A stretch of 64,000 nt of DNA, from NCBI RefSeq assembly GCF_036636695.1, contig NZ_JAVWNW010000008.1; one strand, 5' to 3'. Below the pieces are notes generated by a model that saw only the letters and a list, made by a program, of their open reading frames with translations, was not told where the DNA came from and ran no database searches. The DNA is from Anaerorhabdus sp. (GTDB lineage: Bacteria > Bacillota_I > Bacilli_A > Erysipelotrichales > Erysipelotrichaceae). Shown here piece by piece: positions 1-64,000 of the stretch; the first letter of the stretch is position 1; each line of letters begins with the position of its first letter. Made by a program: the position numbers and the translations under genes.

Positions 1-680
1 AGAAACAAAAAATGGTTTCTGACATTATTGCTAATGCGGCACCAACAACAATGAAATTAGGGGCAGTTGCATTTGTCATTGCGATGGTTGTGGGAATAAC
101 ATTTGGTATGGTAGCGGCCCTTACAAAACGTAAATGGGTTAATAACTTAATCATGACGATTGCTACTCTTGGTGTAAGTGTTCCAAGTTTCTTGTTAGCA
201 TTATTCTTAATGATGCTGTTTGGAGTTCAATTGAAGATCTTTCCACTAATAGGGCTGAAGACGCCACTGCATTATGTAATGCCAGCGCTTGCCCTATCCT
301 TCTACCCAATTTCAGTTATTACGCGTTTGGTTAGAAGTAGTATGATTGAAGTTTTAAAACAAGACTACATGGTACTAGCGAAAGCAAAAGGATGTAATAA
401 ACTCACGATGTATGTAAAACATGCATTGAAAAATGCTTTACTTCCAGTAATTACTTATGCTGGTCCAACAATTGCTTTCTTAATGACAGGTAGCTTCGTT
501 GTAGAAAATTTATTCTCAATTCCAGGAATTGGAGCAGAATTTGTTAATAGCATCAATAATCGTGATTATACCTTAATCATGGGTCTTACAATTTATTTAG
601 GAGTATTCATCATTGTTGCGAATATTATATCTGACATCTTGAGTGCTCTAGTTGACCCTAGAATTAAGATTTCGGATTAA
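1..680 (+). CDS. oppB: ABC oligopeptide/dipeptide transporter permease, OppB/DppB type (5' end runs off the window)
   Basis: Reading frame is open to the window edge. Only about 222 aa are present versus about 300 aa for full-length family members. Multi-TM protein with the binding-protein-dependent permease loop (LAKAKG..HALKNALLPVITY). Followed by oppC-D-F-A. Confidence 0.85.
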   Translation, partial: KQKMVSDIIANAAPTTMKLGAVAFVIAMVVGITFGMVAALTKRKWVNNLIMTIATLGVSVPSFLLALFLMMLFGVQLKIFPLIGLKTPLHYVMPALALSFYPISVITRLVRSSMIEVLKQDYMVLAKAKGCNKLTMYVKHALKNALLPVITYAGPTIAFLMTGSFVVENLFSIPGIGAEFVNSINNRDYTLIMGLTIYLGVFIIVANIISDILSALVDPRIKISD

Positions 681-690
681 GGAGGTAGTT

Positions 691-1608
691 ATGAGTCAAG
701 TATATGATAAAAGTCTATTTGAAAAATTAGATGATAGTGAAAAAAATAGTGACTTCATTGCGGTTGAAAGTAAAACATACTTTCAAGATGCATGGAAAAG
801 ATTTAAACAAAATAAATTAGCATTAGGAGGTTTAGTTGTTATTACAATTATTATCCTCTTCGCAATTTTCGGACCAATTCTTAGTTCGTATTCCTATGAT
901 GGTGTGGATGCATCGATGAGAAATTCATTACCTAGTTTAAAGCATTGGATGGGAACAGATAAATTTGGTCGTGATATTTTTATTCGTATCCTTTATGGAG
1001 CGCGTATTAGTTTATCGATAGGATTTGCAGCAGCTGGAATCAGTTTAGTCATTGGAATTGTGTATGGCGGTATTTCCGGATATGTGGGTGGTAAATTAGA
1101 TATGTTTATGATGCGTATCATCGATATTCTATATTCAATCCCAAGCATGTTGTATGTCATTCTTATCATGTTAGTGTTTGGAAGTAACATGCAAAGTATC
1201 TTGTTGGGTATTTGTGTAAGTAGTTGGATTGGTATGGCTCGATTGGTTCGTGGTCAGGTTATGACATTAAAAAACCAAGAGTTTGCACTTGCGAGTTATG
1301 TTATTGGAGCAAGTCGTACAAGAATTCTATTCAAACATTTGATTATTAATTCAATGGGACCAATCATTGTTTCATTAACATTGATGATTCCATCAGCAAT
1401 CTTTACAGAATCATTCTTAAGTTTCGTGGGTATTGGTATTAGTGCACCAATGGCTTCATGGGGAACTTTAGCGAGTGATGCAAAGGCTTTGATTGAAACG
1501 AATCCGCTTCAAGTTATATGGCCAGTTGCAGCAATTTGTATTACCATGTTATCTCTTAACTTTATTGGAGATGGATTGGGTGATGCACTTGATCCAAAGA
1601 AAAAGTAA
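691..1608 (+). CDS. oppC: ABC oligopeptide transporter permease, OppC/DppC type
   Basis: ATG at 691 lies 7 nt after AAGGAGG. The ORF-track start at 652 overlaps oppB and has no RBS. TM-rich, with an N-terminal OppC-type extension and HWMGTDKFGRD motif. Confidence 0.85.
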   Translation: MSQVYDKSLFEKLDDSEKNSDFIAVESKTYFQDAWKRFKQNKLALGGLVVITIIILFAIFGPILSSYSYDGVDASMRNSLPSLKHWMGTDKFGRDIFIRILYGARISLSIGFAAAGISLVIGIVYGGISGYVGGKLDMFMMRIIDILYSIPSMLYVILIMLVFGSNMQSILLGICVSSWIGMARLVRGQVMTLKNQEFALASYVIGASRTRILFKHLIINSMGPIIVSLTLMIPSAIFTESFLSFVGIGISAPMASWGTLASDAKALIETNPLQVIWPVAAICITMLSLNFIGDGLGDALDPKKK

Positions 1609-1620
1609 GGGGGATATGAA

Positions 1621-2634
1621 ATGAGTTTACTTGATGTAAAAAATTTAGTAACAGAATTTAAGACAGAAGATGGAACTGTTCAAGCTGTTCGTAATATTAG
1701 TTTTCATATCGATGGTGGCGAAGTATTAGGTATTGTTGGAGAATCAGGTTCAGGTAAAAGCCAAACGATGTTTAGTGTTATGGGATTACTTGCCGATAAT
1801 GGTGCAGTAATAAATGGTGAAATTGTATTTGATGGAAAAGATATTTCTTCAACTAATAAAACTAAAGCAGAAAAGAAAGCCTACGAAAAAATAATGCAAA
1901 CTATTCGTGGTAAAGATATGGCAATGATATTCCAAGATCCAATGACTTTCTTAAATCCTGTATTACGTATTGAAACACAACTAATTGAGCCTTTGTTGAA
2001 TCATACAAAGATGTCAAAAGCAGAAGCAAAACAAAAAGCGATAGAAATGATGGAACGGGTTGGTATTCCAAATCCTCAAGAAAGAATTCGTCAGTATCCT
2101 CACCAATTCTCTGGGGGGATGCGTCAACGTATTGTTATTGCGATTGCCTTAATGTGTCATCCTAAATTGATTATTGCAGATGAACCTACTACAGCTCTTG
2201 ATGTAACTATTCAAGCACAAGTATTGGAGTTAATTCAAAGTTTACAAAAAGAACAAAATACATCAATTATTATGATTACTCATGATTTAGGAGTAGTTGC
2301 GAATATGTGTGATCGTATTGTAATTATGTATGGTGGGAAAATTGTTGAACAAGGAACAGACAATGAAATATTTTATGAAGCAAAACATCCTTACACGCTC
2401 GGATTACTTGAAAGTGTAAATAATCCTGAAAATAAAGAGAAGACGGAATTAAAACCAATTCCTGGATCACCACCGGATTTATTGCATCCGCCAGTAGGAT
2501 GTCCATTTGTTGACCGCTGTGAAAAAGCGATGAAGATTTGTAAGGATCAAGAACCACCACTAACAGAAATAACAAAAACACAATTCTGTTCATGTTGGCT
2601 ACTACAAAAGGAAGGGATGATGAACCATGAGTGA
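1621..2634 (+). CDS. oppD: oligopeptide ABC transporter ATP-binding protein OppD
   Basis: Walker A GESGSGKS, ABC signature FSGGMRQR, Walker B LIIADEPTTALD. C-terminal oligopeptide-type Cys-rich extension (GCPFVDRC). Confidence 0.9.
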   Translation: MSLLDVKNLVTEFKTEDGTVQAVRNISFHIDGGEVLGIVGESGSGKSQTMFSVMGLLADNGAVINGEIVFDGKDISSTNKTKAEKKAYEKIMQTIRGKDMAMIFQDPMTFLNPVLRIETQLIEPLLNHTKMSKAEAKQKAIEMMERVGIPNPQERIRQYPHQFSGGMRQRIVIAIALMCHPKLIIADEPTTALDVTIQAQVLELIQSLQKEQNTSIIMITHDLGVVANMCDRIVIMYGGKIVEQGTDNEIFYEAKHPYTLGLLESVNNPENKEKTELKPIPGSPPDLLHPPVGCPFVDRCEKAMKICKDQEPPLTEITKTQFCSCWLLQKEGMMNHE

Positions 2635-3598
2635 TACAATCTTAGAAGTTAAAAATTTAAAGATGTACTTTGATGTTTCAAAAGCCTTTCAAGCTAAAAA
2701 ATATGTCAAAGCAGTTGATGATATAAGTTTTTCAATCAAACGTGGAGAAACTTTAGGACTTGTAGGTGAATCAGGCTGTGGTAAGAGTACACTTGGACGT
2801 TGTATCGTAAGAATTTATGATCCAACTGAAGGAAGTATCATCTTCAACGGTGTTGATATTGCGACAAAGAAAAATAAAGAATTAAAAGATTATCGTAAAG
2901 CTTCACAAATGATTTTCCAAGATCCATATGCATCATTAGATCCACGTATGACTGTTGGTGAAATTATTCGTGAACCAATGGATATTCATAAGATTTATGA
3001 TACAAAAGAAGAACGTACAAAGCGTGTTCAAGAGTTATTGCAAATTGTTGGATTAAAACCAGATCACATTCGTCGTTATCCACATGAATTTTCAGGAGGA
3101 CAACGTCAACGTATTGGAATAGCACGTGCTTTAGCACTTAATCCAGAATTTATTGTTTGTGATGAACCAATATCTGCATTGGATGTTTCCATTCAGGCAC
3201 AAGTTATTAACTTATTAGAAAAGATTCAAAAAGAAATGGATGTTGCCTACTTATTCATTGCCCATGACTTAAGTATGGTTAAACATATTAGTGATCGCAT
3301 TGGCGTAATGTATTTGGGAAGAATTGTAGAACTTGGCGAGAGTGATGATTTATACAGTAATCCTCTTCACCCATATACAAGAGCACTTTTGTCATCTGTA
3401 CCAATACCAGATCCAAAAATTGCGAAAACAAAGAAACGTATTGTATTGGAAGGTGAGCTTCCAAGTCCTATCAATCCGCCTTCAGGCTGTACATTTCGTT
3501 TACGTTGTCCACATGCAACAGAAAGATGCGCAAACGAAGTGCCTAAGTTAACGAAGGTAGGAACAAGAGAAGTTGCTTGCTTTTTATATGAGAGATAA
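2627..3598 (+). CDS. oppF: oligopeptide ABC transporter ATP-binding protein OppF
   Basis: Walker [10 protein letters not shown], signature FSGGQRQR, Walker [14 protein letters not shown]-terminal GCTFRLRCP motif. 8-nt overlap with oppD. Confidence 0.9.
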
Positions 3599-3617
3599 AA
3601 ACTAGGAGGAAAGAAAG

Positions 3618-5288
3618 ATGAAAAAACTATTAAAACTAATGGGTGTATTTGCATTAGTGGTTGGTATTCTTACAGGATGTTCAAGTGCACCTAAAAAAGA
3701 TGCTGGCGACGCGAATACAAACACAGGTAAAACAGCAGCTAACGAATTAGTTGTTGCAATCGGTGGAGAACCAACATATTTGGATCCAGCAATTGCAGGT
3801 GATGCTGTAAGTAACTATGTAACAAAACAAATGTATGAAGGTTTATTCTCAGTTAAACCTGATGGATCACTTCAAAATGAACTTTGTGAATCATTCACAG
3901 TAAGTGAAGATGGTCTAGTGTATACATATACACTTACTGATGCTAATTGGAGCGATGGGCAACCAATTACAGCAGAAGACTTTGTATATGGTATGAAACG
4001 TTCAATTGCTTACGGTTCTGCCGATGCATATTATGGTTCATTCTTAACTAAAACTGTTAAGGGTGGAGCTGAAGCAAGTGCAGTTGTTGATGCAGCTGGA
4101 CAAGTATTAATCGAAGAACTACCTGAATTAGGGATTAAGGCTTTAGATGATAAAACATTAGAAATTACTCTAGAAAAACCAGTTCCTTATTTCAATCAAT
4201 TATTAGTTCAAGGCGCAACTTACCCAATCCGCTCTGATTTTGCGGAAGAAAAAGTAAGTGCTTGGGCAGATAGTAAAGATGTTCCAGTAAGTGGTGCATT
4301 TATGTTTGAATCAAGAAATGCCAATGAAGAAATTGTATTGGTTAAAAACCCTAACTATCGTAATGCAGATCAAGTAACTTTAGAAAAAATTACTTTCAAA
4401 ATCATGCCTGATGGTGTTGCACAATTAAATGCATTTAAAGCAGGTGAATTAGATTTTGCAATGGCACCTTCTCCTGAAACTGCAAAAACTTATGAAGGTA
4501 AACCAGAATTATTTACAATTGATCCATATGTAATTAATTACTTTGTAACAGTTAATGCTGGAAGCAATGCACCAGAAGCATTGCAAGATGCAAATGTACG
4601 TAAAGCATTATCAATGGCAGTTGATAGAGATGAATTAATTGCAATTATTGATGCTGGTGACACATATTATCCATTATACGGTTTCATTCCTAGAGGAATG
4701 GCTGGTGTAAATGGTGACTTCCGTGAAGAACAAGATGCTGTATTAAAACTTTCTGATACAAATGTTGAAGAAGCAAAAGCATTAATGGCTACAGCGGGTT
4801 ATGATGAAACTAATCCATTAACACTTACTTACTACTACAACGATTCTGATTTACATAGAACAGTTGCACAAGTGTTACAAGAACAATGGAAACGTATCGG
4901 TGTGAATGTTGAATTAAAAACAGCTGAAGTACGTGTATTCTTTGATGATCGTACAAATGCAAACTTTGAACTTGCTCGTCATGCAAACTCTGCTGACTAC
5001 CTAGATCCAATGATCTATTTAGAAATGTATATGCGTGCAGGACAAGGAACTACAAAAGCAGTTGATGATCAAAAATATGAAGATTTAATTGCTGCAGCTA
5101 ATGCTGAAAGTGATCCTAAAGTACGTTTAGAAAAATTACATGAAGCTGAAAACTATTTCGTTAATGAAATGGCTTATATTATTCCTTTATTTGGATATAC
5201 TAATCCAGAATTATTACGTCAAGGAATCACTGGAATTGAAACTTCTCCAGATGGAGCTGTTAACTTCCGTTACACAAAAGTACAATAA
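3618..5288 (+). CDS. oppA: peptide-binding lipoprotein, ABC substrate-binding protein family 5 (OppA-like)
   Basis: Signal peptide with lipobox LTGC. Size of 556 aa and motifs are typical of SBP family 5. RBS AGGAGGA upstream. Last gene of the opp operon. Confidence 0.9.
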   Translation: MKKLLKLMGVFALVVGILTGCSSAPKKDAGDANTNTGKTAANELVVAIGGEPTYLDPAIAGDAVSNYVTKQMYEGLFSVKPDGSLQNELCESFTVSEDGLVYTYTLTDANWSDGQPITAEDFVYGMKRSIAYGSADAYYGSFLTKTVKGGAEASAVVDAAGQVLIEELPELGIKALDDKTLEITLEKPVPYFNQLLVQGATYPIRSDFAEEKVSAWADSKDVPVSGAFMFESRNANEEIVLVKNPNYRNADQVTLEKITFKIMPDGVAQLNAFKAGELDFAMAPSPETAKTYEGKPELFTIDPYVINYFVTVNAGSNAPEALQDANVRKALSMAVDRDELIAIIDAGDTYYPLYGFIPRGMAGVNGDFREEQDAVLKLSDTNVEEAKALMATAGYDETNPLTLTYYYNDSDLHRTVAQVLQEQWKRIGVNVELKTAEVRVFFDDRTNANFELARHANSADYLDPMIYLEMYMRAGQGTTKAVDDQKYEDLIAAANAESDPKVRLEKLHEAENYFVNEMAYIIPLFGYTNPELLRQGITGIETSPDGAVNFRYTKVQ

Positions 5289-5299
5289 TCAAAAATTTT

Positions 5300-5336
5300 A
5301 GAGGTGTTAGTTTATGATATTAACACCTCTTCTCTC
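5300..5336 (+). terminator. candidate intrinsic terminator after oppA
   Basis: 10-bp stem agaggtgtta / taacacctct followed by a pyrimidine-rich tract (tctctc). The U-tract is weak. Confidence 0.45.
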
Positions 5337-5349
5337 ATAGGAGGTTAGG

Positions 5350-6540
5350 ATGGAACTCAATAAAGATAAATTACCAATTATTAAAAACGCTTTAAAAGAA
5401 AACGAACTTGATGCGTGGTGTGTATTAGGTCGAGAAACAATTATGAAGAGTGAACCTATTCTTCCTGTATTAGGGGATATGGATTTCATTATCGCTACAG
5501 GATTAATTTTTACTCAAGATAAAATAATTGCGGTTGTAAGTACACTAGATGAAGAAGGCTACAAATTAATTGAAGGTATTGATGAAATTATAACGTACAC
5601 AGGGGATCTTATGGTTCCAGTTGCGAAGAAGATAAAAGAATTAAATCCCAAGAAACTAGGATTGAATTTCTCTAAAAATGATGCGAGTGCTGATGGACTA
5701 ACTTATGGGATGAAGTTAAAACTTGAAAGACAGCTTAAAGAAGTTGGCTTTGAAGGTGAACTTGTAAGTGCAGTTAATTTAATTGCGAAAGTTCGTGGGC
5801 AAAAAACCGCTGAACAAATTAAGAAAATTAAGCATACTGCTGAAGTTGCTTTGAAATATTTAGAAAGTGTTCCAACAATGTTAAAAGATGGAACAACTTC
5901 ATTAGACATATTCAATTATTTACATGAAGTTGCATATAATGATGGATATGGAATGTCTTGGACACCATCACAATGTCCAGGAGTTAGTGTTGATCCAAAT
6001 GTACCTGCAGGACATATGGGAATTATTGAAACACCTATCGTTAAAGGATATGTAATTAATATTGATTATGGTGTATCAAAAGATGGATATTGTAGTGATC
6101 TCCAAAGGATGTATTACATCTTAAAAGATGATGAAGATGATGCACCAGAAGAAGTGAAACGAGCATTCTATACTGTGCGTGATGCAATAAAAATGGCAAA
6201 AGATGCGATGAAACCAGGTGTGACTGGTTATCAAATTGATAAGATTGCAAGAAGCCATGTCGTCAGTGAAGGATATGATTCTTGGAATGCTGCACTTGGA
6301 CATCAAGTGGGACATGAAACACATGATGGAGGATATATCCTTGCAAATCGTCGCCCGCGTTATAACCGACCAGAATTAATTGATCAACCATTAGATGAAG
6401 GAAACGTCTTCACAATAGAGCCTGGTGTTGAAACATCACGTGGACGTATTGGTATTGAAGAAATGGTTGTGATTACAAAAGATGGATGCGAATGGCTAGT
6501 TCCTCCGCAACAAGAATTGATGCTAGTGAGGGTGAAATAA
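5350..6540 (+). CDS. M24 family metallopeptidase (Xaa-Pro aminopeptidase/dipeptidase-like)
   Basis: Pita-bread fold metal ligands are recognisable (DYGV..YCSDLQR, GHQVGHETHD, TIEPG, GIEEMVV). RBS AGGAGG. Confidence 0.8.
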   Translation: MELNKDKLPIIKNALKENELDAWCVLGRETIMKSEPILPVLGDMDFIIATGLIFTQDKIIAVVSTLDEEGYKLIEGIDEIITYTGDLMVPVAKKIKELNPKKLGLNFSKNDASADGLTYGMKLKLERQLKEVGFEGELVSAVNLIAKVRGQKTAEQIKKIKHTAEVALKYLESVPTMLKDGTTSLDIFNYLHEVAYNDGYGMSWTPSQCPGVSVDPNVPAGHMGIIETPIVKGYVINIDYGVSKDGYCSDLQRMYYILKDDEDDAPEEVKRAFYTVRDAIKMAKDAMKPGVTGYQIDKIARSHVVSEGYDSWNAALGHQVGHETHDGGYILANRRPRYNRPELIDQPLDEGNVFTIEPGVETSRGRIGIEEMVVITKDGCEWLVPPQQELMLVRVK

Positions 6541-7955
6541 TGACACGTTGTTATGATTTTTTTAAGGAAACATGCAAGTTTCCACATGGTTCATATAATG
6601 AAAAACAATTAAGTGATTACTTAGTTGAGTTCGCTAAAAAGAATGATTTAAAAGTAATTCAAGATGATATGTTCAATGTTGTAATCTACAAAGATGCAAC
6701 ACCAGGATATGAAGATCACGATACACTTATGCTTCAAGCACATATGGATATGGTGGATGAAAAAAATAAAGAAAGTAATCATGACTTTACCAAAGATCCT
6801 ATTGAAATTATCGAAATGGAAGATGGATGGATTAAAGCAAATGGAACAACTCTAGGTGCAGATGATGGTATAGGCACTGCTTATATGCTTGCGATTCTAG
6901 AAGACAAAACATTGGAACATCCAGCGTTGGAGTGTGTCTTTACAGTTCAAGAAGAAGTTGGTTTATTTGGAGCAATGAATCTAAAAGCAGAATATTTTAA
7001 AGCTAAAAATGCGATTAGTTTAGATGGTGGCGATGAAAAGACACTTCTTTCATCTGCTGGCGGAAGACGTGTTGAAATAAAAATACCAATGGGCTGTCAA
7101 CCGGTTCACACAAAGGGATTACGTATTATGGTACGTGGTTTACAAGGTGGACATAGTGGTGGCAGTATTGATAAAGAATTAGGAAATAGTAATAAAATTA
7201 TGGGTAGAGTTTTATATCACCTCCAAAAGGCAGTAGATATTCGTTTAGTATCTATTGAGGGAGGTTCTAAAGACAATGCCATTCCTAGAGAAAATGATGC
7301 AGTAATTGCATATGATGAAAAAGACCATGATCAAGTTCTTGCGATAATCAAAAAACAAGAAGAAGATATATTCGCGCTATTAGAATTTTCAGATGCTGGC
7401 TTTAAATTGTCAGTTGAAGAAGAGACAGTAAGTCAATCCATGTCAAAATATAATACAAAACAATTTATTCGTTTCTTGTACTTACTTCCAAATGGTTTGA
7501 TTTCAAAGAGTATGAATATTCCAGGACTTACATTAACTTCATTAAATGTGGGTGTTATTTCATGTAATGAAGTGTCAATTGTAATTCACCTATCATTAAG
7601 AAGTGCTTATAATGAGAGCATTGATGAAATGACATATTCAATTAAAGAGTTATGTGATTTGTTTGAATATTCAATGTCAACAGATTCAAGTTATCCAGGA
7701 TGGCGTTATAAAGAAATTAATCCATTAAGAGATGTTATCTGTGAGATATATAAAGATATGACAGGTAATGAAATGGAAAAGGTTGCAGCTCATGGAGGAA
7801 ATGAATGTGGAATACTTGAAAGTATTCTAGATAATCCCAATATTGCAAATCTTGGTCCATGTATGAAATATATTCACACCCCACAAGAAACACTTCAACT
7901 TGAATCTTTTGATCGCATGTATGATGTGTTAGTTAATGTAATAAAGAGATTATGA
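6540..7955 (+). CDS. pepD: aminoacyl-histidine dipeptidase, M20C family (PepD-like)
   Basis: Motifs LQAHMDMV, GTTLGADDGIG, FTVQEEVGLFGA. ATG at 6540 overlaps the upstream stop. The 6486 start lies inside the previous gene. Confidence 0.8.
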   Translation: MTRCYDFFKETCKFPHGSYNEKQLSDYLVEFAKKNDLKVIQDDMFNVVIYKDATPGYEDHDTLMLQAHMDMVDEKNKESNHDFTKDPIEIIEMEDGWIKANGTTLGADDGIGTAYMLAILEDKTLEHPALECVFTVQEEVGLFGAMNLKAEYFKAKNAISLDGGDEKTLLSSAGGRRVEIKIPMGCQPVHTKGLRIMVRGLQGGHSGGSIDKELGNSNKIMGRVLYHLQKAVDIRLVSIEGGSKDNAIPRENDAVIAYDEKDHDQVLAIIKKQEEDIFALLEFSDAGFKLSVEEETVSQSMSKYNTKQFIRFLYLLPNGLISKSMNIPGLTLTSLNVGVISCNEVSIVIHLSLRSAYNESIDEMTYSIKELCDLFEYSMSTDSSYPGWRYKEINPLRDVICEIYKDMTGNEMEKVAAHGGNECGILESILDNPNIANLGPCMKYIHTPQETLQLESFDRMYDVLVNVIKRL

Positions 7956-9139
7956 GTTCCAAGGTTTCTTTAAAGCGTTACTTTATTTTAATTATTCTTC
8001 AAACACTTGCGGCGAATTTTGCGCACCCAGTAACTCCAACATTGATTAGTGATTTGAAATTTCATAACTATATGTTTGGGGTAGCGTTTGCGTCAATGTC
8101 ACTTACTTACTTCTTATTTGCACCTTTTTGGGGAAAGGTTAGTGATTTAATAGGAAGAGTAAAAGTGTTAGCGTTATGTTGTATAGGCTACGCAATTGGT
8201 CAATGGGTTATGAGTGGAATGCATACAGAATTAGATTTTGTAATTGCACGATTGATTTCAGGGTTCTTTATTGGTGGAATTAGTGTTTGCCAACTTACTT
8301 ATATTATTGATGTATGTGACTTGGAAAATCGAGGAAGAAATCTTGTCATTAATGCAACAATTCAATCGGTGTGTGGTCCGCTAGGTTATTTAATCGGTGG
8401 ATTAATTGGTACTTATTCAATTACATTGCTTTTTGGTTCGCAAGTTTTTCTACTAGCTTTATCTGGAGTACTCTTCTTTATCTTTTTAAAGGATATTGAT
8501 AATGAGAAAAAGAAAGTAACTAGAAAAGAATTTATAAAAAATGCAAATCCATTTGCTTCATTTATTGGAATTAATAAATACTTAACAAAACAATTAGTAA
8601 TCTTTTTTGTAGCTATTATAATTGCATCATTTGGAATTACTGCCTTTGATCAATGCTTTAATTATTATATTAAAGATGTATATGGCTTTCTCCCTGCGTA
8701 TAATGGATTATTAAAAGCAGTAATAGGAATTATTGCGTTACTTGCGAATGTAACAATTTGTATGTGGCTTATGAAAAATACAACGATTAAAAAAACACTT
8801 GTCTATGTATATGCATTAACTAGTATCGTTGCCTTTCTTGTAGCTGGAACAAAAGAATTACTATTCTTTGTAATTGTGGCTATTCTATATTTTGCATTAG
8901 TTGCAATAGTGACACCACTTCAACAACAGATTGTTTCATTACAAACAACGCCTAAAAGTAATGGTCAAATCATGGGGTTTTATAGCTCTGTGAATTCTTT
9001 GGGAATGGTTTGTGGATCATTATTTGCAGGATTTATCTATGATTTAGGTCCATCGATTTCATTTCTAATAACAGCTATATGTTTCTTATGCATAGCTGTA
9101 TTAATTGGATTAACCAATCGATTATCAATGAAAGGATAA
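7952..9139 (+). CDS. MFS transporter
   Basis: About 12 predicted TM helices and an MFS loop motif (GKVSDLIGR). ATGA overlap with pepD suggests translational coupling. Confidence 0.75.
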   Translation: MSSKVSLKRYFILIILQTLAANFAHPVTPTLISDLKFHNYMFGVAFASMSLTYFLFAPFWGKVSDLIGRVKVLALCCIGYAIGQWVMSGMHTELDFVIARLISGFFIGGISVCQLTYIIDVCDLENRGRNLVINATIQSVCGPLGYLIGGLIGTYSITLLFGSQVFLLALSGVLFFIFLKDIDNEKKKVTRKEFIKNANPFASFIGINKYLTKQLVIFFVAIIIASFGITAFDQCFNYYIKDVYGFLPAYNGLLKAVIGIIALLANVTICMWLMKNTTIKKTLVYVYALTSIVAFLVAGTKELLFFVIVAILYFALVAIVTPLQQQIVSLQTTPKSNGQIMGFYSSVNSLGMVCGSLFAGFIYDLGPSISFLITAICFLCIAVLIGLTNRLSMKG

Positions 9140-9143
9140 TAAT

Positions 9144-10379
9144 ATGAGAACAGTAAAGACCCTTAGGGAGCAATATCAACTTATTGATGAATTGCTAGAA
9201 AAGAAACTACAACAAATACCAGCACTTATGGAAATTGCTGGCATTGATATGTGGATTGTATTTGCGAAAGAATATAATGAAGACCCAATATTAGAGTTTC
9301 TTACACCAACATCATTTCCAACTGCTCGTCGATTAACATGTTTAATTTTTGCGAAAACAAAAGAAGGTTTTAAACGATATAATGCAGGCAGACCAAGTTC
9401 GGATTTAGATCCATATTATGAATCAATTTTCAATGATGTCGATGAAAAACAATTTGCTGCAATTCGAGCAATTATTGAAAAAATTAACCCAACTAAAATT
9501 GGATTAAACTTCTCAAGTCATTATGCATTTGGTGATGGACTAACAAAGTCAATTTATGATGATTTTGCGAAGGCAATGTCGAAGGAAATTCTTGATAAAG
9601 TTGTAAGTGCAGAAAACCTTTGCTTACGTTATTTGGAAACGCGATTACCAGAAGAATTAGAACGCTACAAAGAGATTGCGGAACTTGCGATGGATATTGT
9701 AAATGAAGCATTCTCATTCAATGTAATTGAACTAGGAAAAACCACAACACGTGATTTAGAATGGTGGCTAAAACAAGAAGTCAATCGTTTGGGATTACCT
9801 TTTTGGTTTCCACCAACAATTGACTTACAACGAAAAGACTCTGGTCCTATTTACGACGATGTGACAATTGAAAGGGGCGACTTGCTCCATGTTGACTTTG
9901 GTTTAATTTACCTTGGACTATGCACTGATCATCAACGTTTAGCGTATGTTCCACAAGTAAATGAAACAGAAGTTCCAGAATATTTAATGAAAGCATTCAA
10001 GGAAAATAATCACTTCCAAGATATTGTATGTGCGAATTTTATTGAAGGAAGAACAGGTAATGAAATATTTACTGCTTCTGTGAATCAAGCTAAAGCAGAG
10101 GGAATTACGCCAATGTTATATACACATCCAATTGGTCATTATGGACATGGTCCAGGACCTACAATAGGTCTATTTAATGAACAAAAAGAAATAAAAGTAA
10201 AAGGGGATTATCCACTTTACAAAAATACATGTTATGCGTTGGAACTTAATACAAAACGACTTGTTCCAGAATTTAGTAATAAAGATTTATATGTATTTAC
10301 TGAAGAAACAATAGCCTTTGATGGTGAAAAATGTATTTACCTTGCAAAAGGCAGAGACCATATTCATTTGGTTAAGTAG
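9144..10379 (+). CDS. M24 family metallopeptidase (second, divergent copy)
   Basis: Metal-ligand pattern HVDFG..CTDHQR, HPIGHYGHG, ALELN, FTEETI. Confidence 0.75.
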   Translation: MRTVKTLREQYQLIDELLEKKLQQIPALMEIAGIDMWIVFAKEYNEDPILEFLTPTSFPTARRLTCLIFAKTKEGFKRYNAGRPSSDLDPYYESIFNDVDEKQFAAIRAIIEKINPTKIGLNFSSHYAFGDGLTKSIYDDFAKAMSKEILDKVVSAENLCLRYLETRLPEELERYKEIAELAMDIVNEAFSFNVIELGKTTTRDLEWWLKQEVNRLGLPFWFPPTIDLQRKDSGPIYDDVTIERGDLLHVDFGLIYLGLCTDHQRLAYVPQVNETEVPEYLMKAFKENNHFQDIVCANFIEGRTGNEIFTASVNQAKAEGITPMLYTHPIGHYGHGPGPTIGLFNEQKEIKVKGDYPLYKNTCYALELNTKRLVPEFSNKDLYVFTEETIAFDGEKCIYLAKGRDHIHLVK

Positions 10380-10388
10380 GAGGACACT

Positions 10389-10943
10389 ATGAAAAAACCG
10401 TATGTTATTGTTTTAACTGGTGCCAGCAGTGTTGGTAAAAAACCAATTGTCAGAGCTCTATTAGAAGATAAAGAACTAGACTTAAATTATTGCAAATCAC
10501 TCACAACACGTCCTAAAAGAGATGATGAGATTGATGGGCAAGACTACTTCTTTATTTCACACGATAGTTTTGTAAAAGAAGTCAAAGAAAAGAAAATTCT
10601 AGAATATACAGAATTCAACGGTTACTATTATGGAACTAGTCGTGAACAAATTGAGTTTCTCTTGAGTATTGGTAAGAATGTATTAATTGATGTAGAGGCA
10701 CAAGGGGTTGGGCAAATTAAACTGATATTGCCAGAAGCACTATGTGTATTTGTCGAACCATCAAGCATGGAAGACCTTGAACAACAAATTCGAGATCGAT
10801 ACAATGATAATGAATTTTCAATGAAGCATAGAATTAACAAAGCTAAGATGGAAATGGAACTTCTTCCATTATTCCGTCATACTGTTAAAGTAGACAATGT
10901 TAATGAAGCTGTTGAAGACATTAAACGATTTGTAGCTGAATAA
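10389..10943 (+). CDS. guanylate kinase-like protein (paralogue with atypical P-loop)
   Basis: Gmk motifs TTRPKRDDEIDGQDYFF and YYYGT are present. The P-loop reads GASSVGKK instead of GPSGxGK[ST]. RBS AGGAGGA. Confidence 0.7.
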   Translation: MKKPYVIVLTGASSVGKKPIVRALLEDKELDLNYCKSLTTRPKRDDEIDGQDYFFISHDSFVKEVKEKKILEYTEFNGYYYGTSREQIEFLLSIGKNVLIDVEAQGVGQIKLILPEALCVFVEPSSMEDLEQQIRDRYNDNEFSMKHRINKAKMEMELLPLFRHTVKVDNVNEAVEDIKRFVAE

Positions 10944-10950
10944 GTAGGAT

Positions 10951-11012
10951 AGGACTTAAAATGTAGAGTTGAGAAGTATTTCAATAGCTCTTAACTTTAA
11001 GTCCTTTTATTT
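10951..11012 (+). terminator. intrinsic terminator after the gmk-like gene
   Basis: Long hairpin aggacttaaa...tttaagtcct (10 bp outer plus 4 bp inner stem) followed by TTTTATTT. It lies inside the 5' extension of ORF 10969, arguing against that start. Confidence 0.6.
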
Positions 11013-11034
11013 AAAAGAAAGAGTGGAAAACAAG

Positions 11035-12243
11035 ATGAAAGAGAAAATGATAGAAGCCTTTAAAAAAGCAGAAGGTGGCATGTTTATTGAAGTAGAAAAA
11101 GCAGATGTTGGTAGTTCGTATCAAGAAATGGAAAAACAAGGAGTAGCACTTATGGGATGGGCAGATCCTTTTATGCCAGATAAAAGTTTACCAGTACATG
11201 TTGAAGAAGCACTAATCAATTCAATAAAAGGTGCGTCAGCTGCACATTATACTGCACCTGTAGGTAGTCAAGAATTAAAAGATAAACTTGCCATAAAACT
11301 TGAACAATTCAACAAGTTAAAAGTCGATTCACATCGTAATATTTTGATTACTCCAGGATCAGATTCTGGCTTGTATTTTGCTATTTTACCTTTTATCAAT
11401 GAAGGTGATGAAGTTCTCATACCGACACCAAGTTATCCAAATAATTTCTTGGATATTGAAATCATGGGCGGTAAAGTAGTTCCTGTTCCTTTAAATGAAG
11501 AAGAAGACTATCAATTTAATGAAGATACATTTGAAAAACATGTGACTTCTAAAACAAAGATGATTTTGTTGACTCATCCGAACAATCCAACAACAACCGT
11601 ATTCAACCGTAAATCATTAGAAATACTTGCGAAATGTGCTATCGAACATGATTTAATCTTGGTTTGTGATCAAGCCTTTGAAGATTATTGTTATGAAAAT
11701 GAATTCATTACGCCAGCTGCTTTACCAGGAATGTTTGAAAGAACTGTAACGGTATTTTCATTCTCTAAAGGAATGGGATTGAGTGGGCTGCGAGTTGGCT
11801 ATGTGGTGTGTTCAGATGTAATCATGGATGCTATGTTTGCAAATGCAGTTGCTGTAATTGGTGCTACCAATACTTCTTGTCAACAGGCGGTATTAGCAGC
11901 ATTGAATGATACACGATTTATGAAGGAATTTGAAAGCGCATTTGATTTGAGAAGGCACCGAGCTTTTGAGATATTTAACTCTATTCCCAACGTTAGTATG
12001 AAACTTCCTGAATCAGGTTTCTTATGCTGGGTCAATGTTTCAAAACTAGGTAAATCGAGTGATATAGTTAAATATTTATTGAAAGAAGCTAAGGTTTCGG
12101 TAAATGATGGTGTTAACTATGGTATCGGTGGTGAAGGACATTTAAGAATTGTTTTAGGTGTTTATCGTGATAATTGGAAAATATTTGATATACTAGATAG
12201 GGTTAAAAATGCATTGATGCATTACCAAGATATGAACAACTAA
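11035..12243 (+). CDS. PLP-dependent aminotransferase, class I/II
   Basis: PLP-lysine motif SFSKGMGLSGLRVGY and NPNNPT motif. ATG at 11035 lies downstream of the terminator. Confidence 0.85.
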   Translation: MKEKMIEAFKKAEGGMFIEVEKADVGSSYQEMEKQGVALMGWADPFMPDKSLPVHVEEALINSIKGASAAHYTAPVGSQELKDKLAIKLEQFNKLKVDSHRNILITPGSDSGLYFAILPFINEGDEVLIPTPSYPNNFLDIEIMGGKVVPVPLNEEEDYQFNEDTFEKHVTSKTKMILLTHPNNPTTTVFNRKSLEILAKCAIEHDLILVCDQAFEDYCYENEFITPAALPGMFERTVTVFSFSKGMGLSGLRVGYVVCSDVIMDAMFANAVAVIGATNTSCQQAVLAALNDTRFMKEFESAFDLRRHRAFEIFNSIPNVSMKLPESGFLCWVNVSKLGKSSDIVKYLLKEAKVSVNDGVNYGIGGEGHLRIVLGVYRDNWKIFDILDRVKNALMHYQDMNN

Positions 12244-12255
12244 GGGGGAGTTTTT

Positions 12256-12927
12256 TTGAATAACGCAATTATTTTAACAGAAGTAGATCGCCAAATACTA
12301 AACTCATATGCAAATTTTTTGCATGGTCTAGCAAATTACTTAGGTGATGCATATGAGATTGTTCTACATAGTTTAGAGGATTACGAACACTCTGTTGTAG
12401 CGATTATTAATGGAGAACATACAGGAAGAAAGATTGGAGCACCAATTACAAATCTTGCTTTAGATATGTTAGATAAACTTGTGGATTCCAAACAAGATAA
12501 CATCTCATATTTCAGTACAAATAAAAAAGGAGAACCGCTAAAATCTGCGACAATCTCCATCCGTGGTGAAAATAATCGTATCATTGGTTTACTATGTATG
12601 AATTTATATTTGAATACGCCACTAGTTGATGTATTAAATCTATTTATGAGTCCTCAACAACAAATTCATTTTCCATCTTCAAAAGAGAGTTTTGTCGAAA
12701 ATTCAAGTGAATTGATTGAGTCTTCATTAAAAAATATTAAAGCGAAAGTAGATGCGGATAACTCTATTTCAGTTGCTAATAAAAATAAAGTAATTATTTC
12801 AATGCTAAATAGTTATGGTATATTCAACATTAAGGATTCTGTAATAAAAGTTGCTGAATTACTTAATATATCTAAAAATACAGTGTATATGCATTTACGA
12901 AATGCTAATGAATCAAATCATGTTTAG
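12256..12927 (+). CDS. YheO-like PAS-domain / HTH transcriptional regulator
   Basis: N-terminal YheO-type PAS-like region (HSLEDYEHSVVAIINGEHTGRKIGAPITN). C-terminal HTH (KVAELLNISKNTVYMHLR). TTG start after AGGGGGA. Confidence 0.7.
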   Translation: MNNAIILTEVDRQILNSYANFLHGLANYLGDAYEIVLHSLEDYEHSVVAIINGEHTGRKIGAPITNLALDMLDKLVDSKQDNISYFSTNKKGEPLKSATISIRGENNRIIGLLCMNLYLNTPLVDVLNLFMSPQQQIHFPSSKESFVENSSELIESSLKNIKAKVDADNSISVANKNKVIISMLNSYGIFNIKDSVIKVAELLNISKNTVYMHLRNANESNHV

Positions 12928-12984
12928 TCTTCACTGCTAATAATGATGTGGTAAAATAGTTCGTAGAAGCTTGGGGGATGACAA

Positions 12985-13833
12985 ATGGAAAAAGTAGGTT
13001 TGATTCTTGAGGGTGGCGGAATGCGAGGTGTATTTACTACTGGTGTTCTTGACTGTTTCCTTGATAATGGAATTGAGTTTGATGAAATCATAGGCGTTTC
13101 TGCTGGCGCATGTCATGCTTGTAGTTATATATCTAAACAAAGGAAGCGTGCACGTGATATCTGTGTTAACTATATTGATGATAAACGATATTGTAGCGTC
13201 TATAGCTTAATCACAACAGGAGATATGTTTGGTGTTCAATTTGCTTATCATGAAATACCAGATGTATTATACCCATTTGACCATGAAACATATAACTCAA
13301 GTAACACTAAATTATATTCAACTGTCACTAATGTTGAAACAGGTGAAGCTGAATATCATTTATTAAAAGATATGAAAGAAGATATTGATGATTTGCGCGC
13401 ATCTGCTTCATTACCATTTGTATCTAGAATTGTAGATATTAAAGGTAGTAAGTATTTGGATGGAGGAATTGTAGATTCTATTCCATTGAAGAAAATTGAA
13501 ACAGATGGATGTACTAAAAATATTGTGGTACTTACACAACCAAAAGAATATCGAAAAACCGAAAATAAAATTGCATGGCTTGCTAAAATTTTATATCGTA
13601 AGTATCCAAAAATGTATGATTTGTTAAAAAAACGACATCTTGCTTATAATGAAGAAATCGCATATGTGGATGAACAAGAAGCAAAGGGAAACATCTTAGT
13701 AATTAGACCAAAAAAAAGTTTAGATGTTAGTCGTATTGAGAAAGATAAAAATAAACTTGAAGCGATTTATCAACTAGGTTATGAAGTTACAAAAAATCAA
13801 GTTGATGAAATTATAAAATTTATTAAAAAATGA
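12985..13833 (+). CDS. patatin-like phospholipase family protein
   Basis: Oxyanion GGGMRG, nucleophile GVSAG, catalytic Asp in DGG. Confidence 0.85.
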   Translation: MEKVGLILEGGGMRGVFTTGVLDCFLDNGIEFDEIIGVSAGACHACSYISKQRKRARDICVNYIDDKRYCSVYSLITTGDMFGVQFAYHEIPDVLYPFDHETYNSSNTKLYSTVTNVETGEAEYHLLKDMKEDIDDLRASASLPFVSRIVDIKGSKYLDGGIVDSIPLKKIETDGCTKNIVVLTQPKEYRKTENKIAWLAKILYRKYPKMYDLLKKRHLAYNEEIAYVDEQEAKGNILVIRPKKSLDVSRIEKDKNKLEAIYQLGYEVTKNQVDEIIKFIKK

Positions 13834-13845
13834 TTCCGTTGGAAA

Positions 13846-14634
13846 TCATTTTTTTATTTTTAATTCATCAAATTTTACTGAAGGCAAATCAAATTCAGGA
13901 TATTCATTATGAAACAGTGTAATGTAGTCTTGCATTTCAAGATAATGTATTGGATCATGACAGTCTAGACCATATACAATCATGGGGCGATGCTTCATAA
14001 GAAGTTCAACTGTTTTTTTGTTAGGGTAGATAAATGATTCGCCAAATGAATATTGTTGTTTCCCGTATCGCATACCTTTTAAATTGATTTCTATAGGGAT
14101 ACCTTCTTCTTTTGCGCAAATAAATATTTTTTCTATCGCTTTTGTACAGGAGTCAGACCAATCATTGCGCGGTATCATAAAATAATCAGGATGAGCAAGA
14201 TAGGTAAATAAACCTGATTTTATTCCTGCACAGATACTTTCTGCATATTGAAGAACTCGTGTATCATCACAGAATTCACAATAATCAATACTGTTAGGTT
14301 CTTCGTAATGATGGCCCAAAATCAAATAGTCACAGACGTTTAATAATTGTCTATAGTGTTCAAGATTGGTTTTAAAGTATTCACATTCAAAACCTAGTTT
14401 GATATCAATCTCATTCTTATATTTTTCTTTAAGTGATAATACTGAATCAATATATTCTTGTACTTGATTCATAGTCATTCGATCACCCATTCCCTGATCA
14501 TCAATGAGGGGAACATGGTCACTAAAACCAAGTGTTTTTATTCCTGCTTCAATTGCTTTTAGAACATATTCTTCATCAGTTCCAACAGCATGTAAACAAC
14601 GGATTGTATGACTATGGATATTAAAATCTTGCAT
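13846..14634 (-). CDS. PHP-domain histidinol-phosphatase family protein
   Basis: N-terminal HSHT..C.HA PHP metal motif and HisJ/HisK-like length (262 aa). Confidence 0.8.
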   Translation of the reverse strand: MQDFNIHSHTIRCLHAVGTDEEYVLKAIEAGIKTLGFSDHVPLIDDQGMGDRMTMNQVQEYIDSVLSLKEKYKNEIDIKLGFECEYFKTNLEHYRQLLNVCDYLILGHHYEEPNSIDYCEFCDDTRVLQYAESICAGIKSGLFTYLAHPDYFMIPRNDWSDSCTKAIEKIFICAKEEGIPIEINLKGMRYGKQQYSFGESFIYPNKKTVELLMKHRPMIVYGLDCHDPIHYLEMQDYITLFHNEYPEFDLPSVKFDELKIKK

Positions 14635-14766
14635 CTGGTTTCTCCTTGTGATTTCGCTATGAAATTTATAAAGATATTATAACATTTTCAAAAGAAAATG
14701 ATTGTATGATTTATGTAAAAAATGATAGACTATATCTAACGTTTTTAAGTAAGGGGGGGAAAGTGG

Positions 14767-16101
14767 ATGGAACGGATAAACAAAATAACAGATGGCGTTA
14801 TTTGGAAACAAATTTTGATCTTCTTTTTCCCAATTTTATTGGGGTCTTTTTTTCAACAATTATACAATACTGTGGATGCAATTATTGTGGGACAATATGT
14901 TGGTTCAAATGCATTGGCGGCAGTGGGTGGATCAAGTGCTCAGATTATTAATTTTCTCGTGGGTTTTTTCCTTGGGATATCTTCGGGTGCAAGTATTATC
15001 ATATCGAGATATTATGGTGCGAAGAATAAAGAGAAAACATCAAAGGCTGTGCATACTGCAATATTACTAGCTATTACTTTTGGAATTATTTTAATGATTT
15101 TAGGATACTTCTTTGCACCATCTGCTTTAAAAATGATGGGAGAGCCAGAAGCTATATTTACCTTGTCGCTAGATTATATTCGAATTTACTTTTTTGGTTC
15201 AATTTTTTCACTTACTTATAATATTGGTGCAGGAATATTAAATGCTATTGGTGATTCAAGGAAACCACTTTATTTCTTAATATGTTCAACAATTATTAAT
15301 GTTGTATTAGATATTATATTTGTAAGAGTTTTTGGATTAGGGGTGCAAGGTGTAGCTTTTGCAACGATTATTTCACAGTTTTGCAGTGCTTGTTTAGTTT
15401 TATTCTCATTATCAAGAACAAGAGATTTGCATCGTTTTGAATTTAAAAAACTACGTTTTGATGGTGAGATACTTAAAAAGGTTATTTATATTGGTTTCCC
15501 TGCAGGTATTCAATCAACAATGTATTCTATATCAAACATATTTATTCAAAGTAGTATTAACTCTTTTGGTACAGATACAATTGCTGCATATACAGTTTAT
15601 GGGAAAATTGATGGTTTGTTTTGGATGATGATGAATGCGTTTGGAATTTCAGCAATGACATTTGCAGCTCAAAATTTTGGGGCGCATAAATTAGATCGAG
15701 TACATAAATGTGTTAAAACTTGCTTGGTGATGGCTTTTGGATCAACTATCGTTGTAAGTATATTCTTATATTTCTCTTCAACAATGTTTTTTAGAATATT
15801 TACAGATGATGTAAATGTAATAACAATTGGGAATAGCATGTTGAGGTTTTTAGTGCCGATGTATTTTACATGGGTATGTATAGAAATATTATCTAGTGTA
15901 ATTCGTGCTTCTGGAGATTCACTAGGACCACTAATTATTAGTGCAATTGGTATTTGTTTGATGCGTGTTTTATGGGTTTTCTTTGTAGTTCCATATAATC
16001 ATAATATAATAGTATTAATTGCAAGTTATCCTGTAACTTGGGTATTGTGTTCTATAGCATTCATCGTGTATTATCGCAGAAAAATAAAAGGATGGTTCTA
16101 A
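14767..16101 (+). CDS. MATE family efflux transporter
   Basis: 12-TM profile with the conserved N-terminal P(I/M)LLGSFFQQLYNTVDAIIVG motif. G-rich RBS. Confidence 0.85.
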   Translation: MERINKITDGVIWKQILIFFFPILLGSFFQQLYNTVDAIIVGQYVGSNALAAVGGSSAQIINFLVGFFLGISSGASIIISRYYGAKNKEKTSKAVHTAILLAITFGIILMILGYFFAPSALKMMGEPEAIFTLSLDYIRIYFFGSIFSLTYNIGAGILNAIGDSRKPLYFLICSTIINVVLDIIFVRVFGLGVQGVAFATIISQFCSACLVLFSLSRTRDLHRFEFKKLRFDGEILKKVIYIGFPAGIQSTMYSISNIFIQSSINSFGTDTIAAYTVYGKIDGLFWMMMNAFGISAMTFAAQNFGAHKLDRVHKCVKTCLVMAFGSTIVVSIFLYFSSTMFFRIFTDDVNVITIGNSMLRFLVPMYFTWVCIEILSSVIRASGDSLGPLIISAIGICLMRVLWVFFVVPYNHNIIVLIASYPVTWVLCSIAFIVYYRRKIKGWF

Positions 16102-16145
16102 ATACTAAGGTATAATAGTAAATAGACACAAGGAGAGGGTAAGTA

Positions 16146-16322
16146 ATGGAAGATAAGGATAAGAAATCAAAAGCTACATATGGTCAAGGTATTGCCTTAG
16201 GATTATGTTTCGGCGTTGCGTTCGGTATTATTTTTAAAAACCTTGCGATAGGAATTGGTTTAGGTCTATGTTTTGGTGTTTGTATGGATGCCGCGAACAA
16301 CAAAAAAAATAACTCAAAGTAA
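16146..16322 (+). CDS. small hydrophobic protein, 58 aa (below the ORF-track length cutoff)
   Basis: ATG 7 nt after AAGGAGAGGG. Peptide is MEDKDKKSKATYGQGIALGLCFGVAFGIIFKNLAIGIGLGLCFGVCMDAANNKKNNSK. It has two Gly-rich hydrophobic segments between charged ends and fills an otherwise empty 240-nt gap. Confidence 0.45.
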   Translation: MEDKDKKSKATYGQGIALGLCFGVAFGIIFKNLAIGIGLGLCFGVCMDAANNKKNNSK

Positions 16323-16344
16323 AAGTACTTAGGGAGGAATCATC

Positions 16345-17463
16345 ATGGAAATTGCAAAATTTGGAGTAGAAGATTGGTTGAATGTTTGGGAGAATGATGC
16401 GATATATGATATTGCTGGAAGTTCAATTTCATCAATGACAATTGAAGAAATTATTAGTTGTGGACCAAAAACAAAAGAAGCGTTTTTAAATGAATTGCTG
16501 AATAAAAAAATGAATTATGGATGGATTGAAGGATCACCAGAATTCAAAACAGAAGTATGCAAATTATATAAGCATGTAGAACCTGAACAAGTGCTTCAAA
16601 CAAATGGTGCAACAGGAGCAAATTTCATTGCGTTATTTGGACTAATTAATCCAGGAGATCATGTAATTTCAATGCATCCAACATATCAACAATTATATGA
16701 TATTCCTAAATCATTAGGGGCAGATGTTAGTCTTTGGTCAATTGATGAGAAAAACGAGTGGTTACCTCATTTACATGAATTAAGAAAAATTATTCGACCT
16801 ACAACTAAAATGATTTGTATTAATAATGCCAACAATCCAACAGGAAGTGTTATGGATGAAGCCTATTTAAGAGAACTAGTGGAAATAGCAAGTGAAGTAG
16901 GAGCATATATTTTAAGTGATGAAGTATATAAACCATTTACAGATGAAATAAATGTACCATCAATTATTGATTTATATGATAAAGGAATTGTATCTAATAG
17001 TATGTCAAAAACATATTCTGTTCCAGGAGTACGTGTGGGATGGATTATTGCCAATCAAAAGACGTGTGAAGTTTTCAGAAAATTGCGTGATTATACAATG
17101 ATTTGTTCAGGGGTACTAGATGATATGATTGCGACATATGTTTTGCAAAATAAAGAAGCCGTATATAAAAGAAATAAAAAAATAGTTGAAGAAAATTTAG
17201 CTATTGTAAAAGAGTGGGTAGATAAAGAACCAAGAGTTACATTGCAGTTTCCAAAAAATATTTCAACATCATTTATTAAACTTGATGTACCAATGGAAAC
17301 AGAAGAATTTTGTATAAAATTACTTAAGGAAAAAGGCGTATTACTTGTGCCTGGAAATCGCTTTGAAAGACCAGGATATGCTCGTTTAGGTTATTGTACT
17401 GATGCTGAAACATTAAAAAAAGGACTGCATGAATTATCTTTGTTTTTAAGACAATTTGATTAA
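16345..17463 (+). CDS. PLP-dependent aminotransferase, class I/II
   Basis: SMSKTYSVPGVRVGW PLP-lysine motif and NNANNPTG motif. RBS GGGAGGA. Confidence 0.85.
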   Translation: MEIAKFGVEDWLNVWENDAIYDIAGSSISSMTIEEIISCGPKTKEAFLNELLNKKMNYGWIEGSPEFKTEVCKLYKHVEPEQVLQTNGATGANFIALFGLINPGDHVISMHPTYQQLYDIPKSLGADVSLWSIDEKNEWLPHLHELRKIIRPTTKMICINNANNPTGSVMDEAYLRELVEIASEVGAYILSDEVYKPFTDEINVPSIIDLYDKGIVSNSMSKTYSVPGVRVGWIIANQKTCEVFRKLRDYTMICSGVLDDMIATYVLQNKEAVYKRNKKIVEENLAIVKEWVDKEPRVTLQFPKNISTSFIKLDVPMETEEFCIKLLKEKGVLLVPGNRFERPGYARLGYCTDAETLKKGLHELSLFLRQFD

Positions 17464-17492
17464 AACATCTAAAATTATTTAGATGTTTTTTC
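17462..17492. terminator. hairpin terminator between convergent genes
   Basis: aaaacatcta / tagatgtttt stem followed by TTTTC. The right arm overlaps the 3' end of the minus-strand DUF3795 gene. Confidence 0.55.
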
Positions 17493-17891
17493 TTGGCATT
17501 CACTACATTCCTTGTCATGTAATGAGATAACACCGCCACAATAGGAGCAAGTGTATTTTTCTTTATCTTCCATCATAAATTTTTGTAATCCAGTTACCTT
17601 CACTTTATTACTGTTTTCTATTAAACTTACTTGATAACGAGCTATGTAACTTTTATCAATATTTTTAATTAATTTACATGGAAATTCCATACACTCGAAA
17701 CAATAAGTAAGTCTATGGGTTTTAACACAGTCTTTAATTTTACATGCACGACAATGATTCGGAGTATTACCATTATTCGCCATACAACAACTGCATGATT
17801 TTTTTGAGTAACAATGTTTGTAGCAAACCTTACAGTTCATACCACAAGGTGCAAACATTCTTGGTGAAATATCATCTTTATTCATTTTCAT
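17475..17891 (-). CDS. Cys-rich DUF3795-like protein
   Basis: 138 aa with many CxxC pairs (CGMNCKVCYKHC, CRACKIKDC, CFECMEFPC, CSYCGG, CSEC), the pattern I associate with DUF3795. Confidence 0.65.
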   Translation of the reverse strand: MKMNKDDISPRMFAPCGMNCKVCYKHCYSKKSCSCCMANNGNTPNHCRACKIKDCVKTHRLTYCFECMEFPCKLIKNIDKSYIARYQVSLIENSNKVKVTGLQKFMMEDKEKYTCSYCGGVISLHDKECSECQEKTSK

Positions 17892-18121
17892 AGTATTGAC
17901 CTCGCTGCTTAGAATAAATTGTGTTTATACCCCAGTAAACCAGTAGAACTGTCATAACATAACTTCGATCCTGACAAGAGGGTTTAACACTGTTAATTGC
18001 TACTGGGTAAGTAGTTAAAAAATATTAAAAAACTGATTGCATGATTACAAATATAAATTATCTTCATAGATTCTCCTTTACTATACTATAGCGAAGGAAA
18101 CTTGACACCTTTTGTCACAAT

Positions 18122-18145
18122 AAGAAAAAACTCCAAAAAGGAGTT
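18122..18145 (-). terminator. intrinsic terminator after the TraB-family gene
   Basis: On the minus strand: aactcc-ttttt-ggagtt followed by TTTTTTCTT. Confidence 0.5.
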
Positions 18146-19311
18146 TATAAAAAGCTTTGAATAAAATTTTTAATAACATCAAATCCACCAATCATTGTTC
18201 CAAGGGTACTAAAGAGATTAGCGAATATGACAACTAGTAAAATATGAGTGATTCTATTTTTGTAAAATCCTTTGATAGAGTTGACATCATCTAATAGATT
18301 TTCGAAATCTTTAACTTTAGGCTTTCTAATGAAAGCCTCTGCAAGACCCGCAAACCATCCAGCCGCAAGAAGAGGATTAAGTGAAGTGATTGGGGCAGCA
18401 ATAAATGCCACAAGGATTGCGAGTGGGTGTCCCCAAGCCAATAATACCCCAAGTGCTGATAAACTACCATTCCATAGAACCCAATTAATAACTTGTTCCC
18501 ATCCAAGTGTACTATTAACACTAAATAGAGAAAGAATCATTGCAATAATAGCGAGTGGAATAATCCAACCAATTATTTTAGCCGAGGGCTTCTTTGCAGG
18601 GATACTTTCCAACTCCTTTATATCATAAGTTTTATAGATTTCTTCTTTAATTCCTGGAATATGTGCAGCGCCAAGTACGGCTACAATTTTATTTCCAGGA
18701 GCATTTTTTATTTTATACGCTAATACTTGGTCACGTTCATGAATAAGTACTTCTGAAACAACGGGATATTCTTTAGAAACTTCCTTTAAAGCAACATCTA
18801 AAGCATCGGATTGTTTTAAACTTTCAATATCATCGCTGCTAATATCTTCATCATCAAAAATAGACATGACAAGCGATGAAATTAGCTTAAGCTTTTGGAA
18901 AAAAGAATGCTTTCGATAAATTCTCTTAAATGTAGTCTGAATGTTTCGATCAACGAGAACTAAATTGGCTCCAATTTCTTTTGCACTTTCGATACCTTGT
19001 ATCATTTCTTGACCTGCTTGAACATCCATTTTCTTTGCGATACGACGTTGATAAGCACTTAGAATAAGGTTCGCAAGCATATATCCGGTCTTCTTTTCCT
19101 TTATAACCTCAATTATGTCGGTATTTTCCCAACGCTTAGGGTTGTTAAAGGCCTCGAATCTTTCTTCATCTAATTCTATACAAATACTATCGGGTTTGAC
19201 CTCATCAATGCAGTCTTTTACGTCTTGACGGCTTGTATGAGAAACGTGGGCAGTACCAATTAAATATATTTCTTTGCCATTTACTTCAATTTTTGTTATG
19301 TTTTGGTTCAT
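18145..19311 (-). CDS. TraB/PrgY (GumN-related) family protein with C-terminal membrane domain
   Basis: N-terminal GTAHVSHTSRQDV motif of the TraB family and 4-5 C-terminal TM helices. ATG at 19311 is preceded by GAGG. The TTG at 19323 is part of that RBS. Confidence 0.75.
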   Translation of the reverse strand: MNQNITKIEVNGKEIYLIGTAHVSHTSRQDVKDCIDEVKPDSICIELDEERFEAFNNPKRWENTDIIEVIKEKKTGYMLANLILSAYQRRIAKKMDVQAGQEMIQGIESAKEIGANLVLVDRNIQTTFKRIYRKHSFFQKLKLISSLVMSIFDDEDISSDDIESLKQSDALDVALKEVSKEYPVVSEVLIHERDQVLAYKIKNAPGNKIVAVLGAAHIPGIKEEIYKTYDIKELESIPAKKPSAKIIGWIIPLAIIAMILSLFSVNSTLGWEQVINWVLWNGSLSALGVLLAWGHPLAILVAFIAAPITSLNPLLAAGWFAGLAEAFIRKPKVKDFENLLDDVNSIKGFYKNRITHILLVVIFANLFSTLGTMIGGFDVIKNFIQSFL

Positions 19312-19384
19312 AAAATACCTCAATTTCTACTGGATGTATTATATCATAGCTTAACTTTAAGACAAATCAAGGGTATTTTTAAGT

Positions 19385-19413
19385 TTTCAATGCAATTATT
19401 GATATGGTATAAT
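19385..19413 (+). promoter_or_regulatory. candidate sigma-A promoter of the cdaA operon
   Basis: TTTCAA, 17 nt, TATAAT, with an extended -10 TG (tggTATAAT). Confidence 0.5.
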
Positions 19414-19436
19414 ATCATGAGCGAGGAGGCGAAAGA

Positions 19437-21434
19437 GTGATAAATTTTAATCTTAGCTTGACATTTGAAAGTCTAAAAACGATTCTTCGCATGATACTGG
19501 ATATTTTTATCATGTGGATGTTGTTATATTATGCAATAAAAATTGTGAAAAACAACTCAAAGACAATACAAATCTTTAAGGGTATAGCCCTTATTTTAAT
19601 CGTGAACGGCTTAGCGAAATTTCTTGGGTTAGATACGGTTGTATGGTTATCTGACATGTTTCTTAACTGGGGATTCTTAGCAATTATCATTGTTTTCCAA
19701 CCAGAGGTACGTTCAATATTAGAAAAACTTGGTAAGAGTAATGTATTCTCAAGAATGTCGACATTATCAGGTAATGAAAAAGAGAAATTAGTTGATGAAT
19801 TAGTAACAGCAACGATGTTACTATCACGTGATCAAACTGGAGCTTTAATTAGCTTAGAACAAAGTCATTCATTAAGTGACTTTATTAAGACAGGTACTCA
19901 AATTAATTCTGTTGTTACAGCAGAACTTATAACATCAATTTTTGTAACGTCAACACCATTACATGATGGTGCAGTTATTATTCAAGGAGATCGCATTGCA
20001 TGTGCAAGTGCTTATTTCCCTCCAACAAATTTAGATTTACCATCTCGCTATGGTGCTCGTCATCGTGCAGCGATTGGTATTAGTGAAATTACGGATGCGA
20101 TTACAATTGTAGTATCTGAGGAAACAGGTGCCGTTTCTATTACTGAAGGTGGAAAAATTATAACAGTAAATCGTAAGCAATTACGTGATTATTTAATTCG
20201 TGTAATTTGTGGTGAGGTAACAGAAGTTAAAAATGTTGCACCTACGCATCAATTAATCATTGAAAAAGAAATTGTTCCAGAAGTAATAACCCCTTCAAAG
20301 CCTGCACAAGAATATATTGTTGAAGAAAAGAAAAAGGCACCAGAAGTTGAAGAGAAAAAAGATACTAAATTTGATACTGCTATCTTAAGTAAACTTGCCG
20401 TTAAACGCCAAGCTGAAGAAGAGGAAGCAAACGAAGAAAAAGAAATGGTTGAAGAAATAAATGAACCTGTACAACCAATAAAGAAAGAAAAGAAAAAATT
20501 TAGTTTATTTAAATCAAAGAAAAAAGAAGTAAAAGAAAAAGTAGCTGAAGTGGATCATGAAGAAGAAATGAATAGAGCTCTTGATGAAGAAGAAGCAAGC
20601 ATTAAACTTCCTCGTAAAAAAGACCGTCCAGTTCCTTCTTATCCAATTCATGAATTAGAAGAAAGCGAAATTACACCAGAACAATATCTGGTAGAAGTTC
20701 CTGATGAAATCGAAGAAGAAATACCTTCGTTTGAAGATGTGCAAGTAGTAATGGATGAACCAGTTAGAAAAGAAGTTGTTCGTCAAGAATTTGTTGATTC
20801 TTCAAATATTCGTCAAAGAGAAAAGGTACAACCTTCAAGAAATGAAGCTATAAGTACTGCTGATATTAAAGCGATTCAAAAAGAAGAAGTTAGAATACCT
20901 ACACAAGTACATCAAACTACACCGATGACAGGTCAAATAAAACCAACACAACCAATCTCTCAAACTGCAAGTGTAAGAGCGATGGGTGTTGAAAATACTG
21001 CACAACAAAAGAGTCAAGGTGTTTCAGGAGAAGCTTATCGTAAAGCTCGTTTAGAAGCAATTAAACAAGGGAAAACAATGTATAAGGAACAACAAAATAC
21101 AATGCAACATCCTGTATTTGATGAAAAACGTGAAGACATTGTTAAGAAACCTGAACGTACAGCATTTAAAGCTGATTTCAGTGATAAGAGTGAAACTGCA
21201 AATCTTAGTTTAACAGGGGGTATTAAGAAACCGGTTAAACATGATATGAGTTTTGATACAAGCCAATTTGCAAGAATTGATGAGGATTTCCAAAATATCG
21301 AAGACTTAATTCATGTCGATGATAGTTTAGAAGATCAATTTGCAATGTTGGATACAATGAGTATTAAAAAGCCAGCCGTAACAGAGATTCTTGATATCAA
21401 ACCGGCAAATAGAGCTGGAGGTGATCAACGATGA
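19437..21434 (+). CDS. cdaA: diadenylate cyclase CdaA with about 400-aa Glu/Lys-rich C-terminal extension
   Basis: Three N-terminal TM helices plus a DAC domain (PLHDGAVII, RHRAA, VVSEETG). GTG start 7 nt after GAGGAGG. Continuous ORF of 665 aa. Followed by cdaR and glmM. Confidence 0.85.
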   Translation: MINFNLSLTFESLKTILRMILDIFIMWMLLYYAIKIVKNNSKTIQIFKGIALILIVNGLAKFLGLDTVVWLSDMFLNWGFLAIIIVFQPEVRSILEKLGKSNVFSRMSTLSGNEKEKLVDELVTATMLLSRDQTGALISLEQSHSLSDFIKTGTQINSVVTAELITSIFVTSTPLHDGAVIIQGDRIACASAYFPPTNLDLPSRYGARHRAAIGISEITDAITIVVSEETGAVSITEGGKIITVNRKQLRDYLIRVICGEVTEVKNVAPTHQLIIEKEIVPEVITPSKPAQEYIVEEKKKAPEVEEKKDTKFDTAILSKLAVKRQAEEEEANEEKEMVEEINEPVQPIKKEKKKFSLFKSKKKEVKEKVAEVDHEEEMNRALDEEEASIKLPRKKDRPVPSYPIHELEESEITPEQYLVEVPDEIEEEIPSFEDVQVVMDEPVRKEVVRQEFVDSSNIRQREKVQPSRNEAISTADIKAIQKEEVRIPTQVHQTTPMTGQIKPTQPISQTASVRAMGVENTAQQKSQGVSGEAYRKARLEAIKQGKTMYKEQQNTMQHPVFDEKREDIVKKPERTAFKADFSDKSETANLSLTGGIKKPVKHDMSFDTSQFARIDEDFQNIEDLIHVDDSLEDQFAMLDTMSIKKPAVTEILDIKPANRAGGDQR

Positions 21435-22846
21435 CAAACATGGATAACAAAAAGAAACCACGTAAAGAAAGTAATCCAGATAGCAAGCTAGAACTTGCGA
21501 ATAAGATTGCTAAGCAAAGTAAAAAAGTTGCGAATACCTATGCTCATTTTGAAGATTCGCTGTTTAGAATTATCCGTAGTTTTAGTTCATGGATTGATAA
21601 TGTACTATTTAATCAACGGTTTAGCTTAATTGTTTCATTAGGTCTAGCTATTCTGTTATATATGACAGTGAACTTTAATTCACAAAATTCATTATTTGGT
21701 AGTCCGTTATTAAGTGCTAAAACACTTACTGATATACCTATTGTAGCTCGTTATAATACGGATACATTTGAAATCACAGGATTACCTACATCAGCTGATA
21801 TTACTATTACTGGTGAAGGGTCAAACGTTAATGCGGCAGCCAATCAAAAAGGAACATTAGTAGCAAACCTTGAAGGATTAACTGAAGGGCAACATACAGT
21901 TAAACTTACTCCTGAGGGTTACAGCGATAATGTTACGATTAAGGTTGATCCAAGTGATGTCACAGTTACGTTGAAAAAGAAAAGTACAGGGCAATTTGAT
22001 ATAGGCTATGATTTTATCAATCAAGATAAGATGAATAGTATTTATAGTTTAGGAACACCTGAATTTGAATATTCAAAAGTTAATGTACGAGCTTCTAAAG
22101 ATACATTAGATAGTATTGCATTTATTAAAGCGTTAATCGATGTTACAAATGTTGAAAGTGATTTCGAACAAGAAGCTACACTTGTTGCCTATGATAAAAA
22201 AGGTATTCCAGTGAATGCGGATATTGTTCCAAATACTGTAAAAGTTAAGGTGCCAGTAACATCACCAAATAAAACAGTGCCTATTCGTGTTGAAACTTCA
22301 GGTGAAGTTCCAAATGGTATGGCAATTGAAACAATTACGATGGATCATGAATCTGTGACAATATATGCTTCAGAATCAGTATTAAGTAAGATTAATGAAG
22401 TAGGTGTTACTTTAGATGCATCAACACTTACAAAAGATTCAACTGTACTTCGACCAATTACGCTTCCTACGGGAGTAAAATCATCAAGTATAAGTCAAAT
22501 CAGTATGGATGTAAAACTTGGCCCTGGAGTATCAAGAATATTAGAGAATGTACCTGTATTCTATAAAAATAATGTAGGTAAATATAAATTCTCAATTTTA
22601 AATAATCAATCAACAGTTAATGTAGAATTATTTGGTACTCAAGCTAATGTTGATGCGATAAATCCAGAAGATGTTGTTGTGTATTTTGATATGACAAATG
22701 CTGTTCCTGGTAACCAAGAATTCAAGTTATCGGTAGAACAACCGGTTGGATCACTTGTTCGTTACTCAGTAACACAACCAACAATTCAAGTAACAGTTTC
22801 TGGAGAAGTAGATAATACAGTGGATGAAAGTGTAGGAACTAACTAA
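21431..22846 (+). CDS. cdaR: CdaA regulatory protein CdaR (YbbR-domain protein)
   Basis: Single N-terminal TM followed by repeated YbbR-like beta domains. ATGA overlap with cdaA. Conserved operon position. Confidence 0.8.
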   Translation: MTNMDNKKKPRKESNPDSKLELANKIAKQSKKVANTYAHFEDSLFRIIRSFSSWIDNVLFNQRFSLIVSLGLAILLYMTVNFNSQNSLFGSPLLSAKTLTDIPIVARYNTDTFEITGLPTSADITITGEGSNVNAAANQKGTLVANLEGLTEGQHTVKLTPEGYSDNVTIKVDPSDVTVTLKKKSTGQFDIGYDFINQDKMNSIYSLGTPEFEYSKVNVRASKDTLDSIAFIKALIDVTNVESDFEQEATLVAYDKKGIPVNADIVPNTVKVKVPVTSPNKTVPIRVETSGEVPNGMAIETITMDHESVTIYASESVLSKINEVGVTLDASTLTKDSTVLRPITLPTGVKSSSISQISMDVKLGPGVSRILENVPVFYKNNVGKYKFSILNNQSTVNVELFGTQANVDAINPEDVVVYFDMTNAVPGNQEFKLSVEQPVGSLVRYSVTQPTIQVTVSGEVDNTVDESVGTN

Positions 22847-24180
22847 TGGGAAAATATTTTGGTACAGATGGTATTCGTGGAAAAGCGAATGAGAATTTAG
22901 ATGTAGAAAGAGCATTTAAAGTTGGACGTTATTTAGCGTATTACTATAAACAAAAAGGCAAAGGTAAGATACTAATTGGTAAAGATACACGTTTATCAAG
23001 TAGTATGTTTGAAATGGCTTTGGCTGCTGGTGCAACTGCAAATGGTGCAGATGTATTCTTGCTTGGCTATTGTCCAACACCTGCTATTGCGTATTTAGTA
23101 ATGAACAATGACTTCGATTGTGGTGTTATGATATCTGCAAGTCATAATCCTTATTATGATAATGGAATCAAAGTATTTAACCATGATGGTATAAAACTAG
23201 ATAGTAATATTGAAGGATTAATTGAAGACTATATCGATGGTAAAGTTGATATTGATTATTGCATTAATGATCAAATAGGACATGTAGTAAACTATGCAAA
23301 TGGCTTAGAAGTTTATTTGACATGGTTACAAAAAGAGTATCCTTTGAATCTTAAGGGTGTTCGACTTGCGATTGATTGTGCAAATGGTAGTGCAAGTACT
23401 ACTGCTGTTCAATTATTAACACGCTTAGGTGCTTCTATTGATGTAATTCACAATGATCCAAGTGGAATTAACATTAATACTAAATGTGGTTCAACACATC
23501 CTGAAGAGCTACAAGAAATGGTGAAAAATGGAAATTACGATTTAGGTCTTGCATTTGATGGCGATGCAGATCGCTTGATTGCAGTTAACCATGAAGGTGA
23601 ACTTGTGACAGGGGATCATGTAATCTATGTATGTGCAAAATACCTAAAAGCTTTAGGTGAATTAAATAAGAATACAGCAGTTACAACAGTAATGGCTAAT
23701 CTTGGATTATTCAAAGCATTAGAAGCTGCAGGAATTCAAACATCAATTACTGCAGTTGGTGATAAATACGTTTACGAAGACATGGTTAAAAACGACTATG
23801 TAATTGGTGGTGAACAATCAGGGCATATCATCTTCAAACGTCATTTGACAACAGGAGATGGGCTACAAACAGCCTTGAACTTACTAAAAATTATGGTTGA
23901 CACAAAGAAATCAATCGTTGACTTATGTGATGGATTGAGAATTTATCCACAATTACTTGTAAATGTACCAGTAAAAGACAAAGAAGCCGCAATGAAAGAC
24001 GAAGATGTCTTGAAGGAAGTCGATATTGTTTCTAAGCGATTAGATGGCAATGGTCGTATTCTTGTTCGTACATCTGGAACAGAACCACTTGTACGCGTTA
24101 TGGTAGAAGCAGAGAATGATGAAATTTGTCATGAATGTGTTTATCAAGTCGTAAAAGTGCTAGAAAATAAATTTAAGTAG
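22846..24180 (+). CDS. glmM: phosphoglucosamine mutase
   Basis: MGKYFGTDGIRG N-terminus, active-site SASHNP, metal loop FDGDADR. Confidence 0.95.
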   Translation: MGKYFGTDGIRGKANENLDVERAFKVGRYLAYYYKQKGKGKILIGKDTRLSSSMFEMALAAGATANGADVFLLGYCPTPAIAYLVMNNDFDCGVMISASHNPYYDNGIKVFNHDGIKLDSNIEGLIEDYIDGKVDIDYCINDQIGHVVNYANGLEVYLTWLQKEYPLNLKGVRLAIDCANGSASTTAVQLLTRLGASIDVIHNDPSGININTKCGSTHPEELQEMVKNGNYDLGLAFDGDADRLIAVNHEGELVTGDHVIYVCAKYLKALGELNKNTAVTTVMANLGLFKALEAAGIQTSITAVGDKYVYEDMVKNDYVIGGEQSGHIIFKRHLTTGDGLQTALNLLKIMVDTKKSIVDLCDGLRIYPQLLVNVPVKDKEAAMKDEDVLKEVDIVSKRLDGNGRILVRTSGTEPLVRVMVEAENDEICHECVYQVVKVLENKFK

Positions 24181-24182
24181 TG

Positions 24183-24208
24183 AACTCATGGCAACATGAG
24201 TTTTTCTT
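24183..24208 (+). terminator. intrinsic terminator after glmM
   Basis: aactcatg-gcaa-catgagtt followed by TTTTCTT. Confidence 0.7.
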
Positions 24209-24245
24209 ATGTATAATAAAGGTATCAATGAAAGCGGGGAATATT

Positions 24246-24911
24246 ATGTCTACTCGTAAAGTAATTAGCATTGTAGAAGATGAAAAAGATTTAAACGAAT
24301 TGGTAAAACGATATTTAGAAAAAGAAGGATATGAAGTACGCTCATATTTAACATTTGATGATGCTTATGAACATACTACAGATGACGATGTTCATTTATG
24401 GATACTTGATATCATGTTGGATGATAAAAGTGGATTTGACCTAATAGAAGAAATCCGCATGCATTCACCCAATGTACCAGTAATCTTTATGTCAGCACGA
24501 GATAAAGAATTCGATCGTATTATTGGTCTTGAAAAAGGAAGTGATGACTATATCACAAAGCCTTTCTCACCTAAGGAATTAGTCCTTCGTGTCAATAACT
24601 TGATTAAGCGTACATATCGTAATGATAACTCACGTATTCAAATTGATGGATACGAAATCGATGAGTCACAACGTACGGTTTACGAAGGTGGAAAAGAACT
24701 AGAACTTACTACGAAGGAATTTGATTTATTGATGCTTTTTGTAAAGAATAAAGGAACAGCCTTTTTACGTGAACAAATTCTTGAAAAAGTATGGGATGTG
24801 AACTATTTTGGTTCAGACCGTGTTGTCGATGATACATTACGTCGACTTAGAAAGAAAATGCCAAATCTAAGTATTCATACAATTTATGGATTTGGATATC
24901 GATTGGGATAA
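24246..24911 (+). CDS. OmpR-family response regulator
   Basis: Receiver domain (ILDIMLDD phospho-acceptor region) plus a winged-helix output domain (YGFGYRL). ATG at 24246 lies downstream of the glmM terminator. Confidence 0.9.
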   Translation: MSTRKVISIVEDEKDLNELVKRYLEKEGYEVRSYLTFDDAYEHTTDDDVHLWILDIMLDDKSGFDLIEEIRMHSPNVPVIFMSARDKEFDRIIGLEKGSDDYITKPFSPKELVLRVNNLIKRTYRNDNSRIQIDGYEIDESQRTVYEGGKELELTTKEFDLLMLFVKNKGTAFLREQILEKVWDVNYFGSDRVVDDTLRRLRKKMPNLSIHTIYGFGYRLG

Positions 24912-26294
24912 ATGAAACGTTTTAGAATATGGATGAAAGAATTATCACTGTCACAACAACTGCTTACAATAATTTTTATTGTTGTGGCGGTCTTTTCAGT
25001 ATTCTTCTTTGTATTCTTAGCTGATTCAGTAGATACATTTGTTCAAAATGAAATGTATAAGATGCTACATCGTTCACAAGAAAGTGTAGTTTTCTATGCT
25101 GAAAATGATATTCCTTTGGAAAATATTAATGAAACTTCAGACAGTAATATTATTCATATCTATTACAATGAAAGTAAAAGTACCTTTAAGGTATTAGGAC
25201 AACAAAAAGTATCAACTGGAGTCATTAATGATATTTTAAATAATATTCCACTTGTAAATGAAGGATATAAAGACTTTGTTTTTGATTCAGCAAATAAAAA
25301 GACAATGTATTCTATTTATCGAATGAGTCAAGATAACTATTTGATTTCACTAGTAACTGATTCATATCGTTCAGAATTTAGAACAGCACTAGTAAATAGT
25401 GTTATTAATCTCAATGTGTTGGTTGTAGGTATTTTATTTATTATCTTAATGTTGTGGGTTGGATCACTAATTTATCCGTTGAATCAAATAAGAATTTACA
25501 TGGAAAAAATAAGGCGTAATGAGAAAGCAGAACTGAAAATTGATCGAAGAGATGAGATAGGTGAAGTAGCTGATGCCTTAACGATGATGGAAGCGGAATT
25601 AGATAATCAGAAGAAAATTCGTGAAGAAATGATTCAAAATATATCGCATGATTTGAAGACACCGATTGCGACAATTAAATCATATGGTGAAAGTATTAAA
25701 GATGGAATTTATCCGTATGATTCTCTTGAGAAAAGTGTTGATGTAATTATTGAACATGCTAATCGCTTAGAAAAGAAAGTTTATAGTTTGATCATGTATA
25801 ACAAGATGGGATATTTACTAGATAATGATGAAGAATCAAGTACGGATATGAAATCAATAATTGAAAAAGTAATTATGTCACTGAAAGTTATGCGACCAGA
25901 AATAGTAATAGAAACAAAACTTGAAGAAATACAGTTTCATGGAGAAGAAGAACCATGGCGTATTGTAGTAGAAAATATTTTAGATAATGCAATTCGTTAT
26001 GCACGTTCTAAAATTGTCATTACATTAGATGAACAGGAACTTATGATTTCAAATGATGGAAATCAAATGTCAAGAGATCGTCTTGAAAAACTATTTAGGC
26101 CTTATGAAAAAGGAACTGATGGCAAATTTGGATTAGGTTTATCGATTGTTTACCGTGTTTGTACGACGTATAACTATCGTGTAGAGGCTGAGAATCTAAC
26201 AGATGGTGTATGCTTTAGAATTTCAAATAACAAAAAAGATAAAAAGAAAAAAATAAAGGACGATAAGTCTAAAGAAGAAAAGAAAGAAGAGTAA
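24912..26294 (+). CDS. sensor histidine kinase
   Basis: Two TM helices, a HAMP-like linker, H-box SHDLKTPIATIKSY, ATPase motifs NAIRYA and GLGLSIV. Lys-rich C-terminal tail. Confidence 0.85.
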   Translation: MKRFRIWMKELSLSQQLLTIIFIVVAVFSVFFFVFLADSVDTFVQNEMYKMLHRSQESVVFYAENDIPLENINETSDSNIIHIYYNESKSTFKVLGQQKVSTGVINDILNNIPLVNEGYKDFVFDSANKKTMYSIYRMSQDNYLISLVTDSYRSEFRTALVNSVINLNVLVVGILFIILMLWVGSLIYPLNQIRIYMEKIRRNEKAELKIDRRDEIGEVADALTMMEAELDNQKKIREEMIQNISHDLKTPIATIKSYGESIKDGIYPYDSLEKSVDVIIEHANRLEKKVYSLIMYNKMGYLLDNDEESSTDMKSIIEKVIMSLKVMRPEIVIETKLEEIQFHGEEEPWRIVVENILDNAIRYARSKIVITLDEQELMISNDGNQMSRDRLEKLFRPYEKGTDGKFGLGLSIVYRVCTTYNYRVEAENLTDGVCFRISNNKKDKKKKIKDDKSKEEKKEE

Positions 26295-26303
26295 AAAAGT
26301 TAG

Positions 26304-26336
26304 AAAGTCAAAATAAAAAATATTTTGACTTTTTAT
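26304..26336 (+). terminator. intrinsic terminator after the histidine kinase gene
   Basis: agtcaaaata-aaaaa-tattttgact followed by TTTTT. Confidence 0.7.
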
Positions 26337-26407
26337 ATAAAAGATATAAAGAATGACTCTAGTCTTTCTTTATTGTGTTACAATATTAATAATAAAAGGT
26401 AATAAAC

Positions 26408-28510
26408 ATGAAAATAAAAAGAATGAAGAAAAACTTATTGTTTCTTTTAACGTGCCTTATTTTTATTTCGCTTTGTACACCACTACAAGCTAATGAATTA
26501 GAGAAACAACAACCAGAAAGAAAAGTAATCACGGTTGCAATTCTTAGAGAAGAAGGCATTAATAATGAAAATCTAAAGGATGAATATATTAATGGATATA
26601 CGCACGAATATTTGAAAAAAATAGAGCAATTTTCACCTGTCAAATTTGAGTGTATTTTTTATAATCCCGTTGATGAGGAAATATTAGATGTCTTAAATCA
26701 AGTAAAAGAAGGAAAAATTGATTTGCTTGGTGGTATACTTAAGAACAGTGGATTTGATCAAGGCTATTTGTTTAGTGACTTACCTTATGGCTATGTGAGT
26801 ACATCACTATTAGCTAAGGTTGATAACATGGATATTAATGAGCGTATTCTATTAGAAGACGATACTATAAAAATAGGAGTTATAAGCAAGTCAGAAACAC
26901 AAAAAGAATATATAAATAACTATATTACTGAAAATAAAATTAATCCAATTATCATTGAATTCGATTCTAATGAAGATATAACGCAAGCATTAATGAACAA
27001 CGAAATTGATTTAATGATTGGAAGAGATACAACAAAATCAGAAGATGTAAGGGTAATTGTCAATCTTGTTGAAACTCCTTATTATTTTGTAACAGCAGAG
27101 AATAATGAAGAAGTGATGAATATTATTAATGATTCAATGAGAGAATTAAAGATAATAAATCCAGAATTTATTGATGATTTATATGAAAAATATTATTCAA
27201 CACCATACTTATCAACCTCATTAACAAACGAAGAAAAACAATTTATTAATGAATTAGATATTTTGAAAGTTGGAGTTATACCAAATGATTATCCATTACA
27301 ATATTTTGATTATTCTACAAAAGAATTTGAAGGAATACTCATTGATTTAATGAATTTAATCAGTGAAAATACTGGCTTAAAGATTGAATATGTAATGTTA
27401 GATAATATAAATGATATTAAAGGTGATTTTGAGAGTGGTTTAATAGATATGTTATTGGGGATTCCAGCTGACTACTCGCGAGCAAATAGAAATGAATATT
27501 TATTAACGTCCGCAATTGTTAATCTACCGGTAGTTAGAATATCAAATGCCTATGCATCTAGAGGTAGTGAAATTGCGATGTCTGGATACTTGAATTTAAA
27601 TAAAAATTTTACGGTTAACTATGATGTTGAAGATTTATTTAAAAAAATAGCTGAAGGAAAATATAAAGAGGCATATATTGATGGATACCGAGCACAGTAT
27701 TTTTCTTTGTATTATCCAAGTGTTAATGTCATCCCATCTGTTTATGAAAATTACGAACTTGCGATAGGGCTTTATAATAAACATGATTATCGAATTATGA
27801 GTATTCTTGAACAGGGGATTCGTGGTATCAGCCAGCATAAAATAGATGATATTATCTATGACAGTATTAATGTAAATAATAAATATTCACTAATGGATTA
27901 TTTTAGACAAAATCCATTTCAATCTATCAGCATAGTTGTTGTTATATCATCGATGCTGGTGGGTATCTTATTACTATTCTTGTACAAGTCAAATCAAATG
28001 AAAAAGGAATTAGAAAAAGAGCGAAAGAAATATGAATATTTAGCTCAATTTGATCAATTGACCCAAGTCTATAATCAACAGACTTTTAAAAATAAAGTTC
28101 AATCGCATATCGAAAAGAAGTCCAGTGGTTCAATTATTTCAATGGATTTAGACAACTTTAAAAATATAAATGACTCACAAGGACATTTTGAAGGAGATCG
28201 ATTGCTTGAAGAGTTTGGTAAATTACTAAAAGAAACTTTTGGAGAATATATTTCTGGTCGTCTTGGTGGTGATGAGTTCATGGTTTATCTTGATGCAGTT
28301 CATGATGAAAACTACTTACGACAATTATGTGGAGAATTTTTATTGAATTTAGATAAGATTGAAAAAGAATATGAATTAACAATTAGCATTGGTATTCTTA
28401 TATTTAATAAATCAATGGATTTTGATGATTTATACTATCATGTTGATAAAATACTCTACAGCGTAAAAGATAGTGGTAGAAATAACATAAAGATAGAAGT
28501 TATCAATTAA
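26408..28510 (+). CDS. membrane diguanylate cyclase with two extracytoplasmic solute-binding (SBP3-like) domains
   Basis: Signal/anchor sequence, two periplasmic-binding-protein-like repeats, one TM (ISIVVVISSMLVGILLLFLY). Cytoplasmic GGDEF domain has an intact RLGGDEF motif and DLDNFKNINDSQGH. Confidence 0.8.
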   Translation: MKIKRMKKNLLFLLTCLIFISLCTPLQANELEKQQPERKVITVAILREEGINNENLKDEYINGYTHEYLKKIEQFSPVKFECIFYNPVDEEILDVLNQVKEGKIDLLGGILKNSGFDQGYLFSDLPYGYVSTSLLAKVDNMDINERILLEDDTIKIGVISKSETQKEYINNYITENKINPIIIEFDSNEDITQALMNNEIDLMIGRDTTKSEDVRVIVNLVETPYYFVTAENNEEVMNIINDSMRELKIINPEFIDDLYEKYYSTPYLSTSLTNEEKQFINELDILKVGVIPNDYPLQYFDYSTKEFEGILIDLMNLISENTGLKIEYVMLDNINDIKGDFESGLIDMLLGIPADYSRANRNEYLLTSAIVNLPVVRISNAYASRGSEIAMSGYLNLNKNFTVNYDVEDLFKKIAEGKYKEAYIDGYRAQYFSLYYPSVNVIPSVYENYELAIGLYNKHDYRIMSILEQGIRGISQHKIDDIIYDSINVNNKYSLMDYFRQNPFQSISIVVVISSMLVGILLLFLYKSNQMKKELEKERKKYEYLAQFDQLTQVYNQQTFKNKVQSHIEKKSSGSIISMDLDNFKNINDSQGHFEGDRLLEEFGKLLKETFGEYISGRLGGDEFMVYLDAVHDENYLRQLCGEFLLNLDKIEKEYELTISIGILIFNKSMDFDDLYYHVDKILYSVKDSGRNNIKIEVIN

Positions 28511-28525
28511 ACATTAGTGCATAAA

Positions 28526-28557
28526 AAAGCCTCTATTACAGTCGTAGTAGAGGCTTT
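28526..28557. terminator. bidirectional terminator between convergent genes
   Basis: aaagcctcta...tagaggcttt hairpin. A-tract upstream and T-tract on the minus-strand reading. Confidence 0.65.
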
Positions 28558-28561
28558 CAAA

Positions 28562-28795
28562 TTATCGATGTTGATTCTTTAGTTCTTCATCAGTGTATAT
28601 TTGACGATAATGCGATTTTCTATATTTATAGTAGAAATAACATACTGTAAGTATAGGAATAATTATTAAGATAATCGTGATTATTGTCGTATTGTTAAAT
28701 GATGAATAGAAGAATAACAATATCATTTCGGATAAAGCTGCAATGAATAGACCTAAACCCTCTAAGATATCACGAATGACTCTCTTATCTTTCAT
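28562..28795 (-). CDS. small membrane protein, 77 aa
   Basis: Two hydrophobic helices. RBS AGGAGGAATC precedes the ATG on the minus strand. Confidence 0.5.
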   Translation of the reverse strand: MKDKRVIRDILEGLGLFIAALSEMILLFFYSSFNNTTIITIILIIIPILTVCYFYYKYRKSHYRQIYTDEELKNQHR

Positions 28796-28822
28796 CTAAG
28801 ATTCCTCCTAAAGCGATTTTGC

Positions 28823-29725
28823 TTATTTTTTTGGATCTTTTAATACTTCGCTAATACCTGCAAGTGTTCCGGCAATATCTTGAAGATTAGAAGGTACAAT
28901 GATTTTTGTAGATTGACCATTCGCAAGTTGTTGAAGAGCTTCATAACCTTTTAATGTTAAGAAACCTTTGCTTGGATCAGAACTGTTAATCATATCAATA
29001 CCTCTAGCTTGTGCTTGGAATACTCTTTCCATTGCTTGAGCTTGACCTTCTGCTTCCGCAATCATTGATTCTTTCTTTGCATTAGCTCGAAGAATCATAG
29101 ATTCTTTTTCACCTTCAGCAGTTAAGATTGCAGCTCTTTTTTCACCTTCAGCACGTAGAATTGATTCACGACGTTCACGTTCTGCACGCATTTGTTTTTC
29201 CATTGAATCTTGGATGTCACGAGGTGGAATAATATTCTTTACTTCAACACGTGCTACTTTTACACCCCATGGGTCTGTTGCTTCATCAAGAATTGCACGC
29301 ATTTTTGTATTGATAATATCACGTGAAGTTAATGTTTCATCTAATTCAAGATCACCAATAATATTACGTAATGTTGTAGCTGTTAAGTTTTCAATTGCAC
29401 TTAATGGACGTTCAACACCATAAGTATATAGTTTAGGATCTGTAATTTGGAAATAAACAACAGTATCAATTTGCATAGTAACGTTATCTTTAGTAATTAC
29501 TGGTTGTGGTTCAAAATCTTTAACAATTTCTTTCATAGAAACTTTGTTAGATATACGATCGAAGAAAGGAATTAAGATATGAACACCTGTTCTCCAAGTT
29601 TGATGATAAGCACCTAAACGTTCAATAACATATGATTTAGCTTGTGGAACAATGCGGATGCAATAAACAAAAATTGCTCCAGCAAGAATTAGTAAAACTA
29701 TGAATAATAAAATTTGTAATGGCAT
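28823..29725 (-). CDS. SPFH/band-7 (stomatin/prohibitin-like) membrane protein
   Basis: N-terminal TM, SPFH core, and the typical Ala/Glu-rich coiled-coil tail (RAEGEKRAAILTAEGEKES). Confidence 0.9.
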   Translation of the reverse strand: MPLQILLFIVLLILAGAIFVYCIRIVPQAKSYVIERLGAYHQTWRTGVHILIPFFDRISNKVSMKEIVKDFEPQPVITKDNVTMQIDTVVYFQITDPKLYTYGVERPLSAIENLTATTLRNIIGDLELDETLTSRDIINTKMRAILDEATDPWGVKVARVEVKNIIPPRDIQDSMEKQMRAERERRESILRAEGEKRAAILTAEGEKESMILRANAKKESMIAEAEGQAQAMERVFQAQARGIDMINSSDPSKGFLTLKGYEALQQLANGQSTKIIVPSNLQDIAGTLAGISEVLKDPKK

Positions 29726-29738
29726 ATAAAATACCTCC

Positions 29739-30164
29739 TTATATTTTCTTTACAATTACTTTAGAACCTTCAATACTAAGCACTTCTACTAAAACACCTT
29801 TTTCAATTGATTTAGTATCACTTGAAATTGCGTGCCATTCGACACCTTGTATTTTTACTAGACCCCATTGATCGGGAGTAATTGCCTCTAGTAATTTTGC
29901 TTGTTGACCAATAACACGATCAGCATTTGTTGGTACAATATTTCCCCGTAAATATTTTGTTGCCATTGGACGACATACAATAATAAACAAGATAGATATT
30001 ACAAAGAATACACTAACTTGCCATACGAATGGGAGTCCAATTTCCATAACGATTAGCGCGCCGATAGCTCCTACTGAAAACCAAATAGAAATTAATGCAC
30101 TAACAGTTACAAACTCAAGAATTACGGATCCAACTAATACACATATCCATAACCAAAATTCCAT
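29739..30164 (-). CDS. NfeD family membrane protein
   Basis: Three TM helices plus a C-terminal OB-fold-like domain. Canonical NfeD-SPFH gene pair. Confidence 0.8.
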   Translation of the reverse strand: MEFWLWICVLVGSVILEFVTVSALISIWFSVGAIGALIVMEIGLPFVWQVSVFFVISILFIIVCRPMATKYLRGNIVPTNADRVIGQQAKLLEAITPDQWGLVKIQGVEWHAISSDTKSIEKGVLVEVLSIEGSKVIVKKI

Positions 30165-30174
30165 AATCTATCTC

Positions 30175-30540
30175 CTAGCTAGATTGATTTAAATCAATCA
30201 CTAACATTTTTTCCTTATCATCAAAGTTTGCACTAAACTTTATCCCATTGCAATCCTTTTGAATAAGGGATGATATCTGTTCAAGAACTGTCTTACTACT
30301 TATACGTGCGTATCCTTTTCCAACAGACACCTTGTGAAGTTGGTCGAGAGGAATGATATTTAAATCAATCTCACGTTTTGTGACGGGTCGAATTGCTACC
30401 TTTAGCGTTTTTTTATCTATGCCAATGCAACACCATCGGATGTCACTGAAGTAAGAAGCGGCAGTATTATTCAACGTAAAGTTATTAGGATATAATGTAA
30501 CTATAGATGAATAAGCGTTTCCAGGCATCCATTCAAACAT
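30175..30540 (-). CDS. hypothetical protein (121 aa), first gene of the NfeD-SPFH operon
   Basis: ATG at 30540 follows AAAGGTGGGG on the minus strand. The longer 30636 start has no RBS. I recognise no family. Confidence 0.45.
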   Translation of the reverse strand: MFEWMPGNAYSSIVTLYPNNFTLNNTAASYFSDIRWCCIGIDKKTLKVAIRPVTKREIDLNIIPLDQLHKVSVGKGYARISSKTVLEQISSLIQKDCNGIKFSANFDDKEKMLVIDLNQSS

Positions 30541-30681
30541 AACACCCCACCTTTCTTGAATTAAGTATACCGCATTCATATTGATTTTACAATTCTTATT
30601 TATCTTATTTTTCATAATATTTTGTAATTCTTTCAAAAAATAGTGTTTTCTAGTACAATAGTAAGGAAATGAGGATTGAAA

Positions 30682-31446
30682 ATGGCAAGTATTGAATTAA
30701 TGGGAGTCCATTGTAATTATAGTATTCAAGGCGAAGGGCAAGCAGTTGTGCTTTTACATGGCTGGGGTCAGAACATGCAAATGATGCAAGCAATTCAAAA
30801 CCACCTTGCAAAAGACTTTAAAGTATTTAATTTAGATTTTCCAGGATTTGGACAATCATCAATGCCTCTAACTGCATGGGGTGTATTTGACTATGCAGAA
30901 TTTATTCATGAATTATTAAAAGCGAATCATGTTGAAAATCCTATCTTGATTGGTCATTCATTTGGTTGTCGTGTTGCAATATGCTATGCCTCAAAATATC
31001 CAGTTAAGAAAATGGTATTAACAGGTGCTGCAGGACTTCGTTCAACACCAACACGAGCACAAGAGTTAAAATCTAAGTCATATAAAATAGGAAAGAAACT
31101 AGTCCAAATGACAGGTTCTAAAGCATTAGAAGAATCATTGAAAAATCACTTTGGCTCAGAAGACTATAAAAATACGAGTGGTATATTAAGAGAAATATTT
31201 GTAAAAGTGGTTAATGAAGATTTAATAGATTATCTAGATAAGTTTGATTGCCCAGTACTGTTAGTTTGGGGAGATAAAGATGAAGCAACACCATTATGGA
31301 TGGGGAAAGTAATGGAAGAAAAAATGAAAAACGCAGGTCTTGCGATATTTGAAGGTGATGATCATTATGCGTATTTTCATCAAGCTGCTCGTTTTAATTT
31401 AGTATTAGATGCATTTTTTGTAAAAGATAAGGGGACACAAGCATGA
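30682..31446 (+). CDS. alpha/beta hydrolase
   Basis: HG oxyanion motif (LLHGWG) and nucleophile elbow GHSFGC. Confidence 0.8.
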   Translation: MASIELMGVHCNYSIQGEGQAVVLLHGWGQNMQMMQAIQNHLAKDFKVFNLDFPGFGQSSMPLTAWGVFDYAEFIHELLKANHVENPILIGHSFGCRVAICYASKYPVKKMVLTGAAGLRSTPTRAQELKSKSYKIGKKLVQMTGSKALEESLKNHFGSEDYKNTSGILREIFVKVVNEDLIDYLDKFDCPVLLVWGDKDEATPLWMGKVMEEKMKNAGLAIFEGDDHYAYFHQAARFNLVLDAFFVKDKGTQA

Positions 31447-33032
31447 GTTGGTTAATTATCGTTAACTTTTTATTTGTAATATTATTTCTATTATTATTGT
31501 GGGTACCAATGAAGCGTGCTTTACATATGTTTCAACAAAATCGGTATGAAAGAGAACGCTATAGCGCATGGCTTATCAATAATATAAAAACACAGTATAA
31601 ACAAAATTATATTCCTTTTGTATTGTTGATTGCGATTATCATTGCAGGATTCTTTATGGAAATCGGAATATATCGTATCGTAATGGCACTTATTATTGTG
31701 CTTTGGTTTATTTATTTAATTGTTAAGGAATTGAATCAAGAGTACATAAAACCACTCGTATTTACTGATCGAGTTAAACGCCAATTGGCAGTAATGACAA
31801 TTCTGTATTTAATTATGATGATTGCCATGATGCAATTTCGATTTGAATGGGAATCAGTAATGTTATTCATGTGTACCTATGGTGTATGGTTTATGGTATT
31901 TGTGATGGATTTTATTACTCGTCCAATTGAAGAAACAGTTAAGAAGAAATTTTTAAATGATGCTAAACATCGTTTAGAAGGATTCAATAATATGATAAAG
32001 ATAGGAATTACAGGAAGTTATGGAAAAACATCAAGTAAAAATATCTTACAAGCAATCTTATCAGAAAAGTTCTATTCGCTCATGACACCTGCATCATTTA
32101 ATACGCCAATGGGAATCACACGAACAATTAGGGAACATTTAAAACCAATTCACGAAGTGTTTATTTGCGAAATGGGAGCGGATCATGTCGGTGATATTAA
32201 AGAGTTATGTGACTTCGTTCATCCTAGTATTGGACTTGTGACTTCAATTGGACCACAGCACTTAAATACGTTTGGTTCATTAGAAAATATTATTAAAGAA
32301 AAAATGACTATGATTGAAAGTCTTCCACAAGATGGTGTTGGAATTATCAACAAAGATAATGAGTATATTCGTAACTATAAAATAAACAATACATGCAAAC
32401 TTATAAGTTATGGTATAGCTCAAAGTGATGTAGATTACCATGCAACAAATATTGTATATTCACCAAAAGGAAGTACATTTGTTGTTGTATCAAAAGATGG
32501 AGAACACGAATTTGAAACCCGTTTATTGGGTGAGCATAATATTGCGAATATATGTGCAGCAATTGCAATTGCAAGAGAATTAAAGGTTGAGTGGAAAGAA
32601 CTTCAACAAGCTGTAAAAAAAGTTCAATATGTAGAACATCGTTTAGAACTAAAGAAGATTAATGGATATACCTTCATTGATAATGCATTCAACTCTAATC
32701 CAGTTGGTTCTGCAATGTCATTAGAAGTTATGAAAATGATGCCTAATCGACGTTTTATAATAACACCAGGTATGATTGATTTAGGTGTTCAACAAGATGA
32801 AATTAATAAAGAGTTTGGACGAAAGATGAAAGATAAAGTGGATGAAGTTATTTTGGTCGGTGTCCAACAAACAAAACCTATTGTTGAAGGCTTACAAGAA
32901 GTGGAATTTGACTCGACGCATGTACATGTATGTAAAACAGTGAAGGAAGCATTTGCACTTGTCTATACATTAGCAACGCCAACAGATACCATTTTATTAG
33001 AAAATGATTTACCAGATGCATTCAATAACTAA
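31443..33032 (+). CDS. murF: MurF-like Mur ligase (UDP-MurNAc-tripeptide--D-Ala-D-Ala ligase) with N-terminal multi-TM domain
   Basis: Central domain P-loop GITGSYGKTS. C-terminal MurF-like IDNAFNSNPVGS and ITPGMIDLG motifs. The first ~170 aa are five hydrophobic helices instead of the usual soluble N-domain. Confidence 0.7.
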   Translation: MSWLIIVNFLFVILFLLLLWVPMKRALHMFQQNRYERERYSAWLINNIKTQYKQNYIPFVLLIAIIIAGFFMEIGIYRIVMALIIVLWFIYLIVKELNQEYIKPLVFTDRVKRQLAVMTILYLIMMIAMMQFRFEWESVMLFMCTYGVWFMVFVMDFITRPIEETVKKKFLNDAKHRLEGFNNMIKIGITGSYGKTSSKNILQAILSEKFYSLMTPASFNTPMGITRTIREHLKPIHEVFICEMGADHVGDIKELCDFVHPSIGLVTSIGPQHLNTFGSLENIIKEKMTMIESLPQDGVGIINKDNEYIRNYKINNTCKLISYGIAQSDVDYHATNIVYSPKGSTFVVVSKDGEHEFETRLLGEHNIANICAAIAIARELKVEWKELQQAVKKVQYVEHRLELKKINGYTFIDNAFNSNPVGSAMSLEVMKMMPNRRFIITPGMIDLGVQQDEINKEFGRKMKDKVDEVILVGVQQTKPIVEGLQEVEFDSTHVHVCKTVKEAFALVYTLATPTDTILLENDLPDAFNN

Positions 33033-33034
33033 AG

Positions 33035-33060
33035 AAAAATTAGCTTTCGCTAATTTTTTC
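33035..33060. terminator. hairpin between convergent murF and the AI-2E transporter gene
   Basis: aattagc-tttc-gctaatt flanked by A- and T-tracts. Overlaps the 3' end of the minus-strand gene. Confidence 0.5.
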
Positions 33061-34263
33061 TTCTGCTTTTTCAAGTGTATCAGTAGTAACTATTAATTGT
33101 TGTTTCTTTAGGCGATAATTTACAAATTCACTTAATAAGTTGTAACATACGGCAGTGAATGGAACAGCAATTAACATACCGAATAATCCCCAAATAGAGC
33201 CTAGAATAATGATAGATAATAGAACCCAAATCCCTGGAAGACCAACGGAATTGCCAACGACACGGGGATAAATAACATTACCCTCAAATGTTTGAACAGC
33301 TTGGAAAATAATTACAAACCACACAACATCAAGAAGTGGACGAACAGCGAGAATTAATAAACAACCAAATGCCATTCCAAACATTGCCCCAAACATTGGG
33401 ATGATACTGGTGATAGCGATAACACAACTGATTAACATTGCGAATGGGATGTTAAGTAGTGATAATACTACAAAGTAGATACATCCTAGAATACAAGCTT
33501 CAACAAGTTGACCAGAAATAAAACTATTAAAGATACGATTAGATTCAGTACCAATTTTGAATATACGAAGCGATAATTTATAACCGAAGATTGCGGCAAT
33601 TAATTTGCGGAATTGGCGGATAAATTTTTCTTTGCTTGAAAGTAAATACAAACTAAGCATAAATCCTGTAAACCAGTTAGCAAGTTCACCAGTAAAAGCA
33701 AACACATTGTTAATTAGACTAGTACCAGTACCTATGGCCCAGTTACTCATATTCTTAACAATACTTTCCCAGTTAATATTAAATTGTTTTACAAATTCAT
33801 TGATACTTTGATTATCTAAAGTAATATTCAGTTTATCTAAATTAAAAAACTCAAGAACTGTATTAAAATTGGTAAGAATAGATGTGATATAGTTTGTAGC
33901 ATTCTTAAGTAACAATTGTAAACTGGATACGATCTGTGGAGCTATAATACTGAATAAAACATAAAGTACCAAAGCTGCAAAAATCAAAGTAAGTACAACA
34001 GCAATACCACGAATTTTATTGTAGAACCAATTTTTATTAGGAATCCATTTCTTTAATAATTTCTCAAAAATACGCATGGGAATATTTAATACAAAGGCAA
34101 TTCCAATTGCATAGAAGAGGGGCATAAATAATCGAAATAATTTAGCTAAAAATAAACCGAATCCCGGAATGGCTAGAATGCCAAAGATGAGGAATACGGC
34201 GTAGGTTATTAGAAGCATGGCGGGTTTAATTTTTTTGAAATCTTCTTTATTTAAAGGGTTCAT
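33040..34263 (-). CDS. AI-2E family transporter (PerM/UPF0118)
   Basis: About 8 TM helices and the conserved C-terminal motif region (GNVIYPRVVGNSVGLPG). Confidence 0.85.
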   Translation of the reverse strand: MNPLNKEDFKKIKPAMLLITYAVFLIFGILAIPGFGLFLAKLFRLFMPLFYAIGIAFVLNIPMRIFEKLLKKWIPNKNWFYNKIRGIAVVLTLIFAALVLYVLFSIIAPQIVSSLQLLLKNATNYITSILTNFNTVLEFFNLDKLNITLDNQSINEFVKQFNINWESIVKNMSNWAIGTGTSLINNVFAFTGELANWFTGFMLSLYLLSSKEKFIRQFRKLIAAIFGYKLSLRIFKIGTESNRIFNSFISGQLVEACILGCIYFVVLSLLNIPFAMLISCVIAITSIIPMFGAMFGMAFGCLLILAVRPLLDVVWFVIIFQAVQTFEGNVIYPRVVGNSVGLPGIWVLLSIIILGSIWGLFGMLIAVPFTAVCYNLLSEFVNYRLKKQQLIVTTDTLEKAEEKISES

Positions 34264-34387
34264 AGAGGTCTCCTCAACTATAAATAAACAAATATAGATG
34301 ATAATTTCATCATATTTATCGTCTGCTTATTCTATTATAACGAATTATTTTGTATAATGGTATACGGAAACGTTTGGAGATGAAACA

Positions 34388-35587
34388 ATGAAAATAAAAG
34401 TTGCAGTCCTATTTGGAGGAGAATCAGTTGAACATGAGGTAAGTATTATCTCTGCAAAACAAGCAATGGAAGCATTGGATACTGAAAAGTATGAAATAAT
34501 TCCTATCTATATTTCTAAGAGTCGTGATTTATATTGTGGTGAAGAACTACGTGATTTAACTCAATATAAAGATATGGATGCGTTACTTGCGAAAGTTCCA
34601 CAAGTAGTATTAGTTAAGAAAAATCAAACAGTAACAATTGAACCTGTCAAAAAAGGATTATTTACTAAAGCGATTAATACAATCGATGTAGTTGTACCGG
34701 TAGTACATGGTACAAATGGTGAAGATGGTACTTTGCAAGGTTATTTAGAAATGTTAAAAATACCATATGCTGGATGTGATGTTGTTGCGGCAGCGGTTGG
34801 ACAAGATAAAGTAGTTATGAAACATATGTTTGAAACTGCAAAATTACCAATAACACCTTGGTTTTGGTTTTATGGACATGAATTTGAAGATAAGAAGGAT
34901 GAATACCTTAATAAAGCAAAAGAGTTAGGCTATCCATTAGTCTTAAAGCCTGCATGTCTTGGTTCTTCAGTAGGAATTGTAATTGCACACAATGAAGAAG
35001 AATTCATTGAGGGTTTAGAAGAAGCAGGAACTTTTGATTTCAAGATTGTTGTTGAAAAAATGGTAGATAATCTAAGGGAAATTAACTGTTCAGTATTAGG
35101 TTCATGTTTTAGCGCCAAAGCGAGTGTATTAGAAGAAGTAGGAAAGAACGATGAGATACTTTCTTATAAAGATAAATATCAAGGAGGAGGCTCTAAAGGG
35201 GCTAAATCACAAGGTTCTAAAGGAATGGCAAGTACAACAAGAATAGTGCCAGCACCAGTAAGTGAAGAACAAACAAAGAAAATCCAAGAATTAGCTTTAG
35301 AAGCATTCCACTTATTAGGATCAAGTGGAGTTTGCCGTATTGATTTCATGATGAATGGTAAAACAGATGAAATTATGATCAATGAAATTAATACAATTCC
35401 AGGATCTTTAGCATTCTATTTATGGTCACCAGTAGATGTTGATTTCACAGCATTGATGGATGAATTAATTAGAATTGCATTAGAACGTCATCGTAAGAAA
35501 GAAAAGATGACATTCTCATATGATACAAACCTTTTACAAAATTACTCTGAATCAGGTAGTAAAGGTGCAAAAGGAAGCAAATCTTAG
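34388..35587 (+). CDS. ddl: D-alanine--D-alanine ligase
   Basis: N-terminal VAVLFGGESVEHEVS, ATP-grasp core (GYPLVLKPACLGSSVG), NEINTIPG. Carries a Gly/Ser/Lys insertion in the omega-loop region and a similar C-terminal tail. Confidence 0.9.
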   Translation: MKIKVAVLFGGESVEHEVSIISAKQAMEALDTEKYEIIPIYISKSRDLYCGEELRDLTQYKDMDALLAKVPQVVLVKKNQTVTIEPVKKGLFTKAINTIDVVVPVVHGTNGEDGTLQGYLEMLKIPYAGCDVVAAAVGQDKVVMKHMFETAKLPITPWFWFYGHEFEDKKDEYLNKAKELGYPLVLKPACLGSSVGIVIAHNEEEFIEGLEEAGTFDFKIVVEKMVDNLREINCSVLGSCFSAKASVLEEVGKNDEILSYKDKYQGGGSKGAKSQGSKGMASTTRIVPAPVSEEQTKKIQELALEAFHLLGSSGVCRIDFMMNGKTDEIMINEINTIPGSLAFYLWSPVDVDFTALMDELIRIALERHRKKEKMTFSYDTNLLQNYSESGSKGAKGSKS

Positions 35588-35627
35588 GTAAATTTGATAT
35601 AATCAAATCGAAAGAAGGAGGACTATT

Positions 35628-36341
35628 ATGTCAACACCACATAACGCCGCTGAGAAAGGGCAAATCGCAAAAACAGTATTAATGCCAGGAGATCCACTTC
35701 GTGCAAAATTCATTGCCGAAACATTTTTAGAAAACCCAAAACAATTTAATTCAGTACGTAACATGTTTGGTTACACTGGAACTTATAAGGGTCAAGAAAT
35801 TTCAGTTATGGGTTCTGGTATGGGTATGCCAAGTATTGGAATTTATTCATATGAACTATATACACAATATGATGTAGAAAATATTATTCGTATTGGTTCT
35901 GCAGGCGGCTACACAGAAGATTTAAAAGTATTTGATGTAGTTCTTGCGGATAGTGCATTTAGTGAATCAAGCTATGCAAAAGTACAAAGTGGTTATGCCG
36001 ATGATAAAACATATCCATCAAAAGAATTAAATTCAAAAATTCGTATGGCTTCAGAAAAAGTAGGAATTCCTTTAGTTGAAAGTTGTATCCATTCTTCTGA
36101 TGTATTCTATCGTGAAGGAAATTTGGATTATGTAAAAGATTTAATCAATGTACATGGATGTAAAGCAGTTGAAATGGAAAGCTTTGCATTGTTCCATAAT
36201 GCGAATGTATTAGGAAAACATGCAGCATGTTTAGTAACGATTTCAGATAGCTTTGTATCAAATGAAGTAACGACTGCAGAAGAACGTCAAAACTCATTTA
36301 CAAACATGATGAAAATTGCGTTAGAAGCAGCAATTATGTAA
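35628..36341 (+). CDS. deoD: purine nucleoside phosphorylase, DeoD type
   Basis: TPH...LMPGDPLRAKFIAE N-terminus, GMGMPS and VEMES motifs, 237 aa. Confidence 0.9.
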   Translation: MSTPHNAAEKGQIAKTVLMPGDPLRAKFIAETFLENPKQFNSVRNMFGYTGTYKGQEISVMGSGMGMPSIGIYSYELYTQYDVENIIRIGSAGGYTEDLKVFDVVLADSAFSESSYAKVQSGYADDKTYPSKELNSKIRMASEKVGIPLVESCIHSSDVFYREGNLDYVKDLINVHGCKAVEMESFALFHNANVLGKHAACLVTISDSFVSNEVTTAEERQNSFTNMMKIALEAAIM

Positions 36342-36373
36342 TAAAAAAAGTAGAAAATTTATTAAAAAAGTAC

Positions 36374-36402
36374 TTGCCTTCAAAAATGCTTTATGATACT
36401 AT
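36374..36402 (+). promoter_or_regulatory. candidate promoter of the tRNA-Ser/tRNA-Asp pair
   Basis: TTGCCT, 17 nt, TACTAT, about 25 nt upstream of the tRNA 5' end. Confidence 0.45.
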
Positions 36403-36427
36403 GATATAGCACTGTTAAGTATTACAT

Positions 36428-36518
36428 GAAGAAGTACTCAAGAGGCTGAAGAGGTGCCCCTGCTAAGGGTATAGGTCGGGAAACTGGCGCGAGGGTTCAA
36501 ATCCCTCCTTCTTCGCCA
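36428..36518 (+). tRNA. tRNA-Ser (anticodon GCT)
   Basis: Hand-folded cloverleaf. Acceptor gaagaag/cttcttc, anticodon loop ctGCTaa, long variable arm, T-loop ttcaaat, encoded CCA. 91 nt. Confidence 0.9.
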
Positions 36519-36525
36519 TAATATT

Positions 36526-36601
36526 GGTCTGGTGGTGTAGCGGTTAACATGCCTCCCTGTCACGGAGGAGATCGCGGGTTCGATTCCCGTCCAGACCGCC
36601 A
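36526..36601 (+). tRNA. tRNA-Asp (anticodon GTC)
   Basis: Acceptor ggtctgg/ccagacc, anticodon loop ctGTCac, T-arm gcggg-ttcgatt-cccgt, encoded CCA. 76 nt. Confidence 0.9.
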
Positions 36602-36612
36602 TTAAGTGCATT

Positions 36613-36646
36613 AAACCTGTATCTATTGATACAGGTTTTTTTGTTT
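36613..36646 (+). terminator. intrinsic terminator after the tRNA pair
   Basis: aaacctgtatc-tatt-gatacaggttt followed by TTTTTGTTTT. Confidence 0.75.
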
Positions 36647-36723
36647 TCCTATGAAATAATAAAAAATAGAATAGAAATAATATATAAAGTAGAATATAAC
36701 TTTGGATAAATAAAAACACCCAT

Positions 36724-37227
36724 CTATGTAGATGGATGTGATGAGATAGCTTTCCTTATTTTGTCGAAAGGAAGATGATTCACTAATATTCCAATGAGAA
36801 TACCAATGGATGTATCAATGATTCGTGCAATTGCGAAGTTGATAGGTTTTGAATCTAAATTATGATTAACAGTTACGCTCAAAAAGACAACGCACATAAG
36901 AAAAGTACCATCTTCTTGTTTTATCATTCTTGAGAGTTGAATAATAGGTATCAATAATAAGGATAATAATGAATAGCGCAAGAAGTTATATTGAATAGAT
37001 GGAATTAATTGTTCGATATATAAATAAATAACGCCAATAATTGCACCAATAATTGTAGCGATTTCTCTTTTCTTACCTTCTTTATAACTATCACTCATTG
37101 TTTTTTGGATGCATAAGATAGCAGCAATAGCACTATAAAATGGTATTCCATCAATTCGTAATTCGCCAATCATAAAACATATAAATACTGATATAACAGT
37201 TTTCCATGTTCGCAAACCTATTTTCAT
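36724..37227 (-). CDS. membrane protein, aromatic-acid-exporter/FUSC-like N-terminal-domain family
   Basis: MKIGLRTWKTVISVFI N-terminus typical of ArAE/FUSC-like proteins. Five TM helices. 167 aa. Confidence 0.55.
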   Translation of the reverse strand: MKIGLRTWKTVISVFICFMIGELRIDGIPFYSAIAAILCIQKTMSDSYKEGKKREIATIIGAIIGVIYLYIEQLIPSIQYNFLRYSLLSLLLIPIIQLSRMIKQEDGTFLMCVVFLSVTVNHNLDSKPINFAIARIIDTSIGILIGILVNHLPFDKIRKAISSHPST

Positions 37228-37232
37228 GATGA

Positions 37233-37736
37233 TTAATTTTTATAGATACCTTTCAATGTTGCGGTATCTAGGATATGGCCATTCATGGCATGATGTAATT
37301 CATTTAAATAGAAACCATTTTGTAAATCTAGTTCAATGTCTAATGCATAGACATGAAGTTCATATAAGTGTGGTTGATCGGGTGGCATCATTCCACCATA
37401 ATAACTAGCAGCCTCTTTTGATATTTGACCACCTTGAATACTCGTCCAACTGTTAGTTCCTTGGACAAATTCTTTTGTTGAAATACTTTCATTTGATTGT
37501 ACTTCATCTTTTTTTATGTTTGCGGCTAACCAATGAATCCATACAAATCCACCCGATACGGGATAAGCATCTTTGTCTTCTAATACAATGGCATAAGATT
37601 TTGTATTCTTAGGAGCTTCTTCGATTTTGAAAGGTAATGAATAAGACGGGATGCCATATTCATTTACTTGAGTGCCTCTAACTCCATATTCATCATTTAT
37701 TATGCCTTCAATAATTCCTGTGCTTGTTATTTTCAT
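37233..37736 (-). CDS. YbhB/YbcL (PEBP, Raf-kinase-inhibitor-like) family protein
   Basis: PEBP motifs (YAIVLEDKDA, WIHWLAANI, HLYELHVYALD). RBS AAGGAGG. Confidence 0.8.
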   Translation of the reverse strand: MKITSTGIIEGIINDEYGVRGTQVNEYGIPSYSLPFKIEEAPKNTKSYAIVLEDKDAYPVSGGFVWIHWLAANIKKDEVQSNESISTKEFVQGTNSWTSIQGGQISKEAASYYGGMMPPDQPHLYELHVYALDIELDLQNGFYLNELHHAMNGHILDTATLKGIYKN

Positions 37737-37949
37737 TTTAAATACCTCCTTGTATGCATCAACTATAGCTATGATGAAGCAATAAGTAAATTACCCACTT
37801 TTTTGTATGTATAGACAAAAGGAGTATTTTTATGGAAGCAACATGTGTATTAAAAGTCATGATTACTTTAATTGAATAATACAAGATGCATAGTAATAAT
37901 GAAATTAGTAGAAATACAAAATCTAGAATAACTCCAGAGGAAACATACC

Positions 37950-40900
37950 ATGAAAAAAATCTACGCTATTATCATAGCAATTGCAATGACGATGTCATCA
38001 TCAGCAGTTTATGCAGATGATACACTTGTTTCACGACAAGTAAAAAATCAAGATACAATTGAAATTAATCCATCTGCTCCACCAACAGAGACTCCAAATC
38101 AAGCACAAGCAGAATCAATTAATGAAACTGTATCGCCAACAGAAACACCCATATCGACAATAACTACTGATAAATCAAAAACTGATCTTATTTTTGATAA
38201 TATTCTTAGTTTGAAAGAAAACTATGATATAAAAAGTAAAATAGAAAATGCCATTGATACCAATGGTGTATTGTTAGATGAGGAATCACGTAGAGACTTT
38301 ATTGAACAATTTAGTGATATTCAGGAAAAAATTGATGAAATAATAATAGAAGATCAAACATTCGTAGATGTATGCAATCAAAATACAGATTATCAATTGT
38401 TACATGATTTATATGTAAAGATGCTTGATTACCAAACCCAACTTGATACCAATGTACCAATGCTATTTTCAGAAATTCCTAATCCAAAAGTTACTTATGA
38501 TGCGAATGGTGGAACTGGAAGTGTTCCTGAGGTACAAGATTACACAATTAATACAAGGGTTAATGTGCGTTTTAGTCCGCTTCCTAAGAAGGATTATTAT
38601 GTGTTTTCTGGTTGGTCAAAAACAAAAAAAGCGGTTAATGATTTACCTGATTATGCAACAGGAGGTACAACTAGTTTTACAATTACGGGCGATATAACTT
38701 TATATGCAACATGGAAGAGTGGAACGATTCAAGTCATTAACCAATCAATTAATGGCTTAACTGCAACAACGAAATTTCAAGTTAATTTTGTTGGAGTACC
38801 TACGGGAACAATTCAGTATGGTATTGTCATTAATGGTATCACTTATCCAGCAGATACCGGATCCTTGATAAACAATAGTGGAGTTGGAAGTTATACAGTA
38901 ACTACAACAACTTTAATACCTGGCTCAACAATAACCGCCAATGCAAAGATTGGAAATCAAGTTCTTTCAGATTACCTTTGTACAGTAACAGTGGTATCAT
39001 ATGATCCTTCATCGATTAATTTTAATGGCAGCAATTATACACTTTCGCCAGTATTAGTAGGAACAAAAATGAGTACAGATGAAGGTCAAACTTGGCATTT
39101 ATTTGTAATTAATGAAGTTTCTAGTGGTGTGTATACAATGCCAAATAATTTTTCTGGAAGCTCTATTTGGATTGCCTACTTTGCATCTGATGGAACATTA
39201 CTTAGTTCAATTAGAAAGATAACAATTACTAAAGCGGCTGTTCCAACAGCAACAACAGTTCAACCTATAACTGTAAATGGAACAGGATCAATTAAAAATA
39301 TTTCTAGCAATGCTGAATACAGCACAAATAATGGTACCAGTTGGCAAACAGTAACAGGAGATTTGAATAATCTTGCTCAAGGGACAACGATTTTATTAAG
39401 AACTAAAGGAAGTATAAATACACTACCAAGTGATAATGTTAGTATTACAATTAATCGTATATCACAAATGAATAGTTCAACATATTCAGTTGTTGGATAT
39501 GTGGGGAATTATGATGGAAGTAACCATAATTCAGTGAGTATAACAAGTACAATACAAGGGGCTACTATTTTATATGGAACTAATGCTGGGTCTTTATCAG
39601 CAGTGATTCCACAAATTAAGGATGTAGGGTCAACTACAATTTATTACAGCATTAGTGCTAGTGGATATGAGACGGTGACAGGCTCAGTTGTAACACGGGT
39701 TAATCCAAAAACATTAATGGCAACCTATAGTGGAGAAAGTATTTTCTATGGTGCTTCACCAACACTTCAAGTCAATGTTTCAGGATTTGTAACTGGTGAA
39801 ACAAGTGCAAGTGATCCAACATTTCAATTGCCACGTATTCAAAATACAAATCTAATTCCAGGTAGTTATACACTAACTCCAAGTGGTGGAAATCCTGGGA
39901 AAAACTATGTGTTCAATTATGTATCTGGAACACTAGTGATTAACAAAGGAAATTTAGGAATTACGGTAACAGGATATCAAGGTACTTATGATGGTGGATT
40001 GCATGGTGTTACAATAGCAAACAATGATGCAACACAAATTCTTTATTCCGTAAATAATGGAACAGCTACATCTATAGCACCACAATTCAAAAATGCCGGT
40101 GTGTATTCAGTTAAAGTACAAGCCATTAAAACAAATTATGAGATTAAGGAATTCCTAGTAGAGGTTAATATTAAACAAAAAGATATTACTGTTGAAGTAG
40201 CATCTATAAATAATAAAACATATGATGGAAACACGATAGCAAGTGGAAATTTAATTGTAAAAGGGGTTGTTGGAAATGATTCAGTCAATGCGTTAGGAAC
40301 TTATAATTTTATTGACAAAAATGCTGGAGAATTAAAAAAAGTATTTGTTAATCATATTAGTCTAAATGGCAGTGATGCAGGAAATTATAATTTGACAACA
40401 AGTGAACTAGAAAGTAGTGGAACCATTTATCCAGTTGTGGCATTACTTACATGGTCAGGAACAGATACAAGGACGTATGATGGAATAGCAAGTCAAGTTA
40501 ATGCAACAATTACAAATGCGATAGGTCAAGAAAGTGTAACTGTTACTTTAGAAGGAAATAGTGAAATTGATGCGGGTAGTTATACGGCTACAGCAACACA
40601 GCTTTCAGACACTAACTATACGTTAGAAGGTGCTAATAGTACGGCAGCTTATATCATATCACCACGTCAAGTAACTTATTCATGGAGTAATATCAACACA
40701 AGAGTTTATGATGGAACGCCAAGTCAAGTTAGTGCAGCAATTACAAATCTTGTTCAAAATGATACAGCTTCATTAAGTATTTCTAATGGGAATCAAGTGA
40801 ATGCAGGAATCTATGTAGCAAGCATTTCTGGCATACAAGGTGTAGATGCAGGAAATTATAGTTTGCCAACTGAAGGATTACTAGTTCCATATACAATTAC

Positions 40901-43900
40901 AAGAGCTGTTTTAACGGCAACTGTAAGTGATGAATCAATTATGTATGGATATACACCGCTATCACAAATAGAAGTTACTGGATTTGTAAATCAAGAAGAT
41001 GCTTCAACAGCGAGTGGCTACCAACAACCAATCACAACGATTACAACAATTTCATCAGTTTATCCAAATGTTGGAACATACCATGTTGTATTAAGTGGTG
41101 GAAGTGCCACGAATTATCGATTTTTATATGATGATGGTATGTTAACAATTAATAAAGCTAATTTAACAGTTACATCATCAGGATATGTAGAAATATATGA
41201 TGGCAATGATCATACAATTTCTGTACAAGTTCAAGAAGATGATTCTACCATTATGTATGGATTATCAGTTGGGCAATATGATTTAACGAATGCACCGACG
41301 TTTTCTAATGTAGGGTCTACAACGATTTACTATAAAGTAGAAAATCCAAATTATAACGATGTTTTTGGAAGTGAAATTGTAACAATTCAAAAGAAAACAG
41401 TGACACCAACAGTACTAACAGTAAGTGATAAAATTTATGATGGAAACCAATCTACAACGGGAACACTCGGTTTAATTGGTGTTCTACCAAAAGATGAAGG
41501 AACTGTCACAGTCAGTGGAGTTTTCGCATTTACAAATAAAAATGTTGAAGCTATTAAATACGTTAATGTATCGAAAATTATTTTTGATACTACTGTTCAA
41601 AACTATACTTTGGATTCAAATCAACTTACAAATATACAAACTGATGCTCAAATTAAACCAGTAGAACTTCTCGCAACCTATCACGAAAGTGTAAATTATG
41701 ATGATACAATTCCTACGAGTGTAACAGTTACTGGATTTGTGAACAATGAGAATGAATCAAATGCAGATGGATACAGTGCACCAAGTATAGAAATACCAGG
41801 ATATGATGTGGGCACTTATTCTGTTCTACCAAAAGATGGGCAAGCAACAAATTATACATTTATCTATCAAGCAGGTTATCTAACGATAGTTCCAATTAAT
41901 ATGGTATTTACAACTACAGATTATCAAGGTATTTATGATGCTCAAGAGCACAATGGACATGTCGCAGTAACTATGCCTGATTCAAATATAGAAATAACTT
42001 ATAGCACATCAAAAGATGGTAATTATACTGTAGATGAACCAGTTTACCGTAATGTAGGAAACTATACTTATTGGTATCGAATTCATGATACTGGTGCAGT
42101 GGATGATTATAACGATGTTCAAGGTGTTTTAGCTGTGATGATATCACCACATATTGTGAAAGCTCAAATTGATTCAGTTAGCGACAAAGTATATGATGGC
42201 ACGACAGATACCAGTGGTATGCTTACGTTAGATTACATTGGATCTGGTGATGATTTAGGTGTTCAAGGAGTTATCCGATTCGATGATAAAAATGTTGGGG
42301 ATTCAAAGATAGTTGATGTTACAAATTTAAATTTAACAGGTGATTCAGCTATAAATTATCGATTAGAGGATTCAAGAATTCTTGATGCACTAACAACTAG
42401 TAAAATTACTAAAAAACAAATCACTATTATTTGGTCAAGTCAAAATCAATTTGTTTATCAAGGAATCAATCAAGGTGTTATCGCAATGACAAATGATTTC
42501 TTACCATCAGATGATGTTACGTTAGTTTTAGAGAATAATATGAATACGGATGTAGGAACATATACAGCTAAAATAATAGAACTTCAAGGTGTTGATAATA
42601 TCAACTATCAATTACCAACAAATCTAGAACAAGAATATTCGATTACACCTAAATTATTAACAGTTCGTTATGTTGGTGAGTCAATTGTTTATACGGGAAG
42701 TCCTCATTTTAGAGTAGTTGTCGATGGTTTTGTAGCAAACCAAAATATTAATAATATTAATGGGTTTAGCCTTCCAATAGCATTTTTGGCACAATGGGTA
42801 GCGGGAAGAACATATACCGTAACCCCAACTGGAGGAAATCCGGGTTCAAATTATGCATTTAATTATGTAGGTGATTCTTTGGCGGTTCTTCTGGCAAATA
42901 TGGAAGATGAAGTTAAAGGCGAAGATAGTAAAGTAATGTATGATGGACAACCTCATTCGGTTTCAGTAATAGCTCCAGAGGATGCGACAGTGACAAAACA
43001 GTCATATACAGCTCCAGGAACTTATACAATACAATGGAAAGTTGAAAAGGAGAATTATGAGTCAGTAAGTGGAAGTAATATTTTAATAATCCAACCTAAA
43101 GAAATTGATCCAACACCAACACCAACGCCAATCCCTACTCCAAGTCCAACACCAGTAGCGACGACTCAGCCAAAAACGGATGAAATTGAAGTTCTGTATA
43201 TTGAGGAAGTAGAAAGAGTAAAACAACCATTTAAAAACTATGATAAGAATGATGCAGAAGAAGTCCTAGAAGATGAAAATCCAGCTTATCAAGGAAAATT
43301 TGAGAATGGTAGATTTATGATTATAGGTGAAGACAAAGCAATAGAATTTACCAAAGATATGACAATTCAAATTGGTAATGGATATCTGGTTCTTATGTAT
43401 AGTGATGATTCACTTCGCAATGGTACTGTTTTGAATGTTGAACAGTTTATAAACGCCGTTTTAACACCGACGGAACTTGACGGTGTCATGCAAGGGGACG
43501 AAATAGAAGTTGCAGTTGAAATTCGACAAGGATTAATAAGTTCTTTGGAAAGTGGAGATAAACTAGAAAATCAAGTTAAGAATTTAGGATTTAGTTGTGG
43601 AGGATTCATTTCATTTAAGATTAAAACACGTATAAATGATGGTGAATGGAAAGATCGATTAACGTTTTTGAATAATACTTCATTTGATGTACTTTTACAT
43701 CTACCAAAAGAATGGATAGATAATGATGATTTGTATTTGTGGAGAGTTGAAAATGATACATTAATTAATCAACAAAAAGTTGAAGTTCACAATAATGAAT
43801 TGAAATTAAGTGTTGATGCGTTGGGTGAATATGTAATTACTTATCCACAACAAAATGAAATATTTGAAGAGAGCAATGAAGGACAAAGTATTGTGATTGT

Positions 43901-43961
43901 TATCGTACTTGCGTTGATAGGAGTAGCTGGTTTTATACTTTTGCGAAGAAGAAAAAAATAA
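37950..43961 (+). CDS. giant repeat-rich cell-surface protein (2003 aa), putative adhesin
   Basis: Signal peptide (AVYA/DD), one Listeria-Bacteroides (Flg_new) repeat, and many alternating MBG-type (..YG..P...V.GFV.GE......NY.F.Y..G.L.I) and YDG-type (KTYDG...A.G....GVVG.D.V.......D.NAG......I.L.G.DAGNY.L) modules. Pro/Thr linker DPTPTPTPIPTPSPTP at about 43107-43178. C-terminal TM plus RRRKK tail. No LPXTG. Confidence 0.85.
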   Translation: MKKIYAIIIAIAMTMSSSAVYADDTLVSRQVKNQDTIEINPSAPPTETPNQAQAESINETVSPTETPISTITTDKSKTDLIFDNILSLKENYDIKSKIENAIDTNGVLLDEESRRDFIEQFSDIQEKIDEIIIEDQTFVDVCNQNTDYQLLHDLYVKMLDYQTQLDTNVPMLFSEIPNPKVTYDANGGTGSVPEVQDYTINTRVNVRFSPLPKKDYYVFSGWSKTKKAVNDLPDYATGGTTSFTITGDITLYATWKSGTIQVINQSINGLTATTKFQVNFVGVPTGTIQYGIVINGITYPADTGSLINNSGVGSYTVTTTTLIPGSTITANAKIGNQVLSDYLCTVTVVSYDPSSINFNGSNYTLSPVLVGTKMSTDEGQTWHLFVINEVSSGVYTMPNNFSGSSIWIAYFASDGTLLSSIRKITITKAAVPTATTVQPITVNGTGSIKNISSNAEYSTNNGTSWQTVTGDLNNLAQGTTILLRTKGSINTLPSDNVSITINRISQMNSSTYSVVGYVGNYDGSNHNSVSITSTIQGATILYGTNAGSLSAVIPQIKDVGSTTIYYSISASGYETVTGSVVTRVNPKTLMATYSGESIFYGASPTLQVNVSGFVTGETSASDPTFQLPRIQNTNLIPGSYTLTPSGGNPGKNYVFNYVSGTLVINKGNLGITVTGYQGTYDGGLHGVTIANNDATQILYSVNNGTATSIAPQFKNAGVYSVKVQAIKTNYEIKEFLVEVNIKQKDITVEVASINNKTYDGNTIASGNLIVKGVVGNDSVNALGTYNFIDKNAGELKKVFVNHISLNGSDAGNYNLTTSELESSGTIYPVVALLTWSGTDTRTYDGIASQVNATITNAIGQESVTVTLEGNSEIDAGSYTATATQLSDTNYTLEGANSTAAYIISPRQVTYSWSNINTRVYDGTPSQVSAAITNLVQNDTASLSISNGNQVNAGIYVASISGIQGVDAGNYSLPTEGLLVPYTITRAVLTATVSDESIMYGYTPLSQIEVTGFVNQEDASTASGYQQPITTITTISSVYPNVGTYHVVLSGGSATNYRFLYDDGMLTINKANLTVTSSGYVEIYDGNDHTISVQVQEDDSTIMYGLSVGQYDLTNAPTFSNVGSTTIYYKVENPNYNDVFGSEIVTIQKKTVTPTVLTVSDKIYDGNQSTTGTLGLIGVLPKDEGTVTVSGVFAFTNKNVEAIKYVNVSKIIFDTTVQNYTLDSNQLTNIQTDAQIKPVELLATYHESVNYDDTIPTSVTVTGFVNNENESNADGYSAPSIEIPGYDVGTYSVLPKDGQATNYTFIYQAGYLTIVPINMVFTTTDYQGIYDAQEHNGHVAVTMPDSNIEITYSTSKDGNYTVDEPVYRNVGNYTYWYRIHDTGAVDDYNDVQGVLAVMISPHIVKAQIDSVSDKVYDGTTDTSGMLTLDYIGSGDDLGVQGVIRFDDKNVGDSKIVDVTNLNLTGDSAINYRLEDSRILDALTTSKITKKQITIIWSSQNQFVYQGINQGVIAMTNDFLPSDDVTLVLENNMNTDVGTYTAKIIELQGVDNINYQLPTNLEQEYSITPKLLTVRYVGESIVYTGSPHFRVVVDGFVANQNINNINGFSLPIAFLAQWVAGRTYTVTPTGGNPGSNYAFNYVGDSLAVLLANMEDEVKGEDSKVMYDGQPHSVSVIAPEDATVTKQSYTAPGTYTIQWKVEKENYESVSGSNILIIQPKEIDPTPTPTPIPTPSPTPVATTQPKTDEIEVLYIEEVERVKQPFKNYDKNDAEEVLEDENPAYQGKFENGRFMIIGEDKAIEFTKDMTIQIGNGYLVLMYSDDSLRNGTVLNVEQFINAVLTPTELDGVMQGDEIEVAVEIRQGLISSLESGDKLENQVKNLGFSCGGFISFKIKTRINDGEWKDRLTFLNNTSFDVLLHLPKEWIDNDDLYLWRVENDTLINQQKVEVHNNELKLSVDALGEYVITYPQQNEIFEESNEGQSIVIVIVLALIGVAGFILLRRRKK
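38487..38714 (+). repeat. Listeria-Bacteroides repeat (Flg_new) module within the surface protein
   Basis: KVTYDANGGTGSVP....F.GWS......Y.......ITGDITLYATW consensus pattern. Confidence 0.7.
39475..43106 (+). repeat. array of diverged MBG/YDG-type Ig-like modules (protein-level tandem repeats)
   Basis: At least about 18 recurrences of the YDG or YG..P..(V/L).GFV...... NY.F.Y..G.L.I signatures, read from the translation. The DNA copies are diverged, not identical. Confidence 0.6.
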
Positions 43962-44074
43962 CATAAACGATAAAATCAATTAGTTTTTAAAAACTATTCT
44001 CTACTTTGTACTTACGAGATTTTGAGATTTAGAGCATAGTCCTATAAGTTATTAAAAATTAATGAGACAATGTA

Positions 44075-44103
44075 TTGACATAAAGAGATACAGGATGTAT
44101 TAT
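44075..44103 (+). promoter_or_regulatory. near-consensus sigma-A promoter of katA
   Basis: TTGACA (44075-44080), 17 nt, TATTAT (44098-44103). Confidence 0.6.
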
Positions 44104-44122
44104 ATTGATATAGCGTATCAAT
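44104..44122. promoter_or_regulatory. inverted repeat, candidate PerR/Fur-family operator
   Basis: ATTGATA-tagcg-TATCAAT, a perfect 7-bp arm pair extendable to 13 bp with 2 mismatches. It abuts the -10 element and lies between promoter and RBS of katA. Confidence 0.4.
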
Positions 44123-44143
44123 AATATGCGAAAAGGAGAAATT

Positions 44144-45649
44144 ATGACAGATGATAACAAAAAACTAACGAATGAAGTTGGTGCTCCAGTGAGTGATAAT
44201 AATCATTCATTAACAGCAGGAGATAGAGGGCCTGTTTTATTACAGGATAATTGGCTTATTGAAAAATTAGCACATTTTGATAGAGAGGTTATTCCTGAAA
44301 GAAGAATGCATGCTAAAGGAAGTGGTGCATTTGGTACTTTTAAAGCAACACATAATGTTGAAAAGTTAACACGTGCGAAAGTCTTTGCGAAGGATCATGA
44401 AACTCCAGTATTTGTAAGATTTTCAACAGTTGCTGGTGAACGTGGAGCAGCGGATGCTGAAAGAGATATTCGTGGATTTGCAATTAAGTTCTATACTGAG
44501 GAAGGTAACTGGGATTTAGTAGGAAATAATACACCTGTATTCTTCTTGCGTGATGCATTAAACTTTCCTGATTTAAATCGTGCGGTAAAACGTGATCCTC
44601 GTACAAACATGCGTTCAGCACAAAATAACTGGGACTTCTGGACATTATTACCAGAAGCATTCCATCAAATTACAATTACGATGTCTGATCGTGGAATTCC
44701 TTATAGTTACCGTCATATGCATGGTTTTGGAAGTCATACATATAGTTTAATCAATGCTGACAATGAACGTGTATGGGTAAAATTCCATCTTAAGACTCAA
44801 CAAGGTATTAAAAATTTGACTGATGAAGAAGCAGCTCAAATTATTGCGAATGATCGTGAAAGTCATCAACGTGATTTATATGAAAGTATTGAAAAAGGTG
44901 AATTTCCACGTTGGACAATGTACTTCCAAATCATGACTGAAGAACAAGCTAATAATCACAAAGAAAATCCATTTGATATTACTAAAGTATGGAGTCAAAA
45001 AGAATATCCATTAATGGAAGTGGGTGTGCTTGAGTTAAATAAGAATCCAGAGAACTATTTTGCTGAAGTTGAGCAAGCTGCTTTCAATCCATCTCATTTA
45101 GTTCCAGGTATTGGATTATCACCAGATAAATTATTACAAGGACGTCTATTCTCTTATGGTGATACACAACGTTACCGTTTAGGTGTAAACCATGATCAAA
45201 TTCCAGTAAATAAAGCCCATGTTGAAGTTCATAGTTCACATCGTGATGGAGCAATGAGAGTGGATGGTAACTATGGTTCAACTGTTGCTTATCACCCAAA
45301 TAGTATGGGTATGTGGGAAGAACAAGCATCTGTTCGCGAACCAGGTTTAAGTGTTGGACAAGAGGCTTATCATTATGATCCTAAGAACGATTTAACAGAT
45401 AATTGTTTCTATCAAGGTGGAGATTTATATCGTTTAATGAGTGAAGAACAAAAACAAGTATTAATTGAAAATACTAAAAATAACATCATGCCTGTAACAG
45501 AAAATATCAAGTATCGTCATGCAGTACATTGTTACTTAGCTGATGAAGATTATGGTAAACGTTTTATTAAAGCATGTAATTTAGATTTGGATAAAGTAAT
45601 TGAATATTCTAAGTTATCAAATGCAGAATTAATACAAGCAACACGTTAA
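44144..45649 (+). CDS. katA: monofunctional haem catalase
   Basis: [30 protein letters not shown] and [14 protein letters not shown] motifs. ATG at 44144 follows AAAGGAGAA. Confidence 0.95.
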
Positions 45650-45652
45650 ATT

Positions 45653-45681
45653 GGAGGGAAGAATAATCTTCCCTCCTTCTT
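45653..45681 (+). terminator. intrinsic terminator after katA
   Basis: ggagggaag-aataat-cttccctcc followed by TTCTT. Confidence 0.7.
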
Positions 45682-45736
45682 GCATAGTATTGTATACTAA
45701 TAGAGTAATAATTTTTGATAATTGATGGAGGAACTT

Positions 45737-46123
45737 ATGAAAAGAGAAAGAAATACCAATCAAAAAGAAATGATAAAAGCAGAAGTCCAACTTCATCAAG
45801 GACATCTTACTGGTGACCAAATCTATGCTCTTGTAAAAGAGAAAATGCCAGGCATTGGACGCGCAACAGTATTTAGAAATCTTAAAGACTTAACGGAAAA
45901 AGGGGAAATTGGATATATTCCAACAGTCGATGGTGCTGGTTTCTTTGATTATCGTAAACATAATCACTATCATTTTAAATGTACAAAATGTAATCGTTTG
46001 TTTGATACTAATGTTCCTTACAATGATAGTTTAGATAAAGTGGATTCTAGATTTAAGATTCAAAATCATGTGACATTGTTTTATGGGATTTGCCCAGAAT
46101 GTGAGAAAATGGAAAATAATTAA
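45737..46123 (+). CDS. perR: Fur-family metalloregulator, PerR-like
   Basis: Winged HTH (RATVFRNLKDL), His-rich HNHYHFKC, and two CxxC pairs (CTKC, CPEC). ATG at 45737 follows GGAGGAA. Adjacent to katA. Confidence 0.7.
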   Translation: MKRERNTNQKEMIKAEVQLHQGHLTGDQIYALVKEKMPGIGRATVFRNLKDLTEKGEIGYIPTVDGAGFFDYRKHNHYHFKCTKCNRLFDTNVPYNDSLDKVDSRFKIQNHVTLFYGICPECEKMENN

Positions 46124-46124
46124 T

Positions 46125-46148
46125 AAAAAAGGCGAATAGCCTTTTTTT
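46125..46148. terminator. bidirectional terminator between perR and the RpiR-family gene
   Basis: aaaaaaggc-gaata-gccttttttt. Confidence 0.6.
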
Positions 46149-46153
46149 ATTAG

Positions 46154-46972
46154 TTATTTTGTTTGATATTTCTCAACATAGAAATTATAGAGTAAATCGA
46201 AGAAATAACCTGCGCCATAGCGGGTATAAACATTGTTTAAGCCATGATTGATATGATCGCTTGAACGAGGTTTTTTGCTTAAATAGAAAATGTAATTGTA
46301 GTAATCTTCAAACTGCATTGAATGATTTAATGTGATTAGACATTTATATGCATTAACTTTCCTAACATCATCTCCAATTGCAATTGCGTAATTTCCAGTA
46401 ACAGATATTGTAATGAGTAAATCATCTTTAGTAAGGCTATCGAGTATTTCCAAATTAGGAGTTGAGTTTGTGACAATGCGTACAAGCTTTCCAATTGCAA
46501 TCATACCTTGTTGAAATTCAAGCGCAGATGAGCTTGACGTATTTGAAATTACGATGACTACGCAATTACTATCATGAATCATTTTAGCAAGTTTTAATAA
46601 ATCTTGTAGCTCAGCCATTTCATTAATACTTTTCATCATGTCATTCATAGATTCATAAACATATTTTTTGAAGTTTGTATGTGTAGCGTAGGAAATATAA
46701 GCATTATAATGTATTTTTGTTTCTTTAAAAGTATGTTTCATAGCAGTGAAATTATCGAAACCGATGTACTTAATGAATCGATGGATACTACTTCTAGAGA
46801 CAAAACAATCATCAGCCATGTCATAAATACTAAGTTCATCTAAATCATCGAAATGTTTTAATAGATACTTTGCAAGAATAAAATAAGTATCGTTTTCATC
46901 ATGATTATTTAGAATAACAAGCAAAGAATTTATTAGACTGAAATTTCGTATACTTAAGTTTTGTTCATCCAT
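46154..46972 (-). CDS. MurR/RpiR family transcriptional regulator
   Basis: N-terminal HTH_6 (DDCFVSRSSIHRFIKYIGF) plus a SIS domain (VIVISNTSSSS...ITISVTG). Confidence 0.8.
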   Translation of the reverse strand: MDEQNLSIRNFSLINSLLVILNNHDENDTYFILAKYLLKHFDDLDELSIYDMADDCFVSRSSIHRFIKYIGFDNFTAMKHTFKETKIHYNAYISYATHTNFKKYVYESMNDMMKSINEMAELQDLLKLAKMIHDSNCVVIVISNTSSSSALEFQQGMIAIGKLVRIVTNSTPNLEILDSLTKDDLLITISVTGNYAIAIGDDVRKVNAYKCLITLNHSMQFEDYYNYIFYLSKKPRSSDHINHGLNNVYTRYGAGYFFDLLYNFYVEKYQTK

Positions 46973-47042
46973 AGATTTCCTCCCTAGTAAGGCATGATGT
47001 ATACCTTATTATTGTTTTTTTAATTAATATTGTGCAATGTAA

Positions 47043-47065
47043 GTGGTTTCAAAAGTTGAAACCAC
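47043..47065. promoter_or_regulatory. 9-bp perfect inverted repeat upstream of the bgl-type operon, candidate RpiR operator
   Basis: GTGGTTTCA-aaagt-TGAAACCAC, located about 20 nt upstream of an extended -10 (TGtTATAAT, 47081-47089). Confidence 0.35.
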
Positions 47066-47099
47066 TGAGATTTTTTTCTTTGTTATAATTCCCTTAAAG

Positions 47100-47130
47100 T
47101 TACAAACAAACATAAAAAACGTGTTTGTAA
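47100..47130. promoter_or_regulatory. second inverted repeat in the 5' leader of the GH1 gene
   Basis: TTACAAACA-13 nt-TGTTTGTAA, between the -10 element and the RBS. Confidence 0.3.
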
Positions 47131-47152
47131 TATCAGAAAGGGTGAGTGGTTT

Positions 47153-48622
47153 ATGAAGTACAAAGAGTTACCAACATTCCCAAAGGATTTCTTTTGGGGA
47201 GCATCTAGCGCCGCATGGCAAGTAGAAGGAGCAACGAAAGAGGATGGTCGTTCCCCAGCGATTATCGACTTGAATTCTCAAACGAAAAAGCCATATGCTG
47301 ATAATTCAGTGGCGGCCGATCATTATCATCATTATAAAGAAGATGTAGCATTAATGAAAGAGTGTGGATTTACAAGTTATCGTTTCTCACTTTCATGGTC
47401 TCGCTTAATTCCAGCAGAAGATCGTAAGATTAATCCAAAAGGGTTAGAATTCTACAATAACCTAATAAACGAGCTTATTGCAGCAGGAATTACACCTATT
47501 ATAACACTATATCATTATGATATGCCTTGTTGGGTGGATGAAAAATGTGGTGGATGGCGTAATCGATCTATTATTGAAGAATTTGATTATTATTGTCGAG
47601 TATGTTTTGAAAATTTCGGTGATCGTGTTAAATACTGGTTATCAATTAATGAACAAAATATGCAAATTGTTTATGGTGATTGGTTAGGTGTTTCTAAAGG
47701 TTGTACTGATTGGTTTAAAGACAAATGGAAAATTAATCACATTATGAATCTATGCCATGCAAAAGCAGTAATTGCATGCCATGAATTAGTAGAAGGTGGA
47801 AAGATTGGTCCAGTTCCTGGATATGTTCCTATTTATCCTGAAACATGTAAACCGGAAGATCAAATTGCTGCAATGAATGCAGAAGAACTTACACAAAAAA
47901 TATGGGATGACTTATATGTATTTAGAGAATATAATTCATTCACAAAGAATTATTGGAAAGAACATGACATTGATCCAGATATTCGCCCAGGGGATATGAA
48001 ACTCATTGAACAAGCGAAGATTGATTTCATTGCCGTGAACTGTTACCGTTCTGATGTTGGTAAAGCGCCAGATAATAGTTATAAACAAGAAATTGGATTA
48101 AATAAAACGGGTAAAAAAGGAGAATTTGTATATCCTAATTTACCAGGTGAGTATGCTTTAGCAAGAAATCCATTTGTTGAAGTAACTGATTGGGATTGGC
48201 ATATTGATGCAACATGTATGCGTTATTCATTACGTTATTTATGGGATCATTATCACTTACCTATGGTTATCACAGAAGCAGGATTTGGTGGTCATGAAGA
48301 TCTTGGTGAAGATGGAAAAATTCATGATGAAGAAAGAATTAATTACTTAAGAGAATATGCATTTAACATTGGATTGGCTATTCAAGACGGTGTAGAAGTA
48401 TTTGGATTTAATCCTTGGTCATTCACAGATTTGTTAAGCACAGGTAATGGTATGGCTAAACGTTATGGACTTGTGTTTGTGAATACAACAGATGATGATG
48501 CTAGAGATTTAACAAGACATAAGAAAGATTCATTTACTTGGTATTCAAAATTAATTAAGTCAAACGGTAAAGACTGGGGAACAGATATGACCGCTTGGCA
48601 AGATTTTCAAAAAAATAAATAG
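47153..48622 (+). CDS. GH1 family 6-phospho-beta-glucosidase
   Basis: FPKDFFWGASSAAWQVEG N-terminus, acid/base INEQN, nucleophile region VITEAGFG. Upstream of the PTS EIIBC gene. Confidence 0.9.
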   Translation: MKYKELPTFPKDFFWGASSAAWQVEGATKEDGRSPAIIDLNSQTKKPYADNSVAADHYHHYKEDVALMKECGFTSYRFSLSWSRLIPAEDRKINPKGLEFYNNLINELIAAGITPIITLYHYDMPCWVDEKCGGWRNRSIIEEFDYYCRVCFENFGDRVKYWLSINEQNMQIVYGDWLGVSKGCTDWFKDKWKINHIMNLCHAKAVIACHELVEGGKIGPVPGYVPIYPETCKPEDQIAAMNAEELTQKIWDDLYVFREYNSFTKNYWKEHDIDPDIRPGDMKLIEQAKIDFIAVNCYRSDVGKAPDNSYKQEIGLNKTGKKGEFVYPNLPGEYALARNPFVEVTDWDWHIDATCMRYSLRYLWDHYHLPMVITEAGFGGHEDLGEDGKIHDEERINYLREYAFNIGLAIQDGVEVFGFNPWSFTDLLSTGNGMAKRYGLVFVNTTDDDARDLTRHKKDSFTWYSKLIKSNGKDWGTDMTAWQDFQKNK

Positions 48623-48653
48623 GACAGATTTGTCCAATAAGAAAGGGTAGAAA

Positions 48654-50042
48654 ATGGCAAATAAAGATTATAAAGCAATTTGTAATGCAATAATCCAAGT
48701 TAGCGGAGGGGAATCCAATATTACCAATGTAAGTCATTGTATGACACGCTTACGCTTACAACTTGCGAATGGAAGCAAACTTAACCAAGAAGAAGCAAAG
48801 AAAATTCCAGGTGTATTAAATTTAATTATTCAAAATGGTGAATATCAATTTGTAATAGGGCAAGATGTACCAAGTTTATATGAAGAATTTACAAAGTGTG
48901 ATGGAATTAAAGCAAGTGGAGAAATTGCGGATGCAGAGGCTTTGAAACAAGATTCTGAAGCAAAACGAGGAAACTTCTTTAATGCAATTATGTCATTTAT
49001 TGGCGGAACATTCTCACCAGTAATTCCAGTATTGATTGCTGGTGGGTTAACTGGAGCAGTATTAACACTACTTACAACATTCTTTGGAGTAGCAACTGAT
49101 TCTGGCACATATACGATTATTTATGCAATCAATCAAGCAACATTTTATTTCTTACCAATTTTCATTGGTTTCTCAGCAGCAACACGTTTAAAATCAAATG
49201 GATATTTAGGAGCATTTTTAGGGGCAATCCTTTTATATTCAACAATAAACAATGCAGAGGGATTGAATTTCTTAGGTGTTCAAGTTGCACAAGTGGCATA
49301 TAATTCTACAGTGTTCCCAATTATCTTGGGTGTGTTGTTTATGTCCGTGATTTATAAGTTTTTACAAAAATATGTACCAGTTTATTTTAGAACGATTTTT
49401 GTACCATTGATTACAATTCTAATAACGGTTCCTGTAACACTAATCGTGTTAGGTCCAATTGGTAATTTAGCAGGTACATGGTTAGCAAGTGGAGTTCTTA
49501 GCCTTTACCGTGCGGTACCAGCAGTTGCGGTTATGGTTATTGGTATTACTACACCATTAATGGTTTTCTTTGGTATGAATAATGCAGCTTATCCAGTTGT
49601 ATTCGCACTTCTTGCGGAAGTTGGATCAGATCCACTTATTTGTACTGGTATGGCACCTGCCAATGTAGCTGTAGGTGGTGCATGTTTAGCAGTTGCATTA
49701 ATAGCAAAAGAAATTAATGATAAGAGCATCGCAACAGGAGCAGGAATTACAGCATTATGTGGAATTACTGAACCAGGAGTATATGGTGTTTTATTCACAA
49801 AGAAATATCCTCTTGTTGGTGCGATGATTGGTGGCGGAATAGGTGGTTTAATTGCAGGTTTAGTGGGTATGACTCAATATGTAATTTCAACACCAGGATT
49901 TATTTCAATTCCTGCTTATATTAATCCAGATGGTTCTTCAGGAAACTTAATATGGTCAATTGTAGTTATGATTATTGCCGTTATAGTTTCATTTGGGGTA
50001 ACTTACTTCTTAGGTAAACGTGCTCAAGCAAAATCAGTATAA
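48654..50042 (+). CDS. PTS beta-glucoside-family EIIBC component
   Basis: EIIB phospho-Cys motif NVSHCMTRLRL, followed by a ~10-TM EIIC domain with a GITEPxxYG-type motif (GITEPGVYGV). Confidence 0.85.
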   Translation: MANKDYKAICNAIIQVSGGESNITNVSHCMTRLRLQLANGSKLNQEEAKKIPGVLNLIIQNGEYQFVIGQDVPSLYEEFTKCDGIKASGEIADAEALKQDSEAKRGNFFNAIMSFIGGTFSPVIPVLIAGGLTGAVLTLLTTFFGVATDSGTYTIIYAINQATFYFLPIFIGFSAATRLKSNGYLGAFLGAILLYSTINNAEGLNFLGVQVAQVAYNSTVFPIILGVLFMSVIYKFLQKYVPVYFRTIFVPLITILITVPVTLIVLGPIGNLAGTWLASGVLSLYRAVPAVAVMVIGITTPLMVFFGMNNAAYPVVFALLAEVGSDPLICTGMAPANVAVGGACLAVALIAKEINDKSIATGAGITALCGITEPGVYGVLFTKKYPLVGAMIGGGIGGLIAGLVGMTQYVISTPGFISIPAYINPDGSSGNLIWSIVVMIIAVIVSFGVTYFLGKRAQAKSV

Positions 50043-50055
50043 ATTATCCAAGACA

Positions 50056-50084
50056 AAAGGGGCAAGAAAATTTTGCCTCTTTTA
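50056..50084 (+). terminator. candidate terminator after EIIBC
   Basis: aaggggcaa-gaaaat-tttgcctct (one G-U pair) followed by TTTTAT. Confidence 0.5.
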
Positions 50085-50135
50085 TATTATTTAGTTTAGA
50101 ATAGGGTATAATATTTAAAAAAGATGGAGAATGAT

Positions 50136-50633
50136 ATGGGATTATTTGATAAATTATTTAGTAAAGATAACGTAACGAAATATAAGGATACAGATATCGT
50201 ATCCATTGCGAATGCCGAAATGGTACCTGCAAGTAAAGTAAATGATGTCATGTTTGCACAAGAGATGATGGGACAAACAATTGCATTTGAATTAAAAGAT
50301 GGTGTGATTGTTGCGCCAGCGAATGGCAAATTAGAAGTAATGTATCCCACTGGACATGCTTTTGCGATTCGTACAAAAGATGGGACGGGATTACTTGTTC
50401 ATGTTGGAATAAACACAGTAGAACTAGGTGGGAAAGGATTCGAAATTCTTGTGAAACAGGGTGATACTGTCAAAGCTGGTCAACAACTTTTACATGTTGA
50501 TTTAGATGTCATTAAAGAAGCGGGTTATGATACAATCACAATGTTAATAGTGACAGAGACGCCAAGTGAAGGTGAAAAAGTTGCATTTGTTGATTTTGGC
50601 GATGTAAGTCAAGGACAAAAAATTAACAAGTAA
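50136..50633 (+). CDS. PTS glucose-family EIIA component
   Basis: MGLFDKLF N-terminus. Active-site His region (HAFAIRT...LVHVGINTV). ATG at 50136 follows GATGGAGAA. Confidence 0.85.
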   Translation: MGLFDKLFSKDNVTKYKDTDIVSIANAEMVPASKVNDVMFAQEMMGQTIAFELKDGVIVAPANGKLEVMYPTGHAFAIRTKDGTGLLVHVGINTVELGGKGFEILVKQGDTVKAGQQLLHVDLDVIKEAGYDTITMLIVTETPSEGEKVAFVDFGDVSQGQKINK

Positions 50634-50640
50634 AATGATT

Positions 50641-50667
50641 AAAAAGGCTTATTTATAAGCTTTTTTT
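50641..50667 (+). terminator. intrinsic terminator after EIIA
   Basis: aaaaaggcttat-tt-ataagc followed by TTTTTTT. Confidence 0.6.
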
Positions 50668-50771
50668 GTGCTTTTAGGGTTAATGAAATCGGTGTATTGG
50701 GATGAAAAATTTGCTATTTTTGACGAAATCTTATAGAATAAAGCCGTTGTTTCAAAAATGAGGTGAATTAA

Positions 50772-51431
50772 ATGTTTAGACAAATTAGTCGAATAGTTGC
50801 TGTACTTGGCATTCTAGGATGTATGTGTGTCCTTACAACTTCAGCGCTTGCATATGAGACAGAAATAGTTAGTGACAATGAAGCGGAAATTCAAGCAATT
50901 ATTGAAGAGATGGTAATTGAAGAGCCTAAAGTTATTAGAGATGAATTAGTAAACGTTGAAGTACTTGGTTTATTAGATGAACAAGCTATCGCTTTAGTAA
51001 ATGCTGAGCGTCAAGCTATCGCAAAAAATTTAGGTGGTGGTATGGCTGGTCAAGAAGCATTCTTTTATGACAAGGCAATAGAACTTGGAATTGATCCAGT
51101 TTTTGCAGTAGCACTAGCGGCACATGAAACAGGAAATGGTTCGAGTTATCTTTGTATTAATAATCATAATTTTGGCGGTATGCGTGGTCAAGGTGGTTGG
51201 ATGCAATTCAAAGATAAAGAAACTGGAATTATGGCATATCTTAATTTGCTTGCTTCATATCATTCACGTGGACTCGATACTCCTGAGAAAATGGTATCTC
51301 GCTATGCACCAAATAGCCCAACATGGGTAGGTGTTGTGCGTGGGTCTATGGCAAAAATAAATAAGGATATTGAAAAAAGTCGTGCTGAAGTAAATGCATA
51401 TTATGCAATACTAGCGAGTCAATTAGATTAA
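50772..51431 (+). CDS. secreted glucosaminidase-domain peptidoglycan hydrolase
   Basis: Signal peptide (TSALA/YE). Mannosyl-glycoprotein endo-beta-N-acetylglucosaminidase motifs (AAHETGNGSS, NNHNFGGMRG). Confidence 0.75.
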   Translation: MFRQISRIVAVLGILGCMCVLTTSALAYETEIVSDNEAEIQAIIEEMVIEEPKVIRDELVNVEVLGLLDEQAIALVNAERQAIAKNLGGGMAGQEAFFYDKAIELGIDPVFAVALAAHETGNGSSYLCINNHNFGGMRGQGGWMQFKDKETGIMAYLNLLASYHSRGLDTPEKMVSRYAPNSPTWVGVVRGSMAKINKDIEKSRAEVNAYYAILASQLD

Positions 51432-51436
51432 AAGTA

Positions 51437-51470
51437 ATGTCGTCAAGGTATAAACTTGATGACATTTTTA
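51437..51470 (+). terminator. intrinsic terminator after the glucosaminidase gene
   Basis: atgtcgtcaag-gtataaa-cttgatgacat (one G-U pair) followed by TTTTT. Confidence 0.7.
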
Positions 51471-51519
51471 CTTTAGCAATATTGATTGAACATTTTGTTA
51501 AAAAATTGCACTTTTCTAG

Positions 51520-51548
51520 TTGAATGAGTAAATTATTTATGTTAGAAT
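51520..51548 (+). promoter_or_regulatory. candidate promoter of tRNA-Gly
   Basis: TTGAAT, 17 nt, TAGAAT, 12 nt upstream of the tRNA 5' end. Confidence 0.5.
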
Positions 51549-51560
51549 ACAAAGGCAGTT

Positions 51561-51634
51561 GCAGATGTAGTTCAATGGTAGAACGCGACCTTGCCAAGGT
51601 CGACACGGGGGTTCGATTCCCCTCATCTGCTCCA
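51561..51634 (+). tRNA. tRNA-Gly (anticodon GCC)
   Basis: Acceptor gcagatg/catctgc, anticodon arm cgacc-ttGCCaa-ggtcg, T-arm ggggg-ttcgatt-cccct, encoded CCA. 74 nt. Confidence 0.9.
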
Positions 51635-51900
51635 TTAAATAATAAAAAGAAGCTAATTTAGCTTTTTTTTATTGTTTTTAAAAAAGTGCCATATAGTTGA
51701 AATAAATATATCTTATTTAAGTAAGTGATTATTAATTATCTAGTTAATCATCTAGGTAAATGTTAAAATCTTTATTTGTTAGTAATAGAAACTCTTTAAA
51801 TGAATATTTAAAGAAATTAAGTACAAATAATAGAAATTTTATTTGTTTATAACCAGCATATAACCAAAATAGTTCATACTGTAACCATGATGAGGTGACA

Positions 51901-52431
51901 ATGATGAAAAAATTATTACTAAGTTTATTATTGGTTCTAGGGCTAACACTTGTAACAGTATCTGTTTCTGCTCAAGATGATATAAATAATGATACAACTG
52001 AAATTAAAGAAGAAACTACTCCTGAAGCAAATCGTAAACCTTCAGGAAATAATACGATTATCCAATTTGGTGCATTTGCATTATTTGTTGTAATCGTTGG
52101 TGTAGGAGTAACAATGTACAATCGCCGTGGTGTATTTCATATTAGTGATACACAAATGAATGGTGATGGAAGTTATACACTTACAGTTCGCAGTAATAGC
52201 ATTAAAAAAATGATGAATAATCCAGATGATGTTCATGTAATTATTCGAAAAGGTACGTGCATATTTTTGAAGAAACCTGATTTTTCCAAACGCCTAACAA
52301 GAAAAGATGATTTATTTATCGTAGTTGTTAATGAAAATAGTCAAATTGAGTTTATGTATAAAGATGATACATTCATGATTGATGGTGGCAATTTAGGTAA
52401 ATCTCTGAAATTAAAAAATAGCACTATTTAG
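51901..52431 (+). CDS. bitopic membrane protein of unknown function (signal peptide, short ectodomain, TM, ~100-aa cytoplasmic domain)
   Basis: ATG at 51901 follows GAGGTGA. Signal peptide VSVSA/QDD. Second TM is FGAFALFVVIVGVGVTMY. No family recognised. Confidence 0.5.
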   Translation: MMKKLLLSLLLVLGLTLVTVSVSAQDDINNDTTEIKEETTPEANRKPSGNNTIIQFGAFALFVVIVGVGVTMYNRRGVFHISDTQMNGDGSYTLTVRSNSIKKMMNNPDDVHVIIRKGTCIFLKKPDFSKRLTRKDDLFIVVVNENSQIEFMYKDDTFMIDGGNLGKSLKLKNSTI

Positions 52432-52444
52432 TGCTTTTTCTTTT
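52420..52444 (+). terminator. weak hairpin overlapping the stop codon of the bitopic protein gene
   Basis: agcact-attt-agtgct followed by TTTTCTTTT. Only a 6-bp stem, so possibly a partial terminator. Confidence 0.35.
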
Positions 52445-52475
52445 AGAAAATCATATAATGAATATAGGTGATACC

Positions 52476-53378
52476 ATGAAGTTTTTATTGAGTTTATTAT
52501 GCATTACATTGTTACTTGTTGGCTGTAGTGCTACAGGTAGTAACTCTAAATATCCAGTGATAGAACAAGTTGGGAATGAAATTACACCAACTTTTGATAT
52601 GATTAAAATACCGGATGCATCTGGTGTTTTAATTGCAAGCGATAATCTTGTTGAAATAGATTATTCAAATACGAATTTAGGATATATCATGGTTAAGACA
52701 AAAAGTTCTGATCATGAGAAACTGAAAATACAAATAATAAAAGGTGAAGAAAAATATACATATGATATTGCAGTGGACGATAAGTTTATTAGCTACCCGT
52801 TAAATATGAGTGATGGTGATTATACCATCAAAGTATTAGAAAATGTAGGTGGCGATAATTACGCATTAAAGTTAAGTAAAAGTATAAATGTGACTTTAGA
52901 TAATGAAAACTATCCCTTTCTATATCCTAGCTATATTGTGAATTATGATATTGAAACAAAGGCCATAGCTAAATCTTTTGAAATTTGTGAAGGAGCTACA
53001 TCAGACCTTGAAAGAGTTTATCTAATTTACGAATGGATAACAAATAATATTGAATATGATTGGAAAAAAGTTGAAGAAGTACAAGACAAGTTTGTTGTTC
53101 CAATTGTTGACGAAACATTATCGCTAAAGTCAGGTATTTGTTTCGATTATGCAGCACTCATGAGTTGTATGTTAAGAGTTCAACAAATACCAACGAAATT
53201 ACGAACAGGTTATGTTGAATTAGGCTACCATGCGTGGGTAGAAGTCTACATAGAAGATGTAGGATGGGTTGATCCGAATGTTTACTTTAAATCTGATGAG
53301 TGGACAAGAATGGATCCAACTTTCGAAGCATCAGGCGAAAATTATAATGGCAATTATGAAAATAAATACCAATACTAA
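52476..53378 (+). CDS. transglutaminase-like (cysteine-protease fold) lipoprotein
   Basis: Lipobox LLVGC. Transglutaminase core triad context GICFDYAAL (Cys), YHAWVEVY (His), MDPT (Asp). ATG at 52476 follows AGGTGATA. Confidence 0.8.
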   Translation: MKFLLSLLCITLLLVGCSATGSNSKYPVIEQVGNEITPTFDMIKIPDASGVLIASDNLVEIDYSNTNLGYIMVKTKSSDHEKLKIQIIKGEEKYTYDIAVDDKFISYPLNMSDGDYTIKVLENVGGDNYALKLSKSINVTLDNENYPFLYPSYIVNYDIETKAIAKSFEICEGATSDLERVYLIYEWITNNIEYDWKKVEEVQDKFVVPIVDETLSLKSGICFDYAALMSCMLRVQQIPTKLRTGYVELGYHAWVEVYIEDVGWVDPNVYFKSDEWTRMDPTFEASGENYNGNYENKYQY

Positions 53379-53391
53379 AGGGGGCTTAACA

Positions 53392-54423
53392 ATGATTAAG
53401 ATTACTGAAACTGTATTGCTTTGTGATCAACTTCATATGATTCTTGAATCTGGTTTGACATTGGAAACAGGAATTGATGCGATTCTTGAAGAACTAAGTG
53501 ACAAAGAAACAAAAGAAGCTTTAACTTCAATACAAGACTCATTACAAGAAAATATGAGTTTTGCTAAGGCTTGTGAGAAAACAGGTGCTTTTGATGCTTA
53601 TTTTATACAAATGGTAAAAATTGGAGAAGAAACAGGTTATTTGGATAATGTGCTAAAACAGTTATCAATTTACTATAACCGATTGGACTCAATGAATAAA
53701 AAAATTAAGGATGCAATTTTCTATCCAAGTCTTTTGTTTGTGATGATGCTTGTGCTTATGGGAATTCTTGTTGTGAAAGTACTCCCAATATTTAGAAATG
53801 TATTGAATAGTATGGGTACTGATATTTCTTCGCTAGCCTTAGTGCTTATGAATATTGGTCAGAAGATTTCTGAATTTGGATTTGCAATATTAGTTGTTAT
53901 AGCACTTGCAGTGGTAATTGTACTTCTTACCTATCGAATTAAGTACAAAGAAAGAGCGACTTCAATGTTGTTATCGAATTTTATCTTCACTAAATCATTG
54001 ATGCGTGATATCGAAGTAAGCAAAGTTGCGTATGCATTAAGTTTGTTTATGAATAGTGGGTTAGATTTAGCTAATGCATTTGAACTTCTTCCAGGACTTG
54101 TTGATAATAGAAAAATTAGAGAACGAATTGAATTATGTAATAAAGAGATTGAAGATGGCAAATCAGCATTAGATGCTTTAATTGATGCAAAAATATTTAA
54201 ATCGGTTTATACACGAATTTTAAAGATTGCTCAAAAGTCAGGTAAACTAGATGATACCATGTCAAAAGTTGCAAAAGATTATGAGAATGAAATGAGTAGT
54301 TCAATTAATCGTTTCTTAAATATTATAGAACCCACAATTATGATTAGCTGCGTTATTATTGTAGGAATAATTCTATTATCAGTAATGCTTCCATTGATGA
54401 GCATTATGACGAGTCTAGGATGA
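53392..54423 (+). CDS. type II secretion system F-family (GspF/PilC/ComGB-like) platform protein
   Basis: Two T2SSF repeats (LESGLTLETGIDAI...VKIGEETGYLD and MNSGLDLANAFELL...LKIAQKSGKLD) and three TM segments. 343 aa. ATG at 53392 follows AAAGGGGG. Confidence 0.8.
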   Translation: MIKITETVLLCDQLHMILESGLTLETGIDAILEELSDKETKEALTSIQDSLQENMSFAKACEKTGAFDAYFIQMVKIGEETGYLDNVLKQLSIYYNRLDSMNKKIKDAIFYPSLLFVMMLVLMGILVVKVLPIFRNVLNSMGTDISSLALVLMNIGQKISEFGFAILVVIALAVVIVLLTYRIKYKERATSMLLSNFIFTKSLMRDIEVSKVAYALSLFMNSGLDLANAFELLPGLVDNRKIRERIELCNKEIEDGKSALDALIDAKIFKSVYTRILKIAQKSGKLDDTMSKVAKDYENEMSSSINRFLNIIEPTIMISCVIIVGIILLSVMLPLMSIMTSLG

Positions 54424-54725
54424 TTAAGTTCATAAAAAAACATAGTCGACTGTTCACAATACTCTTATTACTTTTGTTGGTGGGAGGGCTTGTGATATCA
54501 CTCGATTCTATCCAAGAGCGTTTGGATAAAGAAGGTGAAAAACGACTATACAATGCTATTCAAAAGGCAGCTATTACTTGTTATAGCGTTGAAGGAAGAT
54601 ATCCAGCTTCATTAGAATATCTTGTTGAAAATTATGGTGTTATTGTAGATAGCAATAAATATCACGTGTATTACGAAACATTCGGATCAAATGTACAACC
54701 AGAAATTAAGATATATCAAAGGTAG
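54420..54725 (+). CDS. small N-terminally anchored protein 1, pseudopilin-like (101 aa)
   Basis: ATGA overlap with the platform gene. N-terminus MIKFIKKHSRLFTILLLLLLVGGLVISL. Globular part contains EGRYPASLEYLVENYG, reminiscent of the G.YP.sL..L motif of GspG/ComGC-type major pseudopilins. Confidence 0.5.
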   Translation: MIKFIKKHSRLFTILLLLLLVGGLVISLDSIQERLDKEGEKRLYNAIQKAAITCYSVEGRYPASLEYLVENYGVIVDSNKYHVYYETFGSNVQPEIKIYQR

Positions 54726-54730
54726 AGAAA

Positions 54731-55174
54731 ATGAAAAATTCTAAAATCGCAGAAGTATTATGGACACTGGTTCTACTTACAGCATTTGTTGTAGGTTCTT
54801 TTGCACTTTTACTTTTGGGAGCGAATTACTATCAAACAATGACAAATAAAACATCTCAAGCAAGAGAACTTCAGTTACCTATATCTTATATTGCAACAAC
54901 AATAAGACAAGCAAATAAGGATCAAGTTACACTTGAAGAAAAAGAAGGTATTGAATGTTTAGTGATTACATATGATAATCATAAACGCATTATTTATTTA
55001 TATGATGGTGAATTGAGAGAGTTGTTTGTATCTGATAATGCGACATATACATTGAATGATGGTACAAAAATTGCAGAAATCGATAGTTTAGAAATGGATT
55101 TAAAACAAAATGAATTAATTTACAAAGTGAATGTTGATGACACAGACTTTGAAATGAAAGTTGTAATGAGGTAG
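54731..55174 (+). CDS. small N-terminally anchored protein 2, minor-pseudopilin-like (147 aa)
   Basis: N-terminus MKNSKIAEVLWTLVLLTAFVVGSFALLLLG. The central IIYLYDGELRELF resembles the v.Y....g.L.R motif of GspJ/ComGF-type minor pilins. Confidence 0.45.
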   Translation: MKNSKIAEVLWTLVLLTAFVVGSFALLLLGANYYQTMTNKTSQARELQLPISYIATTIRQANKDQVTLEEKEGIECLVITYDNHKRIIYLYDGELRELFVSDNATYTLNDGTKIAEIDSLEMDLKQNELIYKVNVDDTDFEMKVVMR

Positions 55175-55177
55175 TGA

Positions 55178-55552
55178 ATGAAAGTAGAACGTAAATCAAA
55201 ATTCTATGTTTTCTTAATGGAATACTTATGGTCCATTCTTTTCTTCGTACTTGCATGTATTGTTTGTGTGCAATTATTTGTGGAAAGTTACAGAATATCT
55301 AATTTAGCAAGTGATAAGAATGAAGCCTTACTCATAGGACAAGTCATTGCAGAAGATTTAAGAATGAATGCTATTGATGAGGCAGATGGTTTCATATTGA
55401 TAGAAGAAAATCATTACCAAAAAAATACGGATAAATTTGTGATTGATATTTATCAAACTCCTAAAGCACTAGACTATGTTGAAAGTACAATTGAGGTTTC
55501 AAAGGGTCATACCGTGCTTATCAACTTTACTGTGATGTCAGGAGGTCAATAA
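55178..55552 (+). CDS. small N-terminally anchored protein 3 (124 aa)
   Basis: N-terminus MKVERKSKFYVFLMEYLWSILFFVLACIV. 3-nt gap from the previous gene. RBS GAGG. Confidence 0.45.
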   Translation: MKVERKSKFYVFLMEYLWSILFFVLACIVCVQLFVESYRISNLASDKNEALLIGQVIAEDLRMNAIDEADGFILIEENHYQKNTDKFVIDIYQTPKALDYVESTIEVSKGHTVLINFTVMSGGQ

Positions 55553-55554
55553 AG

Positions 55555-55992
55555 ATGGAAAAAATTAAAAATATTGGATTTTCTATTGGATACACTTCTT
55601 TGATTATGATTTTTGTGATTTTGGTATTTGTCTCATTCTCAGCGCTTAGTTATACTCAGGCAAATAATGATTTGAGTCGTATCAACAAAGCCATTGATGT
55701 AATTGATGAAAATTATCAAGCAGATACAACTGCAATGCAGGTGAAAATGGCAATCGATGAGATGGTAGTAAATGGTTTTACACCAGAAGAAATCGAAAAT
55801 ACCCTCAAAAGCGAAGTAAATGGTATAATTGTTAACCAAAATAGTGCGAATTATATTATAATAATCAGTAGTAAAGCATATTTAAATGTAGAACTAGGCT
55901 TAGATTTTGAACAAAAAACAATTACTGTTAAATCTTGGGTAGTTGAGAATACTAGCACTGATGAATATAACCTAAAGGGTTTTGACTTATAG
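55555..55992 (+). CDS. small N-terminally anchored protein 4 (145 aa)
   Basis: N-terminus MEKIKNIG-FSIGYTSLIMIFVILVFVSF. Gly-Phe junction resembles a prepilin cleavage site, but Tyr replaces Glu at +5. RBS AGGAGG. Confidence 0.45.
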   Translation: MEKIKNIGFSIGYTSLIMIFVILVFVSFSALSYTQANNDLSRINKAIDVIDENYQADTTAMQVKMAIDEMVVNGFTPEEIENTLKSEVNGIIVNQNSANYIIIISSKAYLNVELGLDFEQKTITVKSWVVENTSTDEYNLKGFDL

Positions 55993-56002
55993 TGGAGGCA
56001 CA

Positions 56003-57067
56003 ATGACGATCTTAGAAATCTTAACAAAGGCAGTTGAGCTTGAATCTTCAGATATATTTCTAATTACAGGTAGCCCTGTAACTTTTAAATGTAATGGGAG
56101 TTTGGATAAATTAGATGAAAGTCCTCTTCTTCCTCATGATACAGAAACACTAGTTAATGAAATTTATGAGTTGAAGAAGGGTAAAACAAAAGAACAATTA
56201 GAAAAAAATGGGGATGATGATTTTTCATTTTCCATTTCTGGATTAGGTAGATTTCGTGTGAATATCTATTATCAACGGGGTTCATTATCAGCAGTATTGC
56301 GTGTTGTGAAACCTGAACTTCCAGATTATAAAGAATTGATGTTACCAGAAGCAGTAATCAACTTGTCTAAACAACTAAAGGGTCTTGTTTTAGTGACGGG
56401 TAGTGCAGGTAATGGTAAATCGACAACACTTGCTTGTATTATTGATCGTATAAATACTTCAAGAAAATCCCATATCATTACAATTGAAGATCCAATTGAG
56501 TTTCTACATCGGCATAAAAAGTCAATTGTGACACAACGAGAAATTGAGAATGATGTAATTGATTATACCCATGCCTTGAAAGCAACACTTCGCCAAGCAC
56601 CGGATGTTATTTTTGTTGGTGAAATGCGTGATTATGAGACAATTAAGACAGTATTGTCTGCAGCTGAAACAGGACATTTAGTATTTTCCACATTACATAC
56701 ATTAGGAGCTGCTGAAACGATTGATCGTATCATCGATGTATTTCCTTCAGCTCAACAACATCAAATTAAAGTTCAATTATCAATGGTTCTACAAGCTGTA
56801 GTGTCACAACTATTAATTCCAACCATAGATAATAAACTTGTACCAGCTTTTGAAATTTTAATTGTGAATAACGCAATTCGTACTCAAATTAGAGATGGTA
56901 AAACATATCAAATTGATAATTATATTGCATCTGGAAAACAAGATGGCATGATTACCATGGATGATTCTATATTTAGTTTGTATAAAGAAGGGAAAATTTC
57001 CAAAGAGAATGCTTTACTCTATGCAGTAAATTCTGAATTGATGGAGAAAAAGATAGGAAAAGCATGA
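56003..57067 (+). CDS. pilT: PilT-family type IV filament ATPase
   Basis: Collinear with PilT as I remember it. Walker A GSAGNGKSTT, Asp box ITIEDPIEF, Walker B VIFVGEMRD, His box GHLVFSTLHT. NAIRTQIRDGK corresponds to the PilT-specific AIRNLIRE motif. 354 aa. ATG at 56003 follows GGAGG. Confidence 0.9.
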   Translation: MTILEILTKAVELESSDIFLITGSPVTFKCNGSLDKLDESPLLPHDTETLVNEIYELKKGKTKEQLEKNGDDDFSFSISGLGRFRVNIYYQRGSLSAVLRVVKPELPDYKELMLPEAVINLSKQLKGLVLVTGSAGNGKSTTLACIIDRINTSRKSHIITIEDPIEFLHRHKKSIVTQREIENDVIDYTHALKATLRQAPDVIFVGEMRDYETIKTVLSAAETGHLVFSTLHTLGAAETIDRIIDVFPSAQQHQIKVQLSMVLQAVVSQLLIPTIDNKLVPAFEILIVNNAIRTQIRDGKTYQIDNYIASGKQDGMITMDDSIFSLYKEGKISKENALLYAVNSELMEKKIGKA

Positions 57068-58248
57068 TGAAAGAAATAAACTTCAAGATGTTTGGACGAT
57101 TCTACTTAAATTATGATAATCGTCAATATGATGTATCTGAAATGTTGGGAAGACAGCTATCTAGTTTGGTAGCGTATTTTGTGTATTACAGAAATCGTAT
57201 AGTTTCAAAAGACATGTTGATAAGTGCGTTTTGGCCAGAAAGTGAAAACCCTAATAGCGCTATTAAATATGCCATATTTCGACTTCGAAATGAATTAGCG
57301 AAAACATTTGATTTTGATTGGATTATTACTTCAAAAATGGGATATATGTTAAACCCTGAACTTGATGTAGTTGTTGATTTAGATAAATTTGAAGATAATT
57401 ATTCAAAACTTCTAGCAGATAAAAATTTCAGCGATTTGAAGTTTTTGGATGAAATGACAGGTGAATTCCTTGAAGAATTTGATGATGAATGGATACTGTC
57501 AATTCGTGAATATTTCAGTGAATCTAAAAATAAAGCTATTGTGACAATTTGTGATGAAGAATTTAGAAAAGGTTCACCAAATTATGCAGAGATTATACAA
57601 GTGTGTAAAGCGGCTTTAGAAATAAATCAATATTCAGAGTCATTAATTTATTTTTATTGTAGATCGCTTATCGAAACACGCGATTATAATAAAGCTTTAA
57701 CTTATTTTGAAAAAACCAAAAGAAAATTTCAGGATGAACTTGGAATTCCTTTATCCGATAATATTCGTGAGTTATTTACAGGTGCTGAATCGGAAGTTGG
57801 AAAAACTGTAAGAATTGATGAGATATCAAAAGATTTTGAAGAAGATTCATTAGCGAATGGTCCATTATTTTGTTCACAATTAACATTTAAAAAGTTATAT
57901 CAAATCTATGTGCGTAAGGCACGTCGTGATAACTCGAATTATCATATTCTGTTATTTGAGATTAAAAGTTTGAAAGCAAATAAACAAGATTATTTACACG
58001 AAGCTCTTGAAAACATTCTTGTTGAAAGTCTTCGACGTACAGATATCTATACAAGTTTTACAACTAATAATTTTGGTATTTTGGTTGAGGTAAAGCAATC
58101 AGAAGATATCTTTGTTGTTATTGAGCGCATTCAAAAGAAGTTCTATGCGAAAGTTAATAGTAAGGTTGCTCGTTTGCTATATCATGAACGTTCTCTAAAT
58201 AAAGTTGAAGATGCAAATCACTTTCCTACAATTGATCAAAAACAGTAA
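57064..58248 (+). CDS. SARP-type (winged-helix + BTAD) regulator with C-terminal degenerate GGDEF-like domain
   Basis: N-terminus FKMFGRFYL...LVAYFVYYRNRIVSKDMLISAFWPE....AIKYAIFRLRNEL fits the SARP/AfsR DNA-binding pattern. A helical BTAD-like middle region follows. The C-terminal HILLFEIK....LRRTDIYTSFTTNNFGILV aligns by eye to the GGDEF fold with TTNNF in place of GGDEF. ATGA overlap with pilT. Confidence 0.6.
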   Translation: MMKEINFKMFGRFYLNYDNRQYDVSEMLGRQLSSLVAYFVYYRNRIVSKDMLISAFWPESENPNSAIKYAIFRLRNELAKTFDFDWIITSKMGYMLNPELDVVVDLDKFEDNYSKLLADKNFSDLKFLDEMTGEFLEEFDDEWILSIREYFSESKNKAIVTICDEEFRKGSPNYAEIIQVCKAALEINQYSESLIYFYCRSLIETRDYNKALTYFEKTKRKFQDELGIPLSDNIRELFTGAESEVGKTVRIDEISKDFEEDSLANGPLFCSQLTFKKLYQIYVRKARRDNSNYHILLFEIKSLKANKQDYLHEALENILVESLRRTDIYTSFTTNNFGILVEVKQSEDIFVVIERIQKKFYAKVNSKVARLLYHERSLNKVEDANHFPTIDQKQ

Positions 58249-58252
58249 TCTA

Positions 58253-58281
58253 AAGCTAATAATAAAATATTAGCTTTTTTA
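58253..58281 (+). terminator. intrinsic terminator closing the T4F-like operon
   Basis: aagctaata-ataaaa-tattagctt followed by TTTTTT. Confidence 0.75.
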
Positions 58282-58339
58282 ATTGTCTAGACAAAAAGAA
58301 GGCAAAGAATGTTGTATAATAGATGCTAGGAGAAGGATT

Positions 58340-59626
58340 ATGAAAAGAGCTATTGTTTTGTCAGGTGGAGGAACAAAAGGAGCTTATGAAGCTGGTTTTG
58401 TTCGCGCACTTAAAGAATTGAATTTATCGTTTGATATTGTTACTGGAACCTCAATAGGTGCTTTAAACGGTGCATTACTAGTTCAACATGATGAAGATAG
58501 ATTAATTGATTTATGGGATAACATGACGATGACAAGAATTCTAAAAGATGAATTGCCTGCGAATTTTAATATTGATGAATTTTTGAAAGAATCAAATCGT
58601 GTTAAATCATTTTTTAAGAAATATGTAAAAGAAAAAGGGGCCGATATAACACCGCTTAAGGAACTAATTCATGAATATTACAATGAACAAAAATTTATGG
58701 ACTCTAAAATTGATTTCGGGTTAGTTACAGTTGAATTTCCAAACTTGAAATATCATTACGTTACTAAAGAAACCATGCAAGATGGTTGTGGTGAAACGTA
58801 CTTACTTGCAAGTGCTTCTTGTTTTCCTGCTTTTCCTAAATGTGAGTTTAAAGATTTAAACTTTATTGATGGTGGTTATTATGATAATTTACCGATTGAG
58901 CTTGCAATTCAATTAGGTGCTCAAGAAATTATTGCAGTAGATTTAAATGATACGCCAAACCATCCACAATTTGTGAATAAACCAAACATTCATTATATTT
59001 TGCCAAGTTTTTCACTTGGTAGTTTTTTGAACTTTGATAAAAATCAAATTGATAATAATATTACTTTAGGATATTATGATACGATGAAATCATTTGGTAA
59101 GTTAGATGGTTTAAGATATACATTTAAGAAAGTTGATAAATATCCTGATTTCTTTAATTTATTTTATTATCAATTGTTGATTTATGATCATAAACTTGGA
59201 AAACAGTTATTAATAAGTGCTGATAATGCCGTTACTTCTAAACTATATAGAATGACGTATAAAGGATATTTGACCTTAGAAGAAATTAATTTTGCAATCA
59301 TGGATTATATTATGATGATGTTTAATATGAATGCATATCAGCTATATGATTTAGATGAAACAGTATTATCAATCCAAGATTTCTTTGCGGATGCTTTCAA
59401 AGAAGATTATGAATTACTACCTGACTTACATGTGAAGGAAATTATGAAAGCAATTCAAACATTAGATAAAAAAGAAATGATTATGAAGTTTGTGCATTAT
59501 CTTTGCTACCCTAGAAAAGGTAAGTTACCATGGAGCTTAATACTGAATGTATTTAGTTTTGAGGTTGCGATGGCATTATGGATTGTTGCTAGTAAAGGTA
59601 TACATTGTCGATGGGAGGAACTATGA
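58340..59626 (+). CDS. patatin-like phospholipase with extended C-terminal domain
   Basis: GGGTKG oxyanion motif, GTSIG nucleophile, DGG catalytic Asp. ATG at 58340 follows AGGAGAAGG. About 200 extra C-terminal residues of unknown fold. Confidence 0.85.
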   Translation: MKRAIVLSGGGTKGAYEAGFVRALKELNLSFDIVTGTSIGALNGALLVQHDEDRLIDLWDNMTMTRILKDELPANFNIDEFLKESNRVKSFFKKYVKEKGADITPLKELIHEYYNEQKFMDSKIDFGLVTVEFPNLKYHYVTKETMQDGCGETYLLASASCFPAFPKCEFKDLNFIDGGYYDNLPIELAIQLGAQEIIAVDLNDTPNHPQFVNKPNIHYILPSFSLGSFLNFDKNQIDNNITLGYYDTMKSFGKLDGLRYTFKKVDKYPDFFNLFYYQLLIYDHKLGKQLLISADNAVTSKLYRMTYKGYLTLEEINFAIMDYIMMMFNMNAYQLYDLDETVLSIQDFFADAFKEDYELLPDLHVKEIMKAIQTLDKKEMIMKFVHYLCYPRKGKLPWSLILNVFSFEVAMALWIVASKGIHCRWEEL

Positions 59627-60135
59627 ACAAAGTAGCGAAGTTTGAAAAAGTAAGTTTTGAACAGTTTAAAGAAGATTGGTTAAAATTATTTCAAGATTCA
59701 GAAGAAAAAGTAAGAGAGATTTATGATGGTATAATTCTTCCTAAACGTGCAACATTAGGTTCTGCAGGTTATGATTTCTATATACCCATTGATATGAAAT
59801 TCGATCCATTAGAAAAGAAAAGAATACCAACAGGAATACGTGTTAAAATAGATGAAGGTTGGGTGCTACAGTTATACCCAAGAAGTAGTCTAGGATTCAA
59901 ATATGGCTTTCGTTTAGCGAATACCGTCGGAATTATTGACGCTGATTATTATCATTCAGATAATGAAGGACATATTCAATTATCACTTGTGAATGAAAAT
60001 CATGAGAATCTAATGGTGGAGTTAAAAAAAGGTGAAGCTGTGATACAAGGAATATTTGTGTCATTTGGAATCACAGAAGATGACAATGCAACGAATACAC
60101 GTAATGGTGGATTTGGAAGTACAAATAAGAGGTGA
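59623..60135 (+). CDS. dut: dUTP diphosphatase (trimeric dUTPase family)
   Basis: GSAGYDF, RSS.G, GIIDADY and C-terminal RNGGFGST motifs. ATG at 59623 follows GGGAGGA. Confidence 0.85.
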   Translation: MNKVAKFEKVSFEQFKEDWLKLFQDSEEKVREIYDGIILPKRATLGSAGYDFYIPIDMKFDPLEKKRIPTGIRVKIDEGWVLQLYPRSSLGFKYGFRLANTVGIIDADYYHSDNEGHIQLSLVNENHENLMVELKKGEAVIQGIFVSFGITEDDNATNTRNGGFGSTNKR

Positions 60136-60140
60136 GGAAA

Positions 60141-61451
60141 ATGTTAAATAGAGTTGAAAAAATGTTAGAATTTGTCTTTAATTCGCCAACGAGTTATCAG
60201 GCAGTTGATTCAATTAAGAAAGAATTGAATGAAGAAGGATTTAAAGAATTAATTGAAAGTGACTCATGGCAGATTGAAAAAGGTGGAAAATATTATGTAG
60301 TAAGAAATCATTCAAGTATCATTGCCTTTAAAATTGGGAATAAACTTGAACATCCAAGTTTTCATGTAATGGCTTCACATAGTGACGCACCAAGTTTTAA
60401 AATTAAACCACGTAGTAAAAATGATAATGCGGGGTATGAAATAATAAATACTGAAGTTTATGGGGGTCCAATTTACAATACTTGGATGGATCGTTTGTTG
60501 AGTATTGCAGGAAGACTGATTATAAGAGACAAGGATGAAATTATTATAAAACCAATATGTCTGAATTATCCGGTTTGTCTTATTCCTAACTTAGCAATCC
60601 ATATGAATCGCATGGTCAATGATGGTGTAAAACTAAATCCGCAAGTTGACTTAATGCCAATGTGCTCAAAAGATAAAGATTTTGATATGATGAAACTTAT
60701 CGCAAAGGAATATGAAATTAATGTAGAAGATATAATTGATACTGATTTATTCTTGTACCCTTATGAAAAAGGAAGAGTATGGGGTAGTGACAATGAATTT
60801 GTATCAGCATATCATTTAGATGATTTACAATGTGCTTATACAACACTTCAAGGATTTAAACAAGGTGAGAATAGCGATACAATTAGTATGTATTGTTGTT
60901 TCGATAATGAAGAAGTAGGTAGTGGTACTAAACAAGGAGCAGATTCTACATTTTTAATGGATATTTTAGCAAGAATTCAATCGGGATTGAAAATGAGTGA
61001 TGATGAACTTAAGCAAGCTTTAGCAAGTAGTATGATTGTTTCGGCTGATAATGCACACGCTGTTCATCCAAATCATCCAGAAAAGTCTGATCCTACAAAT
61101 AAGGTAGAGATGAATGAAGGTATTGTGATTAAATACAATGCAAATCAAAGCTATACAACAGATGGTATTTCAGCATCATTATTTAAAGAGATTTGTCGAC
61201 AAAGTGGACTATCATGGCAAACATATACAAATCGTTCTGATGAACGTGGTGGTGGAACGCTGGGTGCAATTAGTATTGCCCATGTAAGTATTCTATCGGT
61301 TGATATTGGCTGTGCGCAATTAGCGATGCACTCAGCACTAGAAACAGCAGGTTCAAAAGATGTGGATACAATGATAGAAGTGAGTAAATCATTCTATGAT
61401 TCACATATAGTAAGAACAGGCCAAAATAGCTATAGAGTATGGAAGGTGTAA
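60141..61451 (+). CDS. M18 family aminopeptidase
   Basis: SPTSYQAV, ASHSDAPSFKIKP, FDNEEVGS, DNAHAVHPN and MHS..E motifs. ATG at 60141 follows GAGGTGAGGA. Confidence 0.85.
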   Translation: MLNRVEKMLEFVFNSPTSYQAVDSIKKELNEEGFKELIESDSWQIEKGGKYYVVRNHSSIIAFKIGNKLEHPSFHVMASHSDAPSFKIKPRSKNDNAGYEIINTEVYGGPIYNTWMDRLLSIAGRLIIRDKDEIIIKPICLNYPVCLIPNLAIHMNRMVNDGVKLNPQVDLMPMCSKDKDFDMMKLIAKEYEINVEDIIDTDLFLYPYEKGRVWGSDNEFVSAYHLDDLQCAYTTLQGFKQGENSDTISMYCCFDNEEVGSGTKQGADSTFLMDILARIQSGLKMSDDELKQALASSMIVSADNAHAVHPNHPEKSDPTNKVEMNEGIVIKYNANQSYTTDGISASLFKEICRQSGLSWQTYTNRSDERGGGTLGAISIAHVSILSVDIGCAQLAMHSALETAGSKDVDTMIEVSKSFYDSHIVRTGQNSYRVWKV

Positions 61452-61453
61452 AT

Positions 61454-62314
61454 ATGGAAGAAATAAAATGTTGGTGTGGTAGTGGAAAATCCTATGAAGA
61501 ATGTCATAAAGCAATTGATGACAAAATTAAACAATATGAAGCAAAAGGAGTAGAAGTACCCCCTCGTTCATTAATTAAAACACCAGAACAAATTGAAAAG
61601 ATTAGAAAAAGTGCAAAAATAAATACACAAGTACTTGATCTTGTTGAAAAAAATATTCATGAAGGTATGTCAACAGAAGAGATAGATGTATTAGTTAAAG
61701 AATTTACTGCAAGCCAAGGTGCGATTTGTGCTCCTTATCAATATCAAGGATTTCCTAAAAGTGTATGTACTTCAATTAATGAAGAAGTATGTCATGGAAT
61801 TCCAAGTCGTATTAGAAAACTAAAAAATGGCGATATTGTGAATGTCGATGTATCAACAATTTTAGATGGTTACTATAGCGATGCTTCAAGAATGTTTTGC
61901 ATTGGTGAAGTAGATGAAGAAAAAAAGAAACTTGTTGAAGTTACAAAAGAATGTTTGCGTCGTGGAATTGAGGCTGCTCAACCATGGGGATTTGTCGGTG
62001 ATATTGGTGCCGTTATTTCAGAATATGCACGTGAAATGGGATATTCTGTTGTCCGTGAATTAGGTGGACATGGTGTGGGTATTGAATTCCATGAAGATCC
62101 ATTTATTTCACATGTTGGTAAAAAAGGAACTGGAATGTTATTGGTACCAGGAATGATATTTACAATTGAGCCAATGATTAATGTTGGAAAAGCCAATGTT
62201 GTGATTGATCGCTACAATGGATGGACTATTTATACAGGTGATGGAAAGCCCTCTGCTCAAGTTGAACACATGATTTTGATTACCGAAGACGGACCTGAAA
62301 TTTTAACATATTAG
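61454..62314 (+). CDS. map: type I methionine aminopeptidase with N-terminal SEC-C zinc-binding motif
   Basis: CWCGSGKSYEECH SEC-C motif. MetAP metal ligands (VDVS..DGYYSDASR, GHGVG, TIEP, EHM). Confidence 0.9.
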   Translation: MEEIKCWCGSGKSYEECHKAIDDKIKQYEAKGVEVPPRSLIKTPEQIEKIRKSAKINTQVLDLVEKNIHEGMSTEEIDVLVKEFTASQGAICAPYQYQGFPKSVCTSINEEVCHGIPSRIRKLKNGDIVNVDVSTILDGYYSDASRMFCIGEVDEEKKKLVEVTKECLRRGIEAAQPWGFVGDIGAVISEYAREMGYSVVRELGGHGVGIEFHEDPFISHVGKKGTGMLLVPGMIFTIEPMINVGKANVVIDRYNGWTIYTGDGKPSAQVEHMILITEDGPEILTY

Positions 62315-62324
62315 AGGTGATATA

Positions 62325-62840
62325 ATGAATGACTTAAAGAAAGCTATTTTTGAAACAAGAAGAAGTGTGAGACTTTACAAAGCTGAACAAATAACAAATG
62401 ATGATCTTCATACAATACTTGCGGCAGGTACAATGGCAGCAAGTGCGATGAATGAACAAGCATGGTTTTTTACAGTTATTCAAAAGAAAGATGTAATTGA
62501 AGAAATAGGAAGACTTGCGACAGGAAATGAAGATTCGCCTTATTATAACGCGCCAACATTGATTGTATGTTTTGCAAAAAAAGATGCAATAGCACCTGTA
62601 GAAGATTGTACTTTAGCCATGGCAAATATGATGTATGCTGCAGTGGCATGTGATTTATCTACATGTTGGATTCATTGTACAAAACAAGTATTTAATGATC
62701 CTCAATATGCAGGATTAAAAAAAGCATGTGGCGTTCCTGAAGGATACACATGCATTGGATCACTGGTGGTGGGTTATCAAGAAGGTGAACATATTCCTGC
62801 TAAACCACGGCATCAAAATGTTTTTTCAGTAATTAGATAA
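62325..62840 (+). CDS. nitroreductase family protein
   Basis: RRSVRLYK FMN-binding N-terminal motif. 171 aa. Confidence 0.8.
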   Translation: MNDLKKAIFETRRSVRLYKAEQITNDDLHTILAAGTMAASAMNEQAWFFTVIQKKDVIEEIGRLATGNEDSPYYNAPTLIVCFAKKDAIAPVEDCTLAMANMMYAAVACDLSTCWIHCTKQVFNDPQYAGLKKACGVPEGYTCIGSLVVGYQEGEHIPAKPRHQNVFSVIR

Positions 62841-63141
62841 ATCGTTCTACAATAAATACCGCAAGGCAAGCACAAAGGGCAACAGTAAGTAGCCCTTTTT
62901 CTTTATACGCAAGGACTAAAGCAGTAGCTAGACCAGCGAGAGCTGAGACAAGTGAAGTAGTACAAGTAAGAATTGCAGGGAATGTCATAGCGCTTAATAC
63001 CGCATAAGGCATATAAAATAGAAAGCTAGATATCCAACGATTTTTAATCTTACCTTTAATAAAAATTAATGGTATTGCTCGAAGTAAGTAAGTAGTAATA
63101 GCGGTTGCAAGTAAGTAGAAAATAAAATTATTCATTGTCAC
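62833..63141 (-). CDS. azlD: branched-chain amino acid transport protein AzlD
   Basis: About 100-aa four-TM protein directly downstream of, and overlapping, azlC. Its 3' end overlaps the nitroreductase gene convergently by 8 nt. Confidence 0.75.
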   Translation of the reverse strand: MTMNNFIFYLLATAITTYLLRAIPLIFIKGKIKNRWISSFLFYMPYAVLSAMTFPAILTCTTSLVSALAGLATALVLAYKEKGLLTVALCACLAVFIVERFI

Positions 63142-63829
63142 TTACCTCCACTGGAAATAATGTGGCACTTATTGCAGCCCCAATACATGTACAAAAGATG
63201 ATTGAGAAACCATCAGATATAAAATTTAAAAAAGGAACATACTTAAATAGTGTACTTAATATAACAGATATAGCAATTGTAAAAGTAACAGATTTCATTT
63301 TCTTTGCAACGGGTAAAATAATTGCGATGAACATACCATAGAGTGCAATTGAAAAAGCGGATTGTAGTGAACTAGGAAGTAACGAATTGAATGTACCTCC
63401 TAAGAAAGTTCCAAGTGTCCATCCGACTATCGGCATTGTCATCAAACCGAGCATATATGTAAAATGATTAGGTTCACTTTGTGATTGTGCCACTGCATAA
63501 ATTTCATCTGTGTTCGCAAAAGCAATAATCATCTTTTCTTTTAAACGAATCGATTTATCTAATTTTTGTGATAATGAAATCGACATTAATACGTAACGAA
63601 AATTAATAATAATTGTAGCTAGAAAAACTTCAAAGATAGGAGCTGATGCACCCATAAGTTGGATTGCGGCAAACTGCCCTGCTGAAGTTAAATTAAATAA
63701 AGACAATGTAGTTGCTTGTAACGTAGTTAGACCAGATGCAGTAGCAATCATCCCAAAGGTAAATGATACAGATAAATATCCTAAACCAATGGGTAATCCA
63801 TCATGAATTCCCTTTTTAAAACGCTGCAT
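63128..63829 (-). CDS. azlC: branched-chain amino acid permease AzlC
   Basis: AzlC-type multi-TM protein (GLGYLSVSFTFG). ATG at 63829 follows AAGGTGA. The GTG at 63838 is part of that RBS. Confidence 0.8.
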   Translation of the reverse strand: MQRFKKGIHDGLPIGLGYLSVSFTFGMIATASGLTTLQATTLSLFNLTSAGQFAAIQLMGASAPIFEVFLATIIINFRYVLMSISLSQKLDKSIRLKEKMIIAFANTDEIYAVAQSQSEPNHFTYMLGLMTMPIVGWTLGTFLGGTFNSLLPSSLQSAFSIALYGMFIAIILPVAKKMKSVTFTIAISVILSTLFKYVPFLNFISDGFSIIFCTCIGAAISATLFPVEVSDNE

Positions 63830-63948
63830 TTCTATCACCTTGATTTAGTTTACCCCTCGAGGAAATAAAGTGCAAGGAAAAATAGCGGAATATTTGAAAT
63901 ATATGGTTTAATCTAGTAAAATGATAATGCAAAGAAAAAGGTGAAATT

Positions 63949-64000
63949 ATGGGAGATAAAATTTATGTAGTTGGGCATAAGAATCCGGATTCTGATTCTA
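63949..64000 (+). CDS. DHH-family protein, probably family II inorganic pyrophosphatase (3' end off window)
   Basis: MGDKIYVVGHKNPDSDS matches the PpaC/DHH N-terminal motif (GH.NPD.D). Only 17 codons are present. Confidence 0.5.
   Translation, partial: MGDKIYVVGHKNPDSDS

What the first reader, a model, noticed from the sequence alone, without database searches (positions are those of the whole stretch)
54420..55992. Four pseudopilin-like proteins lacking the canonical prepilin-peptidase motif
The N-termini read from the sequence are MIKFIKKHSRLFTILLLLLLVGG, MKNSKIAEVLWTLVLLTAFVVG, MKVERKSKFYVFLMEYLWSILFF and MEKIKNIGFSIGYTSLIMIFVIL. Each has a short basic leader followed by a ~20-residue hydrophobic helix, as in type IV pilins. 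None has Gly(-1) plus Glu(+5). Protein 4 has G/F but Tyr at +5. Proteins 2 and 3 carry a Glu displaced within the helix. The globular parts keep pilin-like hints: EGRYPASLEYLVENYG in protein 1 (GspG/ComGC-like) and IIYLYDGELRELF in protein 2 (GspJ/ComGF-like). So either they are processed by a different protease or they assemble unprocessed. The co-encoded transglutaminase-fold cysteine enzyme is a speculative candidate for that protease.
Basis: partly seen in the sequence, partly recalled or inferred. Interest (0 to 1): 0.7.

Follow-up and report, generated by a model that had tools for sequence, protein, structure and literature searches.

The report
Pilin-like proteins without standard cleavage site
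Four small membrane proteins sit between a pilus-type membrane platform and a PilT-type motor in a gene cassette that is widespread in gut Firmicutes and apparently undescribed; at least two resemble pilus tip subunits, yet three lack the glycine that the usual pilin-processing enzyme needs.

Summary
Four tightly packed ORFs (54420-55992, + strand) each encode a short basic leader plus a hydrophobic helix. None has Gly(-1) together with Glu(+5), and none can be extended upstream.

They belong to a conserved cassette: transglutaminase-fold lipoprotein, GspF/PilC-type platform, P1, P2 (DUF4860), P3, P4, PilT-type ATPase, usually with a BTAD/SARP regulator. I recovered it in 91 further loci from Clostridia and Erysipelotrichia.

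- **P2:** a confident model (pLDDT 95.5) has a long N-terminal helix plus a beta domain. Its best solved-structure matches are the type II secretion minor pseudopilin GspJ (XcpW, EpsJ).
- **P3:** it carries a pilin-like FLxE helix start with an invariant Glu. Some orthologues give weak ComGE hits.
- **P4:** it keeps an invariant Gly before the helix and has no Glu, as in GspK.
- **P1:** it is a helix-plus-hairpin "lollipop" with no significant match to any pilin.

The missing Gly(-1) in P1-P3 holds across their families. No prepilin peptidase lies in the window or any locus. The transglutaminase enzyme is an extracellular lipoprotein, so it is badly placed to cut cytoplasmic leaders.

Verdict: a new, apparently undescribed variant of the type IV filament family. 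How the subunits are processed, and what the machine does, remain unknown.

The parts
51895..52431 (+). 178-aa protein with a signal peptide, one further membrane helix and a C-terminal domain of about 100 aa. First gene after a tRNA. It may or may not belong to the system.
   Evidence: ORF and sequence. No family hit. Present in the close relatives L001 and L002 but not homologous to the small proteins at the equivalent place in distant loci.
52476..53378 (+). Transglutaminase-core lipoprotein, extracytoplasmic, with an intact Cys-His-Asp motif set. First conserved gene of the cassette.
   Evidence: PF01841 at 3.5e-21. Lipobox LLLVGC. The motifs GICFDYA...YHAW...DP are conserved in 54 loci. 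Closest solved structure is 3isr, a 'putative cysteine protease', at 1.6e-07.
53392..54423 (+). Inner-membrane platform protein of the GspF/PilC/ComGB type, with two T2SSF domains.
   Evidence: PF00482 at 9.6e-45 in two stretches. GspF 203 bits, PilC 154 bits and ComGB 127 bits, all below their family cut-offs. Annotated in public records as 'type II secretion system F family protein'.
54420..54725 (+). P1: 101-aa bitopic protein. It has a basic cytoplasmic leader with a [KR]-F motif, a plain hydrophobic helix with no Glu, and a tiny, highly conserved head (C54 Y55 E58 G59 Y61 P62 Y67 L68 Y72 G73). It is either the repeating subunit or a membrane adaptor.
   Evidence: AlphaFold2 model with pLDDT 91.4: helix 2-58, helix 65-71, strands 81-86 and 95-100. 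Invariant columns. Foldseek finds nothing significant. N-terminal statistics.
54731..55174 (+). P2: 147-aa DUF4860 protein with a GspJ-like minor-pseudopilin fold. Glu8 sits at the start of the hydrophobic helix. No Gly at -1.
   Evidence: PF16152 at 1.7e-17. AlphaFold2 model with pLDDT 95.5: helix 3-60 plus 8 strands. Foldseek top hits are XcpW (5bw0_C, 3nje) and EpsJ (2ret, 3cfi), probability 0.98-1.00, TM-score 0.45-0.54. Family N-terminal composition.
55178..55552 (+). P3: 124-aa protein with a pilin-type helix start (V-F-L-M-E15-Y; the family pattern is [KR]-[IL]-F-L-T-E-L-M). The Glu is invariant. It resembles GspI/ComGE.
   Evidence: E15 is invariant and present in 52 of 52 distinct N-termini, with Gly at -1 in only 1 of 52. 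NCBIfam ComGE hits in 3 of 11 orthologues; the best, at 1.4e-4, spans 66 residues but is below the cut-off. Weak PDB hits to Thermus pilins fall in the register E15 = E5.
55555..55992 (+). P4: 145-aa protein with a family-invariant Gly (G12) directly before a 17-residue hydrophobic stretch, and no Glu at +5. The N-terminus resembles GspK/ComGG.
   Evidence: G12 is an invariant column. Gly in 46 of 46 distinct N-termini; +1 is mostly Thr; +5 is always hydrophobic. E. coli GspK reads RG/VALLIVL. No family hit. Fold not modelled.
56003..57067 (+). PilT-type hexameric ATPase, the only ATPase in the cassette.
   Evidence: TIGR01420 PilT/PilU at 422 bits, above the 319-bit cut-off. ComGA at 134 bits, below its 300-bit cut-off. 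Full-length match to Aquifex PilT 2gsz at 1.8e-103; PilB and GspE match only in the core, at about 1e-22. The AIRxxIR motif is kept.
57064..58248 (+). SARP/BTAD-type transcription regulator with a faint, probably degenerate, GGDEF-like C-terminal part. Its start overlaps the ATPase stop.
   Evidence: Trans_reg_C and BTAD. GGDEF at 0.011, sub-threshold. A BTAD gene accompanies the cassette in 28 loci, upstream or downstream.

Best explanation
The four ORFs are the pilin-like subunits of a self-contained machine of the type IV filament kind, apparently uncharacterised, in single-membrane Firmicutes (here Anaerorhabdus sp.).

Shown:
- A two-domain GspF/PilC-type platform and a true PilT-type ATPase bracket four bitopic proteins.
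- P2 has a GspJ-type pseudopilin fold.
- P3 has a pilin alpha-1 N-terminus with the invariant Glu.
- P4 has the conserved Gly and lacks the Glu, as GspK does.
- P1 is a long helix with a minimal head.
- An extracellular transglutaminase-fold lipoprotein is always the first gene of the cassette.

Inferred:
- P2, P3 and P4 form a complex like the J-I-K tip or initiation complex of type II secretion and Com pseudopili.
- P4 can be cut by a prepilin peptidase encoded elsewhere.
- P1, P2 and P3 lack Gly(-1), so they are not substrates of that enzyme and keep their basic leaders.
- The ATPase and platform would then move a short, membrane-anchored pseudopilus or piston through the wall, not a long free filament.
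- The lipoprotein enzyme remodels or cross-links wall or subunits on the outside.
- The conserved cytoplasmic [KR]-F tail of P1 may contact the motor or the platform.
For: - **Motor and platform:** domain content and family scores. The PilT-type identity of the ATPase.
- **P2:** pLDDT 95.5, helix 3-60 plus 8 strands. Foldseek top hits are XcpW and EpsJ, probability up to 1.00, TM-score about 0.5 over 146-160 columns, followed by a Thermus type IV-like pilin.
- **P3:** the Glu is invariant in 52 of 52 distinct N-termini. ComGE and XpsI sub-threshold hits cover 66-74 residues.
- **P4:** the Gly is invariant in 46 of 46, and +5 is always hydrophobic.
- **P1:** a confident helix-plus-hairpin model.
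- **Cassette conservation:** the order is kept in Pseudobutyrivibrio ruminis, Anaerorhabdus and many gut and rumen metagenome contigs. DUF4860 has 922 representative clusters at E<=1e-3.
- **No peptidase nearby:** no A24 peptidase (tblastn with E. coli GspO) and no GxGD[VI]K motif in the window or any locus.
- **The lipoprotein enzyme:** lipobox and catalytic motifs are conserved.
- **Why it was overlooked:** surveys of this superfamily require a recognisable pilin, so such cassettes would be missed (PMC6668835).
Against: - No sequence-level search links any of the four significantly to a curated pilin family. PDB profile searches were empty or noise. Pfam and NCBIfam gave nothing above cut-off.
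- Foldseek E-values for P2 are marginal (0.026-0.09), and P1 has no significant structural match.
- Three of the four fail the defining Gly(-1) test. In known systems uncleaved prepilins do not assemble (established knowledge).
- A PilT-type ATPase is known as a retraction motor, not as a sole assembly motor.
- Whether the host genomes carry a prepilin peptidase could not be checked. A related Butyrivibrio does carry prepilin peptidases at another pilus locus (PMC2914790).
- No filament, cargo or phenotype is known.
Confidence: 0.6

Rival explanations
1. The four proteins are not filament subunits. They are bitopic assembly or alignment proteins, playing the role of PilN/PilO or GspL/GspM, that stay in the membrane and couple the platform and ATPase to something outside the cell.
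For: - The leaders of P1-P3 cannot be cut by a prepilin peptidase.
- P1 has a conserved cytoplasmic [KR]-F motif, as expected of a tail that binds a cytoplasmic partner.
- P1 and P4 have no pilin match of any kind.
Against: - The P2 fold matches GspJ pseudopilins, not ferredoxin-like PilO or GspM domains.
- P3 has the pilin FLxE helix start and ComGE/XpsI similarity.
- P4 keeps a Gly at the cleavage position.
- Number, sizes and gene position match the ComGC-GG and GspG-K sets.
Confidence: 0.17
2. All four are processed, but by a protease other than the A24 prepilin peptidase. One version names the co-encoded transglutaminase-fold cysteine enzyme.
For: - A catalytically intact Cys-His-Asp enzyme is always the first gene of the cassette.
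- No A24 peptidase lies in or near any cassette.
- The residue before the P3 helix is most often Arg or Lys (26 of 52), which could be a recognition site.
Against: - The enzyme is a lipoprotein on the outer face of the membrane, while the basic leaders should be cytoplasmic.
- No position in the leaders of P1 or P2 is conserved enough to look like a cleavage site.
- No other conserved protease gene is in the cassette.
Confidence: 0.1
3. They are ordinary substrates of a prepilin peptidase encoded elsewhere, one with relaxed specificity that tolerates Lys, Arg, Tyr or Asn at -1.
For: - P4 has a proper Gly site.
- P2 and P3 keep the acidic residue at the position that aligns with Glu+5.
- Prepilin peptidases are often shared between systems and encoded apart from them (PMC6668835).
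- A relative, Butyrivibrio proteoclasticus, has prepilin peptidases.
Against: - Known A24 peptidases need Gly, or rarely Ala or Ser, at -1 (established knowledge).
- The -1 position is Gly in 1 of 52 P3 N-termini, in 2 of 39 P2 N-termini from the recovered loci, and in 8 of 147 DUF4860 representatives.
- P1 has neither Gly nor Glu.
Confidence: 0.1
4. The odd N-termini are an artefact of wrong start codons or of a decaying locus.
For: - Public annotation of P1 does use a different, internal GTG start.
- One human-gut lineage carries an insertion sequence and a split transglutaminase gene.
Against: - No ORF can be extended upstream.
- The starts have ribosome-binding sites or stop-start overlap.
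- The leaders and helices are conserved over proteins only 20-35% identical.
- The models are confident through the N-terminal helix.
Confidence: 0.02

Closest known systems
Com pseudopilus of Gram-positive bacteria (ComGA, ComGB, ComGC-GG, with ComC peptidase encoded separately)
   Same: - A single-membrane host.
- One ATPase plus one two-domain platform plus four or five small pilin-like proteins in one operon.
- No secretin and no PilMNO.
- The peptidase is not in the operon.
- P3 orthologues weakly match the ComGE model.
- P1 is about the size I recall for ComGC.
   Different: - The ATPase is PilT-type, not ComGA (134 bits against a 300-bit cut-off), and sits at the 3' end.
- The platform is below the ComGB cut-off.
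- The subunits lack G/FxxxE.
- A transglutaminase-fold lipoprotein and a BTAD regulator are part of the cassette.
Type II secretion pseudopilus tip complex GspH-I-J-K (XcpU-V-W-X, EpsH-K)
   Same: - The P2 fold best matches XcpW and EpsJ, which are GspJ proteins.
- P3 resembles GspI/XpsI at a weak level.
- P4 lacks Glu+5 but keeps Gly-1, like GspK.
- The platform scores best against GspF.
   Different: - No secretin, GspC, GspL, GspM or GspE.
- P2 is about 50 residues shorter than E. coli GspJ.
- P2 and P3 lack Gly-1.
- The host has a single membrane, and no cargo is evident.
Type IVa pilus retraction module (PilT with PilC)
   Same: The ATPase is a full-length PilT homologue with the AIRxxIR motif, passing the PilT/PilU family cut-off. 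Public annotation calls it PilT.
   Different: No PilB-type extension ATPase, no recognisable major pilin, and no PilD or PilMNO in the cassette. PilT here is the only motor.
Tad/Flp pili and archaeal type IV pili (other class III signal-peptide systems)
   Same: Short hydrophobic subunits with an acidic residue near the start of the helix. A single ATPase can do all the work in Tad systems (PMC6668835).
   Different: - Those systems still use Gly (or Ala or Ser in archaea) at -1 and a dedicated peptidase (TadV, PibD or FlaK).
- The platform there is split into TadB and TadC.
- No significant TadE, Flp or Pilin_N family hit here; one archaeal Pilin_N hit at 0.058 and one Tad hit at 1.6.

Membership tests
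Type IV filament superfamily (machine level) | T2SSE-family hexameric ATPase | tested here: met
   PF00437 at 8.3e-43. TIGR01420 at 422 bits, above the cut-off. Aquifex PilT at 1.8e-103.
Type IV filament superfamily (machine level) | Polytopic platform protein with T2SSF domains | tested here: met
   PF00482 at 9.6e-45, two stretches.
Type IV filament superfamily (machine level) | Dedicated or shared A24 prepilin peptidase | not testable with these tools
   None in the 64-kb window or in 91 loci. Whole genomes could not be searched.
Type IV pilin / pseudopilin (class III signal peptide, N_methyl type) | Short basic leader ending in Gly(-1), followed by a hydrophobic helix with Glu(+5) | tested here: not met
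   P1 has neither residue. P2 and P3 have the acidic residue but Gly(-1) in only 2 of 39 and 1 of 52 N-termini. P4 has the Gly but no Glu. A canonical-pattern scan was negative, with a positive control.
Type IV pilin / pseudopilin | Fold: long N-terminal alpha-1 helix packed against an antiparallel beta-sheet | tested here: inconclusive
   P2 meets it. P1 has a helix plus a two-strand hairpin but no significant match. P3 and P4 were not modelled.
GspJ minor pseudopilin | Structural similarity to solved GspJ proteins | tested here: met
   5bw0_C: E 0.026, probability 1.00, TM-score 0.54. Also 3nje, 2ret and 3cfi. The E-values are marginal.
GspJ minor pseudopilin | Sequence membership (family model, or significant profile match) | tested here: not met
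   Only DUF4860 hits. hhalign against E. coli GspJ gives probability 6%. The PDB profile search was empty.
DUF4860 (PF16152) | Score above Pfam's gathering cut-off | tested here: met
   P2 scores 63.6 bits against a cut-off of 25.
ComG competence pseudopilus | ComGA, ComGB and ComGC-GG pass their NCBIfam models | tested here: not met
   ComGA 134 bits against 300. ComGB 127 against 240. ComGE at most 21.9 against 49. No ComGC, ComGD or ComGF hit.
PilT/PilU ATPase family | Score above the TIGR01420 cut-off, a full-length match, and the AIRNLIRE-type motif | tested here: met
   422 bits against 319. The alignment to 2gsz covers residues 2-349 and includes 'nnairtqirdgk'.
Transglutaminase-core superfamily (PF01841) | Domain score above cut-off with Cys, His and Asp in place | tested here: met
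   75.9 bits against 23. The motifs are conserved in 54 loci.
Tad/Flp pilus | TadA/CpaF ATPase, split TadB/TadC platform, Flp and TadE/F subunits | tested here: not met
   The ATPase is PilT-type. The platform is a single two-domain protein. No Flp or TadE family hits.

The most novel reading that the evidence does not exclude
This may be a distinct class of type IV filament-like machine that works without prepilin-peptidase processing of most of its subunits. Unprocessed, leader-bearing pilin-like proteins would form a membrane-tethered complex resembling the GspI-J-K tip complex, sitting on a GspF/PilC-type platform. It would be driven solely by a PilT-type ATPase and paired with an extracellular transglutaminase-fold enzyme. 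The cassette is widespread in gut and rumen Firmicutes and missed by current detection models.
Probability: 0.35. Interest if true: 0.8.

Novelty: new variant of a known kind. Interest (0 to 1): 0.62.

Why it matters
Type IV filament machines are defined by subunits that a dedicated peptidase cuts after a conserved glycine. Uncut subunits are thought unable to leave the membrane.

Here a conserved, widespread cassette keeps the platform, the motor and pilin-like folds but has lost that glycine in three of its four subunits. It also uses only a retraction-type motor. That makes several questions directly testable:
- Is leader cleavage really obligatory?
- What can a PilT-type ATPase do on its own?
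- What does DUF4860 do? Its 922 representative clusters have no assigned role.

The cassette also gives many gut Lachnospiraceae and Erysipelotrichaceae a surface machine that current annotation and survey tools appear not to recognise.

Tried and rejected
- **Genome scan with the platform protein:** only one near-identical locus came back.
- **First word-indexed search with P2:** four close relatives only.
- **Structure prediction with locus-derived orthologues:** I got round this for P1 with cluster-member ids.
- **PDB sequence and profile searches for P1-P4:** empty or noise.
- **Foldseek for P1:** no significant hit; pilins appear only at E about 4-7 through the long helix.
- **hhalign of the families against E. 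coli GspG, GspI and GspJ:** not significant, though the registers are suggestive: the P1 'CYSVE-GRYPA' motif against GspG 'MYKLDNHHYPT', and P2 Glu8 against GspJ Glu+5.
- **hhalign between the P families:** no relationship detected.
- **Prepilin peptidase search:** motif scan and tblastn with GspO were negative everywhere searched.
- **Riboswitch or other RNA upstream of the cassette:** tRNAs only.
- **Promoter and terminator scan:** uninformative, with promoter-like sites at the shuffle level.
- **Literature searches:** no paper on this cassette for DUF4860, PF16152, or transglutaminase plus type IV filament.
- **The 178-aa upstream protein as a conserved member:** rejected, because it has no homologue in distant loci.
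- **The large neighbouring surface proteins as dedicated cargo:** rejected. They occur in few loci and look like sortase-type anchored proteins.


Full report
**1. What is at the coordinates.** Four ORFs on the + strand match the finding:

| Name | Coordinates | Length |
|---|---|---|
| P1 | 54420-54725 | 101 aa |
| P2 | 54731-55174 | 147 aa |
| P3 | 55178-55552 | 124 aa |
| P4 | 55555-55992 | 145 aa |

Each ORF starts at the first start codon after an upstream stop, so no hidden upstream G/FxxxE site is possible. P1's ATG overlaps the stop of the preceding gene (ATGA). P2-P4 have GAGG/AGGAGG ribosome-binding sites.

**2. Surroundings.** The four genes lie inside a tight, same-strand cluster:
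- 51895-52431: a 178-aa membrane protein.
- 52476-53378: a lipoprotein with a transglutaminase core (PF01841, 3.5e-21; lipobox LLLVGC).
- 53392-54423: a platform protein with two T2SSF domains. It scores best against GspF, then PilC, then ComGB, all below their cut-offs.
- P1-P4.
- 56003-57067: an ATPase that passes the PilT/PilU family cut-off (422 against 319 bits) but not ComGA (134 against 300).
- 57064-58248: a Trans_reg_C plus BTAD regulator with a faint GGDEF-like tail.

The ATPase matches Aquifex PilT over its full length (1.8e-103). It matches PilB and GspE only in the core, at about 1e-22, and it keeps the AIRxxIR motif. Exact-sequence look-ups show the window comes from Anaerorhabdus sp. 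(Erysipelotrichaceae). Public records call P3 and P4 'hypothetical', P2 'DUF4860 domain-containing' and the ATPase 'PilT'. They annotate P1 from an internal GTG as 77 aa, which removes its membrane helix.

**3. The cassette is conserved and widespread.** An exhaustive search with P2 found 922 representative clusters at E<=1e-3.
- Contigs around ten diverse DUF4860 proteins all show the same order: transglutaminase lipoprotein, T2SSF, a 101-119-aa protein, DUF4860, two more small proteins, T2SSE. A BTAD regulator is usually nearby.
- One of these contigs is Pseudobutyrivibrio ruminis.
- A metagenome scan with the P1 alignment gave 80 more loci. Wherever the contig is long enough, the same neighbours are present.
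- None of the 91 loci, nor the 64-kb window, contains a relative of the E. coli prepilin peptidase GspO or a GxGD[VI]K motif.

**4. N-termini across orthologues.** Starts were called automatically and agreed with gene callers in 33 of 36 checks.
- **P3:** all 52 distinct N-termini have an acidic residue at the start of the helix, in a motif [KR]-[IL]-F-L-T-E-L-M that reads like a mature pilin N-terminus. The residue at -1 is Arg 22, Phe 9, Ser 5, Lys 4, Tyr 4, and Gly only once. E15 is an invariant column.
- **P2 / DUF4860:** the consensus is a basic leader, then H-S-I-[DE]-x-L-F. An acidic residue occupies that column in 99 of 149 representatives. Gly at the -1 position occurs in 8 of 147. 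In the recovered loci, 41 of 51 distinct N-termini have the acidic residue, and Gly(-1) occurs in 2 of the 39 where that position could be read.
- **P4:** a Gly directly before the hydrophobic stretch is present in 46 of 46. The residue at +1 is mostly Thr, and +5 is always hydrophobic. In the window the conserved Gly is G12 (SIG/YTS), not G8. This is the pattern of GspK (E. coli RG/VALLIVL).
- **P1:** no conserved Gly, and an acidic residue in the first 12 helix residues in only 3 of 55. The basic cytoplasmic leader is 2-25 residues long and carries a [KR]-F motif in 35 of 55. The head is very conserved: C54, Y55, E58, G59, Y61, P62, Y67, L68, Y72, G73, Y85, N91 and P94 are invariant.

A canonical prepilin pattern is absent from about 899 kb but recovers four E. 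coli pseudopilins in the control. The non-canonical N-termini are therefore a family property, not a quirk of this genome.

**5. Are they pilin-like?**
- **P2:** modelled with 149 sequences, pLDDT 95.5. Helix 3-60 is followed by eight strands. Foldseek against the PDB ranks XcpW (5bw0_C, 3nje) and EpsJ (2ret, 3cfi) first, with probability 0.98-1.00 and TM-score 0.45-0.54 over 146-160 columns. A Thermus type IV-like pilin follows. E-values are marginal at 0.026-0.09.
- **P3:** 3 of 11 orthologues hit the NCBIfam ComGE model. The best hit is 1.4e-4 over 66 residues, at 21.9 bits against a 49-bit cut-off. One orthologue hits XpsI and ComGG weakly. The family profile weakly hits Thermus pilins, with profile position 13 aligned to pilin residue 3, which puts E15 at +5.
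- **P1:** modelled with 34 sequences, pLDDT 91.4. It has helix 2-58, a short helix at 65-71 and a two-strand hairpin. That is a pilin-like lollipop topology, but Foldseek finds nothing significant. The EGRYP motif aligns to the GspG 'LDNHHYP' loop only at noise level.
- **P4:** no family or profile hit, and it was not modelled.

Overall the pilin-like reading is well supported for P2, reasonably supported for P3, and rests on context and topology for P1 and P4.

**6. Processing.** By established knowledge, A24 prepilin peptidases need Gly at -1 (rarely Ala or Ser), and they act on the cytoplasmic face of the membrane.
- P4 is compatible with such cleavage. P1-P3 are not.
- The co-encoded transglutaminase-fold enzyme keeps its Cys-His-Asp motifs but is a lipoprotein in most loci.
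- I could not test whether the host genomes have a prepilin peptidase elsewhere. A related rumen Butyrivibrio has prepilin peptidases at a different pilus locus (PMC2914790), so a shared enzyme for P4 is plausible.

**7. Most likely mechanism (largely inferred).**
- The platform and the PilT-type hexamer drive a small set of pilin-like proteins.
- P4 (Gly kept, no Glu) would cap the complex. P3 and P2 (Glu or Asp kept) would dock beneath it, as in the GspK-I-J tip complex.
- P1, with no Glu and a conserved cytoplasmic tail, is either the repeating subunit or the membrane-proximal adaptor.
- Because P1-P3 keep charged leaders, the assembly is more likely a short, tethered pseudopilus or piston than a long free fibre.
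- The extracellular cysteine enzyme may open or cross-link the wall, or cross-link the subunits.
- BTAD regulators with faint GGDEF domains, and HD-GYP and GGDEF neighbours in one locus, hint at c-di-GMP control.
- No cargo is evident.

**8. Comparison with known systems and novelty.**
- The machine resembles the Com pseudopilus in architecture. It resembles the type II secretion tip complex in the folds and N-terminal patterns of its subunits. It resembles the type IVa pilus in its PilT motor.
- It fails the membership tests for ComG (ATPase and platform below cut-off). Its subunits fail the defining class III signal-peptide test.
- The large survey of this superfamily requires a recognisable pilin even for its 'generic' class (PMC6668835), so it would not have detected this cassette.
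- Literature searches for DUF4860, PF16152 and related term sets found nothing.
- I rate it a new variant of a known kind.

**9. Limits.**
- Only two structure predictions were available.
- The P2 structural match has marginal E-values.
- No whole-genome peptidase check was possible.
- Function is unknown.
- One lineage shows decay: an insertion sequence between the platform gene and P1, and a split transglutaminase gene. A few loci lack the ATPase gene nearby.

Noticed in passing
window 54420-54725: Public Anaerorhabdus records annotate P1 as a 77-aa protein starting at an internal GTG. This removes the basic leader and the membrane helix that are conserved across the family.
   Followed up: yes
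L013-L028 (L028 2442-7339): About 15 human-gut contigs all break about 100 nt upstream of P1. In L028 an IS110-like transposase remnant lies between the platform gene and P1, and the transglutaminase gene is split in two. This looks like a decaying copy in one lineage.
   Followed up: partly
L067, L091, L092: The cassette has the transglutaminase gene, the platform and P1-P4, but no PilT-type gene within about 7 kb downstream.
   Followed up: no
L007 13082-16339; L008 2304-5480; L011 1981-5439: Homologous 1058-1152-aa secreted, acidic, coiled-coil surface proteins lie next to the cassette. They have a C-terminal '(D/E)EVPLAA ... WWW helix ... KK' anchor and a sub-threshold match to the 'doubled motif LPXTG anchor' model.
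   Followed up: partly
L003 7151-7570; L005 5361-5825 and 7037-7222; L008 1470-1895 and 1994-2170: Small proteins sharing an 'NA(S/T)WQG' motif follow the BTAD regulator gene in several loci, in a 139-154-aa form and a 58-61-aa form. They match no known family.
   Followed up: partly
L007 4359-5471 and 11511-12197; BTAD genes in L003 and L006: An HD-GYP-type gene lies directly upstream and a GGDEF gene downstream of the cassette in L007. The BTAD regulators carry a faint GGDEF domain. Together these hint at c-di-GMP control.
   Followed up: no
window 54420-54450 and P1 orthologues: The cytoplasmic leader of P1 carries a conserved [KR]-F motif. It reads 'M.KTRFGSLDGIH' in the Lachnospiraceae clade and 'MIKF' in the window. 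That is unexpected for a leader that would simply be cut off.
   Followed up: partly
window 51561-51631, 36428-36515, 36526-36598: Three tRNA genes. One lies directly upstream of the cassette, which probably marks the start of the transcription unit.
   Followed up: no
window 37950-43961: A 2003-aa protein with a signal peptide and a C-terminal membrane helix plus basic tail, probably a surface protein. It lies about 8 kb upstream of the cassette.
   Followed up: no
window 50772-51431 and 58283-59626: A secreted glucosaminidase-domain protein lies upstream of the cassette (PF01832). An ORF downstream has patatin-like GxGxxG and GxSxG motifs, read from the sequence only. Neither is conserved next to the cassette in distant loci.
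   Followed up: no
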